Positions 1 through 64,000 of a DNA stretch of 64,000 nucleotides are shown in pieces. The stretch's first letter is position 1. Every line of letters starts with the position of its first letter. Under the pieces are notes generated by a model, which made no database searches, was not told the origin of the DNA, and worked only from the letters and a program-made list of their open reading frames with translations. The stretch spans positions 153,038 through 217,037 of the forward strand of contig NZ_JAMOIM010000008.1 in assembly GCF_026130545.1 (NCBI RefSeq), written 5' to 3'. The DNA comes from Lichenifustis flavocetrariae. Lineage in GTDB: Bacteria > Pseudomonadota > Alphaproteobacteria > Rhizobiales > Beijerinckiaceae. Made by a program: the position numbers and the translations under genes.

Positions 1-113
1 CCTCTTTCGTGACCTGCGCGCGCGCTCAGGCTACCATACCGACCGCTTGGCGAAGTTCGAGGGAATTTGAGGTGCCGCATCCGGAAAACCCGTCGTCACC
101 GGCGTTCCCGATC

Positions 114-347
114 ATGTCACCGAGCCAGCCGGTCGACCTCGATCTGCGCCATCTGCGCTGCCCCATGCCCGTGCTCCTGACCCGCAAACGACTGGCCGCC
201 GTGCAGCCAGGTACGCTATTGCGTGTTCTCTGCACCGATCCGCTGGCGGGGATCGACATCCCGCATCTCCTTCGGCAATCCGGCGATGAGCTGATCGAAC
301 ATGATATCGATGGCGTGACGCAGGTCTTCGTCATTCGTAAGGCCTGA
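114..347 (+). CDS. TusA-like sulfurtransferase (CPxP motif protein)
   Basis: Within ORF 9..347, from the internal Met 'MSPSQPVDLDLRHLRCPMPVLL': canonical TusA Cys-Pro-x-Pro motif, ~77 aa as typical for the TusA/SirA family. Start codon choice is inferred. Confidence 0.65.
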   Translation: MSPSQPVDLDLRHLRCPMPVLLTRKRLAAVQPGTLLRVLCTDPLAGIDIPHLLRQSGDELIEHDIDGVTQVFVIRKA

Positions 348-366
348 CGCCCGTGACGTGAGGGCT

Positions 367-1050
367 TCAACTGCTTCGGCCGCTGGCCAGCATGGCGGCA
401 ATCGACGTGGCTTCGGCAATGTCCGAAGAACTGTTGAGATTGAAGAAGGGATCGTAGGAAGACTCCGGCCACTCGGCCTCGCCGACGCCAATCTCCTCCT
501 GAAACGCCATCACGCGCCGCACATCGCGCATGACGAGCGCATCCCGCAACGCCGATCGAACCGAAGGTGACCACAGCGCCACGACAGGGTGCGACCGGCC
601 CGCCGAAGTCGCACGGGCGATCCGAACGCCGCTCTCCTTGGCGGTCGCAGCCAGCCGCGCCGCGAGGTCGAACGGGATGAAGGGCGTGTCTCCTGGCACC
701 GTGAGAAGCCAATCGGATCGTGCTTGTGACGCAAGATACTCCAGGCCTGCCAAGACTCCCGCCAAAGGGCCCGCGTAGGATCCGTGAACGTCGGTGATCA
801 CGGCGAGACCCAAGGCCGCGAAACGACCAGGATCGCCATTGGCACTGATGGCTAGTTGCGCACACTGCGGCTTCAAGCGGTCGCGGAGGATCGACAAGGG
901 CGAGCCACCCGGTAGTGGAAGAAGCGTCTTGTCCTGGCCCCCCATTCGGCGCGACAAACCACCCGCGAGCAGGAGCCCGAAGGGGGGAGGGGCGGACGGT
1001 GAGGTCAGAGTCTCCCCACCGCGTCTTGGTGCTCTGGCCACATCGGGCAA
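367..1050 (-). CDS. mobA: Molybdenum cofactor guanylyltransferase MobA
   Basis: 'GLLLAGGLSRRMGGQDKTLLPL' is the MobA nucleotide-binding signature; length ~200 aa. The real start may lie downstream of the first Met, because the ORF overlaps the tsaA stop by 46 nt. Confidence 0.7.
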   Translation of the reverse strand: MPDVARAPRRGGETLTSPSAPPPFGLLLAGGLSRRMGGQDKTLLPLPGGSPLSILRDRLKPQCAQLAISANGDPGRFAALGLAVITDVHGSYAGPLAGVLAGLEYLASQARSDWLLTVPGDTPFIPFDLAARLAATAKESGVRIARATSAGRSHPVVALWSPSVRSALRDALVMRDVRRVMAFQEEIGVGEAEWPESSYDPFFNLNSSSDIAEATSIAAMLASGRSS

Positions 1051-1586
1051 TGCATCGGCTTGATGTCGATGAGCGGTGTGCCGTCAATGCAATCGAGACC
1101 GCGAACGACAAGCCCCTCCGCCTCGATCGACACAAGAGTGACGACCGACGACGAAATCGGGTTCGGCCGCATGGGCGAGCGAAGCGCGAAGGTGCCGAAC
1201 AATTCGCCCCGCGACTTCGGGTTCTGCATCACCAGGTCACGCCGGGCGAGGTGCATCCAGTAGAGGATTTCGAGATGCCTGAGCCGATGGAGACCCGCCA
1301 AGGCCTCGCGCCAGCGCGGATCCAACTCGACCCGGCAAAGCGGCCCAGTCTCGGCATCACCGCGTCTCGGACATTGGGACCGTTCCGACCAGGGTGTCCG
1401 CAGCCGCCCCAGAAAATACACGCTGGCGTCCGACGACGCCGGGAGGTCGGCGATTTGTTCGCCTGCCCGCAGATCGGAGTTGGCCGCCGTCACGGTAGGA
1501 ACTCCACGGCGCCCGGTGACCGCGTCAGCAGTCTTGGCGGCGCGCTGACCTGATCCAGGCGAAGGACACGCGGAGACTGGCCCCAC
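1005..1586 (-). CDS. tsaA: tRNA m6t6A37 methyltransferase TsaA (YaeB family)
   Basis: 'ILYWMHLARRDL', 'FALRSPMRPNPISSSVV' and 'GLDCIDGTPLIDIKP' match conserved TsaA/YaeB blocks. Start uncertain; the ORF overlaps the asmA 3' end. Confidence 0.6.
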   Translation of the reverse strand: MGPVSACPSPGSGQRAAKTADAVTGRRGVPTVTAANSDLRAGEQIADLPASSDASVYFLGRLRTPWSERSQCPRRGDAETGPLCRVELDPRWREALAGLHRLRHLEILYWMHLARRDLVMQNPKSRGELFGTFALRSPMRPNPISSSVVTLVSIEAEGLVVRGLDCIDGTPLIDIKPMHCPMWPEHQDAVGRL

Positions 1587-3280
1587 TGACCTGCGAAACT
1601 CGTCGTGACGACATCGCGCCCGGCCGCGAGAGCCTCGGGCGTCGCATCGGCCGTTGCGAGCGACATCGAGTGGTCGAGAAAGGAGATCTCACCCCGAAAC
1701 ACCCGCTCGAACGCGGGGCCGAGCAGCCGACCGTTTTCGATCTTGAGCAGCCCCTTGTCGACGTCGAGGTCCGCCGTCCCGAGATCGAATTGCTGAAGCG
1801 ATCCGAGCGGGCTCAGCACGGCTGTCCGCTCCTGGGTCGCGGAAAGATCCGCAATAGTCTGGAGCGGCGGTAGCGAACCCTGCCGGACGCTGATCTGGCC
1901 GTGGCCGGTTAAACTTTCGATCAGGGCTTTCGGACTGCCACCATGCGCGTCGCCTTGAAAATGGCCCGATGCGGAGCCCGTCAAGCCGCGGGGAGCCTTC
2001 GGCCCGGATAGAGGCTCGAGATCCAGTTGCGACATCGACAGATCGACTTTGAGATCCACAGCAGATGCCCCGAGACTGGCGACAGCGCGACCGCGAATGA
2101 GTCCGTCGAGACTGCGGGCTTCACTCAGGCTGATTTCAACCCGGCCGTCGCGGCACAGTGCCGAAAAGGCGGCGTCCTCGACGTCGATCGGTCCGAAAGT
2201 CGCGCGGTTCGCCGAGACCCGCAGATCGACGTCGTCCCACAAGGAAGCGTCGAGAGCCCAATGCTTGTCACTCCACCGACCGTCGCGGCTCCGTGCGTCG
2301 GGTAGGGTATCAAACGCATGGGTGAGGTCGAGCCGGTCGGTCGCGAAGGTCCCGGTCCAGGCACCATGGCCCTGGTTCGGTTGCCAGGCCAGGCTGCCTT
2401 CGAAATCGGTCTTGTCGAGCACGAGATGCGTGTCCGAGAACGTGAGGCTGTCCTGATTCGCAACGCCGCTCCCGCTGAAACTTGCTTCGCCCACGACCCT
2501 GCCGATCCCGGCCGGCAAGTCGTTTGACCGCAGCAGCGTCGCCAGCGAGGCCGTGGAGGCGGACACCTTGCCGTCGAAGCCCCCACGAATGCCGGCGTGC
2601 AACTGACCGTCGACAGACGCCGAGAGAAGCGGGAGATGCAGTCTCACGGACCCGGAGGTTTCGCGGCCAAGCAGGAAATCGAAGAATGGCGCGAGATGCG
2701 CCGACATCTCCACCCGCTGGCCACGCCACGTGCCATGGCCTGAAAGGGCCGCCACACCGTTGCGGTCGAGCCCTTCCACCACGGCGTTCAATCCGATCAG
2801 CAATCCGCTGGCAGCGGGATTGCTCGAACGCAGCGCGACCACGCCTGAAGACAGAACGATCCGCCCCGGAAAGGCATGTCCGAGGAGGGCAATGGCCGAT
2901 GACGCGGGCAGGCTCGACAAACGATCCTCATCGATCGAGGCCGTTGGCTCGCTGAGCCGCAATTGGCTGAAGCCCAGGCGGCCGGTCACCAGCGAGGTAA
3001 GGCTTTGCGTCGCTTCGAGCTGCGGGACGTCCAGCCGCACACCGTGCCCGTCGTCATTCAGGCTGATGTCGGTCATGACGATATGCGGGCGCGGAAACAA
3101 GCGAGCTTCGATGGGACCGCCGATCGTCACTCGTGATCCGAAGAGGCGTTGCAGGGCGTGAGGGGCTGATGCCGCCATCCTGCCTTCCAACCGCTTTACC
3201 TGTGCCAATGCCAGGACGGCAAAGGCCAATAAAGCCAGCAAGACAAGGGATCGCTTCACGCTGCCACGCCCGTTCACCAC
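1490..3280 (-). CDS. AsmA-family outer-membrane assembly protein
   Basis: N-terminal TM helix 'SLVLLALLAFAVLALA' followed by 'RLFGSRVTIGGPIEARLFPRPHIVMTDISL', typical of the AsmA N-domain; long beta-rich body ~600 aa. Confidence 0.6.
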   Translation of the reverse strand: MVNGRGSVKRSLVLLALLAFAVLALAQVKRLEGRMAASAPHALQRLFGSRVTIGGPIEARLFPRPHIVMTDISLNDDGHGVRLDVPQLEATQSLTSLVTGRLGFSQLRLSEPTASIDEDRLSSLPASSAIALLGHAFPGRIVLSSGVVALRSSNPAASGLLIGLNAVVEGLDRNGVAALSGHGTWRGQRVEMSAHLAPFFDFLLGRETSGSVRLHLPLLSASVDGQLHAGIRGGFDGKVSASTASLATLLRSNDLPAGIGRVVGEASFSGSGVANQDSLTFSDTHLVLDKTDFEGSLAWQPNQGHGAWTGTFATDRLDLTHAFDTLPDARSRDGRWSDKHWALDASLWDDVDLRVSANRATFGPIDVEDAAFSALCRDGRVEISLSEARSLDGLIRGRAVASLGASAVDLKVDLSMSQLDLEPLSGPKAPRGLTGSASGHFQGDAHGGSPKALIESLTGHGQISVRQGSLPPLQTIADLSATQERTAVLSPLGSLQQFDLGTADLDVDKGLLKIENGRLLGPAFERVFRGEISFLDHSMSLATADATPEALAAGRDVVTTSFAGQWGQSPRVLRLDQVSAPPRLLTRSPGAVEFLP

Positions 3281-3632
3281 TCTGGATTGACTTTCGCGAC
3301 GCCGCTTGAGCGTTCCAACGCCTGCTATTGCGGAGCATTTATGACAATTGCATGGGCACCGGTCTACCGTCAGGTGCGTGGACTCGGCTCCAAAACCACA
3401 TGGTTAATGAAGTATCAACCCTGTGACTGCAGGATCACGCCTAGCAAATCGACGCGGCGCCAGAGAGAAAACGCCTTAAAAAGGTCGTACTGGACCCGCT
3501 CTTGTGATTGCGTGCTGGCAGTTGTTTTGGGTCTTGAAGGCAACAGCAAGTCCCGAATTTTATTGCCGAAATGTCGTCAGTCCGTCCGAGGCGGGTCCTC
3601 TGGACTTGCTCATATAATTTGGAGCGCGGTTA

Positions 3633-4958
3633 GTGATTCACGTTGCTTTGCTGGGTCGGTCCGGAACACGGGCGTCGCACAGGTTAGCCCTGATGCTGAG
3701 CCTTTCGGCTGTTGCGCTGGCGCTGGGCGGCGGGCTCGCCAGAGCCGGAGACGACGATCAGGGTAACGCATCGTCACAAGCTGAATGGGCTCAGAAATAC
3801 GACTCGGATCCTCGACTCGAAGTGAAGCGATCCTCGACCCCGACGCTGTCGCCACAGACGGTCGCCGCTACAGAACAGGCCGTGCAAACCTACCAGGACA
3901 TCGTGTCGCGAGGTGGCTGGACTCCGGTCCAAGCGCCCGCCAACCTGCATGTCGGCTCGAAGGGACCGGCCGTGGCAGCCCTTCGCCAACGGCTCGCCTT
4001 GTCGGGTGATCTCGACAAGGAGGCCGGAATGTCTCCCGTCTTCGATACGTTCGTGGAAGCCGCCGTCAAAAGATTCCAGGCACGCCACGGCATCGGTCAG
4101 ACTGGCGTTGTTTCTGCCGCGACACTTGCCGAAATGAATGTGCCGGCCGAAACTCGGCTGAAGCAGCTCGAAACCAACCTCGTTCGCTTGCGATCGTTCT
4201 CAGCCAATCTGGGCGATCGTTTCGTTATGGCCAATATTCCGGCCGCGATGGTCGAGACGGTCGAAAACGGGGTTGTGTTCAGCCATCATGCGGCTGGTGT
4301 GGGCAAGATCGACCGGCAGTCTCCAGTGATGCAGACAAAGGCGATCGACATCAACTTCAACCCCTTCTGGACGGTCCCTGCCTCGATCATCCGCAAGGAT
4401 CTGATCCCCAAGATGCAGGCTGATCCGACGTATCTGACGTCGAACCACATCAGGACCTACAACAAGGACGGGCAGGAGGTTTCTCCCTCGACGATCAACT
4501 GGAACTCGCTCGAGGCCACGAATTACAAGTTCCGCGAAGACCCCAGTGTCGAGAATTCGCTCGGTGTCGTCCGCATCAACATTGCCAATCCCTATGGCGT
4601 GTATATGCACGATACGCCCACGAAGGGCGTTTTTGGCGACGATTTCCGCTTCGTGTCGTCCGGCTGCATCCGCGTCCAGAACGTCCGGGATTACGTTGCG
4701 TGGTTGCTCAGGGACAATCCGGGTTGGGATCGCGCCCATATCGACGAGGCGATTCGCTCTGGAGAACGCATCGACGTGAAGTTGACGCAGCCGGTCCCGG
4801 TCTATTGGGTTTACATCACAGCTTGGGCGACCCCAGACGGGGTCGTGCAGTTCCGCGATGATATCTACCAGCGTGATGGCTTTGGCACCGTGACGGCCGC
4901 GAATGTGACCTCCGACGACCAGAACAACGCCGTCGAACCGGCGATCTCGCAGGAATAG
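3633..4958 (+). CDS. L,D-transpeptidase (YcbB/ErfK/YkuD family) with peptidoglycan-binding domain
   Basis: Signal peptide; PG-binding-like 'GSKGPAVAALRQRLALSGDL...FVEAAVKRFQARHGIGQTGVV'; catalytic 'YMHDTPTKGVFGDDFRFVSSGCIRV' (YkuD His/Cys motif). Confidence 0.75.
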   Translation: MIHVALLGRSGTRASHRLALMLSLSAVALALGGGLARAGDDDQGNASSQAEWAQKYDSDPRLEVKRSSTPTLSPQTVAATEQAVQTYQDIVSRGGWTPVQAPANLHVGSKGPAVAALRQRLALSGDLDKEAGMSPVFDTFVEAAVKRFQARHGIGQTGVVSAATLAEMNVPAETRLKQLETNLVRLRSFSANLGDRFVMANIPAAMVETVENGVVFSHHAAGVGKIDRQSPVMQTKAIDINFNPFWTVPASIIRKDLIPKMQADPTYLTSNHIRTYNKDGQEVSPSTINWNSLEATNYKFREDPSVENSLGVVRINIANPYGVYMHDTPTKGVFGDDFRFVSSGCIRVQNVRDYVAWLLRDNPGWDRAHIDEAIRSGERIDVKLTQPVPVYWVYITAWATPDGVVQFRDDIYQRDGFGTVTAANVTSDDQNNAVEPAISQE

Positions 4959-5083
4959 GTCGCCCCCGCGACACGGGAGGGCGCCGGGCGAGCTTCCCTG
5001 GCCTCGGGACTGCATGTTAAGAACATTGGAACCGGCACGCTTCGGCGTGCCGTTTTCTTTTTCTCTGCTGATAAGAGGGCGAC

Positions 5084-6400
5084 ATGACCGATCTGGCCTT
5101 TGCCGAGCCGAAGCAGCGCGAATCGCGCCTGTCCAACAGCTTCTTCGGTGCGGGTCTCGCGTCGACCGATCCCGAGATCGCGCAGGCGATCGCCTCGGAG
5201 TTGGGGCGGCAGCGCGATGAAATCGAACTCATCGCCTCGGAAAACATCGTGTCGCGCGCCGTGCTCGAAGCGCAGGGCTCGGTGATGACCAACAAATATG
5301 CCGAAGGCTACCCGGGCCGGCGCTACTATGGCGGCTGTCAGTTCGTCGACATTGCCGAGGATCTCGCGATCAAGCGCGCCAAGGCGCTGTTCGGCTGCGG
5401 TTTCGCCAACGTCCAGGCTAATTCTGGCAGCCAAGCCAACCAGGCCGTGTTTCTCGCGCTGATGCAGCCGGGCGACACGTTCATGGGCCTCGACCTCGCC
5501 GCAGGCGGGCACCTGACGCACGGATCGCCGGTCAATATGTCGGGTCGCTGGTTCAAGCCGGTCCCCTATACGGTCGACCGCGAGACACATCTGGTCGACA
5601 TGGACACCCTGGCCGCGACGGCGCGCGAGCACCGGCCGAAGATCATCATCGCGGGCGGATCGGCCTATTCGCGGCATTGGGACTTCGCCCGCTTCCGCGA
5701 GATCGCCGACGAGGTGGGCGCCACTTTCTTGGTCGATATCGCGCATTTCGCCGGACTGGTGGCCGGCGGCGCGCATCCCTCGCCGTTCCCGCACGCCCAT
5801 GTGGTGACCTCGACCACGCACAAGACGCTGCGCGGCCCGCGCGGCGGATTGATTCTCACCAACGATGAGGCGCTGGCCAAAAAGATCAACTCGGCCATCT
5901 TCCCGGGCCTGCAAGGTGGCCCACTGATGCATGTGATCGCCGCCAAGGCGGTTGCGTTCGGGGAGGCCCTGACGCCTGACTTCAAGACCTATGCCCAACA
6001 GGTTGTGGATAATGCAAAGGCGCTTGCCGATGCCGTCGTGGCGGGCGGCTTCGCCATCGTGTCGGGCGGCACCGACAATCACCTGATGCTTGTCGATCTG
6101 CGCTCAAAGAAACTGACCGGAAAGGCCGCCGAGATCGCTCTTGGGCGGGCCCATATCACCTGCAACAAGAATGGCGTCCCGTTCGATCCGGAGAAGCCGG
6201 CCATCACGTCGGGCATACGTCTCGGGTCGCCAGCGGCGACGTCGCGCGGGTTCGGCACGGCTGAGTTCAAGGAAGTCGGCCGGCTGGTCGTCAAGGTTCT
6301 CGACGGTCTGGCGCAGCACGGCGAAGACGGCAATGGCGCCGTGGAGTCCGAGGTCAAGGACGAAGTGTCTGCCCTGACCCGGCGTTTCCCGATCTACTGA
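5084..6400 (+). CDS. glyA: Serine hydroxymethyltransferase
   Basis: Full-length SHMT: '[37 protein letters not shown]' and the PLP lysine region '[16 protein letters not shown]'. Confidence 0.95.
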
Positions 6401-6403
6401 ACC

Positions 6404-7537
6404 ATGGCAGGCGGCGGGGACCTCGCCGAGCACACGCGCTGGATGCGAGCGGCCCTGGCCCTCGGCAGGCGTTCCATGGGCTTGGCCGCTCCCAATCCGG
6501 CGGTCGGCGCCATTGTGGTCAAGAACGGCATCGTTCTTGGCCGTGGCGTGACGGCTCCCGGGGGACGACCGCATGCCGAGCCCCAGGCTCTTGCCGAAGC
6601 CGGTGTCGCAGCCAGGGGTGCGACCCTCTACGTTACGCTGGAGCCCTGCAATCACCACGGTCGCACGCCGCCCTGCACGGAGGCCGTGCTCGAAGCCGGG
6701 ATCGCGCGCGTGGTCTTCGGCTTGCGTGACCCGGACCCGCGTGTCGCCGGGAGCGGCCTCGAACGCCTGCATCACCATGGTGTGGCCGTCATCGGGCCGG
6801 TTGCCGAAGATGAGGCACGTCGAGATCATCTGGGGCATCGGCGGCGCGTAAGGAAAGGACGGCCGGCCATTACGGTCAAGATGGCCGAAACAGCCGACGG
6901 GTTCGCGGGCGACGGCCCGGGCGCCGGGCGCCTCCTCATCACGGATGCGGACGCCAACCGCGCTGTTCATCGGCTTCGAGCCCTGAGCGATGTCGTGATG
7001 GTCGGCAGCGGGACGGCTTTGTCCGACGATCCCCTCCTGACGGTGCGGCTGCCGGGTGTCGCGCGCAGGCCGGTTCGTCTTGTGCTCGACACGCATCTGC
7101 GGTTGCCGGAACAAAGCGCCTTGATCCGCAGCATCTCAGCAGCCCCGCTTATCATCGCGACGGCCGAGGAGACCGAGCCGGAGCGGATCGAGCGCCTGGA
7201 GGCTCTCGGCGCGACCATCATGCGGGTAGGGTCCGATCGGGGTCGTCTTGCCTTCGGCGACCTCTTCTCTCAGCTCGTCCAGCGCGGCTTCACACGTGTG
7301 TTGTGTGAGGGCGGCCCAACTCTCGCTTCGGCCCTGATCGGGGAGGAGTGGGCCGATGGCATCATTCTCATCACTTCCGATCGCCGCCTTGACCGGAATG
7401 GCATCCCTTCAGTCACGCCCGATGCTCGCGATGCCTTGGCCGATCCCGCGACATTCGCGTTGCACAAAGATGTCCGGCGCGGGGCCGACCGGTTCCGCTG
7501 TTACGAAAGGATCGAAAACCCATGTTCACCGGATTAG
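6404..7537 (+). CDS. ribD: Bifunctional riboflavin biosynthesis deaminase/reductase RibD
   Basis: Cytidine/dCMP deaminase zinc motif 'HAE...LEPCNHHGRTPPCTEA' plus C-terminal RibD reductase domain; immediately follows glyA, as usual in alphaproteobacteria. Confidence 0.9.
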   Translation: MAGGGDLAEHTRWMRAALALGRRSMGLAAPNPAVGAIVVKNGIVLGRGVTAPGGRPHAEPQALAEAGVAARGATLYVTLEPCNHHGRTPPCTEAVLEAGIARVVFGLRDPDPRVAGSGLERLHHHGVAVIGPVAEDEARRDHLGHRRRVRKGRPAITVKMAETADGFAGDGPGAGRLLITDADANRAVHRLRALSDVVMVGSGTALSDDPLLTVRLPGVARRPVRLVLDTHLRLPEQSALIRSISAAPLIIATAEETEPERIERLEALGATIMRVGSDRGRLAFGDLFSQLVQRGFTRVLCEGGPTLASALIGEEWADGIILITSDRRLDRNGIPSVTPDARDALADPATFALHKDVRRGADRFRCYERIENPCSPD

Positions 7538-8160
7538 TCAGTGATGTCGGCGAAGTGGTCGCTGTCGAAGTCCGGAACGACATCCGGCGTCTGCGCATCG
7601 CCTGTCATTATCCGGCTGAGGGCATTGCGCTCGGCGCCTCGATCGCCTGCTCGGGCCCTTGCCTGACTGTCGTCGGTGTGGGTACGGCCGAGGGGCGGAC
7701 ATGGTTCGATATCGACGCGGCCTGGGAGACGCTCGACAGAACGACGCTCGGGGCGTGGGGAGCGGGCCAAAAAATCAACCTGGAACGATCCCTCAAGGTG
7801 GGCGACGAACTTGGCGGGCATCTGGTCTCGGGTCACGTCGACGGTATCGCGACGATCCTCGATCGTGAGGACCTGGGCAGCACCACCCGATTTACCCTCG
7901 AAGCGCCCCGACACCTGGCGCGGTTCATCGCTGAGAAGGGCTCGGTCGCTCTCGACGGCACGTCGCTGACCGTCAATTCCGTCGAGGATTCGCGTTTCAC
8001 GGTTCTGCTCATCCCTCATTCGCTCGAAGTCACGACGTGGGACGCCCGGCAGAAGGGAGATCGTGTCAACATCGAGATCGACACAATGGCCCGCTACGCG
8101 GCCCGCCTGGCCGAGACGGCAGACTGGGATGCACCGGACCGTCAAGGCAAGGGCGCCTAA
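7522..8160 (+). CDS. ribE: Riboflavin synthase alpha subunit
   Basis: 'MFTGLVSDVGEVVAV' N-terminus and an internal duplicated lumazine-binding repeat; overlaps the ribD stop by 16 nt. Confidence 0.9.
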   Translation: MFTGLVSDVGEVVAVEVRNDIRRLRIACHYPAEGIALGASIACSGPCLTVVGVGTAEGRTWFDIDAAWETLDRTTLGAWGAGQKINLERSLKVGDELGGHLVSGHVDGIATILDREDLGSTTRFTLEAPRHLARFIAEKGSVALDGTSLTVNSVEDSRFTVLLIPHSLEVTTWDARQKGDRVNIEIDTMARYAARLAETADWDAPDRQGKGA

Positions 8161-8178
8161 GGCGCTGCGGAGGGCACG

Positions 8179-8691
8179 TTGCACAACCACTTTCGCATGA
8201 TGGCCGCCTACAATGCTTGGGCCAACGACAGGCTGTATGCCGCCGCAGCAGCGCTGTCGAATGTCGACTACAGGGCGGATCGCGGCGCCTTCTTCAAATC
8301 CGTGCACGGGACGTTCAATCATCTGCTCGTCACCGATCGCATCTGGATGCGTCGTTTTACGGAGATCGGGCCTCAGCCGATCAGGCTCGACGAGATCCTC
8401 TTCGACGACCTGGCTGGGCTGCGTCCGGCGCGGGACGCTGAAGACCGGCGCATTGCAGCCTATGTCGATACGCTACAGGCGCTGGATCTCGACCGCGTCA
8501 TTCGTTACACGCGTGCTTCGACGCCCGAACCGATCGAGCAGCGGCTCGCGCCGGCTTTGGCGCACCTGTTCAACCACCAGACGCATCATCGTGGACAGGT
8601 CCATGCGGTTTTGACCGGCCTGACCGGAAAGGCGCCGGAACTCGATCTGCTGTTCTTCCAGCGCACACCCGCGGGCCGAAGCTTCGGCTGA
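8179..8691 (+). CDS. DinB/YfiT-family damage-inducible metal-dependent protein
   Basis: 'MMAAYNAWANDRLY...HLFNHQTHHRGQVHAVLTGL': DinB_2 His-triad pattern. Confidence 0.65.
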   Translation: MHNHFRMMAAYNAWANDRLYAAAAALSNVDYRADRGAFFKSVHGTFNHLLVTDRIWMRRFTEIGPQPIRLDEILFDDLAGLRPARDAEDRRIAAYVDTLQALDLDRVIRYTRASTPEPIEQRLAPALAHLFNHQTHHRGQVHAVLTGLTGKAPELDLLFFQRTPAGRSFG

Positions 8692-8808
8692 TGCAGGGGT
8701 GCTTTGTGCAGCCCTTGCTTGCACGCCTCACAGGCGGGCTCTATTGACGGAACCCGAAGCGCGAGACCCAAAGGTCCCGGTCGCCCTCCTGTTCCGAGCA
8801 TCCCGCCC

Positions 8809-9291
8809 ATGGCTGAACCAAGCCGCACCCCATCGACGACTCAACATCCACGGCTGCAGGCCCACGTCCTGATCGTCGAGGCACGGTTCTATGATGCGAT
8901 CATGGACCAGCTACTCCAAGGCGCGACCGAGGCTCTGGAAGCCGCTGGCGTGAGCTACGATGTCGTGACCGTGCCGGGAGCCTTGGAAATTCCCGGTGCC
9001 GTGGCGATCGCCTATGACGCGGCAGGCCCCGCCTATGACGCCGTCGTGGCGCTCGGTTGCATCATCCGAGGTGAAACCTATCATTTCGAAATCGTCGCAA
9101 ATGAGAGCGCCCGAGGCCTGACCGATTTCGGCATGGCGCATGCCTTCCCGATCGGCAATGCCATCCTGACGGTCGAGACCGAGGAGCAGGCCGTGGTGCG
9201 GGCCGATCCCGCCCGAGGCAACAAGGGTGGCGAGGCGGCCGAGGCAGCGCTCGCTTTGCTGCGCCTCAAACGCCTGATGGGTACCCGGTAA
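8809..9291 (+). CDS. ribH: 6,7-dimethyl-8-ribityllumazine synthase
   Basis: From the internal Met 'MAEPSR': '[21 protein letters not shown]...[12 protein letters not shown]...[17 protein letters not shown]' is typical RibH. The 5' part of ORF 8704..9291 is probably not translated. Confidence 0.85.
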
Positions 9292-9764
9292 TGTCGCGCC
9301 CCGATCAACGCTCGGCCGCTCGCCTCGCGGCCGTACAGGCGCTCTACCAGATGGACCTCGCCGGAACGGGGCTGAACGACATCCTGGCGGAGTTCGAAGC
9401 GCATTGGATCGGCCAGGAGGTCGAGGGCGATCAGTACAAGCCCGCCGATATCGCGCTATTCCGAGACATCTTGCACGGTGTCCTCGAGCACCAGCGCGTA
9501 CTCGACGTAATGGTGAACGAAGGGCTGCAGAGCGGCTGGCCGCTCGCGCGTGTCGAGAACATTCTTCGGGCGATCCTGCGGGGCGGCGCCTATGAATTGC
9601 GGCAGCGAGGGGATATTCCGGCGCGTGTCGTGATTAAGGAATATACCGATGTCGGCGGCGCCTTCTTCGGCCGTGACGAGGTCGGAATGGTCAATGCCGT
9701 CCTCGACGGCCTCGCGCACCGGCTGCGGCCGGATGAGTTCGACGTGAAGGCGAAGATAGGCTGA
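9291..9764 (+). CDS. nusB: Transcription antitermination factor NusB
   Basis: 'RSAARLAAVQALYQMDL' is the NusB N-terminus; ATGA overlap with ribH, as in the conserved ribH-nusB pair. Confidence 0.9.
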   Translation: MSRPDQRSAARLAAVQALYQMDLAGTGLNDILAEFEAHWIGQEVEGDQYKPADIALFRDILHGVLEHQRVLDVMVNEGLQSGWPLARVENILRAILRGGAYELRQRGDIPARVVIKEYTDVGGAFFGRDEVGMVNAVLDGLAHRLRPDEFDVKAKIG

Positions 9765-9779
9765 GAGTGGGGGGCACGG

Positions 9780-10796
9780 ATGACGGGGTCGGTTCGCGAG
9801 TTCGGGGAGATGGACGGCACGGCCGTTCAGGAGATCGTCATCCGCTCGGCGGCGGGGCTTGAAGCCCATATCATCACCTGGGGCGCCGTCATCCGCGATC
9901 TCGCGGTGCCGGTGAATGGGGTGAGGCAGACGACCGTCCTGGGCCTGAACAGCCTTGCGGACTATCGGGCTCATTCTCCGAGCTTCGGAGCCGTGCCCGG
10001 CCGATACGCGAACCGCATCGCCCGTGGGCAATTCACGCTTGATGGCAAAAGCTTCCAGCTGCCTTGCAACGAGAAGGGCAAGAACACGCTGCATGGCGGC
10101 CCGAAAGGGTTCAACAAGCTTCCCTGGCGCCTTGTCGGCTCGACGGCCGATAGCGTGACGCTCGCGCTCACGTCCCCCGATGGTGACTCAGGCTTCCCGG
10201 GCACGCTGGAAACGACCTGTCACTATGTCGTAAAGGGCCTCACTCTGCGCATGGAGCTGACGGCGACGACGGATGCCCCGACTGTGGTCAATCTGACCAA
10301 CCACGCGTATTTCAACTTGGATGGATCCAACGACGTTCGCGATCACGAGCTCATGGTGGCTGCAGCGTTCCGAACCGCGGTTGACGAAGAGTTGATCCCG
10401 ACCGGCGAAATCGTGCAGGTCGCTGGGACGCCCTTCGATTTTCGCGCGCCGAGGATGGTGCGCGATGAGTCAGGCCAGACTTACGACATGAACTACGTGC
10501 TGGCGCGCCAGCCGGATCCCGATACGGGCCTCGCTCACGCCACCACACTTCGCTCGAAAAAGAACGGTCTGGCGCTCGAAATCGCCACGAACCAATTGGG
10601 TGTCCAGATCTACGATGGCGCCAAGGTCCACGTGCCTGTCGAAGGGCTGGCCGGCGCACGCTACGGCGCCTTTGCAGGCCTCGCTATGGAAACGCAGAAC
10701 TTCCCCGACGCCCCCAATCGACGGCATTTCCCGTCGAGCGTCCTCCGTCCGGGGGAAACATACCGGCAGATCACCGAATATCGGTTCAGCGTTTAA
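9780..10796 (+). CDS. galM: Aldose 1-epimerase (galactose mutarotase)
   Basis: 'VPGRYANRIARGQFTLDGKSFQLPCNEKGKNTLHGGPKGF' is the aldose-epimerase signature; ~338 aa. Confidence 0.8.
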   Translation: MTGSVREFGEMDGTAVQEIVIRSAAGLEAHIITWGAVIRDLAVPVNGVRQTTVLGLNSLADYRAHSPSFGAVPGRYANRIARGQFTLDGKSFQLPCNEKGKNTLHGGPKGFNKLPWRLVGSTADSVTLALTSPDGDSGFPGTLETTCHYVVKGLTLRMELTATTDAPTVVNLTNHAYFNLDGSNDVRDHELMVAAAFRTAVDEELIPTGEIVQVAGTPFDFRAPRMVRDESGQTYDMNYVLARQPDPDTGLAHATTLRSKKNGLALEIATNQLGVQIYDGAKVHVPVEGLAGARYGAFAGLAMETQNFPDAPNRRHFPSSVLRPGETYRQITEYRFSV

Positions 10797-10798
10797 GA

Positions 10799-10826
10799 TT
10801 GTGTCCCCCGCAGAAGCGGGGGACAC
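10799..10826. terminator. GC-rich perfect hairpin between convergent galM and rplI (bidirectional terminator candidate)
   Basis: 'TGTCCCCCGC-AGAA-GCGGGGGACA': 10-bp perfect stem with a 4-nt loop, 3 nt after the galM stop and 10 nt after the rplI stop. Confidence 0.55.
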
Positions 10827-10835
10827 GCTTCGTCC

Positions 10836-11405
10836 CTATCGGTCGCCGAAGCTGCCGCCGGTTTCAGCCAGGGCCGCGCCCACTTCCAGGCCGAGATCGT
10901 CGAGCGAGGTTTCCTCGCGGACGTTGATCTCCTCACCCTTGGTCTGACGCTCGGCTTCCGCCTCGGAGCGTGCGACATTAATCGTGACGCCGACTTCGAC
11001 TTCCGGATGCAGATGCAGCGGGACCGGATGCAATCCGATTGTCTTGATCGGGTTGCTGACGGCGATCTGGTTGCGTTCGATGCTGAAGCCGGCCTTCGAG
11101 ATGGCTTCGGCGATATCGCGCGGCGACACGGAACCGTAGAGCTGGCCCGTCTCACCCGCCTGACGGATGATCGTGAAGCTTGCGCCCTCGATCCGTGTGG
11201 CGACCGCCGAGGCCTCTTCCTTCAGTTCCAGGTTGCGTGCCTCCAGCTGAGCGCGCTGCGTCTCGAAGACTTTGGCGTTCTTTTCGGTCGCTCGCATCGC
11301 CTTGCCACGAGGCAACAGGAAATTGCGGGCAAAGCCGTCCTTGACCCGGACCTTCTCGCCCATCTGGCCGAGCTTGGGTACGCGTTCGAGCAAAATCACT
11401 TCCAT
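10836..11405 (-). CDS. rplI: 50S ribosomal protein L9
   Basis: '[32 protein letters not shown]' is the canonical L9 N-domain. Confidence 0.9.
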
Positions 11406-11419
11406 GGGACTCTCCTAAA

Positions 11420-12391
11420 TCAGGTTGCGGTTGGGGAGGGGGTTGGCGGCTGCGTCCGACGGAGCGGCAGCAAGCAGTCCACAACGCCGAGCACGGCCAG
11501 CGCCAGAAGCGAGGGCACGATGCTCAGCGTGATGAAGTAAATGGTGAAAAGGATCAGGCGGCGCGCCGCGAGCCCTCGGGTCAGCGTATGTGCGGCACCC
11601 AGTCCCTGGAGGATAAAGGCAACGCCGAACGGCGCGACGATGACGCCGGACGCGACGCCGACGAGCCCACCAGCGAAAACCGCGATTCCAGCGGCCAGGA
11701 ACACGAAGGCCACCGCTCGCGGCAGTCGCAGGTTTTCGGGCAGAGCCGGCCAAGGGCGCGAAAGGAGACCGGACGCCTGCACCACACGGGCCGCGAGCCA
11801 CAGGTTGACCATCAACATCAGGAAAGTCGAGCCGCCCATCAGGGCCGGAAGCAATCGAACCACCGTCTTCGACGATTCGGAGAACGAGCGTTCGGCGGCA
11901 TTCACGTCGATCAGGACGTTCTTAAGATGGGCGGTCAGCGACGCCAGGGTCGCGGCATATCCGCCATAGTGAATGACGACCGCGGCTCCGACGGCGAGAA
12001 CCGCGCCAATCACGATGGCCGCACCCCAAGCAACGACCCGGCCCAAGGGATACCAGGCGAAGATGGAGGTTGCGGCCTGACCGGACTGAGAGGTCACCGG
12101 ACGGGCTAAGAGCAGCAGGTAACCAAGCCACCAGGAGGGAAAGCCGATGAGCACGCCGAAGAATCCCCCGGCGAGAACACCAAGCAGCACGGCGATGCCG
12201 CAGCAAGCGACGCCAGCCGCAAGCAGGCCCGTCGCCTGCCCGAATCCCAGGGCCGCGATCATGATCGGCAAGGGTGTGACATAGGCGATCACGAGCGCCA
12301 AAGCTCCGCCCTTCGCAGAAGCTGCGAAAAGAAGTGCTGAGGCCAGGCCTGCGCCTGCCGCGATGCCGATGGTTCGAAGTGCTGGCGTCAT
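11420..12391 (-). CDS. Polytopic membrane protein (DUF2232-like) conserved between rpsR and rplI
   Basis: ~8 predicted TM helices and no catalytic motifs. A membrane-protein gene at this position is inferred from the gene order here. Confidence 0.55.
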   Translation of the reverse strand: MTPALRTIGIAAGAGLASALLFAASAKGGALALVIAYVTPLPIMIAALGFGQATGLLAAGVACCGIAVLLGVLAGGFFGVLIGFPSWWLGYLLLLARPVTSQSGQAATSIFAWYPLGRVVAWGAAIVIGAVLAVGAAVVIHYGGYAATLASLTAHLKNVLIDVNAAERSFSESSKTVVRLLPALMGGSTFLMLMVNLWLAARVVQASGLLSRPWPALPENLRLPRAVAFVFLAAGIAVFAGGLVGVASGVIVAPFGVAFILQGLGAAHTLTRGLAARRLILFTIYFITLSIVPSLLALAVLGVVDCLLPLRRTQPPTPSPTAT

Positions 12392-12511
12392 GCTGTCCCG
12401 CGCCGGAGGCGGTTAGGCGAGCCAACTAGAGCTGGTCCGCCAACAAAGCCTGGGGCGACAGCCCCAAGCCGACGAAATGACGGCCGGATCCAATCCAGCC
12501 GTCACGGATCC

Positions 12512-12748
12512 TTAGCGGATGACGTAGGGGAGTAGCCCCAGAAAACGCGCGCGCTTGATGGCTTGGGCCAGCTCACGCTGCTTCTTGGCCGAGACAGCCG
12601 TGATGCGCGAGGGAACGATCTTGCCACGCTCGGACACGTAGCGCGACAGGAGGCGCGTGTCCTTGTAGTCGATCTTCGGCGCGCTCGGGCCGGAGAACGG
12701 GCAGGACTTGCGACGACGGAAGAAGGGGCGGCGTGGAGCTGTCGACAT
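12512..12748 (-). CDS. rpsR: 30S ribosomal protein S18
   Basis: '[60 protein letters not shown]' is S18. Confidence 0.95.
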
Positions 12749-13206
12749 CAGGCTTCTCCCCCTTGGAACCCACCTTCGGAACGCGGCGGACGTGGGCCGC
12801 GATCGGGACGGTCACCCCGATCGAACCGCCCGGGGCCTCCACGCCGGTCACCCCGGTCACCACGATCGTCGCGGTCGCTTTCCTCGCGCTTGCGAAGCAT
12901 CGCCGATTGGCCCTCTTCGAGCTCGTCGACCCGGATCGTCATGATCCGCAGCACGTCCTCGTTGAGGCCAAGCTGACGTTCCATCTCGGCGACGGCGGCC
13001 GACGGCGCGTCGATGTTCAGAAGCGTGAAATGCGCCTTGCGGTTCTTCTTGATCCGGTAGGCGAGAGACTTGACGCCCCAATATTCCACCTTGCCGACGG
13101 AGCCGCCGCCAGCCTGGATCACGGATTTCATCTGTTCGGTCAGGGTTTCCACCTGTTGGGCGGTCACGTCCTGGCGCGCGAGATACACATGCTCATAGAG
13201 AGCCAT
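12748..13206 (-). CDS. rpsF: 30S ribosomal protein S6 (with Arg/Asp/Gly-rich C-terminal tail)
   Basis: '[25 protein letters not shown]' is the S6 N-terminus; start/stop overlap with rpsR. Confidence 0.9.
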
Positions 13207-13434
13207 GCTCGATGCCTTTCTGTTCGAAGCACACCCTGGCGCGAAGCCCTTCGAGCCCCGGAAAGGCCCGAACAGAGATCAACGAAGGCGGGAACACCGA
13301 GAGGCGGATCGAAATCCTCTTTCCACTGAAACAGCAAAAAGCTCCCGTTCAGCCCCCGGCCAGGGTCTGCGGAGCGCTCTCACTAAGCGAAAAGTCCGCG
13401 TCTGCCAAGGGAAAAGAGTTGCCCCTTCAGAGCC
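13207..13434 (-). promoter_or_regulatory. rpsF 5' leader/promoter region (possible S6:S18 autoregulatory leader RNA)
   Basis: 228-nt non-coding gap upstream of rpsF. Bacterial rpsF leaders commonly carry an S6:S18-binding structure; not verified structurally here. Confidence 0.3.
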
Positions 13435-14304
13435 TCAGCTGGCGGCCCGCGGTCTCATGCCGCCGGAAAGAAACCAAAGCACCGACGTGAGGACGACCGC
13501 ACCGCCGACCAGTACGGTCCGGCCGGGTTGCTCGGCGAAAAACAGCCAGACCCACAGGGGACCGAGAATGACGTCCAGCATCGAGATGAAGCCGGCCTCG
13601 CCGGAGCCGATGCGGCGACTGCCATCGAGCGCCAGTGTGTAGGCGACGCCCGTCGTCAAAATGCCGAAGGCCGCCAGGATCGTGAGCTGCTGGAGACTTG
13701 GAACGGCGACTGCCATCAGTGGCCAGCTGATGACGGCGCAGAGCCCCGCCGCAATGGCGATCACCAGCGTCATGTTGATGTCGGGATGCCGCTTGGCATG
13801 GACGAGCTGGGTCCCGAAGCCGACCGTCATCGCGAAGGCCGCCAGATTGCCCGCGATGTCCTTCGGCTCGGTCGCCGAGCCCGCCATGATCGCGATTCCA
13901 ACCAGCGCAATGGCACTGGCGATGAGGATGCGGGTGCTCGCCCGCTCGCCCAGCCACACGAAAGCGATCCCGGCCGCCACGAAGGGCAGCGTCGCGTAGA
14001 TCGTCATCACATTGGCGACGGTGGTCAGCTTCAGGGCGAACACGTAGCAGATCGTGGCCATGATCGAGGTCGCGACCATGAACAGCTCCGACCATCCCAG
14101 AGACGTGGCATCCCGGATGGCGCGAGGGCCTGATTGAATCGAGAACAGGCCACCGAGGAAGATCGCCGAAAACAGCGACCGCCACCCCAGCACGGTCCAG
14201 GCGTCGAGATCCGCCATGCGGACGAACAAACCGGCCGTGCTCCACAACACCGCGGAGAGCGCGACGAGCGCCATCCCGGTGGGCCGGCTACCCGAGAGTT
14301 GCAT
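13435..14304 (-). CDS. EamA/DMT-superfamily transporter
   Basis: 10 TM helices; 'ALSAVLWSTAGLFVRM' resembles the EamA duplicated domain. Confidence 0.7.
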   Translation of the reverse strand: MQLSGSRPTGMALVALSAVLWSTAGLFVRMADLDAWTVLGWRSLFSAIFLGGLFSIQSGPRAIRDATSLGWSELFMVATSIMATICYVFALKLTTVANVMTIYATLPFVAAGIAFVWLGERASTRILIASAIALVGIAIMAGSATEPKDIAGNLAAFAMTVGFGTQLVHAKRHPDINMTLVIAIAAGLCAVISWPLMAVAVPSLQQLTILAAFGILTTGVAYTLALDGSRRIGSGEAGFISMLDVILGPLWVWLFFAEQPGRTVLVGGAVVLTSVLWFLSGGMRPRAAS

Positions 14305-14406
14305 TGCAGGATGGCCTTCGCTCGAATGTCCCGGGCAATCCTAACTGCCGCGCCTTGCCCTAGCTTGAGCCGGACCGACGAGGCCCGTCAACCGCCCGAC
14401 ACTTGG

Positions 14407-16290
14407 TCAGCGGTGGTCATCCTGTCCCAATGCTTTCAGCAGCGGTTGCAGCGAGGCCTCATAAGCGCGCCAGCGGCCGACCGAACTCCTGTATATTTTT
14501 TGCCGCACCTGTGTGGCGCTGGCTGTCGATACCGCGTGTCTGCCTTCCGTAAAGTTGAGGCAACCTGGATCCCAGGCAAGCCCACAATGGGCGATGATGC
14601 GCCTGGCCTGGCCTTCGAGATCATCGACCACGTCTTCGTATTCCACGTCGAGGATCGTGTCGGGAGGCAGAACGGCGCGCCAATGGGCCATGAGAGCCTC
14701 ATAGGCCCGGTAGTAACGGCCGAGCTCTGCGAGATCGTAGGTGAAGGGCTGGTGGCCGAAGAACAGTGTCGAGAAGCAGGACACGCAGGTGTCGATGGGA
14801 TCGCGGCGCGTGTGAATGATCCGTGCTTTGGGCAGAGCGAGGTGGATCAGGCCGGCCAGCCTGAAATTGTCCGGTAGCTTGTTGGTGACCCGCAAAGCCT
14901 CCGGTGCGATCTCCTGAAGATGCGCCGCATAGGTGGCCCCAATGCGCGCGAATGCGCTACGTGACATACGCGATGCCATTTCGGGCTCGTCGACGCAGCG
15001 TGTCTCTCCGCCACCCAGGGTCGCGACGGAAGCTTGAAACGCGCCGGTTTCACCCGCCGCATGCACGTCGGGGTGGGCAGCCAGAATCTGCTCGACGAGC
15101 GTGCTTCCCGAACGCGGCATGCCCAGGATGAACACTGGGAGATGGGAAGGATCACCGCACCCCGCGGCGTCTTCGACAAAATCCCGATCGAAGACGGATC
15201 TGATCCTGTCGAACATCGAGAGCGCCGAGCCTTCGTCGTAGGCCGTCTCGCGTCGCTTCAGGCTGTTGGCATCGCGGAAGTGGCGAAACGAAAGCTCCTT
15301 CGCGCCGGTGTCGGCCAACACCTTCCCGAGCGCGAAGCCGGCCTCGATGCGATCTTGCGCACATCGCGTCGCCTCGCTCGTGACCTGCGTCATGGTCTCG
15401 ATGAGAGCGGCATCCGAGGGCGTGAACCGCTTATACTGGGAGAGAACATAAAGAAGTCGGGCGTTTTTCGGATCGTTCCGGACGGCGCCTTCGATCGTGG
15501 CAAGGCCCTCCTGCAACCGGCCGAGTTCCGTCAGCAGAATGCTCTTGTTCGCCAGTGTGCTGGAATCATTGGGTTTGAGGGTGAGCGCGGTGTCGAAGGC
15601 CATCAGGGCCTCCGTTGGGCGCCCAAGGCTCTTCAGTGCGTTGCCGCGGAAATTATGGGCATCTGCCAGGGTGGGCACGAGCGCGATAGCTCGGTCGCAA
15701 CTCGCCAGCGCCTCGTCAAGGCGGAGGAGGTCGAGCAGGATCATGGCCCGGTTGCTGTGTGCCTCAGCATAGTCGGGCTTGTAGCCGATCGCTCTGTCGC
15801 AGCTTTTGAGCGCCTCCGCTGGACGTGCCAACTCGCGAAGGAGGTTGGCGCGGTTGTTGTGCGCTTGCATGTAGTCCGGCTTGAGGCTGATCGCCTTATC
15901 GTAGCTCACGAGCGCCTCCACTCGCCGGCCCAGCAGTTTGAGCGCGACGCCCTGATTGTTGAAGGCATCGGCCGCGAGAGGGTTGAGCTTGGTGGCCTTT
16001 TTGTAGGAGCGCAACGCCTCTTCGACACGCCCGAGATCCTTGAGGACATTGCCGCGATTGCTGTGCGCTGCCGCAAACCCGTTGTTGAGGGCGACCGCGC
16101 GATCGAAACTGGCAAGCGATTCTTGAAAGCGCGCCAGATTCGCCAATGCCACGCCCTGGGCATTGTACAATTGTGCGAGATCGCCGCCGGCCGGCATCGG
16201 TGAGGTGCTGCGCATAGGGTAAGCATGTGTCAGCAGGCTTAACGAATGGTAAAAGCCTGCCAGTTCGGCTCCCGCGACACAGTCTCTCAA
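14407..16290 (-). CDS. TPR-repeat protein fused to C-terminal sulfotransferase domain
   Basis: N-terminal TPR units ('AHSNRGNVLKDLGRVEEALRSYKKATKLNP' x ~7); C-terminal PAPS-binding 5'-PSB motif 'FILGMPRSGSTLVEQILAAHPDV' and 3'-PB region 'IHTRRDPIDTCVS'. Start may be at an internal Met (~16215). Confidence 0.75.
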   Translation of the reverse strand: MRDCVAGAELAGFYHSLSLLTHAYPMRSTSPMPAGGDLAQLYNAQGVALANLARFQESLASFDRAVALNNGFAAAHSNRGNVLKDLGRVEEALRSYKKATKLNPLAADAFNNQGVALKLLGRRVEALVSYDKAISLKPDYMQAHNNRANLLRELARPAEALKSCDRAIGYKPDYAEAHSNRAMILLDLLRLDEALASCDRAIALVPTLADAHNFRGNALKSLGRPTEALMAFDTALTLKPNDSSTLANKSILLTELGRLQEGLATIEGAVRNDPKNARLLYVLSQYKRFTPSDAALIETMTQVTSEATRCAQDRIEAGFALGKVLADTGAKELSFRHFRDANSLKRRETAYDEGSALSMFDRIRSVFDRDFVEDAAGCGDPSHLPVFILGMPRSGSTLVEQILAAHPDVHAAGETGAFQASVATLGGGETRCVDEPEMASRMSRSAFARIGATYAAHLQEIAPEALRVTNKLPDNFRLAGLIHLALPKARIIHTRRDPIDTCVSCFSTLFFGHQPFTYDLAELGRYYRAYEALMAHWRAVLPPDTILDVEYEDVVDDLEGQARRIIAHCGLAWDPGCLNFTEGRHAVSTASATQVRQKIYRSSVGRWRAYEASLQPLLKALGQDDHR

Positions 16291-16296
16291 GACGGC

Positions 16297-18393
16297 CTAC
16301 ACCGCCTCACGTGAGAGTTCGGCCAAGAGAGGCTGTAGGTAGGCCTCATACGCGTGCCAACGGCCGACGGATTGCCGGTAGAGGGGTTGTCTGACCTGGC
16401 TCGCGCTGGCCGTGAGAACAGGCCGGATCGCGTGCTGGAAGTCGAGGCAGCGGTCGGTCCATTCCAGCCCGCAATGCGCCAAAAGCCGGCGCGACTGGCC
16501 TTCAAGGTCGTCGACCACGTCCTCGTAGTCGATGTCGAGCATAACATCGGCCGGCAGGATCGCGCGCCAATGGTTCATCGTGGCCCGGTAGGCCGCATAA
16601 TAGCGGCCAAGTTCGCCGAGATCGTAGGTGAAGGGCTGGTGGCCCGTGAACCGTGTCGCGAAGCAGGACAGGCAGGTGTCGACAGGGTCGCGGCGCGTAT
16701 GGATGATCCGGGCGTCCGGCAGCATCAGCCGAATCAGGCCGACGAGTCGGAAGTTGTCGGGTGTCTTGTTGCTGACCCGCTTGGCGTTCGGTGCAACGGC
16801 GTCGAGCCGAGCCAGATAGTCTGCCCCCACCTGCTGCCAGTCCTCGGGCGAGAGGCTCGTCAAAGGCTCGGCCGCTTCGAGCAGGCGATCACCTTTCGGA
16901 CCAAGCGAGCGGATGGAAAGCCGGAGGTCGTCGATCTCTCCGGCCGCGAACACGTCGGGGTGACCGGCCAGGATCTGCTCGACGAGGGTGCTGCCTGAGC
17001 GCGGCATGCCCAGGATGAAGATGGGTCGTCGATCACCGTTGCCTCGTTCCGACCCTACCTTGAGTGACGTCGGCGTAAAGGCCGCCCGCATGCGGGCCAG
17101 GGCATTGAGGGTGGAGACCTCATCATAGCGGATCTGCGTGCGCTGTCGCCGGTTTCCGGCCAGCAGATGTTTGAACGCCGCCGCGGGGTCGCCGATGTCC
17201 GCATGGGCCTTTCCCAACCCGAAATGCAGATCGATCCGTTCGCGCGTCGAGAGGGACGTGTCGTGCGTAGCGCGCGCTTCCATCTCTCCGATCAGAGGAT
17301 CACCCTGGCGCATCCGTTTGCACTGCGTCAGGCTGTAGAAGAAGCCAGCTGTGCCGGGTTCGAGCACGAGAGCGGTTTCAAGCGCCACGCATCCCTCGGC
17401 GGTTCTGCCTATTTCCGTGAGGAGAAGACCCCGATTGGCGTGGGCGTCGGCGTAGGTAGGCTTGAGCGCCAGGGCTTCATCATAGGCGGCCAACGCTTCA
17501 GGGAGACGCTTCAGGTGCTTGAGGACGTTGCCCCGCATGTTGTGGGCCTCGGCATAGCCGGGGGAAGCCGCAAGGGCCGCATCACATGCTGCCAGAGCCT
17601 CGTCAAACCTCGCCACATCGATCAGCACGTCGGCGCGGTTGATGTGACCGTCGACATAGTCGGGTTGAAGCGTCAGCGCCGCGTCGTAGCTGGCCAGGGC
17701 CCGATCCAGATGGCCCAGGTCTCTCAACGCATTGCCGCGATTGTTGAGGGCGCTGACATAAGTCGGGCTGATCGCCAGGGCCTGGTCGTAGCTGGCCAGA
17801 GCCGCACCGGTGCGGCGCATCGCCTTGAGAACATTCCCCCGATTGTTGTGGGCCGCGGCCAGTCCAGGCTGGCAGGCGATCGCGGCATCGAAGGCGCCGA
17901 GAGCTTCCTCGAACCGCTTCAGCCCGGTCAGCAGATTGCCGCGATTGTTATGCGCTTCGGCGAAGATCGCGTTGCGCAGGATCGCTCGACCAAAGGCCTC
18001 CAGGGCCTCATCGACGCGGCCCAAGATCGCGAGGGTGTTGCCATGGTCGTTGTGCAACTCGGCCCAGTCGGGCCGCGCCGCAAGAGCTTGCTCGAAGGCA
18101 TGCAGTGCGGCGTGAGATTGTCCGAGCTTTGAGCGTACAAGCCCTGAAACCCGCAAAGCCGCCGCATCGCCGGGCCGGAGCTCCAGGCAGGCATCAAGCT
18201 GGGTGAGCGCTGCCTCATATCGTCCTTGCTCCATCAACACCGCGCCCAGGAGATAGCGGCTGTCGAAATGGACCGGGTCTTCAAGGAGAACCTGGCCATA
18301 CAGAGCCTCGGCATCTGAAAGGCGACGGGCTTGATGACTGGCGACGGCACGTTGGAAAGTCCTGGAGGACGCGCCCTTCAGCTTCGGCCTCAT
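16297..18393 (-). CDS. TPR-repeat protein fused to C-terminal sulfotransferase domain (paralog)
   Basis: Same architecture as 14407..16290 ('FILGMPRSGSTLVEQILAGHPDV', 'IHTRRDPVDTCLSCF'), ~50% identical by eye. Start placed at the internal Met 'MRPKLKG' to avoid overlap with the upstream GT41 gene. Confidence 0.75.
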   Translation of the reverse strand: MRPKLKGASSRTFQRAVASHQARRLSDAEALYGQVLLEDPVHFDSRYLLGAVLMEQGRYEAALTQLDACLELRPGDAAALRVSGLVRSKLGQSHAALHAFEQALAARPDWAELHNDHGNTLAILGRVDEALEAFGRAILRNAIFAEAHNNRGNLLTGLKRFEEALGAFDAAIACQPGLAAAHNNRGNVLKAMRRTGAALASYDQALAISPTYVSALNNRGNALRDLGHLDRALASYDAALTLQPDYVDGHINRADVLIDVARFDEALAACDAALAASPGYAEAHNMRGNVLKHLKRLPEALAAYDEALALKPTYADAHANRGLLLTEIGRTAEGCVALETALVLEPGTAGFFYSLTQCKRMRQGDPLIGEMEARATHDTSLSTRERIDLHFGLGKAHADIGDPAAAFKHLLAGNRRQRTQIRYDEVSTLNALARMRAAFTPTSLKVGSERGNGDRRPIFILGMPRSGSTLVEQILAGHPDVFAAGEIDDLRLSIRSLGPKGDRLLEAAEPLTSLSPEDWQQVGADYLARLDAVAPNAKRVSNKTPDNFRLVGLIRLMLPDARIIHTRRDPVDTCLSCFATRFTGHQPFTYDLGELGRYYAAYRATMNHWRAILPADVMLDIDYEDVVDDLEGQSRRLLAHCGLEWTDRCLDFQHAIRPVLTASASQVRQPLYRQSVGRWHAYEAYLQPLLAELSREAV

Positions 18394-18442
18394 GGCATTG
18401 CGACCGCTTGAGAGTGCGCCGAGGCGATGTCCGATCTCCGCC

Positions 18443-20413
18443 TCACGGGATCGCAACTCGGGCATCCGGAGGGAGCGGAAATGCCCGGTTCCATTCCGCA
18501 CGTTTTTCCCGGTAGAGGGCTTCGTAGTCGGCCTGACTCATCCCTTGAGCCGTCTCGATGTCCATGTTCAGCGCGATCTGATGATACACGTCGAGGTTGG
18601 TCAGGTCCGGAGGCGGCAATGTGCCGGCTTCATACATCGCCCACATGTCCTGGAAGGCCCGCTCCAGATGCGACACGAGACGCGGCGTGTCGAACAGCAG
18701 GCAGGTGTCACGCCCATCACGCAACCGCTCCTTGAGGCTTGCCAGTAGATCGCGATCCTGACCGAGTTCGACCGCACGGGCCACATAGGTCTCCGTGCTC
18801 TCACAGACGAGATCGGGCATCCCCGCCGCGGTGACCAGACTTGCGCAGACCCGGGACGCAAAACCGCGTCCCGGATGGGTCAGCACCGGGACCCCCATCC
18901 ACAAGGCATCCGCCGCCGTCGTATGGGCGCCATAAGGGCTGTTGTCGAGAAACAGATCCGCGAGCTGGTAGCGGGCCACGTGCTGCGGGTTGGTCGTCTT
19001 TTGCGCGAAGACCAGGCGGTCAGGCGCAATGCCGCGTGCGTTCGCCCAATCGCGCAGGCGACCTTGTGTCTCCGGCGTGCCACCGAGCAGCCAGAGCACG
19101 CTGTGAGGCACTTGTTCGAGGATCTTCATCCACAGTGTGAATGTCGCTTCCGTCAATTTCTGCAGACCGTTCAGGCAGCAATAGACGATCGCATCGTCGG
19201 GCAAGTGCTCGTTCTGCCGTGACGGCGACTGGCTCGCCACGACCCGCTTGCGGTCGTTGGGCTGGTAACACGGCAGACGTAGGACGGTTTCCGAGAAGTA
19301 GCGTTCATGGCCGTCCGGGACCGTCTGGGAATCGGCCAGGATGAAGTGGTGATAAGGGCTTCCCATGGTGGCAGGAAACCCGAACCAATTCACAGCGATC
19401 GGCGCCGGCCGCAAGGCGAATACCCGCGTTCGCGCGTCCTTGGTGTAGCCGTTGAGGTCGATCAGAATGTCGATGCCGTCGTCGCGGATTTTCTGCGCCG
19501 CCGCTTCGTCAGACAGCCCGCTGATGTCCGTCCAGTGATCGACCGCCGCCTTGGTCCGCGCCTTGGTCGGGTCGTCGCGTGAAATACCGCAATAATAGGC
19601 ATGGATGACGAAGCGGTTCCGATCGTGCAGTTCGAGCGTCTCGACGATCGAGAAGCCGACAGCATGTTCGCGCATGTCGGAGGATACGTAGCCGACTCGC
19701 AACCGTGTTTTCGACCCGGGCACCGGAGGGGGCGGAGGTTCCATCGGGGTGACCCGGCCCACCAGAGCCTTGTTGTAGTGGCAGGCGTTGGCGAGCTGGA
19801 ACAGCGGATCGTCGACCAGCGTCGCGAGCGACAGGGGCGAGATCCCGGCCAGGAGATCGCGCCGCGTGATCCGGTCGAAGGGTGTCAGCACCGGCCAGCG
19901 GCATTGCCGCATACGGAGCGCGATCCAGTGCTGGATCACCTTGTCGTCGCGCGCGAGTTCGAGGCGCCGTCTGAGCGCATCCTCGGCCGGGCCATCCTGG
20001 TCAAGCCCTTCAAGGACCCGGCCCGTGTTTTCGAGTGCCATGATCTTATGAGTCAGGCTCTCGGCATTGACGGCCACAAGATCTTCCGCGACGGCGAGCC
20101 AGTGCCTGATGGCCGGCCCGTTCTGGCCGGTTTTTTCGAGTGCGAGCCCAAGACTCAGCTGGGCTTGGTGAAAATCCGGCTTGAGCCGGGCCGATTCCCG
20201 GAACGCGATGATGGCGCCGGCCGTGTCCGGCGCCTCGTTCAGCGATGTCCCATAGTTGAAATAAGCGGCGTAGAGGAGCGGATCGTCCTCGTGGCAGGCG
20301 ATCCACATCTTGTAGAGGTCGATGACCGCCGATGGTTGCCCGGATCGCTTCGTGATCTCGGCCAAACCGAACAATTCACCGATCGAGAGGTTTTGGAAGG
20401 CTCCAACGTCCAT
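18443..20413 (-). CDS. TPR-containing GT41-family glycosyltransferase (O-GlcNAc transferase / SPINDLY-like)
   Basis: C-terminal OGT-like catalytic blocks 'VYCCLNGLQKLTEATFTLWMKILEQVPHSVLWLL...RLVFAQ...YQLADLFLDNSPYGAHTTAADALWMGVPVLT' preceded by TPR repeats. Starts 62 nt after the giant repeat gene stop. Confidence 0.8.
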   Translation of the reverse strand: MDVGAFQNLSIGELFGLAEITKRSGQPSAVIDLYKMWIACHEDDPLLYAAYFNYGTSLNEAPDTAGAIIAFRESARLKPDFHQAQLSLGLALEKTGQNGPAIRHWLAVAEDLVAVNAESLTHKIMALENTGRVLEGLDQDGPAEDALRRRLELARDDKVIQHWIALRMRQCRWPVLTPFDRITRRDLLAGISPLSLATLVDDPLFQLANACHYNKALVGRVTPMEPPPPPVPGSKTRLRVGYVSSDMREHAVGFSIVETLELHDRNRFVIHAYYCGISRDDPTKARTKAAVDHWTDISGLSDEAAAQKIRDDGIDILIDLNGYTKDARTRVFALRPAPIAVNWFGFPATMGSPYHHFILADSQTVPDGHERYFSETVLRLPCYQPNDRKRVVASQSPSRQNEHLPDDAIVYCCLNGLQKLTEATFTLWMKILEQVPHSVLWLLGGTPETQGRLRDWANARGIAPDRLVFAQKTTNPQHVARYQLADLFLDNSPYGAHTTAADALWMGVPVLTHPGRGFASRVCASLVTAAGMPDLVCESTETYVARAVELGQDRDLLASLKERLRDGRDTCLLFDTPRLVSHLERAFQDMWAMYEAGTLPPPDLTNLDVYHQIALNMDIETAQGMSQADYEALYREKRAEWNRAFPLPPDARVAIP

Positions 20414-20474
20414 CTACGAGTCCGATTTCGCAGCGGCCGCGCGACCTCCACGTCTACGACAGGTCCCCTGCATT

Positions 20475-23400
20475 CTACGAGGCGGCCTCGCTCAATGCGG
20501 CCAGTTGTGCGGCAGTCATGACGGCGGTTTGTGTGGTTGTGAGGGCGGCGATCTGGACCCCGTTCAAGGCCTCGATTTCGGTCACTGTCAGGTTGGAGAT
20601 CGTGGTCGTGCTGAGCGTCGACACCTGGGTCGTGGTCAGGCCGCTGAGCTGTACGGCACTCAGCTGTGCGAGCGTCGTCGCGCCGAGATTGCTGAGCTGC
20701 AGCGTCGACAGGCCGCTGATCTGCGTCGGCGTCAAGGCGCTGAAAAGCGTCGAGGTCAGGCCGGAGAGTTCCGTCGTCGTCAGGTTGACCATCTGCGTGG
20801 TCGTCAGCGATGCGATCTGGCTCGCCGACAAAGCGTTGAGCTGACTGGTCGACAAGGCGCGAAGCTGATCGCGCGCCAGCCCTGTCAGCTGGCTGGCGGT
20901 GAGCCCGGCCACCTGCGTGGTGCTCAGGGCCGCCACGTCGGCCGACGAGAAGGCCTGCAGCTGGACCGCCGTGAGCCCCGCGAACTGGGTCGACGTGAGT
21001 GCCGCGAGCGCCGTCGGGGCCAGGCCCGCGATGGCCGCGCTGGAGATCCCGCCGATCTGGGTCGCGGAGAGCACCGCGAATTGCGTCGTGGTCAAGGAAG
21101 CGATCTCGGTGGCCGACAGGCCGCTCATCTCGGTCGCCGACAGAAGACCGATCTGTGTCGTGTTCAGGCTCGCGAACTGGGTCGCGGTCAGTGCCGAGAT
21201 GGCGGAGGCCGAGAGGCTGCTGAACTGCGTCGAAGAGAGGGCGGCGATCTGTGTCGTGGTAAGCTCGGAGACGGCCGTAGTCGAGAGGGCGGACATCTGC
21301 GTCGCGGTCAGCGCACTCACCTGGGTCGACGACAAGGAGGCGAGCTGGCTCTGGCTCAGGCCCGCGACACCCGTGGTGGAGAGCGCCGCGATCTGGGTCG
21401 CGCTAAGCGCCGCGAGATCGTCCTCGGAGAGCGTCGCGATCTCGGCCGAGGTGAAGCCGCTCATCTCGGTGGCCGTCAGAAGCCCGAGTTGTGTCGTGGT
21501 CAGCGCTGCGAACTGGGTCGACGTGAGCGCGCCGATTTCCGTCGAATTGAAGCCTTGCAACTGCGTGGTGGTGAGCGCCCCGATCTCGGCGAGCGTCAGG
21601 CCCGCGATGGCGGTCGTCGGCAACCAGGAGAGCTGGGTGGAGCTCAAGGCGCCGAGCTGATTTGGCGACAGGGCGCCGAGCTGGGTCGATGTGAGCCCGC
21701 TGAGACCTGTGGTCACGAGTGCCCCAATCTGCGTCGCGTTCAGGGTCGCGAGTTGCGTCGGCGTCAGTGCCCCGACCTGCGTTGCCGTCAAGCCGCCCAT
21801 CTCGGTGGTCGACAGAAGCGCGATCTGGCTTGTCGTAAGACCGGCGAATTGCGTGGACGACAGGGCCGCAATGCCGGTCGCCGAGAGACTGGCGAACTGT
21901 GTCGTCGTCAGCGCGGCGAGTTCGGCGTTGCTGAGACCACTGAGCGCAGTGGTCGATAGCCCCGCGATCTGTGTCGACGTAATGGCCCCGAGTTGCGTCG
22001 TCGACAGCAGCCCGATCTCGGTGGAGGTCAAGCCGCCGACCGCCGTCGTGCTGAGGGCTCGCAGAGCCGTCGTCGTCAGGGCCGCGACTTGCGCGGCGCT
22101 GAGGTCCGACACTTGCGTGGCGGTCAGACCCTGGGCCTGCGTGGTCGTGAGGGCGGCGATCTCCGAGGCCGTAAAGGCGTCCATCTGCACCGTTGAGAGC
22201 GCACCGATCTGCGTGGAACTCAAGGCGCCAAGCTGATCCGGCGTGAGGGCGGCGATCTGGCTGGTTGTGATGCCGCTGACGCCAGCCGTGGACAAGGCTG
22301 CAAGCTGCGTCGTTGTGAGGGCGTTGAATTGGCTGGCGGTCAGCGCGGAAGCCTGGGTTTGCGTCAGCCCCGCGATGCCGCGAGTCGTGAAGGCGCCAAG
22401 CTGTGTCGTGGTCAGCGCCGCGACGACCTGACTGCTGAGCGCGCCAACCTGAGTCGACGTGAGGCCACGGATTTGCAGGATCGTCAGGCCGGTCGCTTCG
22501 CTCGTCGTCAGGGCCGCGATGGCTGTGGTGGAGAGGCCCGAGATCTGCGTTGAGGAGAACGCACCGAACTGGCCCGCGCTCAAGCCGACGATCTGCTGGT
22601 CGTTGAGCGCCGACATCTGCGTCGCCGTAAGGGCCTGAACCTGTGTGATCGTCAGGGCCGCGAGTTCCGTGGTCGTCAAGCCGCTCACGGCCGAGGTGGA
22701 GAGCGCCGCCACCTGGGTGTCGGCAAGCGCGCCGATTTGCGTCAGTGTAAGTGCTGCCGCCTGCGCATTCGTGAGGCCGCCGAGTTCGGCCGAATTCATG
22801 GCCGCGACTTGCGTGGCCGTGAAGGCCGAGATTGCGGTCGTGCCGATCGCGCCCAACAAGGTGGGCGTCAGGCCGCGCACCTGGGTTGTGCTGAGCGCGG
22901 CGAGTTCGGTCGTCGTCAGCCCCGTGATGGCGCCGGGATCGATCGCCGCGATCTGCGTCGACGACAGGGCGGCGAGTTGGCCGATCGTCAAGGCGCCAAG
23001 TTGGGTGTCGGCGAGCGCATCCATCTGTGTGGTGCCGAGCGCCGCGATCTGGGTACTGGTCAAAGCTGCGATATCAGAGATCGACAGCCCGCCAAGGCCG
23101 GTCGTCGACAAGCCGGCGATTTGGCTTGCGGCGAGCGCGGCCAGCTGGCCTGTGCTCAAGGCGGCGACCTGGGTATCGACCAGCGCGGCCACCTGCGTGC
23201 TGCCTAGGGCCCCGAGCTGTGTTGCGCTCAAACCCGCGAGTTCGCTCGACGTGAACCCGGAGACAGCCGCCGCCGACAAGGACGAGATCTGGGTCGTCGC
23301 CAGGGTCGAGAGCTGAGCGGTAGTCAGCGCCGCGACCTGGGTCTGGTTGAGACCGCCCATCGCGGTCCGGGTCAGAGCCTGAATTTGTGCCGTACTGAGG

Positions 23401-26400
23401 GCGGCGATCTGCGTGTTGGCGAGTGTGCCAATCTCGGTGACGGTCAGGTTTGCGATTTGCGTGGAGGTCAGCGCCGCAATGGTGGTGGTCGTGAGGCCGC
23501 TGACGCCGGTCGTCGACAGGGCAGCCGCCTGCGCGGCCGTCAATGCGCCCACTTGCGTGGCTGTCATGGCCGAGATCTGCGTGTCCGTGAGGGCACCGAT
23601 CTGCGTCGTTGTCAGGGCGCCGATCTGCGTCAGCGTCAGCGCCGCGATATCGGTGCTGGTTAGGCCGCCGATGCCGGCGGTCGAAATGCGCGCGACCTGC
23701 GTGGACGTCAGGTTGCCGAGCTGCGTCGTCGAGAGCTGGGAAATGAGGGTCTGGGTCAGCCCCGAGATCGCGGAGGTGCTGAGGGCGGCGATCTGCGCCG
23801 CGCTCAGGGCGGCAAGCTGAGTCCCGGCAAATGCGCTCGCCTCAACCGCGGTCAGGGCCGAGACTTGCGTGGTCGTCAGGCCCGAAATTTGGGTCGCCGT
23901 CAGTCCGCTGAGGCCGGTGGCCGAAAGGGCGGCGATCTGCTGCGTCGAGAGCTGCCCCAATTGCGTCGCCGAGAGGCTGCCGATCTGTGTATCCGTCAAG
24001 GCTGTGATCTGGCTTGGCGTCAACGCCGCGAGTTGCGTCGTGTTCAGGGCCTGCATGGCGGACGTGCTGAGCCCGGGAAGGCTATTGGTGGAAAGGGCTG
24101 TGGCCTGTCCGGTCGTGAGGGCTGCGATCTGGCTCGTCGTCAACTGGCCGAGTTCGGTGGGGGTGAGGGCCGTCGCCGCCGTGGTGGTGAGGGCCGCGAC
24201 CTGGGTCGTCGAAAGAGCGGCCAATTGCGTCCCGCTGAGAGCCGCCGCTTCGGTCGCGGTCAGAGCGCCGACCTGGGTCGTGCTGAGGCTCGTGACCTGG
24301 GTCGCCGTGAGACCGCTGATTCCGGTCGTCGAGAGCGAGGCGACCTGGCCCGGCGAAAGATTGGCGATCTGGCTCGTCGACAAAGCGGCGACCTGCGTGT
24401 CCACAAGGGCGTTGGCCTGCGCGCTCCCGAGGACGGCCACCTGGGTCGTCGCCATTGCGGCGATCTGGCTCGTCGTCAATCCGCCAAGACCCGTCGACGA
24501 GAGGGCCGCGATCTGGGTGATCAGGAGCGCGGCGATCTGGGAGGTGCCGAGAGCCGCCACTTGGGTGCCGAGCAGCGCTTTGATCTGGGTCGCTCGCAGC
24601 GCCGTCAGCTGGCTCGTCGTCAGGTTCATCAGATCGGATGAAGAAAGGCCTTGCAGGCCGGCGACCGAGAGCGCCCCGACCTGTGTCGTGGTGAGGGCCG
24701 CCATTTGAGCCGAGGTCAGGGCCGTGACCTGCGTCTGGTTCAGTCCACCGACCGCCGTCTGGCTGAGCGACGGGATCTGCGTGGTGGTGAGCGACTGGAT
24801 CTGGGTGCCCGCAAAACCGCCGAGCTCAATGGCGGTCAGTTGGGCCACCTGTGTCGTGGTGAGGGCCGCGATCGTGCTGGTCGCGAAGCCACCCACGCCG
24901 GTGGCCGACAGTGCCGCGAATTGGGCCGCCGACAGCACGCCGATCTGTGTCGCCGTCAGGGCCGCCACCTGGGTCGCCCCCAGGGCGCCGACCTGCGCGG
25001 GTGTGAGGGCGTTCAGCTGGGTCGAGGTCAGAGCGCCGATCTGTGTGGCGGTCAAGCCGGTCACGCCGCTGCTCGACAGCCTCGCGATCTGCGTCGTGGC
25101 GAGATTGCCGAGCTGGGTGATCGTCAGATCAGCGACCAGGCTCGCCGTCAGTCCCGAAATCCCGGAAGTTGTCAGCGCGCCGATCTGAGCCGGGCTCATG
25201 GCCTCGATCTGCGTATCGGCAAGCTGACCGACTTCCGTGGCCGTCAGGGCCGCGACCTGTGTGGTCGTCAAAGCGCCGATCTGCGTCACGGCCAAGCCGC
25301 TGAGGCCGGTCGAGGTGAGAGCCGCGATCTGCTGCGCCGAGAGTTGGCCGAGTTGGGCCGGCGACAGACTGGCGATCTGGGTGTCCGCCAGGGCTTTCAC
25401 CTGCGTGGCGGTGAGGGCGGAGATCTGCTGGGTGCTGAGGGCCGCGACCGCGCCTGTGCTGAGGGCCGCGACGGCGGTGGTTGACAAAGCCGCGACCTGG
25501 CGCGTCGTCAACGCGCCGAGCTGTGTGGTGCTGAGAGCCGACACCGCCGTCGTGGCGAACCCGCCCACCGCCCGGGTGCCGAGTGAAGCCACCTGCGTGG
25601 TGCTCAAGCTCGCGATCTGGGTTTGGCCCAGCGCTTGACCCTCAGTCGTCGTCAGCGCCGCAAGTTGGGTCGTGCTGAGGGCGCCCATCAAGGTTTCGGT
25701 CAGGCCGCTGAGGCCGGTCGTCGACAAGGCCGCGATCTGCGTCGTCGACAGCACGCCGAGTTGCGTCGTCGACAGCGCGCCGACCTGGGTGTCATCGAGA
25801 CTATTGACCTGGGTGCTGGTCAGCGCACCGAGTTGCGTGCCGCCAAGTGCCGCGATAGCGCTGGAATCCAGGCCGTTGATGCCGGTCGTCGACAGGGCTG
25901 AAACCTGGCTTTGATAAAGCGACGTCAGCTGGCTGGTGCTCAGGGACGCCACCTGGGTGTCGACCAATGCCGTGATCTGGACCGTTCGCAGGGCGGCGAG
26001 TTGCGTTGCCGCGAGGGCGGCAAGTTCGGTCGAGGTCAGGCCCGCGATCGCCGTTGTGGTGAGGGCCGCGATCTGGGTGGCCGCGAGAGCCGCCACTTGG
26101 GTGGTGGTCAACGTGGCGATCTGACTTTGGCTCAATCCGGCGAGTGCCGAGCGGGTCAATGCCGCGATTTGCGTCGGCGTCAGAGCGTTGATCTGTGTCA
26201 GCGCGAAGGCGGTAAGTCCGGTCGAGGTCAGCGCGCCGACCTGTGAGGTCGTCAGTGCCGAAACCGTGTCGGTGGTCAGGCCAGCGATCCCGGAGGTCGA
26301 CAGTGACGAAACCTGAACGGTGGTCAGTGCTGCGGTCTGCGTGGCCGTCAGGGCGCCAATCTGGGTCGCCGTGAGGGCGGCAACCTGTGTGCTGCTCAGG

Positions 26401-29400
26401 GCGCCGAGTTGCGTCAGCGCCAACGCCGAAAGCTGGGTATCGGACAGACCGCTCAGTCCCGTCGCGGTCAATTTGGCGATCTGGGCTGTCCCTAGGCTCG
26501 CAAGCTGAGCGGTGCTGAGATCGGACACGAGCGACGTCGTGAGGCCTGAGATTCCGGACGTGCTGAGGGCGCCGATCTGCGTCGCGCTCATCGCCTGGAT
26601 CTGTGTATCCGCGAGTTGGCTCGCCTCGGTCATGGTCAGAGCCGAGACCTGGGTCGTCGTCAGAGCCGCCACCTGGGTCACGGCAAGTCCGCTGAGGCCG
26701 GTCGACGACAGGGCGGCGATCTGCTGAATGGAGAGCTGCGCGAGCTGTGTTTGCGAAAGGTTGGCGATCTGCGTGTCGACCAGCGTCCGCATCTGCGTGG
26801 TCGTCAGAGCGCCGATCTGCTGCGTGCTCAAGGCCGCAAGGGCGGACGGCGTGAGCGCCGTGATGCCGGTCACCGACAGTCCGGTGATCTGCTGGGTCGT
26901 GAGCGCGCCGATCTGCGTCGCGCTGAGTGAGGTCAGGGCTGTCGTGGCCAGGCCGCTGGCCGCCGTCGTGCTGATCGCGGCCACTTGCGTCGTGCTGAGG
27001 GCCGCGAGTTGCGTTTGGGTCAGTGCGCCGATGCTTGCCGAGGTCAGGGCGCCCAATTGTGTCGTGTTGAGCGCTGCCAGTAATGAAACCGTAAGGCCCG
27101 TGACGCCGGTGGTGGACAGCCCCGCGATCTGGGTGACGTTCAGGCTACTCAGTTGCGTGATGCTGAACGCGCCGATCTGGGTATCCACCAGACCGCTGAC
27201 GGCGCTTCGCGTCAGTCCGCTGAGTTGGACATTGGTCAGCGCGGCGATCTGGTCGCTGGTGAGCGCCGACGATTCCGTGCTGGTCAACCCCGACATCTGG
27301 GTGACGCTGAGCTGCCCGATCTGATCGAGGGTCAAACCGCCGATCTGCGTTGTCGTCATCGCGCCGATTTCGGCCGAGGTCAGCGATGCGAATTGCGTCA
27401 ACGACAGATTGCCGAGCGAGGTCGCGCTCAGGTTTGCGACCTGGGTCGCCGAAAGAGACTGGACCGCCAGGGCCTGGATCGTGGCCTGGCTCATATCCGT
27501 CAACTGCGTGGCCGTGAACCCGCGGATCTGCGCGCCCGTCAAACCGGTCAATTGGGCGGTCGTCAGCTCGGCGAGGGCGGTATCGCTCATCCCTGAGATC
27601 TGAGTGGCGGTGAGGCCGGCCAGTTGGGTCGTCGTGAAGGACTGGACCTGAGTGGCCGCCAGTCCGTTCAACACCGTGGTGCTCATGGCGGCGATTTGCG
27701 AGGCCGTGAGTGCCGAGAGCTGGCTTGCCGCGAAGGCGCCGATGCTGTCCGTGCCCAGGCCGGCGATCTGGCTGGTGGCGAGCCGGGATGCCGTCAGAGC
27801 CTGGAGCGACGTCGTCGACATATCGGCCAGCTGAACCGTCGAGAAACCGGCCATCTGGGCCGCCGTCAGCGCCGCGAGTTGCGTCGTCGTCAGTTCGGCG
27901 ATCGTCGTGTCGCTGAGCCCGGCGAGCTGCAGGGCTTGCAGGCCCGCCACTTGCGTGGTCGTCATGGCCTGGATCGCGGCGGCCGAGAGGTTGCTGAGAG
28001 ACGTGGTTGAGAGGGCGCCGACCTGCGTTGACGTCAGGGCCGCCAACTGGGCATCGGAGAGGTTCGCCAGGGCCGTGGCGCTCAGATTGGCGACCTGTGT
28101 TGTCGATAGGAATGAAGCCGGCAAAGCGTTGAGCGAGGACGGAGCCATGTCACTCAGCTGGGTTGACGTCAGCCCCTGTACTTGAGGCGCTGTCAGCCCG
28201 GACAGGAGTGTCGTCGTCAAAAGACCTAGCGTCGTATCGGTCATGTTGCCGAGTTGGCGCGGCGCCAGTCCGGCCGCCTGCGTGGTGGTCAGAGCCTGGA
28301 TCTCGGTCGGCGTCAGATTGTTCAAGACGTCGCTGCTCAAAGCGCCGATCTGCGCCGCGGACAGCGACGTGACCTGGTCACTCGTGAGATTGGCGACCGC
28401 CGTCGTGCTGAGGGAAGCGACCTGGATTGTGCTCAGCGATCCGACCGTGAGAGCCTGGATCATCTCGGCTGGCAAGTCGGTCAACTGGGTCGCGGTCAAT
28501 CCTCGGATCTGGCCGGTCGTGAAGGCCGCGATCTGGGCCGGCGTGAAGGCGGCCAGTGTGGCGTCGGTCAGGCCAGAGATCTGGGTTGAGGTGAGCGCCC
28601 CGGTCTGCGTGCTGGTCAGCGCTTGCACTTCGTCCGTTTGCAGCGCGTTGAGGGAAGGAATCGAGAGGGCCTGGACTTGTGCGGCCGACAAGCCGGCGAT
28701 CTGCGTCGCCGAAAGGTTGGCGAAGGCCGTCGACGACAATTGCCCGATCTGCGTTGCCGAGAATGTTGCGACCGGAATCGCCTGCATGGCGGCGGTCGAC
28801 AACCCCGAGAGCTGGTTCGGCGTCAGCCCACGCACTTGCTGGGTCGTCAGCGCGGCCATCTGGGTCGTCGTCAGTTCGGCAAGGCTCGTGCTGGTGAGAC
28901 CTGTGATTTGGCTCGCTGTGATCCCGGCTTCCTGCGTGGCGGTGAGCGCCTGCATTTCATCCTGCGACAGCGCATTGAGACCGGAAACCGACAAGGCCCC
29001 GACCTGGGTCGCGGCCAGCGAGGCGACCTGCGTGGAGGAGAGGTTCTGGACCTCTGTCGCGTTGAGACCCGACATTTGCGATGCGGTCAGATTGGCGGGA
29101 TCGAGCGCCAGGATCTGGTTCAGGAGCAGGCTGTTGAGTTGTGCGGTCGACAGGGTACCGACCTGCGTGGCGTTCAACTGGCCGAATTGCGTGGCCGTCA
29201 AATTCGACAGGGTCGTCGTGGACAGGCCGGCGATCTGGGGTCTGATCAACGCACTGAGTTGCTGGACACTGAGGGATTGAACTTCTCCCGGATCGAGCGA
29301 ATTCAGTTCCTGCGCCGACAACGCCGACATCTGGCTCGACGTGAAGGCCGAGAGATCGCTGGCGGCGAGCGCGTTGAAGGACGCCAGTGAGAGCCCGGAG

Positions 29401-29606
29401 AGAGCCGAGGGCGAGATGCCGCTCACCTGGTTTGCCGAAAGTGCTTCGAGATTGGTGGTGCTGAATTCGATCAGTTCGACCGAGGTCAGCGCCGCGACTT
29501 CCGTGGTTTCGAAGCTTTCGACGTCGCTGGTCGTGAATTGCTGGATGGTGGTCGCACTCAGCCGCGCGATCTGCGCTGCCGTCATCGACGAAAGGATCGA
29601 TGTCAT
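20475..29606 (-). CDS. Giant (3043 aa) Ser/Thr/Gln-rich protein composed of ~380 tandem octapeptide repeats
   Basis: Uninterrupted 9132-nt ORF. Translation is almost entirely 8-aa units such as ALTTTQIA / ALSTTQVG / GLTATQIS (consensus [AGS]L[ST][ST][ST]Q[IV][AG]). No N-terminal signal peptide, no Cys, almost no charged residues. Confidence 0.8.
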   Translation of the reverse strand: MTSILSSMTAAQIARLSATTIQQFTTSDVESFETTEVAALTSVELIEFSTTNLEALSANQVSGISPSALSGLSLASFNALAASDLSAFTSSQMSALSAQELNSLDPGEVQSLSVQQLSALIRPQIAGLSTTTLSNLTATQFGQLNATQVGTLSTAQLNSLLLNQILALDPANLTASQMSGLNATEVQNLSSTQVASLAATQVGALSVSGLNALSQDEMQALTATQEAGITASQITGLTSTSLAELTTTQMAALTTQQVRGLTPNQLSGLSTAAMQAIPVATFSATQIGQLSSTAFANLSATQIAGLSAAQVQALSIPSLNALQTDEVQALTSTQTGALTSTQISGLTDATLAAFTPAQIAAFTTGQIRGLTATQLTDLPAEMIQALTVGSLSTIQVASLSTTAVANLTSDQVTSLSAAQIGALSSDVLNNLTPTEIQALTTTQAAGLAPRQLGNMTDTTLGLLTTTLLSGLTAPQVQGLTSTQLSDMAPSSLNALPASFLSTTQVANLSATALANLSDAQLAALTSTQVGALSTTSLSNLSAAAIQAMTTTQVAGLQALQLAGLSDTTIAELTTTQLAALTAAQMAGFSTVQLADMSTTSLQALTASRLATSQIAGLGTDSIGAFAASQLSALTASQIAAMSTTVLNGLAATQVQSFTTTQLAGLTATQISGMSDTALAELTTAQLTGLTGAQIRGFTATQLTDMSQATIQALAVQSLSATQVANLSATSLGNLSLTQFASLTSAEIGAMTTTQIGGLTLDQIGQLSVTQMSGLTSTESSALTSDQIAALTNVQLSGLTRSAVSGLVDTQIGAFSITQLSSLNVTQIAGLSTTGVTGLTVSLLAALNTTQLGALTSASIGALTQTQLAALSTTQVAAISTTAASGLATTALTSLSATQIGALTTQQITGLSVTGITALTPSALAALSTQQIGALTTTQMRTLVDTQIANLSQTQLAQLSIQQIAALSSTGLSGLAVTQVAALTTTQVSALTMTEASQLADTQIQAMSATQIGALSTSGISGLTTSLVSDLSTAQLASLGTAQIAKLTATGLSGLSDTQLSALALTQLGALSSTQVAALTATQIGALTATQTAALTTVQVSSLSTSGIAGLTTDTVSALTTSQVGALTSTGLTAFALTQINALTPTQIAALTRSALAGLSQSQIATLTTTQVAALAATQIAALTTTAIAGLTSTELAALAATQLAALRTVQITALVDTQVASLSTSQLTSLYQSQVSALSTTGINGLDSSAIAALGGTQLGALTSTQVNSLDDTQVGALSTTQLGVLSTTQIAALSTTGLSGLTETLMGALSTTQLAALTTTEGQALGQTQIASLSTTQVASLGTRAVGGFATTAVSALSTTQLGALTTRQVAALSTTAVAALSTGAVAALSTQQISALTATQVKALADTQIASLSPAQLGQLSAQQIAALTSTGLSGLAVTQIGALTTTQVAALTATEVGQLADTQIEAMSPAQIGALTTSGISGLTASLVADLTITQLGNLATTQIARLSSSGVTGLTATQIGALTSTQLNALTPAQVGALGATQVAALTATQIGVLSAAQFAALSATGVGGFATSTIAALTTTQVAQLTAIELGGFAGTQIQSLTTTQIPSLSQTAVGGLNQTQVTALTSAQMAALTTTQVGALSVAGLQGLSSSDLMNLTTSQLTALRATQIKALLGTQVAALGTSQIAALLITQIAALSSTGLGGLTTSQIAAMATTQVAVLGSAQANALVDTQVAALSTSQIANLSPGQVASLSTTGISGLTATQVTSLSTTQVGALTATEAAALSGTQLAALSTTQVAALTTTAATALTPTELGQLTTSQIAALTTGQATALSTNSLPGLSTSAMQALNTTQLAALTPSQITALTDTQIGSLSATQLGQLSTQQIAALSATGLSGLTATQISGLTTTQVSALTAVEASAFAGTQLAALSAAQIAALSTSAISGLTQTLISQLSTTQLGNLTSTQVARISTAGIGGLTSTDIAALTLTQIGALTTTQIGALTDTQISAMTATQVGALTAAQAAALSTTGVSGLTTTTIAALTSTQIANLTVTEIGTLANTQIAALSTAQIQALTRTAMGGLNQTQVAALTTAQLSTLATTQISSLSAAAVSGFTSSELAGLSATQLGALGSTQVAALVDTQVAALSTGQLAALAASQIAGLSTTGLGGLSISDIAALTSTQIAALGTTQMDALADTQLGALTIGQLAALSSTQIAAIDPGAITGLTTTELAALSTTQVRGLTPTLLGAIGTTAISAFTATQVAAMNSAELGGLTNAQAAALTLTQIGALADTQVAALSTSAVSGLTTTELAALTITQVQALTATQMSALNDQQIVGLSAGQFGAFSSTQISGLSTTAIAALTTSEATGLTILQIRGLTSTQVGALSSQVVAALTTTQLGAFTTRGIAGLTQTQASALTASQFNALTTTQLAALSTAGVSGITTSQIAALTPDQLGALSSTQIGALSTVQMDAFTASEIAALTTTQAQGLTATQVSDLSAAQVAALTTTALRALSTTAVGGLTSTEIGLLSTTQLGAITSTQIAGLSTTALSGLSNAELAALTTTQFASLSATGIAALSSTQFAGLTTSQIALLSTTEMGGLTATQVGALTPTQLATLNATQIGALVTTGLSGLTSTQLGALSPNQLGALSSTQLSWLPTTAIAGLTLAEIGALTTTQLQGFNSTEIGALTSTQFAALTTTQLGLLTATEMSGFTSAEIATLSEDDLAALSATQIAALSTTGVAGLSQSQLASLSSTQVSALTATQMSALSTTAVSELTTTQIAALSSTQFSSLSASAISALTATQFASLNTTQIGLLSATEMSGLSATEIASLTTTQFAVLSATQIGGISSAAIAGLAPTALAALTSTQFAGLTAVQLQAFSSADVAALSTTQVAGLTASQLTGLARDQLRALSTSQLNALSASQIASLTTTQMVNLTTTELSGLTSTLFSALTPTQISGLSTLQLSNLGATTLAQLSAVQLSGLTTTQVSTLSTTTISNLTVTEIEALNGVQIAALTTTQTAVMTAAQLAALSEAAS
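20484..29590 (-). repeat. 24-nt-period tandem coding repeat array (~380 units)
   Basis: Nucleotide-level 24-bp periodicity underlying the octapeptide repeats. Every alternative frame on both strands also gives long periodic pseudo-ORFs. Confidence 0.85.
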
Positions 29607-30004
29607 GGCCCGCTCGCTTCCACCGTCTCAGACATTGTCGCCTCCGGTCACAACGTTACGAAACGTAAGTCGCCAGATGGCATCCCGTTTTCCTTTAGCG
29701 TCCCGGCATTGCGCGAAGCTGTCCTGCGCCTCGCGATGAGCCCAAAAGACGAAGCACGACCGAAGCGGTGCAGAACCGAATCGCGCGGCCACTATCGCGA
29801 CGCTCTCGCCGTCCAACAATACCCGGATTCTTCGAGCCGCAATCTTGTGCCGTTTGTCGCGGACACAACACGCTGCGGCCAATGCGATGGCCCCGGGGGA
29901 GTTCCTGCCATCAACGATTGCAGCGCCGGACCGAGAGATTGAGCGCGCCTGTAACGGCGACCCAGGCCAAGTGCGGCGGGAACAGGGTCGCGGCCAAGCT
30001 GACG
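29607..30004. promoter_or_regulatory. Divergent intergenic region between the giant repeat gene and a GNAT gene
   Basis: ~400 nt non-coding, lower GC than surroundings; must carry the promoter(s) of the repeat-protein operon and the divergent GNAT gene. Confidence 0.35.
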
Positions 30005-30802
30005 ATGCGATATCAGATCGGCATGGGCCTCGATCTCAAAAGTCGCGATTTCCTGTGGGACGTCGAAGAAGCGTGTTCAAACGCTTTCCCGGCGGCCCGC
30101 GAAATCATCCTCGAAGGATGGCTTCTGCGTGCCGCGGGCGGGCGCACGCGGCGGACCAATTCCGTCAATCCGCTGCGTTTCGGGCCGCGCGATCCGACCG
30201 GCATCGTGCCCGAAGCCGAGGCGATCTACGCGTCACTCGACCGTCCGGCTTTGTTTCGCGTTCCGTCGCTCGTACCAGACATGGACATCGCTCTGCGGCG
30301 GCTCGGCTACGAGGCACAGGGTGAGGTCTGCACGCTCTTCGCCGACCTTACGGGGTTCGTTCCCGGCGAAGGCGCCGACTTCGCCCTCGCGTCGACACCT
30401 CACACGGGATGGTACGAGGCTTGGGCGGAGCTCGGCGAGAATCCATCACCGGCGATCGTTGCGGATTATCGGCGGTCGGTCGACACGCTGCTCTTGCCGA
30501 AGGCTTTCGCGTGCCGCCACGTCGACGGCACCCCCGTCGCGGTGGCCTATGCTGCCTTGTTTCGCGGGCTCGTAGTTCTGGAATCGGTGCTGACCCATCC
30601 GCTGCACCGGCAGCAAGGGCATGGGGGCGCGATCGTCCGGCGCCTCATGGCCTGGGCCAAGGAGAAGGGGGCCCAAGGCGTCTGTCTCCAAGTCACGGCC
30701 GACAATGGTCCGGCCCGTCAGCTCTACGCCCGGGCGGGCTTTACGACGGAACTCTACCGCTACCATTACCTGAGAGCGGGGACCACCTCTCACCAGTCGT
30801 AG
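30005..30802 (+). CDS. GNAT-family N-acetyltransferase
   Basis: C-terminal acetyl-CoA binding block 'HPLHRQQGHGGAIVRRLMAWAKEKGAQGVCLQVTADNGPARQLYARAGF' (motif A Q/RxxGxG/A). Start at the internal Met 'MRYQIG'. Confidence 0.6.
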   Translation: MRYQIGMGLDLKSRDFLWDVEEACSNAFPAAREIILEGWLLRAAGGRTRRTNSVNPLRFGPRDPTGIVPEAEAIYASLDRPALFRVPSLVPDMDIALRRLGYEAQGEVCTLFADLTGFVPGEGADFALASTPHTGWYEAWAELGENPSPAIVADYRRSVDTLLLPKAFACRHVDGTPVAVAYAALFRGLVVLESVLTHPLHRQQGHGGAIVRRLMAWAKEKGAQGVCLQVTADNGPARQLYARAGFTTELYRYHYLRAGTTSHQS

Positions 30803-30998
30803 CCGCCACTATTCGGGGGTGGAGTACCTACAAAATCGCAGTTGGATCATCAAGCTGCTCTTTCGCAGCTGCGAGATCGGGCTTATATTATGGGCGACCT
30901 CTAAAGGGAGGTTGGCCGACGTTTGACGCGGCCCGCCGGGACAGCCCACGGTCCGAAAGGGACCATGACGAGGCGCCGGCCGACGGACGTTCTCTCCC

Positions 30999-32969
30999 AT
31001 GTTTGATCCTGATACTATGAGCGCCGCAGCGATGACGCATGCGTTGGCGCTAGGGCTTGTCTTCCTTTTGGCCCTCCTTGTGCTGAGGGTCGCGTTCGCG
31101 GCCTTCGTCTACATTCCAAACACTCACTTCGGGGTGATAGAACGAAAATGGTGCGCCCAACGCTCACCCGAGCCGTTTGGCCCTATGGCTCTGCGCGGCA
31201 ACGCCGGCTTCCTGCCGGACGTCATCCGCGGCGGCTGGCATGTTCTCGTGCCGTTTCAATACCGGGTCTACAAGCAGCCGCTGATCAACGTCGATCAGAT
31301 CGGCTACCTCGTGGCGCGTGTCGGCCGCACGCTCGAACCCGGTCAAGCCCTGGGTGAATGGCCGGCCGAGGTGCAGGTCGACGATGCCCGCGGCTTCCTG
31401 GAACAGGGAGGTCAGGCCGGACCGCAGCGCCGCATCCTCCGCTCGGGCACCTATGCGATCAACACGGCTCTGTTCGCGGTGATCGGGGACGACACGATCC
31501 ACCATCTGGTCGAGGCCAAGAAGGATGACGCACAATTCCAAGCCCTGTTGCAAGAGCGCGGCGGCTTCACGCCGATCGTCATCAAGGACGACAAGATCGG
31601 TATCGTGACGGTCCAAGACGGGCCGGCCCTGCAGCACGGCGAGATCATCGCGCCGACTGTCGGCACCGATGCCAACAACCCGGCCCATTTTCACAATTCG
31701 TTTCAGGACATCGGCCGCTTTTTGGCGGCTGGTGGGCGGCGCGGGCGGCAGGAGCAGGTGCTGGTTGAAGGCACCTATTTCCTCAATCGCCTGTTCGCGA
31801 CCGTCGAAGTCACGGGCAAGCGTCGCATCGAGATCGGCACCGTTGGCGTGATCAACTCCTTTGTCGGACGCGAAACCGAGGAGGCCATCACGGCCGAAAA
31901 TGGACGCGGCCGCACAGTCGAGGTCGGCCAGCGCGGTATCTGGCGACGGCCGCTCGAACCCGGCAAATATGCCGTCAACCCTTATGCGGCCGAGGTGATC
32001 GACGTGCCGACCACGAACTTTCAGCTGCGCTGGATCGCGGGGGTCGTCAGCGCCGCGGCCCTGCCGAACGGCAAGAGCTATGACAACGACCTCAAGGAGA
32101 TCCCGGTGATCACGCGTGATGCCTTCGAGATCCTGGTGCCGTTGTCGATCGTGGCTCATATCGCGCCCGTCAACGCGCCGCATGTGATCCAGCGCTTCAG
32201 CCAGATCGAGCGGCTGGTGAACCAAACACTCGATCCATTCGTGTCCTCCTATTTCAAGGATACGGCTCAGCGGAACACGTTGCTCGACTTCATCGAGAAG
32301 CGTGTCGAGATCGGCAAGGAGGCCCTGAAGGCCATGAAGGAGCGACTGGCCGAGCATCGGATCGAGATCGAGGAGGTGATGATCGGCACCCCGAAACCCA
32401 CGCCCGGCGACACCCGCATGGAAGCGATGCTCGAACAGCTCCGAGCGCGACAACTCGCCAAGGAGGAACAGAAGACCTTCGTCGACCAGCAGGAGGCCGC
32501 GACGAAGCGCAAGGCTCTCAATGAGCAGCTGGCCTTGGCGGATCAGCAGGCCGGCATCACCAAGTCGGAACTGTCCATCCGCATTGCCGAGAACGAGGGG
32601 GCGGCCGAAACGGCCCGCAAACGTAAGGCGGCCGACGGCATCCGGATCATGGCCGAAGCGGAAGGCTCGGCCGAAACCGCGCGCAAAAGCCGTGCGGCCG
32701 AGGGCATCCGGGTGATGGCGGAAGCCGAGGCCTTCGCGGCCAAGGCCAAGGCCGAGTCGATTGGCGGCACCGACAACCTGATCCGTCAAGCTGTGATCAG
32801 TGCGCTGGTCGAGATTGCACGGGAGACGAAGATGCCGCTCGTGCCTTCAGTGGTGGTCGGCGGCGAGACTGCGAATGGCATCGGCGGTCTTCCCGGACTG
32901 TTGCTTGCGATGGCGGGCAGAGACCTGCTGCCGTCGACCGACTCATTGGCGGAGAGCCGAAGCCGCTGA
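30999..32969 (+). CDS. Flotillin-like SPFH/Band-7 domain protein (YqiK/FloA-like)
   Basis: N-terminal TM helix, SPFH core, and a long Glu/Ala/Lys/Arg-rich coiled-coil tail containing the internal duplication '[21 protein letters not shown] / [21 protein letters not shown]', typical flotillin EA-repeats. Confidence 0.75.
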
Positions 32970-33214
32970 ATGGCATTTTGGCCGGTCCCGCCAAAGGACC
33001 GGCCAAAAGCAGTTTCGTTCCGAGGCGGCGAAGCCAAGCCCGAAACCGGTGTGCGACGGTTTTGGACGCCGATGTTTTCGGGTCAAGCTTCGCTGGGTTG
33101 TTTCGCGGGGCAAGAACGCCACTTCTCCCACGTTTCTATGTTGAGGCAACAACGCCTGCGTCGATTGGCGGTCTCCTGAGCCGCGTCTCGACTTCGAATG
33201 TAAGGAACTTGCCG

Positions 33215-33997
33215 ATGCCGATCCGTGTCGTCGTTTGGAATGAATTCATCCACGAGCGTGAGAACGAGGCCGTCAAGTCGATCTACCCTGACGGCATTCA
33301 TGCCGCCATCGCAGCGGCCTTGGGCGGCGGCGACCTGCAGGTTTCGACCGCGACCCTCGATGAACCCGAGCACGGTTTGCCTCAGGGACGGCTCGATGAC
33401 ACCGACGTTCTTCTCTGGTGGGGCCACAAGGCCCATGGGCAAGTGTCCGATGAGGTGGTCGAACGTGTCGCCCAACGTGTCTATGAGGGCATGGGCCTGA
33501 TCGTCCTCCACTCCGGCCATTTCTCCAAGATCTTCAAGCGGCTCATGGGCACGCCCTGTTCGTTGCGGTGGCGCGAGGCGGGTGAGCGCGAGAGGATGTG
33601 GGTGATCAACCCGAGCCACCCCATCACCCAGGGGCTCGGCGCGCAGATCGAGATTCCGAATTCGGAAATGTACGGCGAGCCCTTCCTGGTTCCCGAGCCT
33701 CTGGAGACTATCTTCGTCTCCTGGTACCAGGGCGGTGAAATTTTCCGCTCGGGCCTCACCTACAAGCGGGGCGCCGGGAACATCTTCTATTTCGGCGCGG
33801 GCCACGAAACCTACCCGATCTACCACAATCCGGAGGTCCAGACGGTGCTGCGCAACGCCGTACGCTGGGCCTATAATCCAGTGCCACGCTGGGCCGATGT
33901 CGAGAAGGCGCCGAATCGGCCGATCGATCAGGCCCTGGAGAAAATCGAGGCGCGGGGTCTTTCGCTCCATACGGCTGGCCAGGAGGGATTCCGGTGA
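33215..33997 (+). CDS. thuA: ThuA-like protein (trehalose/3-ketoglycoside utilisation, class-I glutamine amidotransferase-like fold)
   Basis: '[36 protein letters not shown]...[19 protein letters not shown]...[19 protein letters not shown]' closely matches the ThuA family. Confidence 0.8.
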
Positions 33998-35067
33998 GCC
34001 AAGCGCAACGCATCCTGATCCTTGGGACGGGCCACATCGCGCACAAGCATGCCGAGCAATTCGGCTCCAATCCCGGATGTACACTCGTCGCGGCCGTTGA
34101 TGCGAATGGGGAACGAGCCCGCGCCTATGCGTCCAGCTATGGCATTCCGCACGTCTTCGAGGATCTCGAGGCGGCGATCCGCTGGAATGGCTTCGATGCC
34201 GCCGTCAATGCGACGCCCGATGCGGTCCACAAGCCGACCAGCCTCCGGTTGATCGCGGCCGGGAAATCCGTGTTCTGCGAAAAGCCGCTCGCGCTCACCG
34301 AGGTGGATGCCTTCGAGATGACCGAGGCGGCCGAAGCGGCCGGCATCATCGCCATGGTCAATCTCACTTACCGCAATGCCCATGCCATCCAGCGGGCGCG
34401 GCAGATGATCGATGCGGGTGAGATCGGCATCGTACGCCACATCGAAGCGAGTTATTTGCAGAGCTGGCTCACCGCCAGCCATTGGGGCGATTGGCGGACC
34501 GAGGAGCGTTGGTTGTGGCGCCTGTCCACTGCTCATGGCTCCAACGGCGTGCTCGGCGACATCGGCATTCATCTCGTCGACTTCGTGACGTTCGGGACGG
34601 GTCTTGACGTCGCGACGTTGCAGGCGCGTCTGAAAACCTTCGACAAGGCGGAGGGCGGACGCATCGGCGCCTACCGGCTCGACGCCAACGATTCCGTCGC
34701 CGTGACGGCCGAAATGAGCAATGGCGCGCTGGCTTCCATCCACATGACGCGCTTCGCCACCGGCAAGCTCAACGACCTCAACCTCGCCATCTACGGCACG
34801 GGAGGCGCGCTGAAAGTCTGGGCCAACCACCTCGAATCGCGTCTCGACGCCTGCCTGGGCGCGGACATGGAAACGCAAAGTTGGCGGACTCTCCCTTGCC
34901 CGGAGACGCCGCGCAACGAGGCGCGTTTCGTGACGGCGCTACAAGCTGGTCGGAATGGTGACCCTACCTTTCGGCGCGCGGCCGAGATGCAACGTCTGCT
35001 CGACCTTTGCCTGGTATCCGGCAAGACCGGTCACCTGATCGCGGTCCGGGACACGATCCAGGGCTAG
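33994..35067 (+). CDS. thuB: Gfo/Idh/MocA-family oxidoreductase (ThuB-like)
   Basis: Rossmann motif '[17 protein letters not shown]', '[11 protein letters not shown]'; ATGA overlap with thuA. Confidence 0.8.
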
Positions 35068-36300
35068 GGTGACCAAAAAGCGGCTGCCGACGTCATTCGC
35101 TCCTCCCGCGCAGCTGACACGCCCGCCGTGGCGGGCGGCGATCTGCCGGACGAGCGAGAGACCGAGACCCCAGCCGCCGCCCTGTTCGCTACGCCCCAGC
35201 GGGCGATAGAACGGCTCGAAGACCCGCTCCCGTTCCTCGGGCGGAATACCGACGCCCTGATCCGAGACGACGATCTGGGCTTCCGCACCAAGATCGGAGA
35301 CGGCTACATGGACTGGAGCCTTGCCGTGACGGAGGGCATTTTCCAGGAGATTGCGCAGGAGGCGTCGCAGCAGGGCGGCATTGCCGGCGATCTCGACCGC
35401 ATCGCCGCCCACACTCGCCCCCACCCGCGTCGCCTCTTCCGCCGCCAAGCCGAGTAGGTCGACGCGCTCCGTGAGCCCCACGAATGAACTGGGATGGTCG
35501 AGCCGGCTGGAAAGCAGGATTTCGTCCACGAGGACGTCGACTTCCGCCAGGTTGCGCACGATCTCGGCGTGGGTCGCAGGAATTGGATCCTGCAGCCAGA
35601 GTTCCATTCCGATTCGGAGGCGGGCGAGCGGCGAGCGAAGCTCGTGGCTGGCATTGGCCAGCAAGGCCTTCTGCGATGTCAGAAGCAGATCGAGCCGCTC
35701 GGCCGCGCTGTTGAATGTGCGCGCCACGAGGGCGACCTCGTCGCTCCCGCTTTCGTCCACGCGCGCCGCGGTCTCCCCCGCCCCCCACCGCGCCATACCG
35801 GATCGGAGCGCTTCGAGGCGGCGCGTGAGGCGGGCCGTCACCGGAAAGGCCGCGAGGCCGACACCCCCGGCGACCACAATCACGACGGTCAGGATCCGCA
35901 ATCCGGGGTCCTGCAGGGGCGGCCGTAAGCGGGCCACGACAGCCCGCCCGTCCGGCAGGTCGATCCGCATCACGCGGTGAAACTCGTGCTGGGCGGCGCC
36001 GTCTCGCAGAAACACCGGGCGTCCTTCCGCAACGATCAGGTGGCCATCCCTGGCATAAACCGAAACATCCGCTCCGATCTCGTTGCTCAGGTGCCGGACC
36101 GCCTGTGCGATCGTTCCGCTCGGGGTGTCCTGGTCCGGGATCAGTTCGTTGGTGACACGAATCCGGAACGCCCCCAGGCGTTCCTGGGTCGTCTGGCCGA
36201 GCATCCACCAGATGGCTCCCATCGAGACAGCCACGACAACGAGGCTGGCCAGCAGTGTGAGATAAACCTTCCAGAAGAGGCTGCGATGCAGCGCGATCAT
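34939..36300 (-). CDS. Two-component sensor histidine kinase (HAMP-HisKA-HATPase)
   Basis: Two TM segments; H-box 'LANASHELRSPLARLR'; N, G1, G2 boxes ('LRNLLENALRHGK', 'SDQGVGIPPEERERVFEPFYR', 'GGWGLGLSLV'). The 3' end overlaps the convergent thuB by 129 nt. Confidence 0.8.
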   Translation of the reverse strand: MIALHRSLFWKVYLTLLASLVVVAVSMGAIWWMLGQTTQERLGAFRIRVTNELIPDQDTPSGTIAQAVRHLSNEIGADVSVYARDGHLIVAEGRPVFLRDGAAQHEFHRVMRIDLPDGRAVVARLRPPLQDPGLRILTVVIVVAGGVGLAAFPVTARLTRRLEALRSGMARWGAGETAARVDESGSDEVALVARTFNSAAERLDLLLTSQKALLANASHELRSPLARLRIGMELWLQDPIPATHAEIVRNLAEVDVLVDEILLSSRLDHPSSFVGLTERVDLLGLAAEEATRVGASVGGDAVEIAGNAALLRRLLRNLLENALRHGKAPVHVAVSDLGAEAQIVVSDQGVGIPPEERERVFEPFYRPLGRSEQGGGWGLGLSLVRQIAARHGGRVSCAGGANDVGSRFLVTLALDRVPDRDQVTGLAGYQAKVEQTLHLGRAPKGRVTIPTSL

Positions 36301-36998
36301 GGATCGCCGTCCTGTTTCTTGGCGAATACATAGCCGCTGCCGCGAACCGTGATGACGCGGCGTGGGCGCTTTGGATCGTCCTCGATCGCCGAGCGGATGC
36401 GCGAGATATGTACGTCGATCGAGCGGTCGAACGCCTCCAGCTCCTCACCCTTGACGAGATCGAGGATGCGCTCGCGGTTGAGTACCCGCCCGGCATTCTG
36501 CGCCAGGGCGACAAGAAGATCGAATTGGTAGCTCGTGAGCAGTCGGTCCTCGCCGTCGATCCTGACCCCGCGTGATCCTCGATCGATCTGCAGGCGGCCA
36601 AACGACAGGACCGTATCGGCCACGGCCTGGGTGCCGCGATTGCGCCGCAGGATGGCACGCAACCGGGCGAGAAGTTCGCGCGGGTTGAACGGTTTGGGCA
36701 GATAATCGTCGGCCCCGATCTCCAATCCGACGATCCTGTCCGTGTCGTCGCCCCGAGCGGTCAGCATCAGGATCGGGATATCCGAGCGCATCCGGATCTG
36801 GCGGCACACTTCGAAGCCGTCGAGATCGGGCAGCATGATGTCCAGGATGATCGCTTGGAAGTCCGTGCGGCCGATGACGTCCAGGGCGCCGCGGCCGGTG
36901 AGGCTGCGGTCGACCCTGTATCCGGCAGCCGAGAGATATTCCGACACCATGCCGGCCAGACGCGCATCATCATCGACCAGAAGCAGATGCTCAGTCAT
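36297..36998 (-). CDS. OmpR/CpxR-family response regulator
   Basis: Receiver 'LLLVDDD...ILDIMLPDLDGFEVC...LMLTARGDDTDRIVGLEIGADDYLPKPFNPRELLARLRAILRR' plus winged-helix C-terminus; 4-nt overlap with the HK gene. Confidence 0.85.
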   Translation of the reverse strand: MTEHLLLVDDDARLAGMVSEYLSAAGYRVDRSLTGRGALDVIGRTDFQAIILDIMLPDLDGFEVCRQIRMRSDIPILMLTARGDDTDRIVGLEIGADDYLPKPFNPRELLARLRAILRRNRGTQAVADTVLSFGRLQIDRGSRGVRIDGEDRLLTSYQFDLLVALAQNAGRVLNRERILDLVKGEELEAFDRSIDVHISRIRSAIEDDPKRPRRVITVRGSGYVFAKKQDGDP

Positions 36999-37022
36999 CG
37001 GCGCGGGTGTCCGAAATGACGA

Positions 37023-37682
37023 TCAGCCCGGGTTGCGGTCGGCGCCGTGATCCGGATCGGCATGATCCTGATCCTCCGGGCCATGACGATGCATGCCGCC
37101 TTCCATATTGCCCCCATCGTCCCGTCCCTCCCGGTGCCACGGGCCCATGCCGCGAGCCATCATGGCTTCGGCGCGATCCGCGAGCGCCGCGCGCTGATCG
37201 GGCGTGAGCTGATCGGCCGAGTCGAGTACCATGCCGACGATGGTTTTGCTCTTCGCATCGAATTTGGCCACTTGTTCGGCACGAAGCTTTTCGACGGCGG
37301 CGCGATCGATGGTCGGCGCCCGCAGGAGGTCGAGCACCTGCTTGCGCATGGCCATGCGGTCTGGGCCGTCCTCGGTCATGCTGCCGAAGCCGGTTGCGAT
37401 GATGTCGTGAACCTTGTCTTCCTGGACCGTCGTGGCTCCGACAGAGTCCAGGGCACCGTGCACCATGCGCTGGATGTGCTCGAGACGGTGGCCTGCCCCC
37501 CAGACGACATGTCCGGTCACGGTCGCCGCATAGGCAAAGCCACCGGCTCCCAGCCCCAATCCGCTGACGAGCGCGCCCGCGAGCAGAACCGGGCGCTGCC
37601 ATCTGGGTCGGCGCGCCGACGCGACATCGCGGGAGCCTGATGCTTCAGGTCCACTTGGTTGATGTTCGAGTGCCTCACTCAT
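37023..37682 (-). CDS. Periplasmic Spy/CpxP-family (LTxxQ motif) protein with Met/His-rich tail
   Basis: From the internal Met 'MSEALEH': signal-anchor-like hydrophobic segment, 'LTPDQRAAL' (LTxxQ), and C-terminal 'MMARGMGPWH...MEGGMHRHGPEDQDHADPDHG' (Met/His/Asp-rich). First gene of the RR-HK operon. Confidence 0.55.
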   Translation of the reverse strand: MSEALEHQPSGPEASGSRDVASARRPRWQRPVLLAGALVSGLGLGAGGFAYAATVTGHVVWGAGHRLEHIQRMVHGALDSVGATTVQEDKVHDIIATGFGSMTEDGPDRMAMRKQVLDLLRAPTIDRAAVEKLRAEQVAKFDAKSKTIVGMVLDSADQLTPDQRAALADRAEAMMARGMGPWHREGRDDGGNMEGGMHRHGPEDQDHADPDHGADRNPG

Positions 37683-37842
37683 GTTACTCTCCTGGCATTG
37701 GCATCGTCTCGGTGCCTGACGCCAAGTTAAAGGTCCGCGGTTTCCGCCTTCCGGCCGCAATGTAAAGTTCCATGAAGCGATTGTGGTGCGCGACGGCCGT
37801 GAGCCGAAGGCTCTTCAACGCCTGTCGCATCGGTTGCAACCT

Positions 37843-38547
37843 TCAGGCCGTGCGGCCCGGTCGAGCCGCGACCCAGATCATGTGGCGCGCGCCCTTCTTG
37901 CCGTGCGCGCGGACAGTGTGTTCTGCCACTATAAACCCTGCTCTGGCGAGCAATTGACTAAAGGCGCGATCGGGGAAAGCCGACCACACCGCGAGGGCTC
38001 CGCCGGGCGCAAGCGCTGTCCAGGCGGCGCGCAGTCCGGCCAGGCTGTAGAGCGCTTCGTTACCGTCTCGAGTCAGACCTTGAGGTCCATTGTCAACGTC
38101 GAGCAGGATCGCGTCATAGATGCCGCGCGCGGCCCGGATCGGCTGGGCGACATCGGCCTGATGGACCCGGACACGGGGGTCCGCAAGCGCGTCACCCGAC
38201 AGATGAGCCAAGGGGCCTCGGACCCATCCCACGACGGCCGTGACGAGCTCGGCCACCTCCACCGAAGCGGCGGGGCCAAGCAGGTCCAGAGCGGCGCGAA
38301 GCGTGAAGCCCATGCCCAGACCGCCGATGAGGAGACGAAAGCTGGTTCCGCGCGTCAGCGCATCCGCGCATCCCAATCGCGCCAGCGCTTCCTCCGAACC
38401 ACGCATGCGGCTCCCCATCAGCAATTCGCGTCCGAGATTGATGGCGAATTCGGTGCCCCGCTGCATCAATCGGAGTTCCTCCGTGCTGCCGGGGATCGGG
38501 GCCGCTTCGATCAAGGTCCAATACTGCACGCGCGCTCCTGGTGTCCG
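37843..38547 (-). CDS. Spermidine-synthase-like (PABS fold) methyltransferase-family protein
   Basis: 'FRLLIGGLGMGFTLRAALDLLGP...VEVAELV' is a Rossmann SAM/dcSAM-binding GxGxG; '...ILLDVDNGP' matches the spermidine synthase acidic motif. Start very uncertain: the ORF extends to 38712 with no convincing Met. Confidence 0.45.
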   Translation of the reverse strand, partial: RTPGARVQYWTLIEAAPIPGSTEELRLMQRGTEFAINLGRELLMGSRMRGSEEALARLGCADALTRGTSFRLLIGGLGMGFTLRAALDLLGPAASVEVAELVTAVVGWVRGPLAHLSGDALADPRVRVHQADVAQPIRAARGIYDAILLDVDNGPQGLTRDGNEALYSLAGLRAAWTALAPGGALAVWSAFPDRAFSQLLARAGFIVAEHTVRAHGKKGARHMIWVAARPGRTA

Positions 38548-38590
38548 CTGCCGGCAAAGCCCATGACATCCTGAGGGGCCGACGTCCAAC

Positions 38591-39325
38591 TCAGGGCAGG
38601 GCAGCCCGCAAGGCGCGAATCGCGTCGAAGCTCGTCGCGAAACATCGATCACCGGCAAAGCCCCAGCGGACGATGTCCGGCGGCGGCAAGGCGACGACCT
38701 TGCCGGAGGCATGCACCTCCGCGACGCCGGTGCGGTGGACGAGAGCCGTCAGGTTCTCCGGACGTATGCCGCCGCCGGCCATGATGGCGATGCGCCCCCG
38801 CGCTTGAATGACCAGCGCCGCAAGGCCATCGCTGCCCGATGGGGCATCGGATGCGCCGCCTGAGGTGAGGATCCGCTCGAAGCCGAGTGCGACGGCAAGC
38901 TCCAGCGCTACGCTCTTGCTCGGCGTGAGATCGAATGCGCGGTGCAGCGTCCGTCCGAGCGTGCCGGCCTCGGCGCACAAATCGGCGAGGGTCTGCTCAT
39001 CGAGCGAATGGTTGGGCCGCGAGGCACCGATCACCACGCCGGCGAGGCCAGCCCGACGAACGGCCGTGATGTCGGCACGCATCGCGGCAAGATCTTGCGT
39101 GCCGTAGACGAAGTCGCCCTGTCGCGGGCGGATCATGGCGTAGACCGGCACGGGCGAGTCGCTTGCCAGCGCAATCAGGCCGGGGGACGGCGTCAATCCG
39201 CCGACATCGAGGCTCGAACACAGTTCGATGCGGTCGGCCCCGGCCGCGATGGCGATCGCCAGACCGTCCGGCGTGTCGACGCAGATTTCCAAACGCGTTC
39301 GAGACGAAGGGGGGACGGGAATCAT
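38591..39325 (-). CDS. cutC: Copper homeostasis protein CutC
   Basis: 'RLEICVDTPDGLAIAIAAGADRIELCSSLDVGGLTPSPGL' is typical of the CutC TIM-barrel family. Confidence 0.85.
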   Translation of the reverse strand: MIPVPPSSRTRLEICVDTPDGLAIAIAAGADRIELCSSLDVGGLTPSPGLIALASDSPVPVYAMIRPRQGDFVYGTQDLAAMRADITAVRRAGLAGVVIGASRPNHSLDEQTLADLCAEAGTLGRTLHRAFDLTPSKSVALELAVALGFERILTSGGASDAPSGSDGLAALVIQARGRIAIMAGGGIRPENLTALVHRTGVAEVHASGKVVALPPPDIVRWGFAGDRCFATSFDAIRALRAALP

Positions 39326-39487
39326 GTGACTTCATGCAAGCCGGCGCGGAAAACCAGCATCGAGACATCCATTGCGGCATCCTTGACATGACATTCAAGG
39401 GGAAGGACCACAAGCGAACAAAGATCCGTGTGCATGGTTGCGTCAGTCAGGGCGACCGCCCTCCAGCGCACCCGACCTGCGAGCGAC

Positions 39488-40456
39488 ATGAGCGGACCCG
39501 AATCCATTCCCGCGCGGCCGGTTGGTTCGGCCTCTCTCCAGCCCCGGTTGGGCTTCTGCGCCGATGTCGGCGGTTCCTTCATCAAATTCGCTTCCGTGCA
39601 ACCGGACGGAACCTGTGTCGAGATGGAGAAATGCCCGACCCCGTCGAAGGATTGGGCGGAGTTCTGCGCCGTTTTGCAGACGCTCTGCGCGGGGCGTGAC
39701 CCACGCCTCGCCCTCTCGCTGTCGATCGCCGGTGTGGTCGATCCCGACGCCGGTCTCGCCTTGAGCGCCAATATCCCGTGTATCAGCGGCCATCGGCTGG
39801 GCGCGGAACTCACTGCCGCGCTCGGACGCCCCGTGCTGGTCGCCAATGACGCGGATTGCTTCGTCTTGGCCGAGGCCCTGCGCGGGGCGGGGGCGGGCCG
39901 ACGCATCGTGTTCGGGATCATTCTCGGGACAGGTGTCGGTGGCGGGCTGGTCGTCGAAGGTCGAATCATCGAGGGGGAGGGCGGCATTACAGGGGAGTGG
40001 GGGCACGGCCCGATCCTCGGCTCGCTCCGGGTTGGCGCGGCTGAACTCCCGTCCATGCCGTGCGGATGCGGCCAAAGCGGTTGTCTCGATACGCTGGGAA
40101 GCGCGCGGGGCTTGGAAAGGATCGACACATTCCTGCACGGCGGATCCCGCGACAGTCTTCGCATCATCGAAGCCTGGGAGCGTGCAGAAGCCGCGGCCAG
40201 CCAGACGGTGAGCACGTGGCTCGGCGTCGTGGCCGGCCCCCTCGCCATGGTGCTCAACCTGACGGGCGCCTCGATCGTGCCGGTCGGCGGCGGCTTGTCG
40301 AACAGCCGTGCGCTGGTCGACGCGCTTGACGCTGCCGTTCGGGCTTGCGTTCTGCGGCGCTCCGAGACGGCGATCGTGGTTCCGTCGGAGCTTGGCGCCG
40401 ATGCCGGCCTGCTCGGCGCGGCCTTGCGGCTTGTGGATCGTGCTTCGACGCTTTGA
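39488..40456 (+). CDS. ROK-family sugar kinase (N-acetylglucosamine kinase NagK-like)
   Basis: 'VLVANDADCF...GIILGTGVGGGLVVEGRIIEGEGGITGEWGHG...PCGCGQSGCLDT': ROK signature with the Cys-rich zinc motif. Confidence 0.65.
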   Translation: MSGPESIPARPVGSASLQPRLGFCADVGGSFIKFASVQPDGTCVEMEKCPTPSKDWAEFCAVLQTLCAGRDPRLALSLSIAGVVDPDAGLALSANIPCISGHRLGAELTAALGRPVLVANDADCFVLAEALRGAGAGRRIVFGIILGTGVGGGLVVEGRIIEGEGGITGEWGHGPILGSLRVGAAELPSMPCGCGQSGCLDTLGSARGLERIDTFLHGGSRDSLRIIEAWERAEAAASQTVSTWLGVVAGPLAMVLNLTGASIVPVGGGLSNSRALVDALDAAVRACVLRRSETAIVVPSELGADAGLLGAALRLVDRASTL

Positions 40457-40463
40457 ACGTCGT

Positions 40464-41027
40464 TCAGGTCGTCGGGCGGTTCAGATCTTTGTCGTCACGG
40501 CGCAGTTCGTCATGCACCCACGTCAGGATCGTCTCGATGGCCAACGGCCTGCTTGTGTCGACGTCGAAGACCGGCGCCCGGCCTGTCGGGGTGGCGCAGC
40601 CGTTCAGCACGATCAGTTCGGGGATGTAGGCTTCTCCCGGGTGTCCAGGACTGCGATCTCCCAGGCGCGAGCGGTAGCGCTCGGCCACCACCGAGTCCGG
40701 CGCATGGCACCAGATCTCGATGACGCGGCCGATGCCGGCCGCCGCGAGATGGCGATCGAGAACTTCGAGCGGCTGAAAGCCGAACCAGGCATCGATCACG
40801 ACCGTTGTCTTGTCGGGCCAATCCCCGATGGCGTTGAAGATGATCGCATAGCTGGCGCGTCCGAGCTTGCGATTGTGCTCCCGATCTCCCGTTCCGAAAT
40901 GCTCGAACAGAGGATCCTTGACGGTATCGAGCGTCATCAGCGGGCATCCCAGTCGATCCGCGATGCCGTGCGCCACGGTGCTCTTGCCGGACGCCGGTAC
41001 GCCATTGACCAGAATGGCCGTCTTCAC
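40464..41027 (-). CDS. P-loop NTPase/kinase (AAA_33-like) of unknown specificity
   Basis: Walker A 'LVNGVPASGKSTVA' near the N-terminus when started at GTG 'VKTAIL'. That GTG overlaps the upstream ROK gene stop (GTGA), suggesting translational coupling. Confidence 0.5.
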   Translation of the reverse strand: MKTAILVNGVPASGKSTVAHGIADRLGCPLMTLDTVKDPLFEHFGTGDREHNRKLGRASYAIIFNAIGDWPDKTTVVIDAWFGFQPLEVLDRHLAAAGIGRVIEIWCHAPDSVVAERYRSRLGDRSPGHPGEAYIPELIVLNGCATPTGRAPVFDVDTSRPLAIETILTWVHDELRRDDKDLNRPTT

Positions 41028-41956
41028 CGCCGCGCCTCGGGGAGCGTTCGAGCCACGAGGCCGGTCGGCTCGGGTTCGATCATATGCTCGATCAGTGCCG
41101 AGACCGCGCCGCCGATGACGCCGGCATCGTCGCCGAGCTGTGCAGCCGCGATCGGACACTGATACCAGGGCGACAAAGCCGGGGCTCGCGCCAGGGCGCG
41201 AAGCGCGGCGCTTCCCAAGCCGCCGCCCAGCAAAACGAGTTCGGGATCGACCGCGGCCACCATGCTGTCGATCGCGGCCCTGAGTGGAAACACCCAGGCG
41301 TCGAGAAGTTGCCCGACCAGGACATCGCCAGCCGCATCACGCTCGAACAACGTGTCGGCCCGCGTCCCTTTCGGCAAGCCGGCTTCCGCGATCAGGCGGC
41401 CGAGCGCCGTGCCCGAACTCGTCGTTTCGACACAGCCGCGGCGCCCGCAAGCGCAGGGGAGCCCATCGTGCCGGACCGTGATATGGCCAAGTTGCCCGGC
41501 GGTCTCGCGCCCCCGCACGATCTTGCCATCGAGAACCACGGCACCGCCGATGCCCGTGCCGATCGTGAACATGACCACGTCGTCGGCACCCTGCGCCGCC
41601 CCGGTCGCCATCTCGGCCACGAGGGCCATGTTGCAATCATTGTCGATCACGACCGGCTTCTCGATTGCCTGTTCGATCTGTTCGGCCAGGCGCGCCCCCG
41701 CAAGATCGAGATAGCCACCCGACAGAACGGTGCGGGTCCGTGCGTCGACGCGACCCGGCACACCGATGCCGATGCCGGCGACGGTCGCATCGTCGAGCTG
41801 CCGACACAAGGCAACGATGCGGCTCAAAACCAGGGCAGGATCCCGTGCGATCGGCTCGGCGTGCCAGTCGAGGATCTCGCCAGAGCTCGAGACCCGCCCG
41901 GCCCGGAGATTGGTGCCGCCGATGTCGATGCCGATCGCCGTTGCGGTGGTGCGCAT
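41024..41956 (-). CDS. ROK-family glucokinase/sugar kinase
   Basis: 'IGIDIGGTNLRAG', 'NDCNMALVAE', 'IGTGIGGAVVLDGKIVRGRETAGQLGHITV...CACGRRGCVETTSSG': complete ROK signature. Confidence 0.75.
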   Translation of the reverse strand: MRTTATAIGIDIGGTNLRAGRVSSSGEILDWHAEPIARDPALVLSRIVALCRQLDDATVAGIGIGVPGRVDARTRTVLSGGYLDLAGARLAEQIEQAIEKPVVIDNDCNMALVAEMATGAAQGADDVVMFTIGTGIGGAVVLDGKIVRGRETAGQLGHITVRHDGLPCACGRRGCVETTSSGTALGRLIAEAGLPKGTRADTLFERDAAGDVLVGQLLDAWVFPLRAAIDSMVAAVDPELVLLGGGLGSAALRALARAPALSPWYQCPIAAAQLGDDAGVIGGAVSALIEHMIEPEPTGLVARTLPEARR

Positions 41957-41984
41957 GGCGGCCTCCTTGATGTAATGCCGGCCG

Positions 41985-42902
41985 TCAGGCTGCGGCGCGG
42001 CCCTGGGAGGAACGGCAGCGCTCCACCACGGATTGAATCTGGCGCAGGCGCGGCACGGCGATCTTGGTCAGACGCTCCCGTGTTACCGCGCGGTCGAGCG
42101 AGATGCAGTCCTTCCAGAGCGCGCGGCCCGCAATGACTCCGGAGGCGCCGTTTTGCATCGCGATCTCGACCTGGCCCACGAAGGTCTCATGGTCGACGCC
42201 GGCCGACAGAACGGCCCATGGCACCTCACCGCACATGGCGGAAATTCGGGCGCAGGTTTCTGCGTTGCCGGGGTAGGGCAGCTTAAGGACCTTGGAGCCG
42301 AGATCGAGGCAGATCTTCGTACCGTCTTCGATGAGCTTCGGGAAGGCTGCGAGATAGTCGGCCTTGCTTTCTCCCGGCAGCTCGTAGGTGAGGAATTCGA
42401 CCACGAGCAGAAGGTCCTCGCGGCCGAAATCCTCGATGCAACGGCGCAGGATCTCGATGTTGGCGGAATTCGCGTCCGGACGGTCCGAGCGGAGGTAGAC
42501 CATGATCTTGCCGCCGGTGCCGCCCAATGCCCGCACGCGCCGTGCATCGATGCCCGGCACGAGCTTGGACAATCGATAACCCTCCGGCGTCGTGTCGAAG
42601 CCAGAGGCATCGAGCCCGATCAGCAGAGCCGTATCGCGGGCCAGCACGCCCGTATCCACCACGCCCGGCACCGCGCAGACCGGATCGAGGAGGATGCAGG
42701 ATGCTTGGCTGGCCAGGAAGCGCGTCAGGTCGGCCTTGGTTTCGCCGAGCATCGCTTCGGTAATCTTGCTTTCGTCGGCCGGGCTGGCCGCCATGATCTT
42801 GCGCATGCCGCCGCGCTGGTCGGCCGCGATCACCATCATGGCCCCGTCGCGGCCGCAGATCTGCTGATAGCCGCGGAATTCGGCTGTGGTCATCTTGGTC
42901 AT
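41985..42902 (-). CDS. LacD-family class I aldolase (tagatose-1,6-bisphosphate / sulfofructose-phosphate aldolase-like)
   Basis: 'VIAADQRGGMRKIM', 'ILLDPVCA', 'GGKIMVYLRSD', 'LLLVVEFLTY', 'LSAGVDHETFVGQVEIAMQNGASGVIAGRALW' parallel the conserved LacD/YihT blocks. Confidence 0.65.
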   Translation of the reverse strand: MTKMTTAEFRGYQQICGRDGAMMVIAADQRGGMRKIMAASPADESKITEAMLGETKADLTRFLASQASCILLDPVCAVPGVVDTGVLARDTALLIGLDASGFDTTPEGYRLSKLVPGIDARRVRALGGTGGKIMVYLRSDRPDANSANIEILRRCIEDFGREDLLLVVEFLTYELPGESKADYLAAFPKLIEDGTKICLDLGSKVLKLPYPGNAETCARISAMCGEVPWAVLSAGVDHETFVGQVEIAMQNGASGVIAGRALWKDCISLDRAVTRERLTKIAVPRLRQIQSVVERCRSSQGRAAA

Positions 42903-42949
42903 GAGATCATCCAGAGTTCGCCCGGCCCGAGGTCCGGGTCAAGGAGGGG

Positions 42950-43708
42950 TCAGCCGCCGATCATCAGCTTCACGACCTCGTCGTGATTGGTGTCCTGGAT
43001 CCGGCGTTCACCCGCGAGGCTGCCACGCAGAAGGACGATGATGCGGTCCGAGACGGCAAAAATGTCTTGCAGATTGTGTGAGATGAAAATGACGCCGCGC
43101 CCTTGGTCCTTGAGCATTTTGATCAGGGAGATCACCTTGCGCTGCTCGGGCACGCCAAGCGCGGCGGTCGGCTCGTCCATCAGGATCACGCGCGCGTTCC
43201 AGTAGATGGCGCGCCCGATCGCGACGGCCTGACGCTGCCCGCCCGAGAACCGCCCGACCGGCGCGTCGAGCCGGTCGACGTGAAAGTCGAGCGTCGCCAT
43301 CGTCTCCTTGGCGGCGACCGCCATGGCCCGTCTGTCAAGCACCGGCAGGAACCCAAAGGCACGCCGCATCGGCTCGCGGCCGAGGAAGATGTTGGCGCCG
43401 ATCGACAGATTGTCGGCCAGGGCGAGGTCTTGATAGATCGTCTCGATCCCCTCGCGCCGTGCAGCCTCCGGGGTTGCAAACGAGACCGGCTTTCCGTCGA
43501 GCCGGATCTCGCCGCCATCGGCGGCATAGACGCCGGAGATCATCTTGGTGAGGGTCGATTTGCCGGCGCCATTGTCGCCCGCGAGCGCCACCACTTCACC
43601 GGGATGGAGCTGCAGGGAGACGCCCTTGAGTGCCTCGACGCCACCGAACCGCTTGGACACGCTACGCACGTCCAAGATGGGCTGGCTGGATGCTGACACG
43701 GCGCTCAT
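42950..43708 (-). CDS. Sugar ABC transporter ATP-binding protein
   Basis: Walker A 'GDNGAGKST', signature 'FSGGQRQ', Walker B 'ILMDEPTAAL'; single ATPase domain ~250 aa. Confidence 0.85.
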   Translation of the reverse strand: MSAVSASSQPILDVRSVSKRFGGVEALKGVSLQLHPGEVVALAGDNGAGKSTLTKMISGVYAADGGEIRLDGKPVSFATPEAARREGIETIYQDLALADNLSIGANIFLGREPMRRAFGFLPVLDRRAMAVAAKETMATLDFHVDRLDAPVGRFSGGQRQAVAIGRAIYWNARVILMDEPTAALGVPEQRKVISLIKMLKDQGRGVIFISHNLQDIFAVSDRIIVLLRGSLAGERRIQDTNHDEVVKLMIGG

Positions 43709-44778
43709 CAGCGGTCTCCTCCGAATTTACGCTGTGTCTGGTCCACCAGGACCGAGATGATGATGACGATGCCGACCGCCACGAATTGCCAGAAGGGTTC
43801 GACGTCGATGAAGACGAGACCGTACTGGATCACCGCGATGACCAGCGAGCCCGCGACAGTGCCCAGGATGGTGCCCGAGCCGCCGAAGAGGCTGGCGCCG
43901 CCGATCACCACGGCGGCGATCGAGTCGAGCAGGAGCGGCTCACCTGCCTGCGCCGCACCCGCCGTGAAACGGGCCGTATACAGAACCCCACCGAGCCCGG
44001 CGCAGAGCGCCGACAGGAGATAGAGTTTGCGGGTGTGACGCCCGACGCCGATGCCGGCCCGGACCGCCGCCTGCTCGCTCGCACCCAGCGCATAGGTGTG
44101 CTGGCCGAAGCGCGTCTGACCGAGCAGGTAGTGCATGACGAGAACGAACAAGGCCGCGATGATCACGATCACCGGGAAGCCGAGAAAGCGCCCATTGCCG
44201 AGGGCCGCGAACCAACTGTTCGAAACCGGCACCGTGGTGCCGCTCGCCAGGATGAAGGCCGCCCCGCGTGCCACGCCGAACATGCCGAGCGTGCCGATGA
44301 AGGGAGGCACCTTCAGTTTAGAGATCAGCCAGCCGTTGACGGCGCCCGGCACAAGGGAAACCCCAAGCCCGGCCGCGATGCCGGCCAGCATGGCCGGAAA
44401 CGGCGGCAACACGGCGCCCGCCTTGTTGGTGACGAGCGCCGCGATAACGGCGGACAGCCCCATGATGAAGCCAACCGAGAGGTCGATGCCGCCCGCGATG
44501 ATCACGAAAGTCTCGCCCAAGGCCAGCAGCAGAGGTGCCACGGCGAAGATAGTGATGGACTGGGCGTTGTAGCTCGACAGAACGAAGGTTGTGCCGTAGC
44601 TGAGGCGCGACCAGATCTCGAAGACAATCAGCAGGAGCGCCAGGAATAGCCAGGCCCGCATAGCCGCGACCCAAAGGATCCAGCGTTTCGCGGGTGTCCC
44701 GGGCTTGCGTGGGACGAGAACTTTTGAAGACATTTGGGCGACCATGCGCCACTCCGCTGAGAACGGGAGGGGTTCCAT
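43708..44778 (-). CDS. Sugar ABC transporter permease (branched/AraH-RbsC type)
   Basis: ~10 TM helices; 'IAGGIDLSVGFIMGLSAVIAAL' is the BPD-transport permease motif; start overlaps the ATPase stop. Confidence 0.85.
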   Translation of the reverse strand: MEPLPFSAEWRMVAQMSSKVLVPRKPGTPAKRWILWVAAMRAWLFLALLLIVFEIWSRLSYGTTFVLSSYNAQSITIFAVAPLLLALGETFVIIAGGIDLSVGFIMGLSAVIAALVTNKAGAVLPPFPAMLAGIAAGLGVSLVPGAVNGWLISKLKVPPFIGTLGMFGVARGAAFILASGTTVPVSNSWFAALGNGRFLGFPVIVIIAALFVLVMHYLLGQTRFGQHTYALGASEQAAVRAGIGVGRHTRKLYLLSALCAGLGGVLYTARFTAGAAQAGEPLLLDSIAAVVIGGASLFGGSGTILGTVAGSLVIAVIQYGLVFIDVEPFWQFVAVGIVIIISVLVDQTQRKFGGDR

Positions 44779-44945
44779 TGTATTGCAATGGAACGATACT
44801 GAGGATTTACTTCATGCTCACAGCGCGGACTGGTCGCGCCGTGTCGTCAGGGCTCCGTCGGCCTTAAGAGGGTGGGGTCCTTCACTGAACTCCTGTCCTC
44901 AGAACCTCGGGCGGTTTGCCACATAATTCGTCATAGCCCCGGCCT

Positions 44946-44969
44946 GAGCCTTCTTCCCCTCCCCCAAGA
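44946..44969. repeat. GC-rich imperfect palindrome in the ABC operon intergenic region (REP-like hairpin)
   Basis: 'CCCCTCCCCC-AAGA-GGGAGAGGGG' (9/10 bp stem) inside a 330-nt gap between the binding-protein and permease genes. Confidence 0.4.
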
Positions 44970-45109
44970 GGGAGAGGGGAAACCCGGTGTTTGGCCAGAT
45001 CAGCGAACGCGGTCGTGGCTTGCGGGGCGAAGGAGAACCGGCTTCGATTTACTAGAAACGAACCGGCCCGTACTGCGAAAAGGCAGTCTACGCTCGCCAA
45101 GGTAACTTA

Positions 45110-46129
45110 TTAATCTTTGTAGATGAACTTCGCCACGTCGGGCTGGTCGATATTCTCCTTGTCCATGACCGTGAATCCGGTCCCGATGGTGGTCGGAATG
45201 GATTGGCCGGTCAGGTGTGCATAGGCAGAGATCACGCCGTAATAGCCAATCTCGGCCGGATGCTGTGCGATAGCGCCGTCGATCAGGCCCGATTTGATGT
45301 TGCCCACGATGGTGGTCGGTGCATCGAAGGCGATGACCTTGACTTTGCCGGCCTGCCCGGCCTGCTGCACGCCATTGGCAGCGCCGAGTGCCGAGAACAG
45401 ATTGGCGCCGAACACGCCCGCGAGATCCGAGTTGCGCGCATAAACGGATTGCAATTGCGAGGCCGCCTTGTTGGCGTCGTCGTCGTTAAACTGCGTCTGC
45501 AGCACCGTGATGCCGGGATGGGCCTTCATCTCTTCCTTGAAGCCTTCCTCGCGCTGATCCGTCGTCGAGACGCCAGGCTTCACGTTCGACACATAGACCT
45601 TGCCCTTGTCGCCAATGGCCTTGGCCAAGGCCCGGGCAGCCATCTTGCCGCCCATCACATTGTCCGAGGCGATGTAGGCCAACGGGAAGTCCGCGTCGCC
45701 GCTGCCTGTCTGGTAATTGCCGGTGCCGATGAACGTGTCGACGGTGATGACCGGGATGCCGGCATCGGCCGCCTTCTTGAGCGGCTGCACAAGCTGGGTC
45801 TTATCGGTCGGTGCGATCAAGATCGCGTCGGGGTGGCGGGCAATCACGGCATCCAGAACCGGCGCCTGCTGCACCGGGTTGAACTCAGGTGCGCCCTGAA
45901 ACACGAGATCCGCGCCGACCGCCTTGGCGGCAGCCTCGGCTCCCTTGCGCATCGTGATGTAGAACGCATCCGTAGTCAGCCCCGGAACCAAGGCGATGGT
46001 AAACTTTTTCTTGTCTTGTGCTTGCGCGCTGCCGAGAACCGCAGATGCGCTAAAGACTACGGCAGCCAGCGCCGTCATGGTTTTCTTCAATGTACCCTCC
46101 CAATACTGGTTCGACCTGTGATCGCCCAA
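45110..46129 (-). CDS. Periplasmic sugar-binding protein of ABC transporter (RbsB/LacI-fold family)
   Basis: Signal peptide 'MTALAAVVFSASAVLGSAQA'; periplasmic binding protein type-I fold ('ALVPGLTTDAFYITMRKGAEAAA...IPVITVD'). Confidence 0.85.
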   Translation of the reverse strand: MGDHRSNQYWEGTLKKTMTALAAVVFSASAVLGSAQAQDKKKFTIALVPGLTTDAFYITMRKGAEAAAKAVGADLVFQGAPEFNPVQQAPVLDAVIARHPDAILIAPTDKTQLVQPLKKAADAGIPVITVDTFIGTGNYQTGSGDADFPLAYIASDNVMGGKMAARALAKAIGDKGKVYVSNVKPGVSTTDQREEGFKEEMKAHPGITVLQTQFNDDDANKAASQLQSVYARNSDLAGVFGANLFSALGAANGVQQAGQAGKVKVIAFDAPTTIVGNIKSGLIDGAIAQHPAEIGYYGVISAYAHLTGQSIPTTIGTGFTVMDKENIDQPDVAKFIYKD

Positions 46130-46341
46130 CCGCTCAATTCGAGCTTGTTATTGCAGGTCCAAGCTAGATTGGCAGATCGCTCGCGTCAATCCAAAAGTTG
46201 ACGCGCGCAAAGTTTTGCCGCATGCCTGACGCCGACGAGAGAACTGAGGATGTACGAATTGGTCGAGAGACAGGCCATCGTTTCGCTGGGGCCGCGGGTG
46301 AGCGGTGCGCCTTGTCCGTGAACGACCAAGCGGTTCGGAAC

Positions 46342-47352
46342 ATGGTCGAGTTCTCGCAACTCAGCGGGATTTCGCGGCCGACCTTGTCCAAATATTTCAA
46401 CGATCCCACGAGCGTCCGACCCTCGACCCGTGCGCAGATCGAAAAGGCTCTGCAGCGCTACGACTATCGTCCCAACCTCTTTGCGGTAAATCTCAATAAG
46501 CGCCGGCCCAAGATCATCGGCATGATCGTGCCCGATCTCACTGATCCGTTTTTCTCTCAGATGGTTCAGCACATCGAGGGGCGCTGCAAAGCGCTGGGCC
46601 TGTTCCTTCTCGTGCTCAGTTCACGCGGCGACGCCAAACTCGAAGCGAGGGCGATCGAGACCCTCCTGTCGCTCAAGATTGCGGGGGCCGTGATGGCGCC
46701 CCTCGGACAGGCTTCGAAAGTCTCCCTGATCCATAGCCTGCAGGCCCGTATCCCGATCGTGTTTCTGGATTCGCGGCTCGACGAAACGACGCCATTCGTC
46801 GGCACCAACAATTATCAGAGCGTGCCGCTGATCACCGAATATCTGTGCCGGACGGGCGAGCGGCCGACCTTCTTCGAAATGCCGGCCGTGAACCATAATG
46901 CCTCCGAACGCCGAGATGCCTATCTGAAGACGATGGAGCGCCTCGGCCTTCAACCGGAATTCATCACGGTGCCGCCCCGCCGCGACTGGCGCTTCGAAGA
47001 TGTCGGCTATACCGAAGCCTTGCGGGTCATCGACAGCAAGGGTGGGCTGCCCAGCCGGACGCTGCTCTGCGCGAATGACCGGATCGCGATGGGCGTGGTG
47101 GCCGCAGCCTTCCAGCGCGGTCTCAAGGTCGGCCGTGAGCCCGATTGCCATCTCCGTATCGCGGGACATGACGATCAGCCTTCGAGCCGCTACCTCTGCC
47201 CGCCTCTGACCACCGTCGCCCAGGAGTTCGACCGCCTCGGGCAGGTGTCGCTCGATCTTCTGATGACGCGGATCGATGCTGGCGAGAACCGCTCGACCCT
47301 TCCTGAGCAGATCCGCCTCGACGCGCGGCTGGTGATGCGCGCTTCGGCCTGA
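46342..47352 (+). CDS. LacI-family transcriptional regulator
   Basis: From the internal Met: HTH 'MVEFSQLSGISRPTLSKYFN' followed by a periplasmic-binding-like effector domain ('KIIGMIVPDLTDPFF'). Divergent from the ABC operon. Confidence 0.8.
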   Translation: MVEFSQLSGISRPTLSKYFNDPTSVRPSTRAQIEKALQRYDYRPNLFAVNLNKRRPKIIGMIVPDLTDPFFSQMVQHIEGRCKALGLFLLVLSSRGDAKLEARAIETLLSLKIAGAVMAPLGQASKVSLIHSLQARIPIVFLDSRLDETTPFVGTNNYQSVPLITEYLCRTGERPTFFEMPAVNHNASERRDAYLKTMERLGLQPEFITVPPRRDWRFEDVGYTEALRVIDSKGGLPSRTLLCANDRIAMGVVAAAFQRGLKVGREPDCHLRIAGHDDQPSSRYLCPPLTTVAQEFDRLGQVSLDLLMTRIDAGENRSTLPEQIRLDARLVMRASA

Positions 47353-47397
47353 TCGCGCCGGACTGTCCCGGGCAGTGACTTCTGCTATGGGAGTGGG

Positions 47398-48219
47398 ATG
47401 ACGTTCAGTGAGACTTCCCCGTCCCTCGGCCAAGATTCGGAGCCCGGTTCGAGTGCCCTTCCGGCGGCCCGGCAGAACCGGCTGCTGGAGCTTCTGCGGC
47501 AGCGCGGGCAGGCCACGGTCGCTGAACTTGTCGCCTTGCTCGATGTCTCGCGCGATACGATCCGGCGCGACCTCGACCTGATGGAACGGCGCGGGCTCTT
47601 GGTGCGGACCCATGGGGGGGCGATCGATAAAACCCGTATGGTCCGGGTCGACACGAGCCTGCGCAGCCGCATGGATGAGCATGCCGACGCCAAGCAGCGC
47701 ATCGGACGTGCCGCGGCGGGCCTCGTCCGCGATAGCGAAACCCTGATTCTGAATGGCGGATCGACCACATGCGCCTTCGCGGCAGCCCTGACGGAGCGCC
47801 GCAACCTGACGGTGGTGACCAACAATCTCCGCGTCCCTCCCGTGACGCCGGAAGGCGCGGTGCGTGCCGTCTATGTCATGGGAGGGACCTACTGGGCCGT
47901 CTCCCAGGTCACCATCGGGCCGATCGGTCTGCCCGGCATTGCCGGATTCGGCGCCGACACGGCTGTGATCGGTGTCACGGGGATCACGGCCGCCGGCATC
48001 ACGATGGGGCGGCTCGAGGAAGCGACTGAAACGGCCGGAATGATCGAGGTGGCCAAGCGAAGCATCGTTCTTGTCGACCGCAGCAAATTTGGCGTCACGG
48101 CCTTCGCGCAGATCGCGCCCCTGGACAGGATCGAGCATCTCGTCACCGACGCCGAGCCGCCCCCCGATGTGGCGGCGGCGCTGGAAGCCGCCGGCGTGCA
48201 GGTGCTGGTCTGCCGTTAG
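47398..48219 (+). CDS. DeoR/GlpR-family transcriptional regulator
   Basis: 'RQNRLLELLRQRGQATVAELVALLDVSRDTIRRDLDLMERRGLLVRTHGGA' is the DeoR HTH; C-terminal sugar-phosphate-binding domain. Confidence 0.8.
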   Translation: MTFSETSPSLGQDSEPGSSALPAARQNRLLELLRQRGQATVAELVALLDVSRDTIRRDLDLMERRGLLVRTHGGAIDKTRMVRVDTSLRSRMDEHADAKQRIGRAAAGLVRDSETLILNGGSTTCAFAAALTERRNLTVVTNNLRVPPVTPEGAVRAVYVMGGTYWAVSQVTIGPIGLPGIAGFGADTAVIGVTGITAAGITMGRLEEATETAGMIEVAKRSIVLVDRSKFGVTAFAQIAPLDRIEHLVTDAEPPPDVAAALEAAGVQVLVCR

Positions 48220-48253
48220 GCCGACATTCTGTGCCGTTCGGTCGATGCTCGCT

Positions 48254-49357
48254 TCAGGCCGCGCGTTCCTCTCCGGGAAACAACGACAGGAGGCCGGCTT
48301 CTGAGGCGGCGCAGACGCCGCGCTCGGTGATCAGACCTGTCACAAGCCGGGCCGGCGTCACGTCGAAGCCGTAGTTGAGGGCAGGGCTGTTCTTCGGGGT
48401 GACACGGATCGTGGCGATGTCCCCTTCCGCGGTCTCGCCTGACATGTGGGTGACTTCCGTCGCCTCGCGTTCTTCGATCGGGATCTCCTTGACACCGTCG
48501 CGCATGCGCCAATCGATCGTCGAGGCCGGCAGGGCGACATAGAACGGTACGCCATTGTCGTGCGCCGCGAGCGCCTTGAGATAGGTGCCGACCTTGTTGC
48601 AAACGTCGCCGGTCCGCGTCGTGCGATCGGTGCCGACGATGCACAGATCCACCATCCCATGCTGCATGAGATGGCCGCCGACATTGTCGACCACGACCGT
48701 ATGCGGCACGCCCTCGCTGCCGAGCTCGTAGGCCGTCAGGCTGGCGCCTTGGTTGCGGGGCCGGGTCTCGTCCACCCAGACATGCACAGGCACGCCGGCG
48801 CGGTGGGCCTTGTAGACGGGGGCAAGCGCGGTGCCCCAATCGACTGTTGCGAGCCAACCGGCGTTACAATGGGTCAGCACGTTCACGGGCTGGCTGCGGC
48901 CCGTCCGGCGCCAGGCCGCAGCGATCAGTTCGGCGCCATGCTGGCCGAGCGCGGAGCAGACTGCGACATCCTCGTCGGCGATTGCGGCCGCCTCGGCATA
49001 GGCGGCGTTGCGACGCCGATCCGGAGCGATCGGGCCGAGATGACCACGCATGCGTTCGAGCGCCCAACGCAGGTTGACGGCCGTCGGGCGCGCCACCAGG
49101 AGCTGGTCGAAGGCACTCTGCAAATGGGCATCAGAGGGATCTTGGTTCATCGCAAGCGCGAGACCGTAGGCGCCCGCGGCGCCGATCAGCGGCGCCCCTC
49201 GGACGGTCATGTCGCGGATCGCGAGAGCCGCGTCCGTCGCGGAGTGCAGGGTCTTTATCGCGAACCTGTGCGGCAGGACCGTCTGATCGATGACGTTGAC
49301 CACGCGCGAGTCCCCATCACACCAAATGGTCCGGAATGCCGAGTCGCCGATCTTCAT
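48254..49357 (-). CDS. mtnA: S-methyl-5-thioribose-1-phosphate isomerase
   Basis: eIF-2B-like family: '[21 protein letters not shown]...[22 protein letters not shown]' and '[21 protein letters not shown]'. Confidence 0.85.
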
Positions 49358-49446
49358 GTAAGCCTGTTCGGAAATGTGCGGCTCACATGCCGCGGTTTGC
49401 GCTGCAACCTAGCGAAAGCCTGTCGGGACGGAAAGCACCTGCCAGC

Positions 49447-51177
49447 TCAGGCCGCCAACGGCGTCCGCAACTTAAGCGCGATATCCCGCGCCTTTGGAAT
49501 AAAAACCACCGGAATGGCCTCGTTCAAACCGCGGACCTCCCGCTGTTCCGTGTGGAAGTCCGTGACATCGAGGCCAGCACAGGCGGCGACTTCCGCCGAC
49601 AAGGCGATCTGCACACCGGCAGCCTTGGCCATGGCTTCGAGCCGGCTCGCGACGTTCATGGCGAGTCCGATCACCGACAGGGATTGCGATTCGCGATAGC
49701 CGACCCGGCCCATCACGTGCGGTCCGGCGTGCAATCCCATGGCGATGCCGATGGGTGACTGCAGCTCATCGGCGATTTCTGCATTCAGGCTGGCGACCGC
49801 TTCGTCAATGCGCGAGGCCGCGAGCAGCGCAGCCCGGCATGCCGCGTCGAGACCGGATTCGCCCGAGAAAAGGGCGATCATGCCGTCGCCGGCATAATTG
49901 GAGATCCATCCGCCCATGTCATAGACGGGCTGCCCCACTGTGGCGAAGAACCGGTTGAGGATGAATACGACATCAAAGGGAAGCTTGCGCTCCGTAAGCG
50001 CCGTGAACCCGCGCATGTCGACAAACAGGACCGCAAGATCCTGCTCCACGCCGGAGGAGTCATCATGGGTAAGCTGTTGCGTGAGGGGATGTACGGGGTT
50101 CGGCGCGGCGCCGACGCGGAGAAGCGGCATGACGGTGACGTCGACCAGTGGCCGCGCCTGACAAGCCAGCCGAATGCCGGGGCCGGCCTTGATGGCTCGC
50201 AAAGTCGCCAACTCGGCCGGACCGGGTGGGCTCAATCCGCTCTGTGCCGTCATCACCAGCACGCGGCAGGTGGAGCAGCGCCCCCGTCCACCGCACACTG
50301 ACATGTGGGGAATGCCGTTCGCACGGCTGATCTCAAGCAGTGTCGGTCCGGCCTGGGTCTTGACCTGAGGGCCTGCCACATAGCGGACCAGCAGGTTTCG
50401 AGCCCGGCGCTGGAGCAGAAGGCGCAAAGCGATGCCGGCAAGGATGACCAAGATCAGCGCGAGTGTCGCGATCTGCGCGCGGTCACGCAATGTGGTGATG
50501 CGCGTCTGCGTCGCCGGATCGGGCCATTTGGTGTCGGCCTTGAAGGCCGCAAAGGATTTTGGCTCCGCAATGGCGGAACTGATGGCTCGCCCCTGGACCG
50601 AAATCCCCGTGAAAGCCGCGAAAGGCAGGAGAACCGCGAGCGCGAGAAGAACGGGCGTCGTGCGCTGATAAAAGGATGAGAGCCGAAGCCAGAAATGGAC
50701 GCCGATGCATCCGTGAATCCAGACGACCAACATGAGAACCGTCTGAATGTCGATGGCCGATGGCCAGATGCGCAGGAGTTCGTACGGATAGGTTGTGTTG
50801 ATGCCGAAGAGAACCGCCGAGACACGCGTGTTGACGATGTGCGGGACGAGAAGCACCGGGATCATGAGGCCGAGAGCGATTTGACCGGCCTCCCAGGCCG
50901 GCATCCTCAGCGTTCGGCGTCGCGATAATTTCATGATGGACAGGATCATGTGAGCGAGGAAAGCCGCGAGCAGAACGAGTGTACCGGGCACTGAACGGAT
51001 CACCGCGACGCGCCAGCCATCGAACGCGATCATGGCGTCGAGGCTGACAAGACCAAGCGCGTGGTTGAGAAAATGAGTGGCGGCAAACACGAACAGGATC
51101 AGGCCGGACGCGAGCCGGATCCGTTGCGTCGTGGAGCCGCGCCAAAGCACCTTCATCTGCGACCCCGCTTCATTCAT
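49447..51177 (-). CDS. Membrane-anchored class III adenylate/guanylate cyclase with internal 2Fe-2S ferredoxin domain
   Basis: N-terminal ~6 TM helices; plant-type ferredoxin cluster 'CGGRGRCSTCRV...LACQARP'; C-terminal CHD cyclase 'LAVLFVDMRGFTALTE...YAGDGMIALFSGE...LSVIGLAMNVASRLEAMAK'. Confidence 0.75.
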   Translation of the reverse strand: MNEAGSQMKVLWRGSTTQRIRLASGLILFVFAATHFLNHALGLVSLDAMIAFDGWRVAVIRSVPGTLVLLAAFLAHMILSIMKLSRRRTLRMPAWEAGQIALGLMIPVLLVPHIVNTRVSAVLFGINTTYPYELLRIWPSAIDIQTVLMLVVWIHGCIGVHFWLRLSSFYQRTTPVLLALAVLLPFAAFTGISVQGRAISSAIAEPKSFAAFKADTKWPDPATQTRITTLRDRAQIATLALILVILAGIALRLLLQRRARNLLVRYVAGPQVKTQAGPTLLEISRANGIPHMSVCGGRGRCSTCRVLVMTAQSGLSPPGPAELATLRAIKAGPGIRLACQARPLVDVTVMPLLRVGAAPNPVHPLTQQLTHDDSSGVEQDLAVLFVDMRGFTALTERKLPFDVVFILNRFFATVGQPVYDMGGWISNYAGDGMIALFSGESGLDAACRAALLAASRIDEAVASLNAEIADELQSPIGIAMGLHAGPHVMGRVGYRESQSLSVIGLAMNVASRLEAMAKAAGVQIALSAEVAACAGLDVTDFHTEQREVRGLNEAIPVVFIPKARDIALKLRTPLAA

Positions 51178-51336
51178 CGTGGTGATGGTCTACATCCTTG
51201 CCGACGGCCGGGCGAGGATCGGTTCTGCGTTGGGCGAATCGAGCGATCCGCGCCTAAAGAGCTCAAAAACAAGGCAGGCAAACCGACAATTCCGCACAAC
51301 GTCTCGGCTTGACAAGAACCATTCCAAACTGAAAAC

Positions 51337-52737
51337 TTGACCGTACGGTCAGATTTCGGCCGTGAGGACCGGAGGGGTGCGATGGCTTATGCCTCGGACG
51401 GGATCGCCAGCCACCGGCTGCCGCCCGACGACTATGTCAGGAATTTTGCCGACCTGACGCCCCCTCTTTCCCGACACGAAGCAACCGTTGCGGCCGACCG
51501 CTGCTACTTCTGCTACGATGCGCCTTGCGCCCAGGCGTGCCCGACCCACATCGACATTCCGCTGTTCATCCGGCAGATCACCACCGCGAACCCGCATGGC
51601 GCGGCCGAGACCATTCTCGGCGCCAATATCATGGGCGGCATGTGCGCCCGCGTCTGTCCGGTGGAGCAACTCTGCGAAGAGGCCTGCGTGCGTGAGCATG
51701 CCGAAGGCAAGCCGGTGCAGATCGGGCTCCTCCAGCGCTACGCGACCGACACGCTGATGGCCGAGCGTGAGGGGCAGCCCTTCGTCCGGCAACCTGACAC
51801 CGGAAAAAGGATCGCTGTCGTTGGAGCAGGCCCGGCGGGTCTCTCCTGCGCGCACCGGCTCGCGATGCTCGGCCACGGTGTGACCGTGTTCGACGCCAAG
51901 CCGAAGGCGGGCGGCCTCAATGAATACGGCATCGCCACCTACAAGACCACGAACGACTTTGCCCAGCGCGAGGTCGACTTCATCCTGTCGATCGGGGGCA
52001 TCTCGGTCGAAACCGGCAAGGCGCTCGGACGCGACGTCACTCTCACCCAATTGCAGGCCGATTACGATGCCGTTTTCCTCGGCATGGGCCTCGCGGGCTT
52101 CAACAGCCTGAGCGGGATGCCGGAATTCGCGCAGGTCACCGATGCGGTGCCGTTCATCGAGGAGCTGCGGCAGGCGTCCGACAAGGCCACCGTTCCCGTT
52201 GGCCGTAAGGTGGTGGTGATCGGGGGCGGCATGACGGCCATCGATGCCGCCGTGCAGGCCAAGAAGCTTGGAGCCGAAGAGGTCACCATCGCGTACCGGC
52301 GTGGACCGGAGCACATGAAGGCGAGCCAGTTCGAGCAGGATTTAGCCAAGACGAGTGGGGTCACGATCCGGCATTGGGCCGTCCCCAAAAGTTTTGATGG
52401 CACCGATGGCCGGTTGACGACGGTCCTGTTCGATCATGCCCCACCCGGCCTGAACGGCCCGCCCGAGACCGTCGCGATCCAGGCCGACATGGTCTTGGCT
52501 GCGATCGGTCAGAGCCTGTTCGACGAACCGCTCGGGCGAACGGTGGCGCTCTCTGGGGGCCGTATCGTGGTCGACGCGGAGCGGCGCACCTCGCATACGG
52601 GCGTTTGGGCGGGCGGCGACTGCGTGTTCGGCGGCCAGGACCTCACGGTCGCGGCAGTCGAGGACGGCAAACAGGCGGCTCTGTCGATCGATCGGTTCCT
52701 GCGCGGCGCGCAGGCTCTTCCTCAAGCGGCGGAGTGA
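51337..52737 (+). CDS. preT: NAD-dependent dihydropyrimidine dehydrogenase subunit PreT (GltD-like)
   Basis: N-terminal Fe-S cysteines 'CYFCYDAPCAQACPTHIDIP...GMCARVCPVEQLCEEAC', FAD/NAD Rossmann 'RIAVVGAGPAGLSCAH'. Possible alternative start at 51382. Confidence 0.85.
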   Translation: MTVRSDFGREDRRGAMAYASDGIASHRLPPDDYVRNFADLTPPLSRHEATVAADRCYFCYDAPCAQACPTHIDIPLFIRQITTANPHGAAETILGANIMGGMCARVCPVEQLCEEACVREHAEGKPVQIGLLQRYATDTLMAEREGQPFVRQPDTGKRIAVVGAGPAGLSCAHRLAMLGHGVTVFDAKPKAGGLNEYGIATYKTTNDFAQREVDFILSIGGISVETGKALGRDVTLTQLQADYDAVFLGMGLAGFNSLSGMPEFAQVTDAVPFIEELRQASDKATVPVGRKVVVIGGGMTAIDAAVQAKKLGAEEVTIAYRRGPEHMKASQFEQDLAKTSGVTIRHWAVPKSFDGTDGRLTTVLFDHAPPGLNGPPETVAIQADMVLAAIGQSLFDEPLGRTVALSGGRIVVDAERRTSHTGVWAGGDCVFGGQDLTVAAVEDGKQAALSIDRFLRGAQALPQAAE

Positions 52738-52742
52738 CGCCC

Positions 52743-54056
52743 ATGGCCGACCTGTCGACCAATTTCCTTGGCATCAAATCCCCGAACCCGTTCTGGCTCG
52801 CCTCGGCGCCGCCGACCGACCGCTACGTCAATGTGACCCGCGCCTTCAAGGCCGGATGGGGCGGCGTCGTCTGGAAGACGCTCGGCGAGGACCCGCCAGT
52901 CGTCAATGTGTCGGGCCCCCGCTATGGCGCGATCCATGGAGCAGATCGACGTTTGATCGGGCTGAACAATATCGAATTGATCACCGACCGGCCGCTCGCG
53001 ATCAACCTGCAGGAGATCAAGCAGGTGAAGCGGGAGTTCCCCGACCGGGCCATGGTGGTCTCGATCATGGTGCCCTGCGAGGAAAAGAGCTGGGCGCACA
53101 TCCTGCCGATGATCGAGGAGACGGGCGCCGACGGCATCGAGCTGAACTTCGGCTGTCCGCATGGGATGTCCGAGCGAGGGATGGGATCGGCCGTGGGTCA
53201 GGTCCCCGAATATATCGAGATGGTGGCGCGCTGGTGCAAGCACTACACCCGCATGCCCGTGATCGTGAAGCTGACCCCGAACATCACCGACATCCGCCGA
53301 CCGGCCCGTGCCGCCAAGGCGGGCGGCGCCGATGCGGTGTCGCTGATCAATACCATCAATTCCGTGATGGGTGTCGACCTCGACCGCATGTGCCCGAGCC
53401 CGCATGTCGACGGCAAGGGCACGCACGGCGGCTATTGCGGCCCGGCCGTGAAGCCGATCGCGCTCAGCATGGTCAGCGAAATCGCGCGCGACGCCGAGAC
53501 ACAGGGACTACCGATCTCGGCCATCGGTGGGATCACAACTTGGCGCGACGCGGCCGAGTTCATCGCCATGGGCGCAGGCACCGTCCAGGTCTGCACCGCT
53601 GCGATGACCTACGGCTTCAAGATCGTCGAGGAGATGATCACCGGGCTCAAGAGTTGGATGGATGCCAAGGGCTACGCCTCTCTTGATGAGTTTCGGGGCA
53701 GGGCGGTCGGCAACACCACCGACTGGCAATACCTGAACCTGAACTATGTCGTGAAGGCCCGCATCGATCAGGATCTCTGCATCAAATGTGGGCGATGCCA
53801 TATCGTCTGCGAGGATACCTCGCATCAGGCGATCTGGCCCATCGTCGACGGGGTGCGCAAATTCGTGGTGAACGACGCGGAATGCGTCGGCTGCAATCTC
53901 TGCGCGGATGTTTGCCCGGTCGAAGGCTGCATCACCATGGAGCACCAGACCGAGGGCACCGACCCGCGCACCGGCCTGCGGTATGACCGGCCCTACGCCA
54001 ACTGGACCACCCATCCCAACAATCCGGCCTCGACGGTGAAGATCGCGGCGGAGTAA
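52743..54056 (+). CDS. preA: Dihydropyrimidine dehydrogenase subunit PreA (DHOD-like TIM barrel + 2x[4Fe-4S])
   Basis: From Met 'MADLSTNFLGIKSPNPFWLASAPP': 'IELNFGCPHGM' resembles the DHOD active site; C-terminal ferredoxin motifs 'CIKCGRCHIVC' and 'CVGCNLCADVCP'. Confidence 0.85.
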   Translation: MADLSTNFLGIKSPNPFWLASAPPTDRYVNVTRAFKAGWGGVVWKTLGEDPPVVNVSGPRYGAIHGADRRLIGLNNIELITDRPLAINLQEIKQVKREFPDRAMVVSIMVPCEEKSWAHILPMIEETGADGIELNFGCPHGMSERGMGSAVGQVPEYIEMVARWCKHYTRMPVIVKLTPNITDIRRPARAAKAGGADAVSLINTINSVMGVDLDRMCPSPHVDGKGTHGGYCGPAVKPIALSMVSEIARDAETQGLPISAIGGITTWRDAAEFIAMGAGTVQVCTAAMTYGFKIVEEMITGLKSWMDAKGYASLDEFRGRAVGNTTDWQYLNLNYVVKARIDQDLCIKCGRCHIVCEDTSHQAIWPIVDGVRKFVVNDAECVGCNLCADVCPVEGCITMEHQTEGTDPRTGLRYDRPYANWTTHPNNPASTVKIAAE

Positions 54057-54195
54057 GGCCCGTTCCCCGTGCGAAATCGTGATGGCCGCGCCTGTCGCGG
54101 TCACGCGCGCCTCGGAGATCAACCGAACGGGCGTCGCCCAGGCTGCGTGGATGCCCGGCTCAAGGCCGGGCATCACAACTGGAGAGGGCGGGATG

Positions 54196-54714
54196 TCAGT
54201 GCTCTTTCGGCAGAACTTCGATCTTCAGCGTTTGGGTTGCCGCGTCGCTGATTTCGACGGTGGCCGGGCCAACCTTCAGATCAAAGCGCACACTTTTGTG
54301 GATGGCTTTGCACGTATGGCTGCCCGTGAACCCGACCTGTTTCACGATCTTGCCATCCTGAACGACATCGACCCAGGCATCATCCGATAACGTGACCTGG
54401 TAGGTGTCGGCCGAAGCGATGGGCGGCAGCGCGAACGTGCCCGCATAGGCGGGATCGTGCTTCGGATGATGGGTGGGAGCCACCGGAAAAGCGACGCCAT
54501 CCTGCTTGCCGAGTTGCAGGTTCGCGGCTTCCATGAGACCAGGCAGCGGTGTCCCGTTGACGACGGTCGGGAGCCCTTCCGCCGCGAAAGCCGTGGTTTC
54601 CCGTGTCAGCGGCCACTTAAAATCAGAGCAATCGGTCTGCTGCGCGGCGGCCGGCAAGGTCGTGATCAGAGCAAGCGCGACAGCGACGCCGGCTCGGAGA
54701 GAAGTCAATTGCAT
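54196..54714 (-). CDS. Secreted hypothetical protein
   Basis: Signal peptide 'MQLTSLRAGVAVALALITTLPAAAQ'; 2 Cys; no recognisable family. Confidence 0.45.
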   Translation of the reverse strand: MQLTSLRAGVAVALALITTLPAAAQQTDCSDFKWPLTRETTAFAAEGLPTVVNGTPLPGLMEAANLQLGKQDGVAFPVAPTHHPKHDPAYAGTFALPPIASADTYQVTLSDDAWVDVVQDGKIVKQVGFTGSHTCKAIHKSVRFDLKVGPATVEISDAATQTLKIEVLPKEH

Positions 54715-54920
54715 CAGTCCACCGCAACCATGACGTCCGACGCCTTGATGACCGCATAGGCATCCTGGCCCGGTTTCAACCCGAGGTCGTCGACGGCCTC
54801 ATTGGTGATCGAGGCCGTCACGATCGTCCCACCGACATCGATGCGAACGTGCGACGTTGTCTGCCCCTTGGTGACCTCAACGACCTTTCCCTTGAGCTGA
54901 TTGCGGGCACTGAGACGCAT
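54714..54920 (-). CDS. mop: Molybdopterin/molybdate-binding TOBE-domain protein (Mop)
   Basis: 68 aa; 'RNQLKGKVVEV...VRIDVGGTIVTASIT...GLKPGQDAYAVIKASDVMV' is the classic Mop/TOBE fold sequence. Confidence 0.8.
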   Translation of the reverse strand: MRLSARNQLKGKVVEVTKGQTTSHVRIDVGGTIVTASITNEAVDDLGLKPGQDAYAVIKASDVMVAVD

Positions 54921-55010
54921 GTATTTTCCTCACTCACGATGGGCTTGTCGCTCGACTTCCGTCGCGCGCGCCCGGCAAGCTTAACAGGCGCTTCGGATGA
55001 TGGGAATGTC

Positions 55011-55646
55011 TCACCCCTTCGGGCCAGGACGCAGCACGCCGGCAGTGATGAGCTCGACCACCTGACGTTTCGCTGTGTTGAAATCTTCGTCACTCAAGGG
55101 ATCGCCACCGTTCAACGTCGTGATCTGGTGCGCGAAATCGGCGTAATGCTGCGTCGTCGCCCAGATCATATACAACAGCGTCTTCGGCTCGATCGGCTTC
55201 AGTGCCCCGGCCGCGATCCACTTTTGCACGATGCTGCCGCGGGACTCGACCCATTGCCGGAGCGTGGTGTCCAGGAAGTCCTGGATCTCCGGCGCACCGC
55301 GCAGAATCTCGCTGGCGAAGATGCGGGAGCCCTGGGGCCGCTGCCGCGCGAGATCCATCTTGGCCGCGATGTAGCGACCGAGGGCTTCGGCCGGATCACT
55401 GCTGCTCTCGAATGTACCGGCCGCCGACAGCCACGCATTGAGCACGCCGGCGAGCACACGCCGGTAAAGCTCGGCTTTGGTCGCGAAATAATAATGCAGG
55501 TTCGCCTTCGGCAGTCCTGCGCGGGCCGCGATCTCGGCCATGGTGGCGCCATCGAAACCGCGTTCGGCAAACACCGCCTCGGCAGCGAGAAGAATGCTGT
55601 CTTCATGTGCGGCCCGGATCGATGAAGACACTCGCACCTTGCCCAT
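55011..55646 (-). CDS. TetR-family transcriptional regulator (RutR-like pyrimidine-utilisation regulator)
   Basis: HTH 'ILLAAEAVFAERGFDGATMAEIAARAGLPKANLHYYFATKAELY'; divergent to the pyrimidine-catabolic genes. Confidence 0.75.
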   Translation of the reverse strand: MGKVRVSSSIRAAHEDSILLAAEAVFAERGFDGATMAEIAARAGLPKANLHYYFATKAELYRRVLAGVLNAWLSAAGTFESSSDPAEALGRYIAAKMDLARQRPQGSRIFASEILRGAPEIQDFLDTTLRQWVESRGSIVQKWIAAGALKPIEPKTLLYMIWATTQHYADFAHQITTLNGGDPLSDEDFNTAKRQVVELITAGVLRPGPKG

Positions 55647-55768
55647 AATTTCTGCGGTCGACCCTTGGCCATGATGCGGAAAACAGCCGAGCGACAGTTT
55701 GACCAAGCGGTCAGAAAGACGCTAGTTTTTGCTGCCATCGCATCATCGCGACGAGCCCACAAGAGGCC

Positions 55769-57019
55769 TTGATGTCCGACCTCTCCAACATCCGTATCGA
55801 CGGCGCTCGGCTATGGGACAGCCTGATGGAGATGGCCAAGATCGGCGGCACCGAGAGGGGTGGCTGCCGGCGCCTCACGCTCACGGACGTGGATAAACAG
55901 GGACGCGAGCTCTTCGCTCGGTGGTGCGAGGAGGCGGGCCTGGCGCTGGCGGTCGACGACATGGGCAACATGTTCGCGCGGCGGCCCGGCGAAGACGACA
56001 GCGTCGCCCCCGTGATGATGGGGAGCCATCTCGATACCCAGCCGACCGGCGGCAAATTCGACGGCGTTCTCGGCGTGCTGGGGGCCCTCGAAGTGGTCCG
56101 GTCCCTGAACGACCTCAAGATCAAAACCAAGCGCCCGATCGAGATCGCCAATTGGACGAATGAAGAAGGATCCCGTTACGCGCCCGCGATGGTCTCTTCG
56201 GGCGTCTTTGCAGGGGCCTATACCAAAGACTTCGCCTATAATCTCACCGATGCCGAAGGGCTGAAGTTTGGCGACGAACTCGAGCGCATCGGCTTCAAGG
56301 GAAGCGAGCCTGTGGGCCAGCGTCCGATCCACGCTTTTTTCGAGCTGCATATCGAACAAGGCCCCATTCTGGAGGACGAAGCGATCGATGTCGGCATCGT
56401 CACGCACGGGCAGGGGCAGCGCTGGTTCGAAGTGACGCTGACGGGCTTCGAGAGCCATGCGGGCTCCACACCGATGCCGCGTCGCAAGGATGCGCTGCTC
56501 GGCGCCGCGCGGGTGGTCGAGCTCGTGAACGGTCTCGGTCTCGCGCATCCGCCGCTCGCCATGGCGACGTGCGGCATGCTCAATCCGTACCCGAACAGCC
56601 GCAACGTCATCCCCGGTCAAGTCTTCCTGACCTGCGAGTTTCGCCACCCCGATGCCTCTGTCCTCGATGCGATGGACCATGCACTGCGGGAAGGCATCGC
56701 CCGGATCGCCAAGGAGATCGGCCTCGAAGTCGACCTCAAGAAGGTGTTCGACTACCCGCCCGTGCCCTTCGACGCGAGCTGCATCGCCGCGGTGCGGCGG
56801 GGCGCGGAAAAGTTCTGCTACAGTCATCGCGACATCGTGTCGGGTGCCGGGCACGATGCCTGTTACATTTCCCGCGTGGCACCCACCTCGATGATCTTCA
56901 CGCCTTGCGTCGACGGTGTCAGCCACAACGAATTGGAAGACATCAAGCCCGAATGGGCAACGGCAGGCACGCAGGTGCTGATGCATGCCGTGCTGGAGAA
57001 AGCCGAGATCGTCGGCTGA
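55769..57019 (+). CDS. M20-family Zn amidohydrolase (beta-ureidopropionase / N-carbamoyl-amino-acid / allantoate amidohydrolase family)
   Basis: 'MGSHLDTQPTGGKFDGVLGVLGALEVVRSL...IANWTNEEGSRYAPAMVSSGV' matches the AmaB/AllC family metal-binding blocks. Confidence 0.8.
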   Translation: MMSDLSNIRIDGARLWDSLMEMAKIGGTERGGCRRLTLTDVDKQGRELFARWCEEAGLALAVDDMGNMFARRPGEDDSVAPVMMGSHLDTQPTGGKFDGVLGVLGALEVVRSLNDLKIKTKRPIEIANWTNEEGSRYAPAMVSSGVFAGAYTKDFAYNLTDAEGLKFGDELERIGFKGSEPVGQRPIHAFFELHIEQGPILEDEAIDVGIVTHGQGQRWFEVTLTGFESHAGSTPMPRRKDALLGAARVVELVNGLGLAHPPLAMATCGMLNPYPNSRNVIPGQVFLTCEFRHPDASVLDAMDHALREGIARIAKEIGLEVDLKKVFDYPPVPFDASCIAAVRRGAEKFCYSHRDIVSGAGHDACYISRVAPTSMIFTPCVDGVSHNELEDIKPEWATAGTQVLMHAVLEKAEIVG

Positions 57020-57049
57020 ACGGCAACCTGCGGAACAACGGAGTTATCC

Positions 57050-58477
57050 ATGTCGCTGGTCATCAAGGGAGGCACGGTCGTGACGGCCGACAGGACGTTC
57101 GCGGCCGATGTGCTGATCGAGGGCGAGACCATCGCGGCCGTGGGCTCGGGTCTCAGCGGCGACACGGTGGTGGATGCCGCCGGCTGTTTCGTCATGCCGG
57201 GCGGCATCGACCCGCACACCCATCTCGAAATGCCTTTCATGGGCACGACCACGGTCGATGATTACGAGACCGGTACCAAGGCGGCGCTATCTGGCGGCAC
57301 CACAATGGTGGTGGATTTCTGCATCCCCAACCACGGCCAGTCCTTGATGGATGCGATGGCGGACTGGGACCGGCGCGGCGAGGGTGCGGCGGCCGACTAC
57401 TCTTTCCACATGGCGATTTCCGAGTGGAACGAGCGCGTCAACGAAGAGATGACCAAGGTGGTGGCGCGTGGCGTGACGACCTTCAAATATTTCATGGCCT
57501 ACAAGGGCGCCCTCATGGTCGATGACGCGCAGATGTTCGCGTCGTTCCAACGCTGTGCCGAACTCGGCGCCATGCCGCTCGTCCATGCCGAGAATGGCGA
57601 TGTCGTTGCGGCGCTGCAGCAGCATTACATGGCGATCGGCATCACCGGCCCCGAGGCGCACGCCTATTCGCGGCCGCCGGATGTGGAGGGTGAGGCGGCG
57701 AACCGTGCCATCATGCTGGCCGATCAGGCCGGCGTGCCGCTCTACATCGTCCACACCTCCTGCATCCCTGCTCACGAGGCGATCAAGCGGGCGCGGGCGC
57801 TTGGCAAACGCGTCTATGGTGAGCCCCTGATCCAGCATCTGACCCTCGACGAGAGCGAGTATTTCCACCCTGATTGGGACCATGCCGCCCGCCGGGTGAT
57901 GTCGCCACCCTTCCGGGCCAAGCATCATCAGGACGACCTCTGGGCTGGCCTGCAATCGGGCTCCTTGCAGGTCGTTGCGACCGACCATTGCGCCTTCATG
58001 ACGGACCAGAAGCGCTTCGGGCGCGAGGATTTCACCAAGATTCCCAACGGGACCGGCGGGTTGGAAGACCGCATGCCGGTGCTCTGGACAAAGGGCGTGA
58101 ACACCGGTCGCCTGACCATGCAGGAATTCGTGGCGGTCTCCTCGACCAACATTGCCAAAATCCTGAACCTCTATCCGCGAAAGGGCGCCATTGCGGTCGG
58201 CGCCGATGCCGACATCGTGGTCTGGGACCCGAAGGCGACCAAGACCATCTCGGCCAAAACACAGAAATCGGCCATCGACTACAACGTCTTTGAGGGAATC
58301 TCCTGCGAAGGGCTGCCGCGTGTGACGCTGTCGCGGGGTGAGATCGCCTACAAGGAGGGCGAGGTGCTGGCCAAGCGGGGCAGGGGCAAATTCATCGCCC
58401 GCGAGCCCTTCCCGGCGGTCGCCAAGGCGATCAAGCGGTGGAAACAGGAAACGGCGCCCAAGAAGATCGCGCGGTAG
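57050..58477 (+). CDS. Dihydropyrimidinase (D-hydantoinase)
   Basis: 'GGIDPHTHLEMPFMGT' metal-binding HxH, carboxylated-Lys region 'FKYFMAYKGALMVDD', 'VATDHC'; cyclic amidohydrolase family. Confidence 0.9.
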   Translation: MSLVIKGGTVVTADRTFAADVLIEGETIAAVGSGLSGDTVVDAAGCFVMPGGIDPHTHLEMPFMGTTTVDDYETGTKAALSGGTTMVVDFCIPNHGQSLMDAMADWDRRGEGAAADYSFHMAISEWNERVNEEMTKVVARGVTTFKYFMAYKGALMVDDAQMFASFQRCAELGAMPLVHAENGDVVAALQQHYMAIGITGPEAHAYSRPPDVEGEAANRAIMLADQAGVPLYIVHTSCIPAHEAIKRARALGKRVYGEPLIQHLTLDESEYFHPDWDHAARRVMSPPFRAKHHQDDLWAGLQSGSLQVVATDHCAFMTDQKRFGREDFTKIPNGTGGLEDRMPVLWTKGVNTGRLTMQEFVAVSSTNIAKILNLYPRKGAIAVGADADIVVWDPKATKTISAKTQKSAIDYNVFEGISCEGLPRVTLSRGEIAYKEGEVLAKRGRGKFIAREPFPAVAKAIKRWKQETAPKKIAR

Positions 58478-58566
58478 CACGGCAGGGGATACGGTGACCG
58501 ACGAAACAGGTTTGATGCTCCGCTGAGGCCGGGTTATCGTTCGGCGCCCTTAAGTCGAACACCTCT

Positions 58567-59169
58567 GTGGAAAGCCGCATCGCCTTGTCAGTCCTCGAAG
58601 CCCTGATCCTCGGCTATCTTCTCGGCTCCATCCCGTTCGGCCTGATCTTGACCCGCCTCGCGGGCACACGCGACATCCGTTCCATCGGATCCGGGAATAT
58701 CGGGGCCACCAACGTTCTCCGCACGGGCCGCAAGGATCTGGCGGCCGCGACGCTGCTGCTCGATGGATTGAAGGGCACAGCCGCAGTCCTCCTCGCAGGT
58801 TACCTTTGGGGCATCGACGGTGCTGTGGCGGCGGCTTGCGGCGCCTTTGTGGGGCACGTGTTCCCGGTGTGGCTCGGGTTTCGGGGAGGCAAGGGCGTCG
58901 CGACTTATCTCGGCTGCCTGTTGGGCATCTATTGGCCGGCCGGGCTGATCTTCGCCGTGGCGTGGCTCGTGATTGCCTTTTCGACGCGCTATTCATCGCT
59001 GTCGGCGCTGGTCGCGAGCCTTGTCAGCCCCGCCGCGCTGCTGCTTGCCGGGCAAACGGAAGCCGCTGCCGTGTTCATCGTGTTGACGGTCGCGCTCTGG
59101 CTCACGCACCGCGCCAATATCGGGCGCCTGCTCGGCCGCACGGAGGGCAAGATCGGCCAGGCTTCGTGA
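58567..59169 (+). CDS. plsY: Glycerol-3-phosphate acyltransferase PlsY
   Basis: '[13 protein letters not shown]...[16 protein letters not shown]...DGLKG' are the PlsY conserved motifs; 5 TM helices. Confidence 0.85.
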
Positions 59170-60359
59170 CGCCCGTTTTCGGGCCGCTCGACGAACCGGA
59201 GCGCATCGCTTGGCTGCGGTTGAGCCGGTCCGACGGGATCGGCCCGCTGACCTTCATGGGACTGCTGCAACGGTTTGGGACCGCGACGGAGGCGCTCGCG
59301 GCCCTGCCAAATCTCAGCCGGCAGGCGGGGCGGGCCGTGCGGGTAGCCGATCGTGACGTCGTAATGCGGGAGATCGAGCAGGCGACGAAGCGAGGACTTC
59401 GCTTTGTGGCCTGGGGCGAACCGGACTATCCATCGGCCTTGCGGGCGATCGAGGCCGCCCCACCTGTTCTCTGTGTTCGCGGCGACCTTGCGGTTCTGAA
59501 ACGCCCGATGGTCGCGGTGGTCGGCTCGCGCAACGCATCGGCGGCCGGGCTGCTATTCACTGAGAGACTGGCGCACGGCATCGGCACCGCGGGCTATGTC
59601 GTCGTGTCCGGCCTTGCGCGCGGGGTTGACGGCAAAGCGCATCGGGCGGCTCTGATGACCGGCACGGTCGCGGTGCTGGCCGGCGGGCATGCGCGAATAT
59701 ACCCGCCCGAGCATGAGGGATTGGCGCGGGAGATATCGGAGGCTGGGGCAGTTCTCAGCGAAATGCCGTTGGCCTGGGAACCGCGCGGTCGCGATTTCCC
59801 CCGCCGCAACCGGATCGTCTCCGGGCTCAGTCTTGGGACAGTGGTCGTGGAGGCGGCTCGCCGGTCTGGTTCGCTCATCACGGCCCGGCTCGCCAACGAG
59901 CAGGGCCGGGAAGTGTTCGCGGTTCCGGGTTCGCCGCTCGATCCGCGCGCGGAGGGCACCAACGATCTGATCCGGCAGGGCGCTACATTGTGCACCCGGC
60001 CCGAGGATGTGGTCGAAGCGCTCAGCCCGGGCGCCGCTGCGCCGCTGATGCAACACACACCACATCGGCTGCGGGATGACCCTGGCTTCGACTTTCGCGC
60101 ATTGATCGAGGACACCGATGACGAGGCGGATGGCGCCGGCGATACGGAGTCGACTCCGCCAGGGAATTTCCGAGCGGCGCACCTGGATGCCGAAGCACGT
60201 GTGATGCAATTGCTCGGCCCGGCACCGACCACCATCGATGATCTTGTCAGACTGTCCGGTCTCAGTGCCGCCGAAATCCGCACCGTCTTGATGGATCTGG
60301 AACTCACGGGCGTGCTGGATCGGCGAAACGATGCCTTTGTGTCCAAGGCTCGCGGCTGA
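59166..60359 (+). CDS. dprA: DNA-processing protein DprA (Smf)
   Basis: From in-frame GTG overlapping the plsY stop (GTGA): '[21 protein letters not shown]...[19 protein letters not shown]...TVAVLAGG' is the DprA Rossmann domain, with a C-terminal winged helix. Confidence 0.8.
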
Positions 60360-60458
60360 TCCGCTCGATCCCATGCGGTCCATTGCTTGACCGTGCCGTT
60401 TCAGGCAGAACAGCCGCGCCCAAGCCGCCGCCAGAGCGGTCGAATCGACGGATCACTC

Positions 60459-61772
60459 ATGCCTTCCCTTTTGCGCGTCGGACTTGCAGGACTTGGCACA
60501 GTCGGGGCCTCCGTGCTCAACCGGATCCGTCTGCAACAGGCGGCTCTTGAAGAGACCACGCACCGGCGCATCGTGGTAACCGGGGTGTCGGCACGCAGCA
60601 AAGCTAAGGCAGCGTCTCTCGATCTCGGCGAGGCGACATGGTTTGACGATCCAATCGAGCTCGCTCGCTCCGGCGACATCGATCTTTTCGTCGAACTTAT
60701 GGGAGGGTCAGGCGACCCCGCGCTCACAGCCGTGCGCCACGCGTTGAGCAGCGGCAAAGCCGTCGTGACAGCCAACAAAGCCCTTCTGGCAGCTCATGGG
60801 ATGGAACTCGCGACCCTCGCTGAGGAACGCCGCGTGCCGCTCGGCTTCGAGGCGTCTGTGGCGGGAGGCATCCCGGTGGTGAAGACGCTGCGCGAAGGGC
60901 TCGCCGGCAACGTCATCGACCGCGTCTACGGTATCCTGAACGGGACCTGCAACTACATCCTGTCCCGCATGGAACTGGAAGGTCTCGGGTTCGAACAATG
61001 TCTCGCCGAGGCCCAACGGCTCGGTTACGCCGAGGCTGACCCAACCTTCGATATCGACGGGTTCGACACCGCACACAAGCTGGCGATCCTATCGACGCTC
61101 GCCTTCGGGACAGCCATCGCGGCTGATGCCATTCACGTCGAAGGCATTCGCACCATCAGTCTGGCGGATATCCGGGCGGCGGACGAACTGGGCTTTAGGA
61201 TCAAGCTTCTCGGTGTGGCGCAGCGGGTTGCAGGTGGCATCGAAAGCCGCGTGCATCCGACCATGGTGCCGAAATCGTCCGCCATCGCTCAGGTCATGGG
61301 CGTGACCAATGCCGTGACGGTCGATGCCGACGCGGTGCGGGAACTCACACTCATCGGCCCCGGCGCGGGTGGAGAAGCGACGGCTTCGGCGGTCGTGGCC
61401 GATATCGCGGATATTGCCCGCGGCGTGCGCTCGGCCCCATTCGGCCGGCCCGTCGCGGCGCTTGTCCCTACGGCGCCTGTGCCGCTGCAGCGGCATGAGG
61501 GCGGCTACTACATCCGGCTCAATGTCGAAGATCGTCCTGGCGCAGTCGCGGCCATCGCGGCCCGCATGGCCGAACGCGGCATCTCGTTCGAAAGCATCGT
61601 GCAGCGCCAGCCCTTCGGCAAGGCGGCGGATATCACTCCGGTGCGCGCGGTTCCCGTGGTGTTGATTACCTATGCGACCACCGAGGAGGTGATCCGGCAG
61701 GCGATCGAGGCCATCATGCAAGACGGCTGGGTCACCGGCCGACCGCAATCGATCCGCATCGAGCGAGAATAA
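60459..61772 (+). CDS. hom: Homoserine dehydrogenase
   Basis: From Met 'MPSLLRVGLAGLGTVG': NAD-binding GxGxxG, 'VVTANKALLA', 'NGTCNYILSRM', C-terminal ACT domain. Confidence 0.9.
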   Translation: MPSLLRVGLAGLGTVGASVLNRIRLQQAALEETTHRRIVVTGVSARSKAKAASLDLGEATWFDDPIELARSGDIDLFVELMGGSGDPALTAVRHALSSGKAVVTANKALLAAHGMELATLAEERRVPLGFEASVAGGIPVVKTLREGLAGNVIDRVYGILNGTCNYILSRMELEGLGFEQCLAEAQRLGYAEADPTFDIDGFDTAHKLAILSTLAFGTAIAADAIHVEGIRTISLADIRAADELGFRIKLLGVAQRVAGGIESRVHPTMVPKSSAIAQVMGVTNAVTVDADAVRELTLIGPGAGGEATASAVVADIADIARGVRSAPFGRPVAALVPTAPVPLQRHEGGYYIRLNVEDRPGAVAAIAARMAERGISFESIVQRQPFGKAADITPVRAVPVVLITYATTEEVIRQAIEAIMQDGWVTGRPQSIRIERE

Positions 61773-61795
61773 CAACCGCGAGCCGTGAGGAAAGC

Positions 61796-62791
61796 ATGAC
61801 CGATCTCGTCATCCAACAACAGGATATCATCGAGCGTATTCTCACGCTCGAACTCGTGCGCGTCACCGAACGGGCGGCTGTGTCCTCGGCGCGCTGGCGG
61901 GGGCGCGGCGATGAGAAAGCCGCCGACCAAGCGGCTGTCGACGCAATGCGGCGGGAGCTCAATCGCTTGCCGATCGACGGCACGATCGTGATCGGCGAAG
62001 GCGAGCGCGATGAGGCTCCCATGCTGTTCATCGGCGAGCGGGTTGGCACCCGGACTGGTCCCAAGGTCGATATCGCGGTCGATCCGCTGGAAGGAACGAC
62101 GCTCTGCGCCAAGGATATGCCCGGCTCGATCGCCGTGATGGCGATGGCCCAGGCGGGGTCGCTCCTGAATGCGCCCGATGTCTATATGGAAAAGGTCGCG
62201 ATCGGGCCGGGCTATCCGAAAGGCATCGTCGATCTCGACATGTCACCCGAGGAGAACATCCGGGCACTGGCCAAGGCCAAGGGGGTACGCCCCAACGACA
62301 TCACGGTCTGCGTTTTGGACCGGCCGCGGCATGAAGCTCTGATTGAGTCCTGCCGCCGGGCCGGGGCCTCCCTTCGCCTATTGACCGATGGCGACGTCGC
62401 GGGTGTGATCCTGACGGCTCAACCCGATGAGACGGGTATCGACCTGTACCTCGGCACAGGCGGTGCGCCTGAAGGCGTGCTGGCGGCAGGTGCCCTGCGC
62501 TGTGTGGGCGGCCAGATGCAGGGACGGCTGATTCTCGATACGCCGGAAAAGGTCGAGCGCGCCAAGAAGATGGGCATCTCGGATCCCAAGAAGACCTATG
62601 ACATGAAAGAACTCGCGTCTGGCGATGTGGTCGTGGCCGCCACGGGCGTCACCGATGGCGGGCTGCTCTCGGGCGTTAGATTCAAGCAGCACACGATCGA
62701 GACCGAGACGCTCATCTACCGCTCGGTGACCGGGACGGTCCGGCGCATCCGGGCCGAGCACCGCGAACTTGGAAAGTTCCGGCTCGATTGA
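61796..62791 (+). CDS. glpX: Fructose-1,6-bisphosphatase class II
   Basis: 'ERAAVSSARWRGRGDEKAADQAAVDAMR', 'VIGEGERDEAPMLFIGERVG', 'DIAVDPLEGTT' are GlpX family blocks. Confidence 0.9.
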   Translation: MTDLVIQQQDIIERILTLELVRVTERAAVSSARWRGRGDEKAADQAAVDAMRRELNRLPIDGTIVIGEGERDEAPMLFIGERVGTRTGPKVDIAVDPLEGTTLCAKDMPGSIAVMAMAQAGSLLNAPDVYMEKVAIGPGYPKGIVDLDMSPEENIRALAKAKGVRPNDITVCVLDRPRHEALIESCRRAGASLRLLTDGDVAGVILTAQPDETGIDLYLGTGGAPEGVLAAGALRCVGGQMQGRLILDTPEKVERAKKMGISDPKKTYDMKELASGDVVVAATGVTDGGLLSGVRFKQHTIETETLIYRSVTGTVRRIRAEHRELGKFRLD

Positions 62792-62861
62792 GGAATGGTC
62801 TTCGTCTGATGCGGAACGATGGTCGTGAAGCGCCGGCTCGTGACACCCGGGTTGCTGATCT

Positions 62862-63386
62862 GTGAGCCTTTCAGATCTCGGGAGTTCCGCGCTCGCGCTG
62901 GTTCGTGAGCATCATGCCTGGGCCGGGCCGATCTGCTTTGTCCTCGCATTCCTCGAGTCTCTGGCGTTCGTTTCGCTGATCGTGCCCTCGGCCGTGCTGC
63001 TCATCGGCATCGGCGGTCTCGTGCCTTTGTCGAACATCTCCTTCGTGGAGATCTGGGGTGGAACGGCGCTGGGCGCGATCCTGGGTGATTGGCTGTCCTA
63101 TTGGATCGGTCATCGCTTCGAGCATAGGATCAGCGGCCTGTGGCCCTTCACGCGCTATCCGGAGATGCTGGAAAAGACGCACCGGTTTTTTGAGCGCTGG
63201 GGCGTCCTGGGTGTTTTCGGCGGCCGTTTTCTTGGGCCACTTCGCGCCACGATCCCGCTCGTGGCCGGGATGGGCGGCATGCCGATGTTAAGGTTTCAAA
63301 TCGCCAATGTGACGTCAGCTCTGCTCTGGGCGGCCGGATTGCTGTTTCCGGGCGCATTCGGCGTGGCCTGGCTCAAAGGCGAATGA
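62862..63386 (+). CDS. DedA/SNARE-associated family membrane protein
   Basis: 'FVLAFLESLAFVSLIVPSAVLLIGIGGLV' and 'RFLGPLRATIPLVAGMGGMP' match the DedA family. Confidence 0.75.
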   Translation: MSLSDLGSSALALVREHHAWAGPICFVLAFLESLAFVSLIVPSAVLLIGIGGLVPLSNISFVEIWGGTALGAILGDWLSYWIGHRFEHRISGLWPFTRYPEMLEKTHRFFERWGVLGVFGGRFLGPLRATIPLVAGMGGMPMLRFQIANVTSALLWAAGLLFPGAFGVAWLKGE

Positions 63387-63437
63387 CCTGAAGCTGACCG
63401 GCCGGCAGTCGGTCGGTTGATCCTGAGCTTCAGGTGG
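63387..63437. terminator. Inverted repeat between convergent dedA-like and aldehyde dehydrogenase genes
   Basis: 'CCTGAAGCT...(internal GACCGGCCGGCAGTCGGTCGG)...AGCTTCAGG': 9-bp outer stem with a nested GC stem, immediately after the DedA stop. Confidence 0.4.
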
Positions 63438-63489
63438 CACCAACTGTCGCGAGAACCACTTATGGCGGCCACGTCGAACCGCCGACAAC

Positions 63490-64000
63490 TCACGCGTTTG
63501 CCGAACCTTCTTCCACATTGAAGGTGACGCCCTGCGCGAGCGGCAAGGTGCGCCCATAGTTGATCGCATTCGTTTGCCGCCGCATATAGGCTTTCCAAGC
63601 GTCGGAGCCGCTTTCGCGACCCCCGCCCGTCTCCTTCTCGCCACCGAAGGCACCGCCGATTTCGGCTCCCGATGGTCCCATATTGACGTTGGCGATGCCG
63701 CAGTCCGAACCCTGGGCCGAGAGGAAGAGTTCGATCTCGCGCAGATCATTGCCGAAAATGGAGGACGACAGACCCTGGGGCACGCCGTTCTGCAATGCGA
63801 TCGCTTCCTCGATCTGCCGATACTTTAGAATGTAGAGGATAGGCGCGAAGGTCTCCTCGACGACAGGGCCCACCTGCTGCGGCATCTCCACGACGGCAGG
63901 GCGCGCGTAGAACGATCGCTCGCCGTTGACGTCGACCCGCTCGCCACCGTGGACGGTGCCGCCCGCTGCGCGAGCCTTGCTGAGGGCCGCCTGCATAGCC
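63490..64000 (-). CDS. Aldehyde dehydrogenase (ALDH7/AmaB-like), C-terminal part; continues beyond window end
   Basis: C-terminal ALDH catalytic region: '[14 protein letters not shown]' (the Glu in 'VEETF' is the typical ALDH general base), 'GLSSSIF', '[47 protein letters not shown]'. N-terminus lies outside the window. Confidence 0.75.

Follow-up and report, generated by a model that had tools for sequence, protein, structure and literature searches.

Class IIIb cyclases in which a ferredoxin domain is placed between a cytochrome-b-like anchor of six transmembrane helices (6TM) and the catalytic domain were described as 'Cluster 1' by Beltz et al. 2016 (eLife 5:e13098), a set of 30 sequences from alpha- and beta-proteobacteria, exemplified by Rhodopseudomonas palustris Q132R4, with four spaced intramembrane histidines and two predicted haems; the anchors were said to match the cytochrome b of SDH/FRD 'by simple BLAST'. 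S. meliloti CyaC (SMc01818) was presented by Wissig et al. 2019 (Mol Microbiol 112:16), as relayed in PMC10463352 and PMC9552081, as a quinone-responsive di-haem-B/[2Fe-2S] class III adenylate cyclase. According to these later accounts, haem B is oxidised or reduced by ubiquinone and thereby changes cyclase activity, the oxidised form being active and the reduced form inactive, and the variant CyaC(K410A T484A) is enzymatically silent; CyaC is also reported to bind transcription regulators physically (PMC10463352). With regard to substrate choice, adenylate cyclases carry the pair Lys/Asp and guanylate cyclases the pair Glu/Cys at the same two positions, and swapping the pair converts specificity (PMC2576301).

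Here, we analyzed a 64,000-nucleotide stretch of DNA from Lichenifustis flavocetrariae (the window), which encodes a protein that as a whole very probably belongs to the CyaC family of class III nucleotide cyclases, of the redox-sensing haem/iron-sulfur type. The CyaC-type architecture itself is already known and widespread; the new point is a sub-branch of the family that lacks the usual ATP-recognising Lys.

The gene, its family and its neighbourhood

The bounds given in the first-pass annotation (49447-51177) are exactly those found in the ORF list, on the minus strand, and the 576-residue product is 100% identical to an NCBI protein from L. flavocetrariae (Hyphomicrobiales; P0001). Met8 (51154-51156) may be the true start, as homolog N-termini and the pairwise alignment start there. 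The codon-position GC (0.65/0.48/0.76) is typical of the adjoining genes, and a spurious or foreign ORF was rejected on this ground. The protein is organized as follows:

49447-51177, minus strand: probable CyaC-type membrane nucleotide cyclase, whole gene (ORF list, Pfam, identical NCBI protein)
50398-51177, minus strand: N-terminal domain of six TM helices (aa 1-260), predicted to be a di-haem cytochrome b folded like the type-B anchors of succinate:quinone oxidoreductases
51049-51132, minus strand: TM1
50920-50991, minus strand: TM2
50806-50898, minus strand: TM3
50686-50754, minus strand: TM4
50572-50676, minus strand: TM5
50404-50517, minus strand: TM6
50125-50397, minus strand: Fer2 [2Fe-2S] domain (aa 261-351; Pfam PF00111, NqrF-like match, invariant Cys)
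50050-50124, minus strand: linker (aa 352-376; AF2 full-length model, alignment columns)
49498-50049, minus strand: class III nucleotide cyclase catalytic domain (aa 377-560; Pfam PF00211, PDB cyclase matches)

This architecture had been called uncommon and not functionally characterised in the first-pass annotation. Neither description holds: the class was described by Beltz et al. and CyaC was characterised by Wissig et al., a relative is encoded in at least 546 species-level genomes, 7,999 of the 8,000 scored database clusters reach E ≤ 1e-20, and the TM domain alone is matched by 2,460 representatives at 50% identity. In both size and taxonomic range, the family goes well beyond the 30 sequences first reported, and also includes Methylomirabilota/Rokubacteria, Nitrospinota, Verrucomicrobiia and Binatia MAGs. 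In the genome scan, Sinorhizobium is absent among the best 80 of the at least 546 relative loci, and no named Sinorhizobium protein came up when a 'Rhizobiaceae' MAG homolog served as the query of a database search; the published CyaC numbering of K410/T484/N491/R495 is matched exactly by 53 of 240 family members. Standalone TM domains with other outputs were considered and rejected, the matches of odd length being TM plus Fer2 fragments or a degenerate full-length homolog. In P0267, a degenerate member of the family, the catalytic Asn is gone and an OmpA-like domain has been added.

The genes flanking the cyclase are:

48254-49357, minus strand: IF-2B family gene (MtnA-like sugar-phosphate isomerase; Pfam PF01008, E 1.4e-58)
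51337-52737, plus strand: preT-like dihydropyrimidine dehydrogenase gene (Pfam)
52743-54056, plus strand: preA-like dihydropyrimidine dehydrogenase gene (Pfam)

The IF-2B gene starts 89 bp past the cyclase stop on the same strand, an arrangement kept in the close relatives L082, L083 and L087. Divergent preT/preA genes accompany the cyclase in 4/4 Asn-type relatives examined, and the neighbourhoods are wholly different in Methylobacterium, the Asp-type clade and Lys-type members. A scan for promoters and terminators around the cyclase gene gave nothing above the shuffled expectation, the 64,000-nt window holds no CRP/Clr-like cNMP receptor and no second cyclase, and no frdA/B or sdhA/B genes were found next to the cyclase.

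The predicted haem anchor and the ferredoxin domain

Six hydrophobic helices, as claimed for the N-terminal domain, are seen both by hydropathy and in two AlphaFold models (AF2 helices at aa 16-43, 63-86, 94-124, 142-164, 168-202 and 221-258, pLDDT 82-90), but the reading of this domain as a plain anchor missed a predicted di-haem cytochrome b with invariant histidines:

51073-51075, minus strand: His35 (TM1), putative axial ligand to the distal haem (periplasmic side), conserved in 316 of 318 homologs, with gaps in the remaining 2
50950-50952, minus strand: His76 (TM2), putative axial ligand to the proximal haem (cytoplasmic side), conserved in 318 of 318 homologs
50839-50841, minus strand: His113 (TM3), predicted distal-haem ligand, in 318 of 318 homologs
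50713-50715, minus strand: His155 (TM4), predicted proximal-haem ligand, in 318 of 318 homologs

His35 lies 19 residues from the cytoplasmic start of TM1, with His113 of TM3 at equal depth, and His76 lies 13 residues from the periplasmic start of TM2, with His155 of TM4 at equal depth; the periplasmic-side haem would sit between His35 and His113, and the cytoplasmic-side haem between His76 and His155. The tetra-His signature on TM helices, as in the anchors of di-haem succinate:quinone oxidoreductases, is present, and at the structure level the anchor model is a clear fold match to quinone-reactive di-haem cytochrome b subunits. At the sequence level, neither phmmer with the TM domain nor a profile of 16 TM-domain homologs recovered anything relevant from the PDB, and NCBIfam (including TIGR02046) and Pfam gave no cytochrome b match to the TM domain at E ≤ 10. 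Aligned by hhalign to Wolinella FrdC (the sequence used is 100% identical to 1qlb_C), the TM profile gave a probability of 1.8% and an out-of-register TM3-to-TM1 match; therefore, the His-to-ligand correspondence is not demonstrable by sequence, and the haem assignment is made on the predicted fold and the invariant His. A haem-based gas sensor is held unlikely, as four invariant His would imply two six-coordinate bis-His haems.

A ferredoxin module between the 6TM and catalytic domains is borne out by a Fer2 (PF00111) match at aa 273-343 (E 1e-7; 32.1 bits against a cut-off of 21) and by four cysteines (Cys295/301/304 at 50266-50295 and Cys339 at 50161-50163, minus strand), each conserved in 317-318 of 318 homologs. 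As had been noted, the protein contains the motif CGGRGRCSTCRV...LACQ, but with the spacing Cx5Cx2Cx34C, not Cx4Cx2C. The label 'plant-type' applies in the loose sense of the Fer2 superfamily, but the Cx4Cx2C...x29...C spacing and a closest similarity to plant or cyanobacterial ferredoxins are both lacking: among solved structures, the Fer2 module taken alone comes nearest to GcoB reductase, terpredoxin/putidaredoxin/adrenodoxin and NqrF, and the matches at E ≤ 1 include no classical ferredoxin of plants or cyanobacteria. In the AF2 model, Fer2 is joined almost directly to TM6, with the helix ending at 258 and the first strand running from 261. The linker that follows (aa 352-376) is non-helical in the full-length AF2 model, with pLDDT <50 at 353-363 and 372-375; its alignment columns are gapped and vary in length and sequence, making it the least conserved of all regions, and no coiled coil, S-helix or cyclase-transducer element was found in it. 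Two CyaC-family members, P0056 and P0097, are mis-named 'NqrF' in databases.

The catalytic domain and the lysine-less clade

The class III cyclase domain of the first-pass annotation is confirmed by a Guanylate_cyc (PF00211) match at aa 379-546 (E 2e-11; 44.3 bits against a cut-off of 21.9), by PDB cyclase matches reaching E 2.9e-16, and by metal-binding and transition-state residues (Asp387, Asp431, Asn508 and Arg512) conserved in 308-318 of 318 homologs:

50017-50019, minus strand: metal Asp387
49885-49887, minus strand: metal Asp431
49654-49656, minus strand: transition-state Asn508
49642-49644, minus strand: transition-state Arg512
49897-49899, minus strand: Asn427, at the substrate-binding Lys position (CyaC Lys410; +17 offset, HMMER alignment with the bPAC Lys)
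49675-49677, minus strand: Ser501, at the CyaC Thr484 position, second residue of the substrate pair (family alignment)

The canonical pair of class IIIb adenylate cyclases, a Lys at position -4 from the second metal Asp and a Thr at position -7 from the catalytic Asn, is replaced here by Asn427/Ser501. Lys/Thr is found in 204 of 318 family members, each at most 52% identical to the Lichenifustis protein. Across the 318 homologs, position 427 is K in 207, G in 45, D in 28, N in 26, Q in 11 and R in 1, and position 501 is T in 219 and S in 94. A Lys-less clade of 98 sequences is monophyletic, with N/D/G at 427 and the co-switches T501S and G479A (Ser at 501 in 91 of the 98, versus Thr in 204 of the 207 of the Lys clade), from Lichenihabitantaceae, Methylobacterium and some Burkholderiaceae MAGs. 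Asp387, Arg389, Asp431 and Asn508 are kept in all 98 and Arg512 in 97, and the mean column conservation of the cyclase domain is 0.73 in the Lys-less clade versus 0.66 in the Lys clade, in a biased sample. With all of its other catalytic residues kept, the Lys-less cyclase domain is probably still an enzyme.

We propose that the protein is a homodimer of the inner membrane, in which each subunit would consist of a six-helix cytochrome b-type anchor with two bis-His haem B, a cytoplasmic [2Fe-2S] domain and a C-terminal cyclase. The haems would equilibrate with the respiratory quinone/quinol pool, as demonstrated for S. meliloti CyaC. Together with the [2Fe-2S] cluster next to it, the proximal haem may form a short redox wire with a geometry like that of fumarate reductase haem bP and its nearest Fe-S cluster. 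The redox state of this module would then alter the pairing of the cyclase domains, the oxidised form being active and the reduced form inactive if the direction is that of CyaC. Because the Fer2-cyclase linker is flexible and contains no helical transducer, the signal would pass through domain contacts or dimer geometry. The output would be a cyclic nucleotide, most likely cAMP, but with less certainty than in CyaC, since Asn stands in place of the adenine-binding Lys in this protein and the Lys is replaced throughout the sub-clade.

Alternative readings and comparison with known systems

On computation and homology, a CyaC-type redox-gated cyclase is the best explanation of this locus, and we hold it with high, though not full, confidence. 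The cyclase gating by redox or respiratory state suggested in the first-pass annotation agrees with the published accounts of CyaC (PMC10463352; PMC9552081), but the sensor had been placed in the Fe-S cluster, and in those accounts the demonstrated sensor is the di-haem-B membrane anchor. We consider it improbable that the [2Fe-2S] cluster is the primary sensor, responding by a one-electron change or, in the manner of SoxR or IscR, by oxidative, NO or iron-limited cluster damage, with the haems only a conduit or structural. The four Cys equal the His in conservation, Fer2 is placed directly between the anchor and the catalytic domain, and the CyaC cluster is, in the CyaC literature as represented by PMC10463352, only drawn in a scheme and given no defined role. 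However, a purely cytoplasmic Fe-S sensor would not need a conserved four-His, two-haem anchor with a quinone-reductase fold, and single His mutations in CyaC reportedly abolish both haem and activity. The stated basis of CyaC redox sensitivity is the reaction of haem B with ubiquinone (PMC10463352). That the haem-haem-FeS chain is a working quinol:acceptor oxidoreductase with a cytoplasmic partner, so that the cyclase reports electron flux and not the quinone pool's equilibrium redox poise, seems very improbable. It would fit with an anchor folded like a catalytic quinone-reactive subunit, with the likeness of TM6 and Fer2 to the membrane-anchored electron-input module of NqrF, and with the divergent preT/preA genes of the Asn-type relatives, which encode a NADH-dependent Fe-S flavoenzyme; yet the protein has no flavin or NAD(P)H-binding domain, no partner is conserved family-wide, the neighbourhoods differ, and the preT/preA synteny may be merely inherited.

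The remaining readings concern what the catalytic domain does. A changed or relaxed specificity of the Lys-less sub-clade (Asn/Asp/Gly 427, Ser 501), giving cGMP or mixed cyclic nucleotides instead of cAMP specifically, is unlikely, and it is likewise unlikely that the branch, from a single origin, couples the quinone-redox module to other or broader cyclic nucleotides, e.g. cGMP. The monophyly of the clade with its co-switches, the retention of the remaining catalytic residues and the converting effect of pair swaps (PMC2576301) would fit such a change, and Asp/Ser or Asn/Ser is chemically nearer to the guanylate pair than Lys/Thr. However, known guanylate cyclases have Glu, which is longer than Asp or Asn, the Gly at 427 in Methylobacterium is unable to hydrogen-bond any base, and the N/D/G variation looks like relaxed constraint rather than a new specific contact; moreover, no cGMP-specific receptor was found nearby, and Rv1900c, with Asn at the Lys position, is still an adenylate cyclase. 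It is distinctly improbable that the cyclase domain is catalytically crippled and the protein acts mainly as a redox-dependent scaffold, a partner of regulators or a redox protein. The silence of CyaC(K410A T484A), as reported, in a protein that binds transcription regulators, the natural loss of that Lys in the Lichenifustis protein and the existence of degenerate members such as P0267 are compatible with this reading, but the retention of the catalytic residues in 97-98 of the 98 Lys-less sequences is hard to explain without catalysis, their cyclase domain is conserved at least as much as that of the Lys clade in the biased sample, and the CyaC mutant has both residues changed to Ala, while Asn and Ser can still hydrogen-bond.

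For a CyaC-type redox-gated cyclase, these results mean that a clear fold match can support the haem-anchor assignment even when searches by sequence find nothing, and that a single clade, about one third of the sampled family, no longer has a Lys held essential for ATP recognition while keeping the rest of the catalytic set. If active, the clade would be a natural experiment on nucleotide selection by class III cyclases and a direct means of studying what the [2Fe-2S] cluster does, and, if its product is not cAMP, a respiratory-state-gated synthase of a non-cAMP second messenger in Alphaproteobacteria; if inactive, the Lys-less proteins would be redox-dependent scaffolds. In either case, the CyaC model is refined, not overturned.

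Compared with the cytochrome b chains of Wolinella succinogenes FrdC (1e7p/1qlb chain C), D. gigas QFR (5xmj_C) and b558-family SDH (9lay_C), the likeness is one of fold and ligand pattern only, with 13-15% sequence identity and no significant profile match. Unlike a type-B cytochrome b subunit, the cyclase anchor has a sixth TM helix; its Fe-S partner is a fused [2Fe-2S] ferredoxin domain rather than a separate three-cluster FrdB/SdhB, and there is no flavoprotein, the output being a cyclase. TM6 with Fer2 (aa 238-343) resembles the N-terminal module of NqrF of Na+-NQR, one TM helix plus Fer2 (TIGR01941 positions 10-112, E 2.9e-9; NqrF chains 8a1t_F and 7xk3_F are also matched), and shares its Cx5Cx2C spacing, but the 36 bits against the NqrF model are far under the 295-bit cut-off, and the cyclase lacks the FAD/NADH-binding domain and lies outside any nqr operon. 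In M. tuberculosis, the adenylate cyclase Rv1900c has the substrate pair Asn/Asp and Rv0386 has Gln/Asn; as in the Lichenifustis cyclase, an amide replaces the adenine-binding Lys and the metal and transition-state residues are kept, but both enzymes have an unrelated domain layout, soluble or differently anchored, without a haem or Fe-S module. The Lichenifustis protein has exactly the Cluster 1 architecture of Beltz et al., the four spaced intramembrane His included, with a likeness to cytochrome b at the fold level only, their BLAST match not being reproduced for its anchor. It differs from CyaC in Asn427/Ser501 versus Lys410/Thr484 and in a gene not adjoined by the LysR and TetR (CycR) regulator genes found at S. 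meliloti cyaC; the residues K410/T484/N491/R495 of CyaC, taken from its published numbering, correspond to 427/501/508/512 with a constant offset of +17. Both proteins come from Hyphomicrobiales alphaproteobacteria, and they have in common the 6TM haem anchor, the [2Fe-2S] domain and the class III catalytic domain, together with the tetra-His signature and the four Cys.

The cyclase gene and its place in the CyaC family

The cyclase gene lies exactly where the first-pass annotation placed it, and the arrangement of a 6-TM domain, a ferredoxin-like module and a class III cyclase is borne out by Pfam, hydropathy and two AlphaFold models. At 0.65/0.48/0.76, the codon-position GC of the gene is close to the values of its neighbours, indicating a native coding gene. 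An NCBI entry from Lichenifustis flavocetrariae (Alphaproteobacteria, Hyphomicrobiales, Lichenihabitantaceae) matches the product at 100% identity and bears no annotation beyond 'adenylate/guanylate cyclase domain-containing protein'.

49447..51177, minus strand: cyclase gene, 576 aa (ORF list)
51154-51156, minus strand: possible alternative start Met8, the position where most homologs begin (MxVLWRGS...)
aa 273-343: Fer2 domain (Pfam 32.1 bits, cut-off 21)
aa 379-546: Guanylate_cyc domain (Pfam 44.3 bits, cut-off 21.9)

A GGGA sits ~7 nt upstream of the Met8 ATG; this Met may be the real start, in which case the annotated start at 51177 would be 7 codons too far upstream. Hydropathy and both models give 6 TM helices, and solved class III cyclases match the cyclase domain (best E 2.9e-16), where the two metal Asp and the Asn/Arg pair are present. 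The cysteine motif quoted previously is found in Fer2 (Cys295, 301, 304 and 339), but its spacing is Cx5Cx2C...x34...C rather than Cx4Cx2C. The label 'plant-type' holds only loosely, at the level of the Fer2 superfamily: for the module alone, the nearest proteins are the GcoB reductase ferredoxin domain, terpredoxin/putidaredoxin/adrenodoxin and NqrF, with no classical plant ferredoxin among its matches at E<=1. With these two details corrected, the first-pass observation is confirmed in substance.

All architectural features of CyaC-type enzymes (6TM, tetra-His, Fer2 with four Cys, class III domain) are found in the protein. Compared via the published CyaC residue numbers, Lys410, Thr484, Asn491 and Arg495 correspond to 427, 501, 508 and 512 at one constant offset, and 53 of the 240 family members retrieved carry exactly the published numbering, which is the modal one. 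We conclude that the observation is real and that an explanation for it already exists: the window protein is a predicted redox-regulated class III cyclase of the CyaC family.

Although the architecture had been described as uncommon and not functionally characterised, it is common, and one member, S. meliloti CyaC (SMc01818), has been characterised by experiment, reportedly by Wissig et al. in 2019. In a scan of one genome per species, at least 546 genomes encode a relative, with representatives in Alphaproteobacteria, Burkholderiales, Methylomirabilota/Rokubacteria, Nitrospinota, Verrucomicrobiia and Binatia MAGs. Two word-indexed searches, each scoring the best 8,000 candidates, returned at least 7,544 matches at E<=1e-5 and at least 7,999 at E<=1e-20; Fer2 and cyclase domains occur together in 239 of the 240 matches listed (the best 120 from each search). 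When a TM-domain profile was searched exhaustively, 2,460 representatives at 50% identity matched it (619 with E<=1e-30), and the matches of odd length are TM+Fer2 fragments plus one 827-aa full-length homolog. The 827-aa metagenomic homolog (P0267) shares 39% identity with the window protein over aa 8-566 of the latter. It has a degenerate cyclase domain with the catalytic Asn replaced and an OmpA-like domain added C-terminally, and may derive from the redox module without being catalytic itself.

A sub-clade without the adenine-binding lysine

What remains novel, judging from sequence comparison, is that the window protein belongs to a sub-clade of single origin that lacks the canonical adenine-binding Lys.

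49897-49899, minus strand: Asn427 codon
49675-49677, minus strand: Ser501 codon

Asn427, four residues before the second metal Asp, aligns with the bPAC Lys and CyaC Lys410, and Ser501 occupies the position of CyaC Thr484; CyaC(K410A T484A) is enzymatically silent. The 427/501 pair is Lys/Thr in 204 of 318 family sequences, and within this set every sequence >52% identical to the window protein is without Lys at 427, the pairs being Asn/Ser (22), Asp/Ser (25), Gly/Ser (45) and a few variants. In neighbour-joining analysis, one clade contains precisely the Lys-less sequences (98 of 317 sampled, a share that is overestimated because the sample was seeded with the window protein). Asp387, Arg389, Asp431 and Asn508 are kept in 98/98 of them and Arg512 in 97/98, while Thr501 to Ser and Gly479 to Ala switch along with the loss of Lys. 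A separate set (n=11) carries Gln/Thr and comes mainly from Methylomirabilota/Rokubacteria, with single MAGs from Burkholderiales, Rhodoferax, Nitrospinota, Verrucomicrobiia and Dormiibacterota.

One loss of Lys, free variation at 427 and strict retention of the catalytic machinery suggest a still-active enzyme that would recognise the purine differently or less specifically. A shifted nucleotide specificity of the clade is conceivable, since guanylate cyclases carry Glu/Cys at the positions equivalent to 427/501 (PMC2576301), but residue 427 is Gly in Methylobacterium, which speaks against a newly formed specific contact. Because the canonical adenine-binding Lys is absent, the product and activity of the window protein are uncertain, and it is a reasonable target for a nucleotide-specificity study.

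Gene neighbourhood

On one side of the cyclase gene lies a sugar-uptake/catabolism cluster (ABC transporter, ROK kinase, DeoC aldolase, LacI, DeoR, IF-2B/MtnA-like) and on the other a reductive pyrimidine-catabolism cluster (preT, preA, M20 amidohydrolase, dihydropyrimidinase-like).

48254-49357, minus strand: IF-2B family gene
51337-58474, plus strand: apparent reductive pyrimidine-degradation cluster
51337-54056, plus strand: preT-like gene and preA-like gene (the latter with DHO_dh plus 4Fe-4S dicluster)
55703-57016, plus strand: M20 amidohydrolase
57020-58474, plus strand: dihydropyrimidinase-like amidohydrolase

Neither the LysR nor the TetR regulator found beside S. meliloti cyaC is present at the window cyclase locus, and there is no CRP-like gene within the window. 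The block in which preT and preA diverge from the cyclase gene is kept in 4/4 Asn-type relatives examined (loci L082, L083, L086 and L087; 55-66% identical), three of which also have the IF-2B gene downstream of the cyclase, and their outer flanks differ. The same block is absent in the Asp-, Gly- and Lys-type members examined. The block may have persisted simply as inherited synteny, or because regulation acts through the intergenic region common to preT and the cyclase gene, which is 159 bp in the window.

In relatives, a RutR-like TetR regulator adjoins the pyrimidine-degradation cluster. Two loci of canonical Lys/Thr members (L084 and L085; proteins P0144 and P0145) have their own conserved upstream neighbourhood in common (polysaccharide deacetylase, small unknown ORF, CobW-family GTPase, 3-hydroxyacyl-CoA dehydrogenase), which differs from both the window locus and the S. 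meliloti cyaC locus. Elsewhere in the window, a 3,050-aa ORF at 20478-29627 (minus strand; GC3 0.84), made up for the most part of ALTTAQ repeats (Pfam PF20080, E 5.9e-295), has a giant repeat protein as its predicted product; over the same 10 kb or so, the plus strand shows strong positive GC skew.

Membrane domain and proposed assembly

The membrane domain, previously taken as a plain anchor, is more than that. Six of its His are invariant in an alignment of 21 homologs; over 318 family sequences His35, His76, His113 and His155 are invariant in 316-318, with His39 and His161 conserved slightly less. In the structure models TM1-TM4 carry these four at two matched depths: counted from the cytoplasmic end of the helix, both His35 and His113 come 19 residues in, and counted from the periplasmic end, both His76 and His155 come 13 residues in. 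Two bis-His haems, one above the other in the membrane, would be expected to give this pattern. This architecture is already in the literature, where two haems were predicted for it (Beltz et al. 2016, eLife 5:e13098). For CyaC, ubiquinone is reported to oxidise and reduce haem B, with a resulting change in cyclase activity (PMC10463352, PMC9552081). The redox-gated cyclase that had been proposed is essentially the published mechanism, except that the demonstrated sensor in CyaC is the haem anchor.

The two haems would equilibrate with the quinone pool, as shown for CyaC. According to the models, helix 221-258 (TM6) leads into Fer2, whose first strand begins at residue 261; this junction would keep the [2Fe-2S] cluster at the membrane surface on the cytoplasmic side, beside the proximal haem (His76/His155). 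The Fer2-cyclase linker (aa 352-376) is modelled as non-helical at low confidence, varies in length and sequence in the alignment and contains no coiled-coil transducer, so that the redox signal would have to pass to the catalytic dimer by way of contacts between domains or altered dimer geometry; the full-length model (pTM 0.52) does not define the domain arrangement.

Some homologs (P0056, P0097) are mis-named 'NqrF' in public databases. TM6 together with Fer2 (aa 238-343; 50404-50517 plus 50125-50397, minus strand) resembles the N-terminal TM-helix-plus-[2Fe-2S] module of NqrF, matching TIGR01941 (E 2.9e-9) and the PDB entries 8a1t_F and 7xk3_F, and the predicted placing of the [2Fe-2S] cluster is like that of the nearest Fe-S centre of FrdB/SdhB, which lies over haem bP. 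These likenesses suggest a composite origin for the window protein, with an NqrF-like anchored ferredoxin linking a cyclase to a five-helix FrdC-like cytochrome b.
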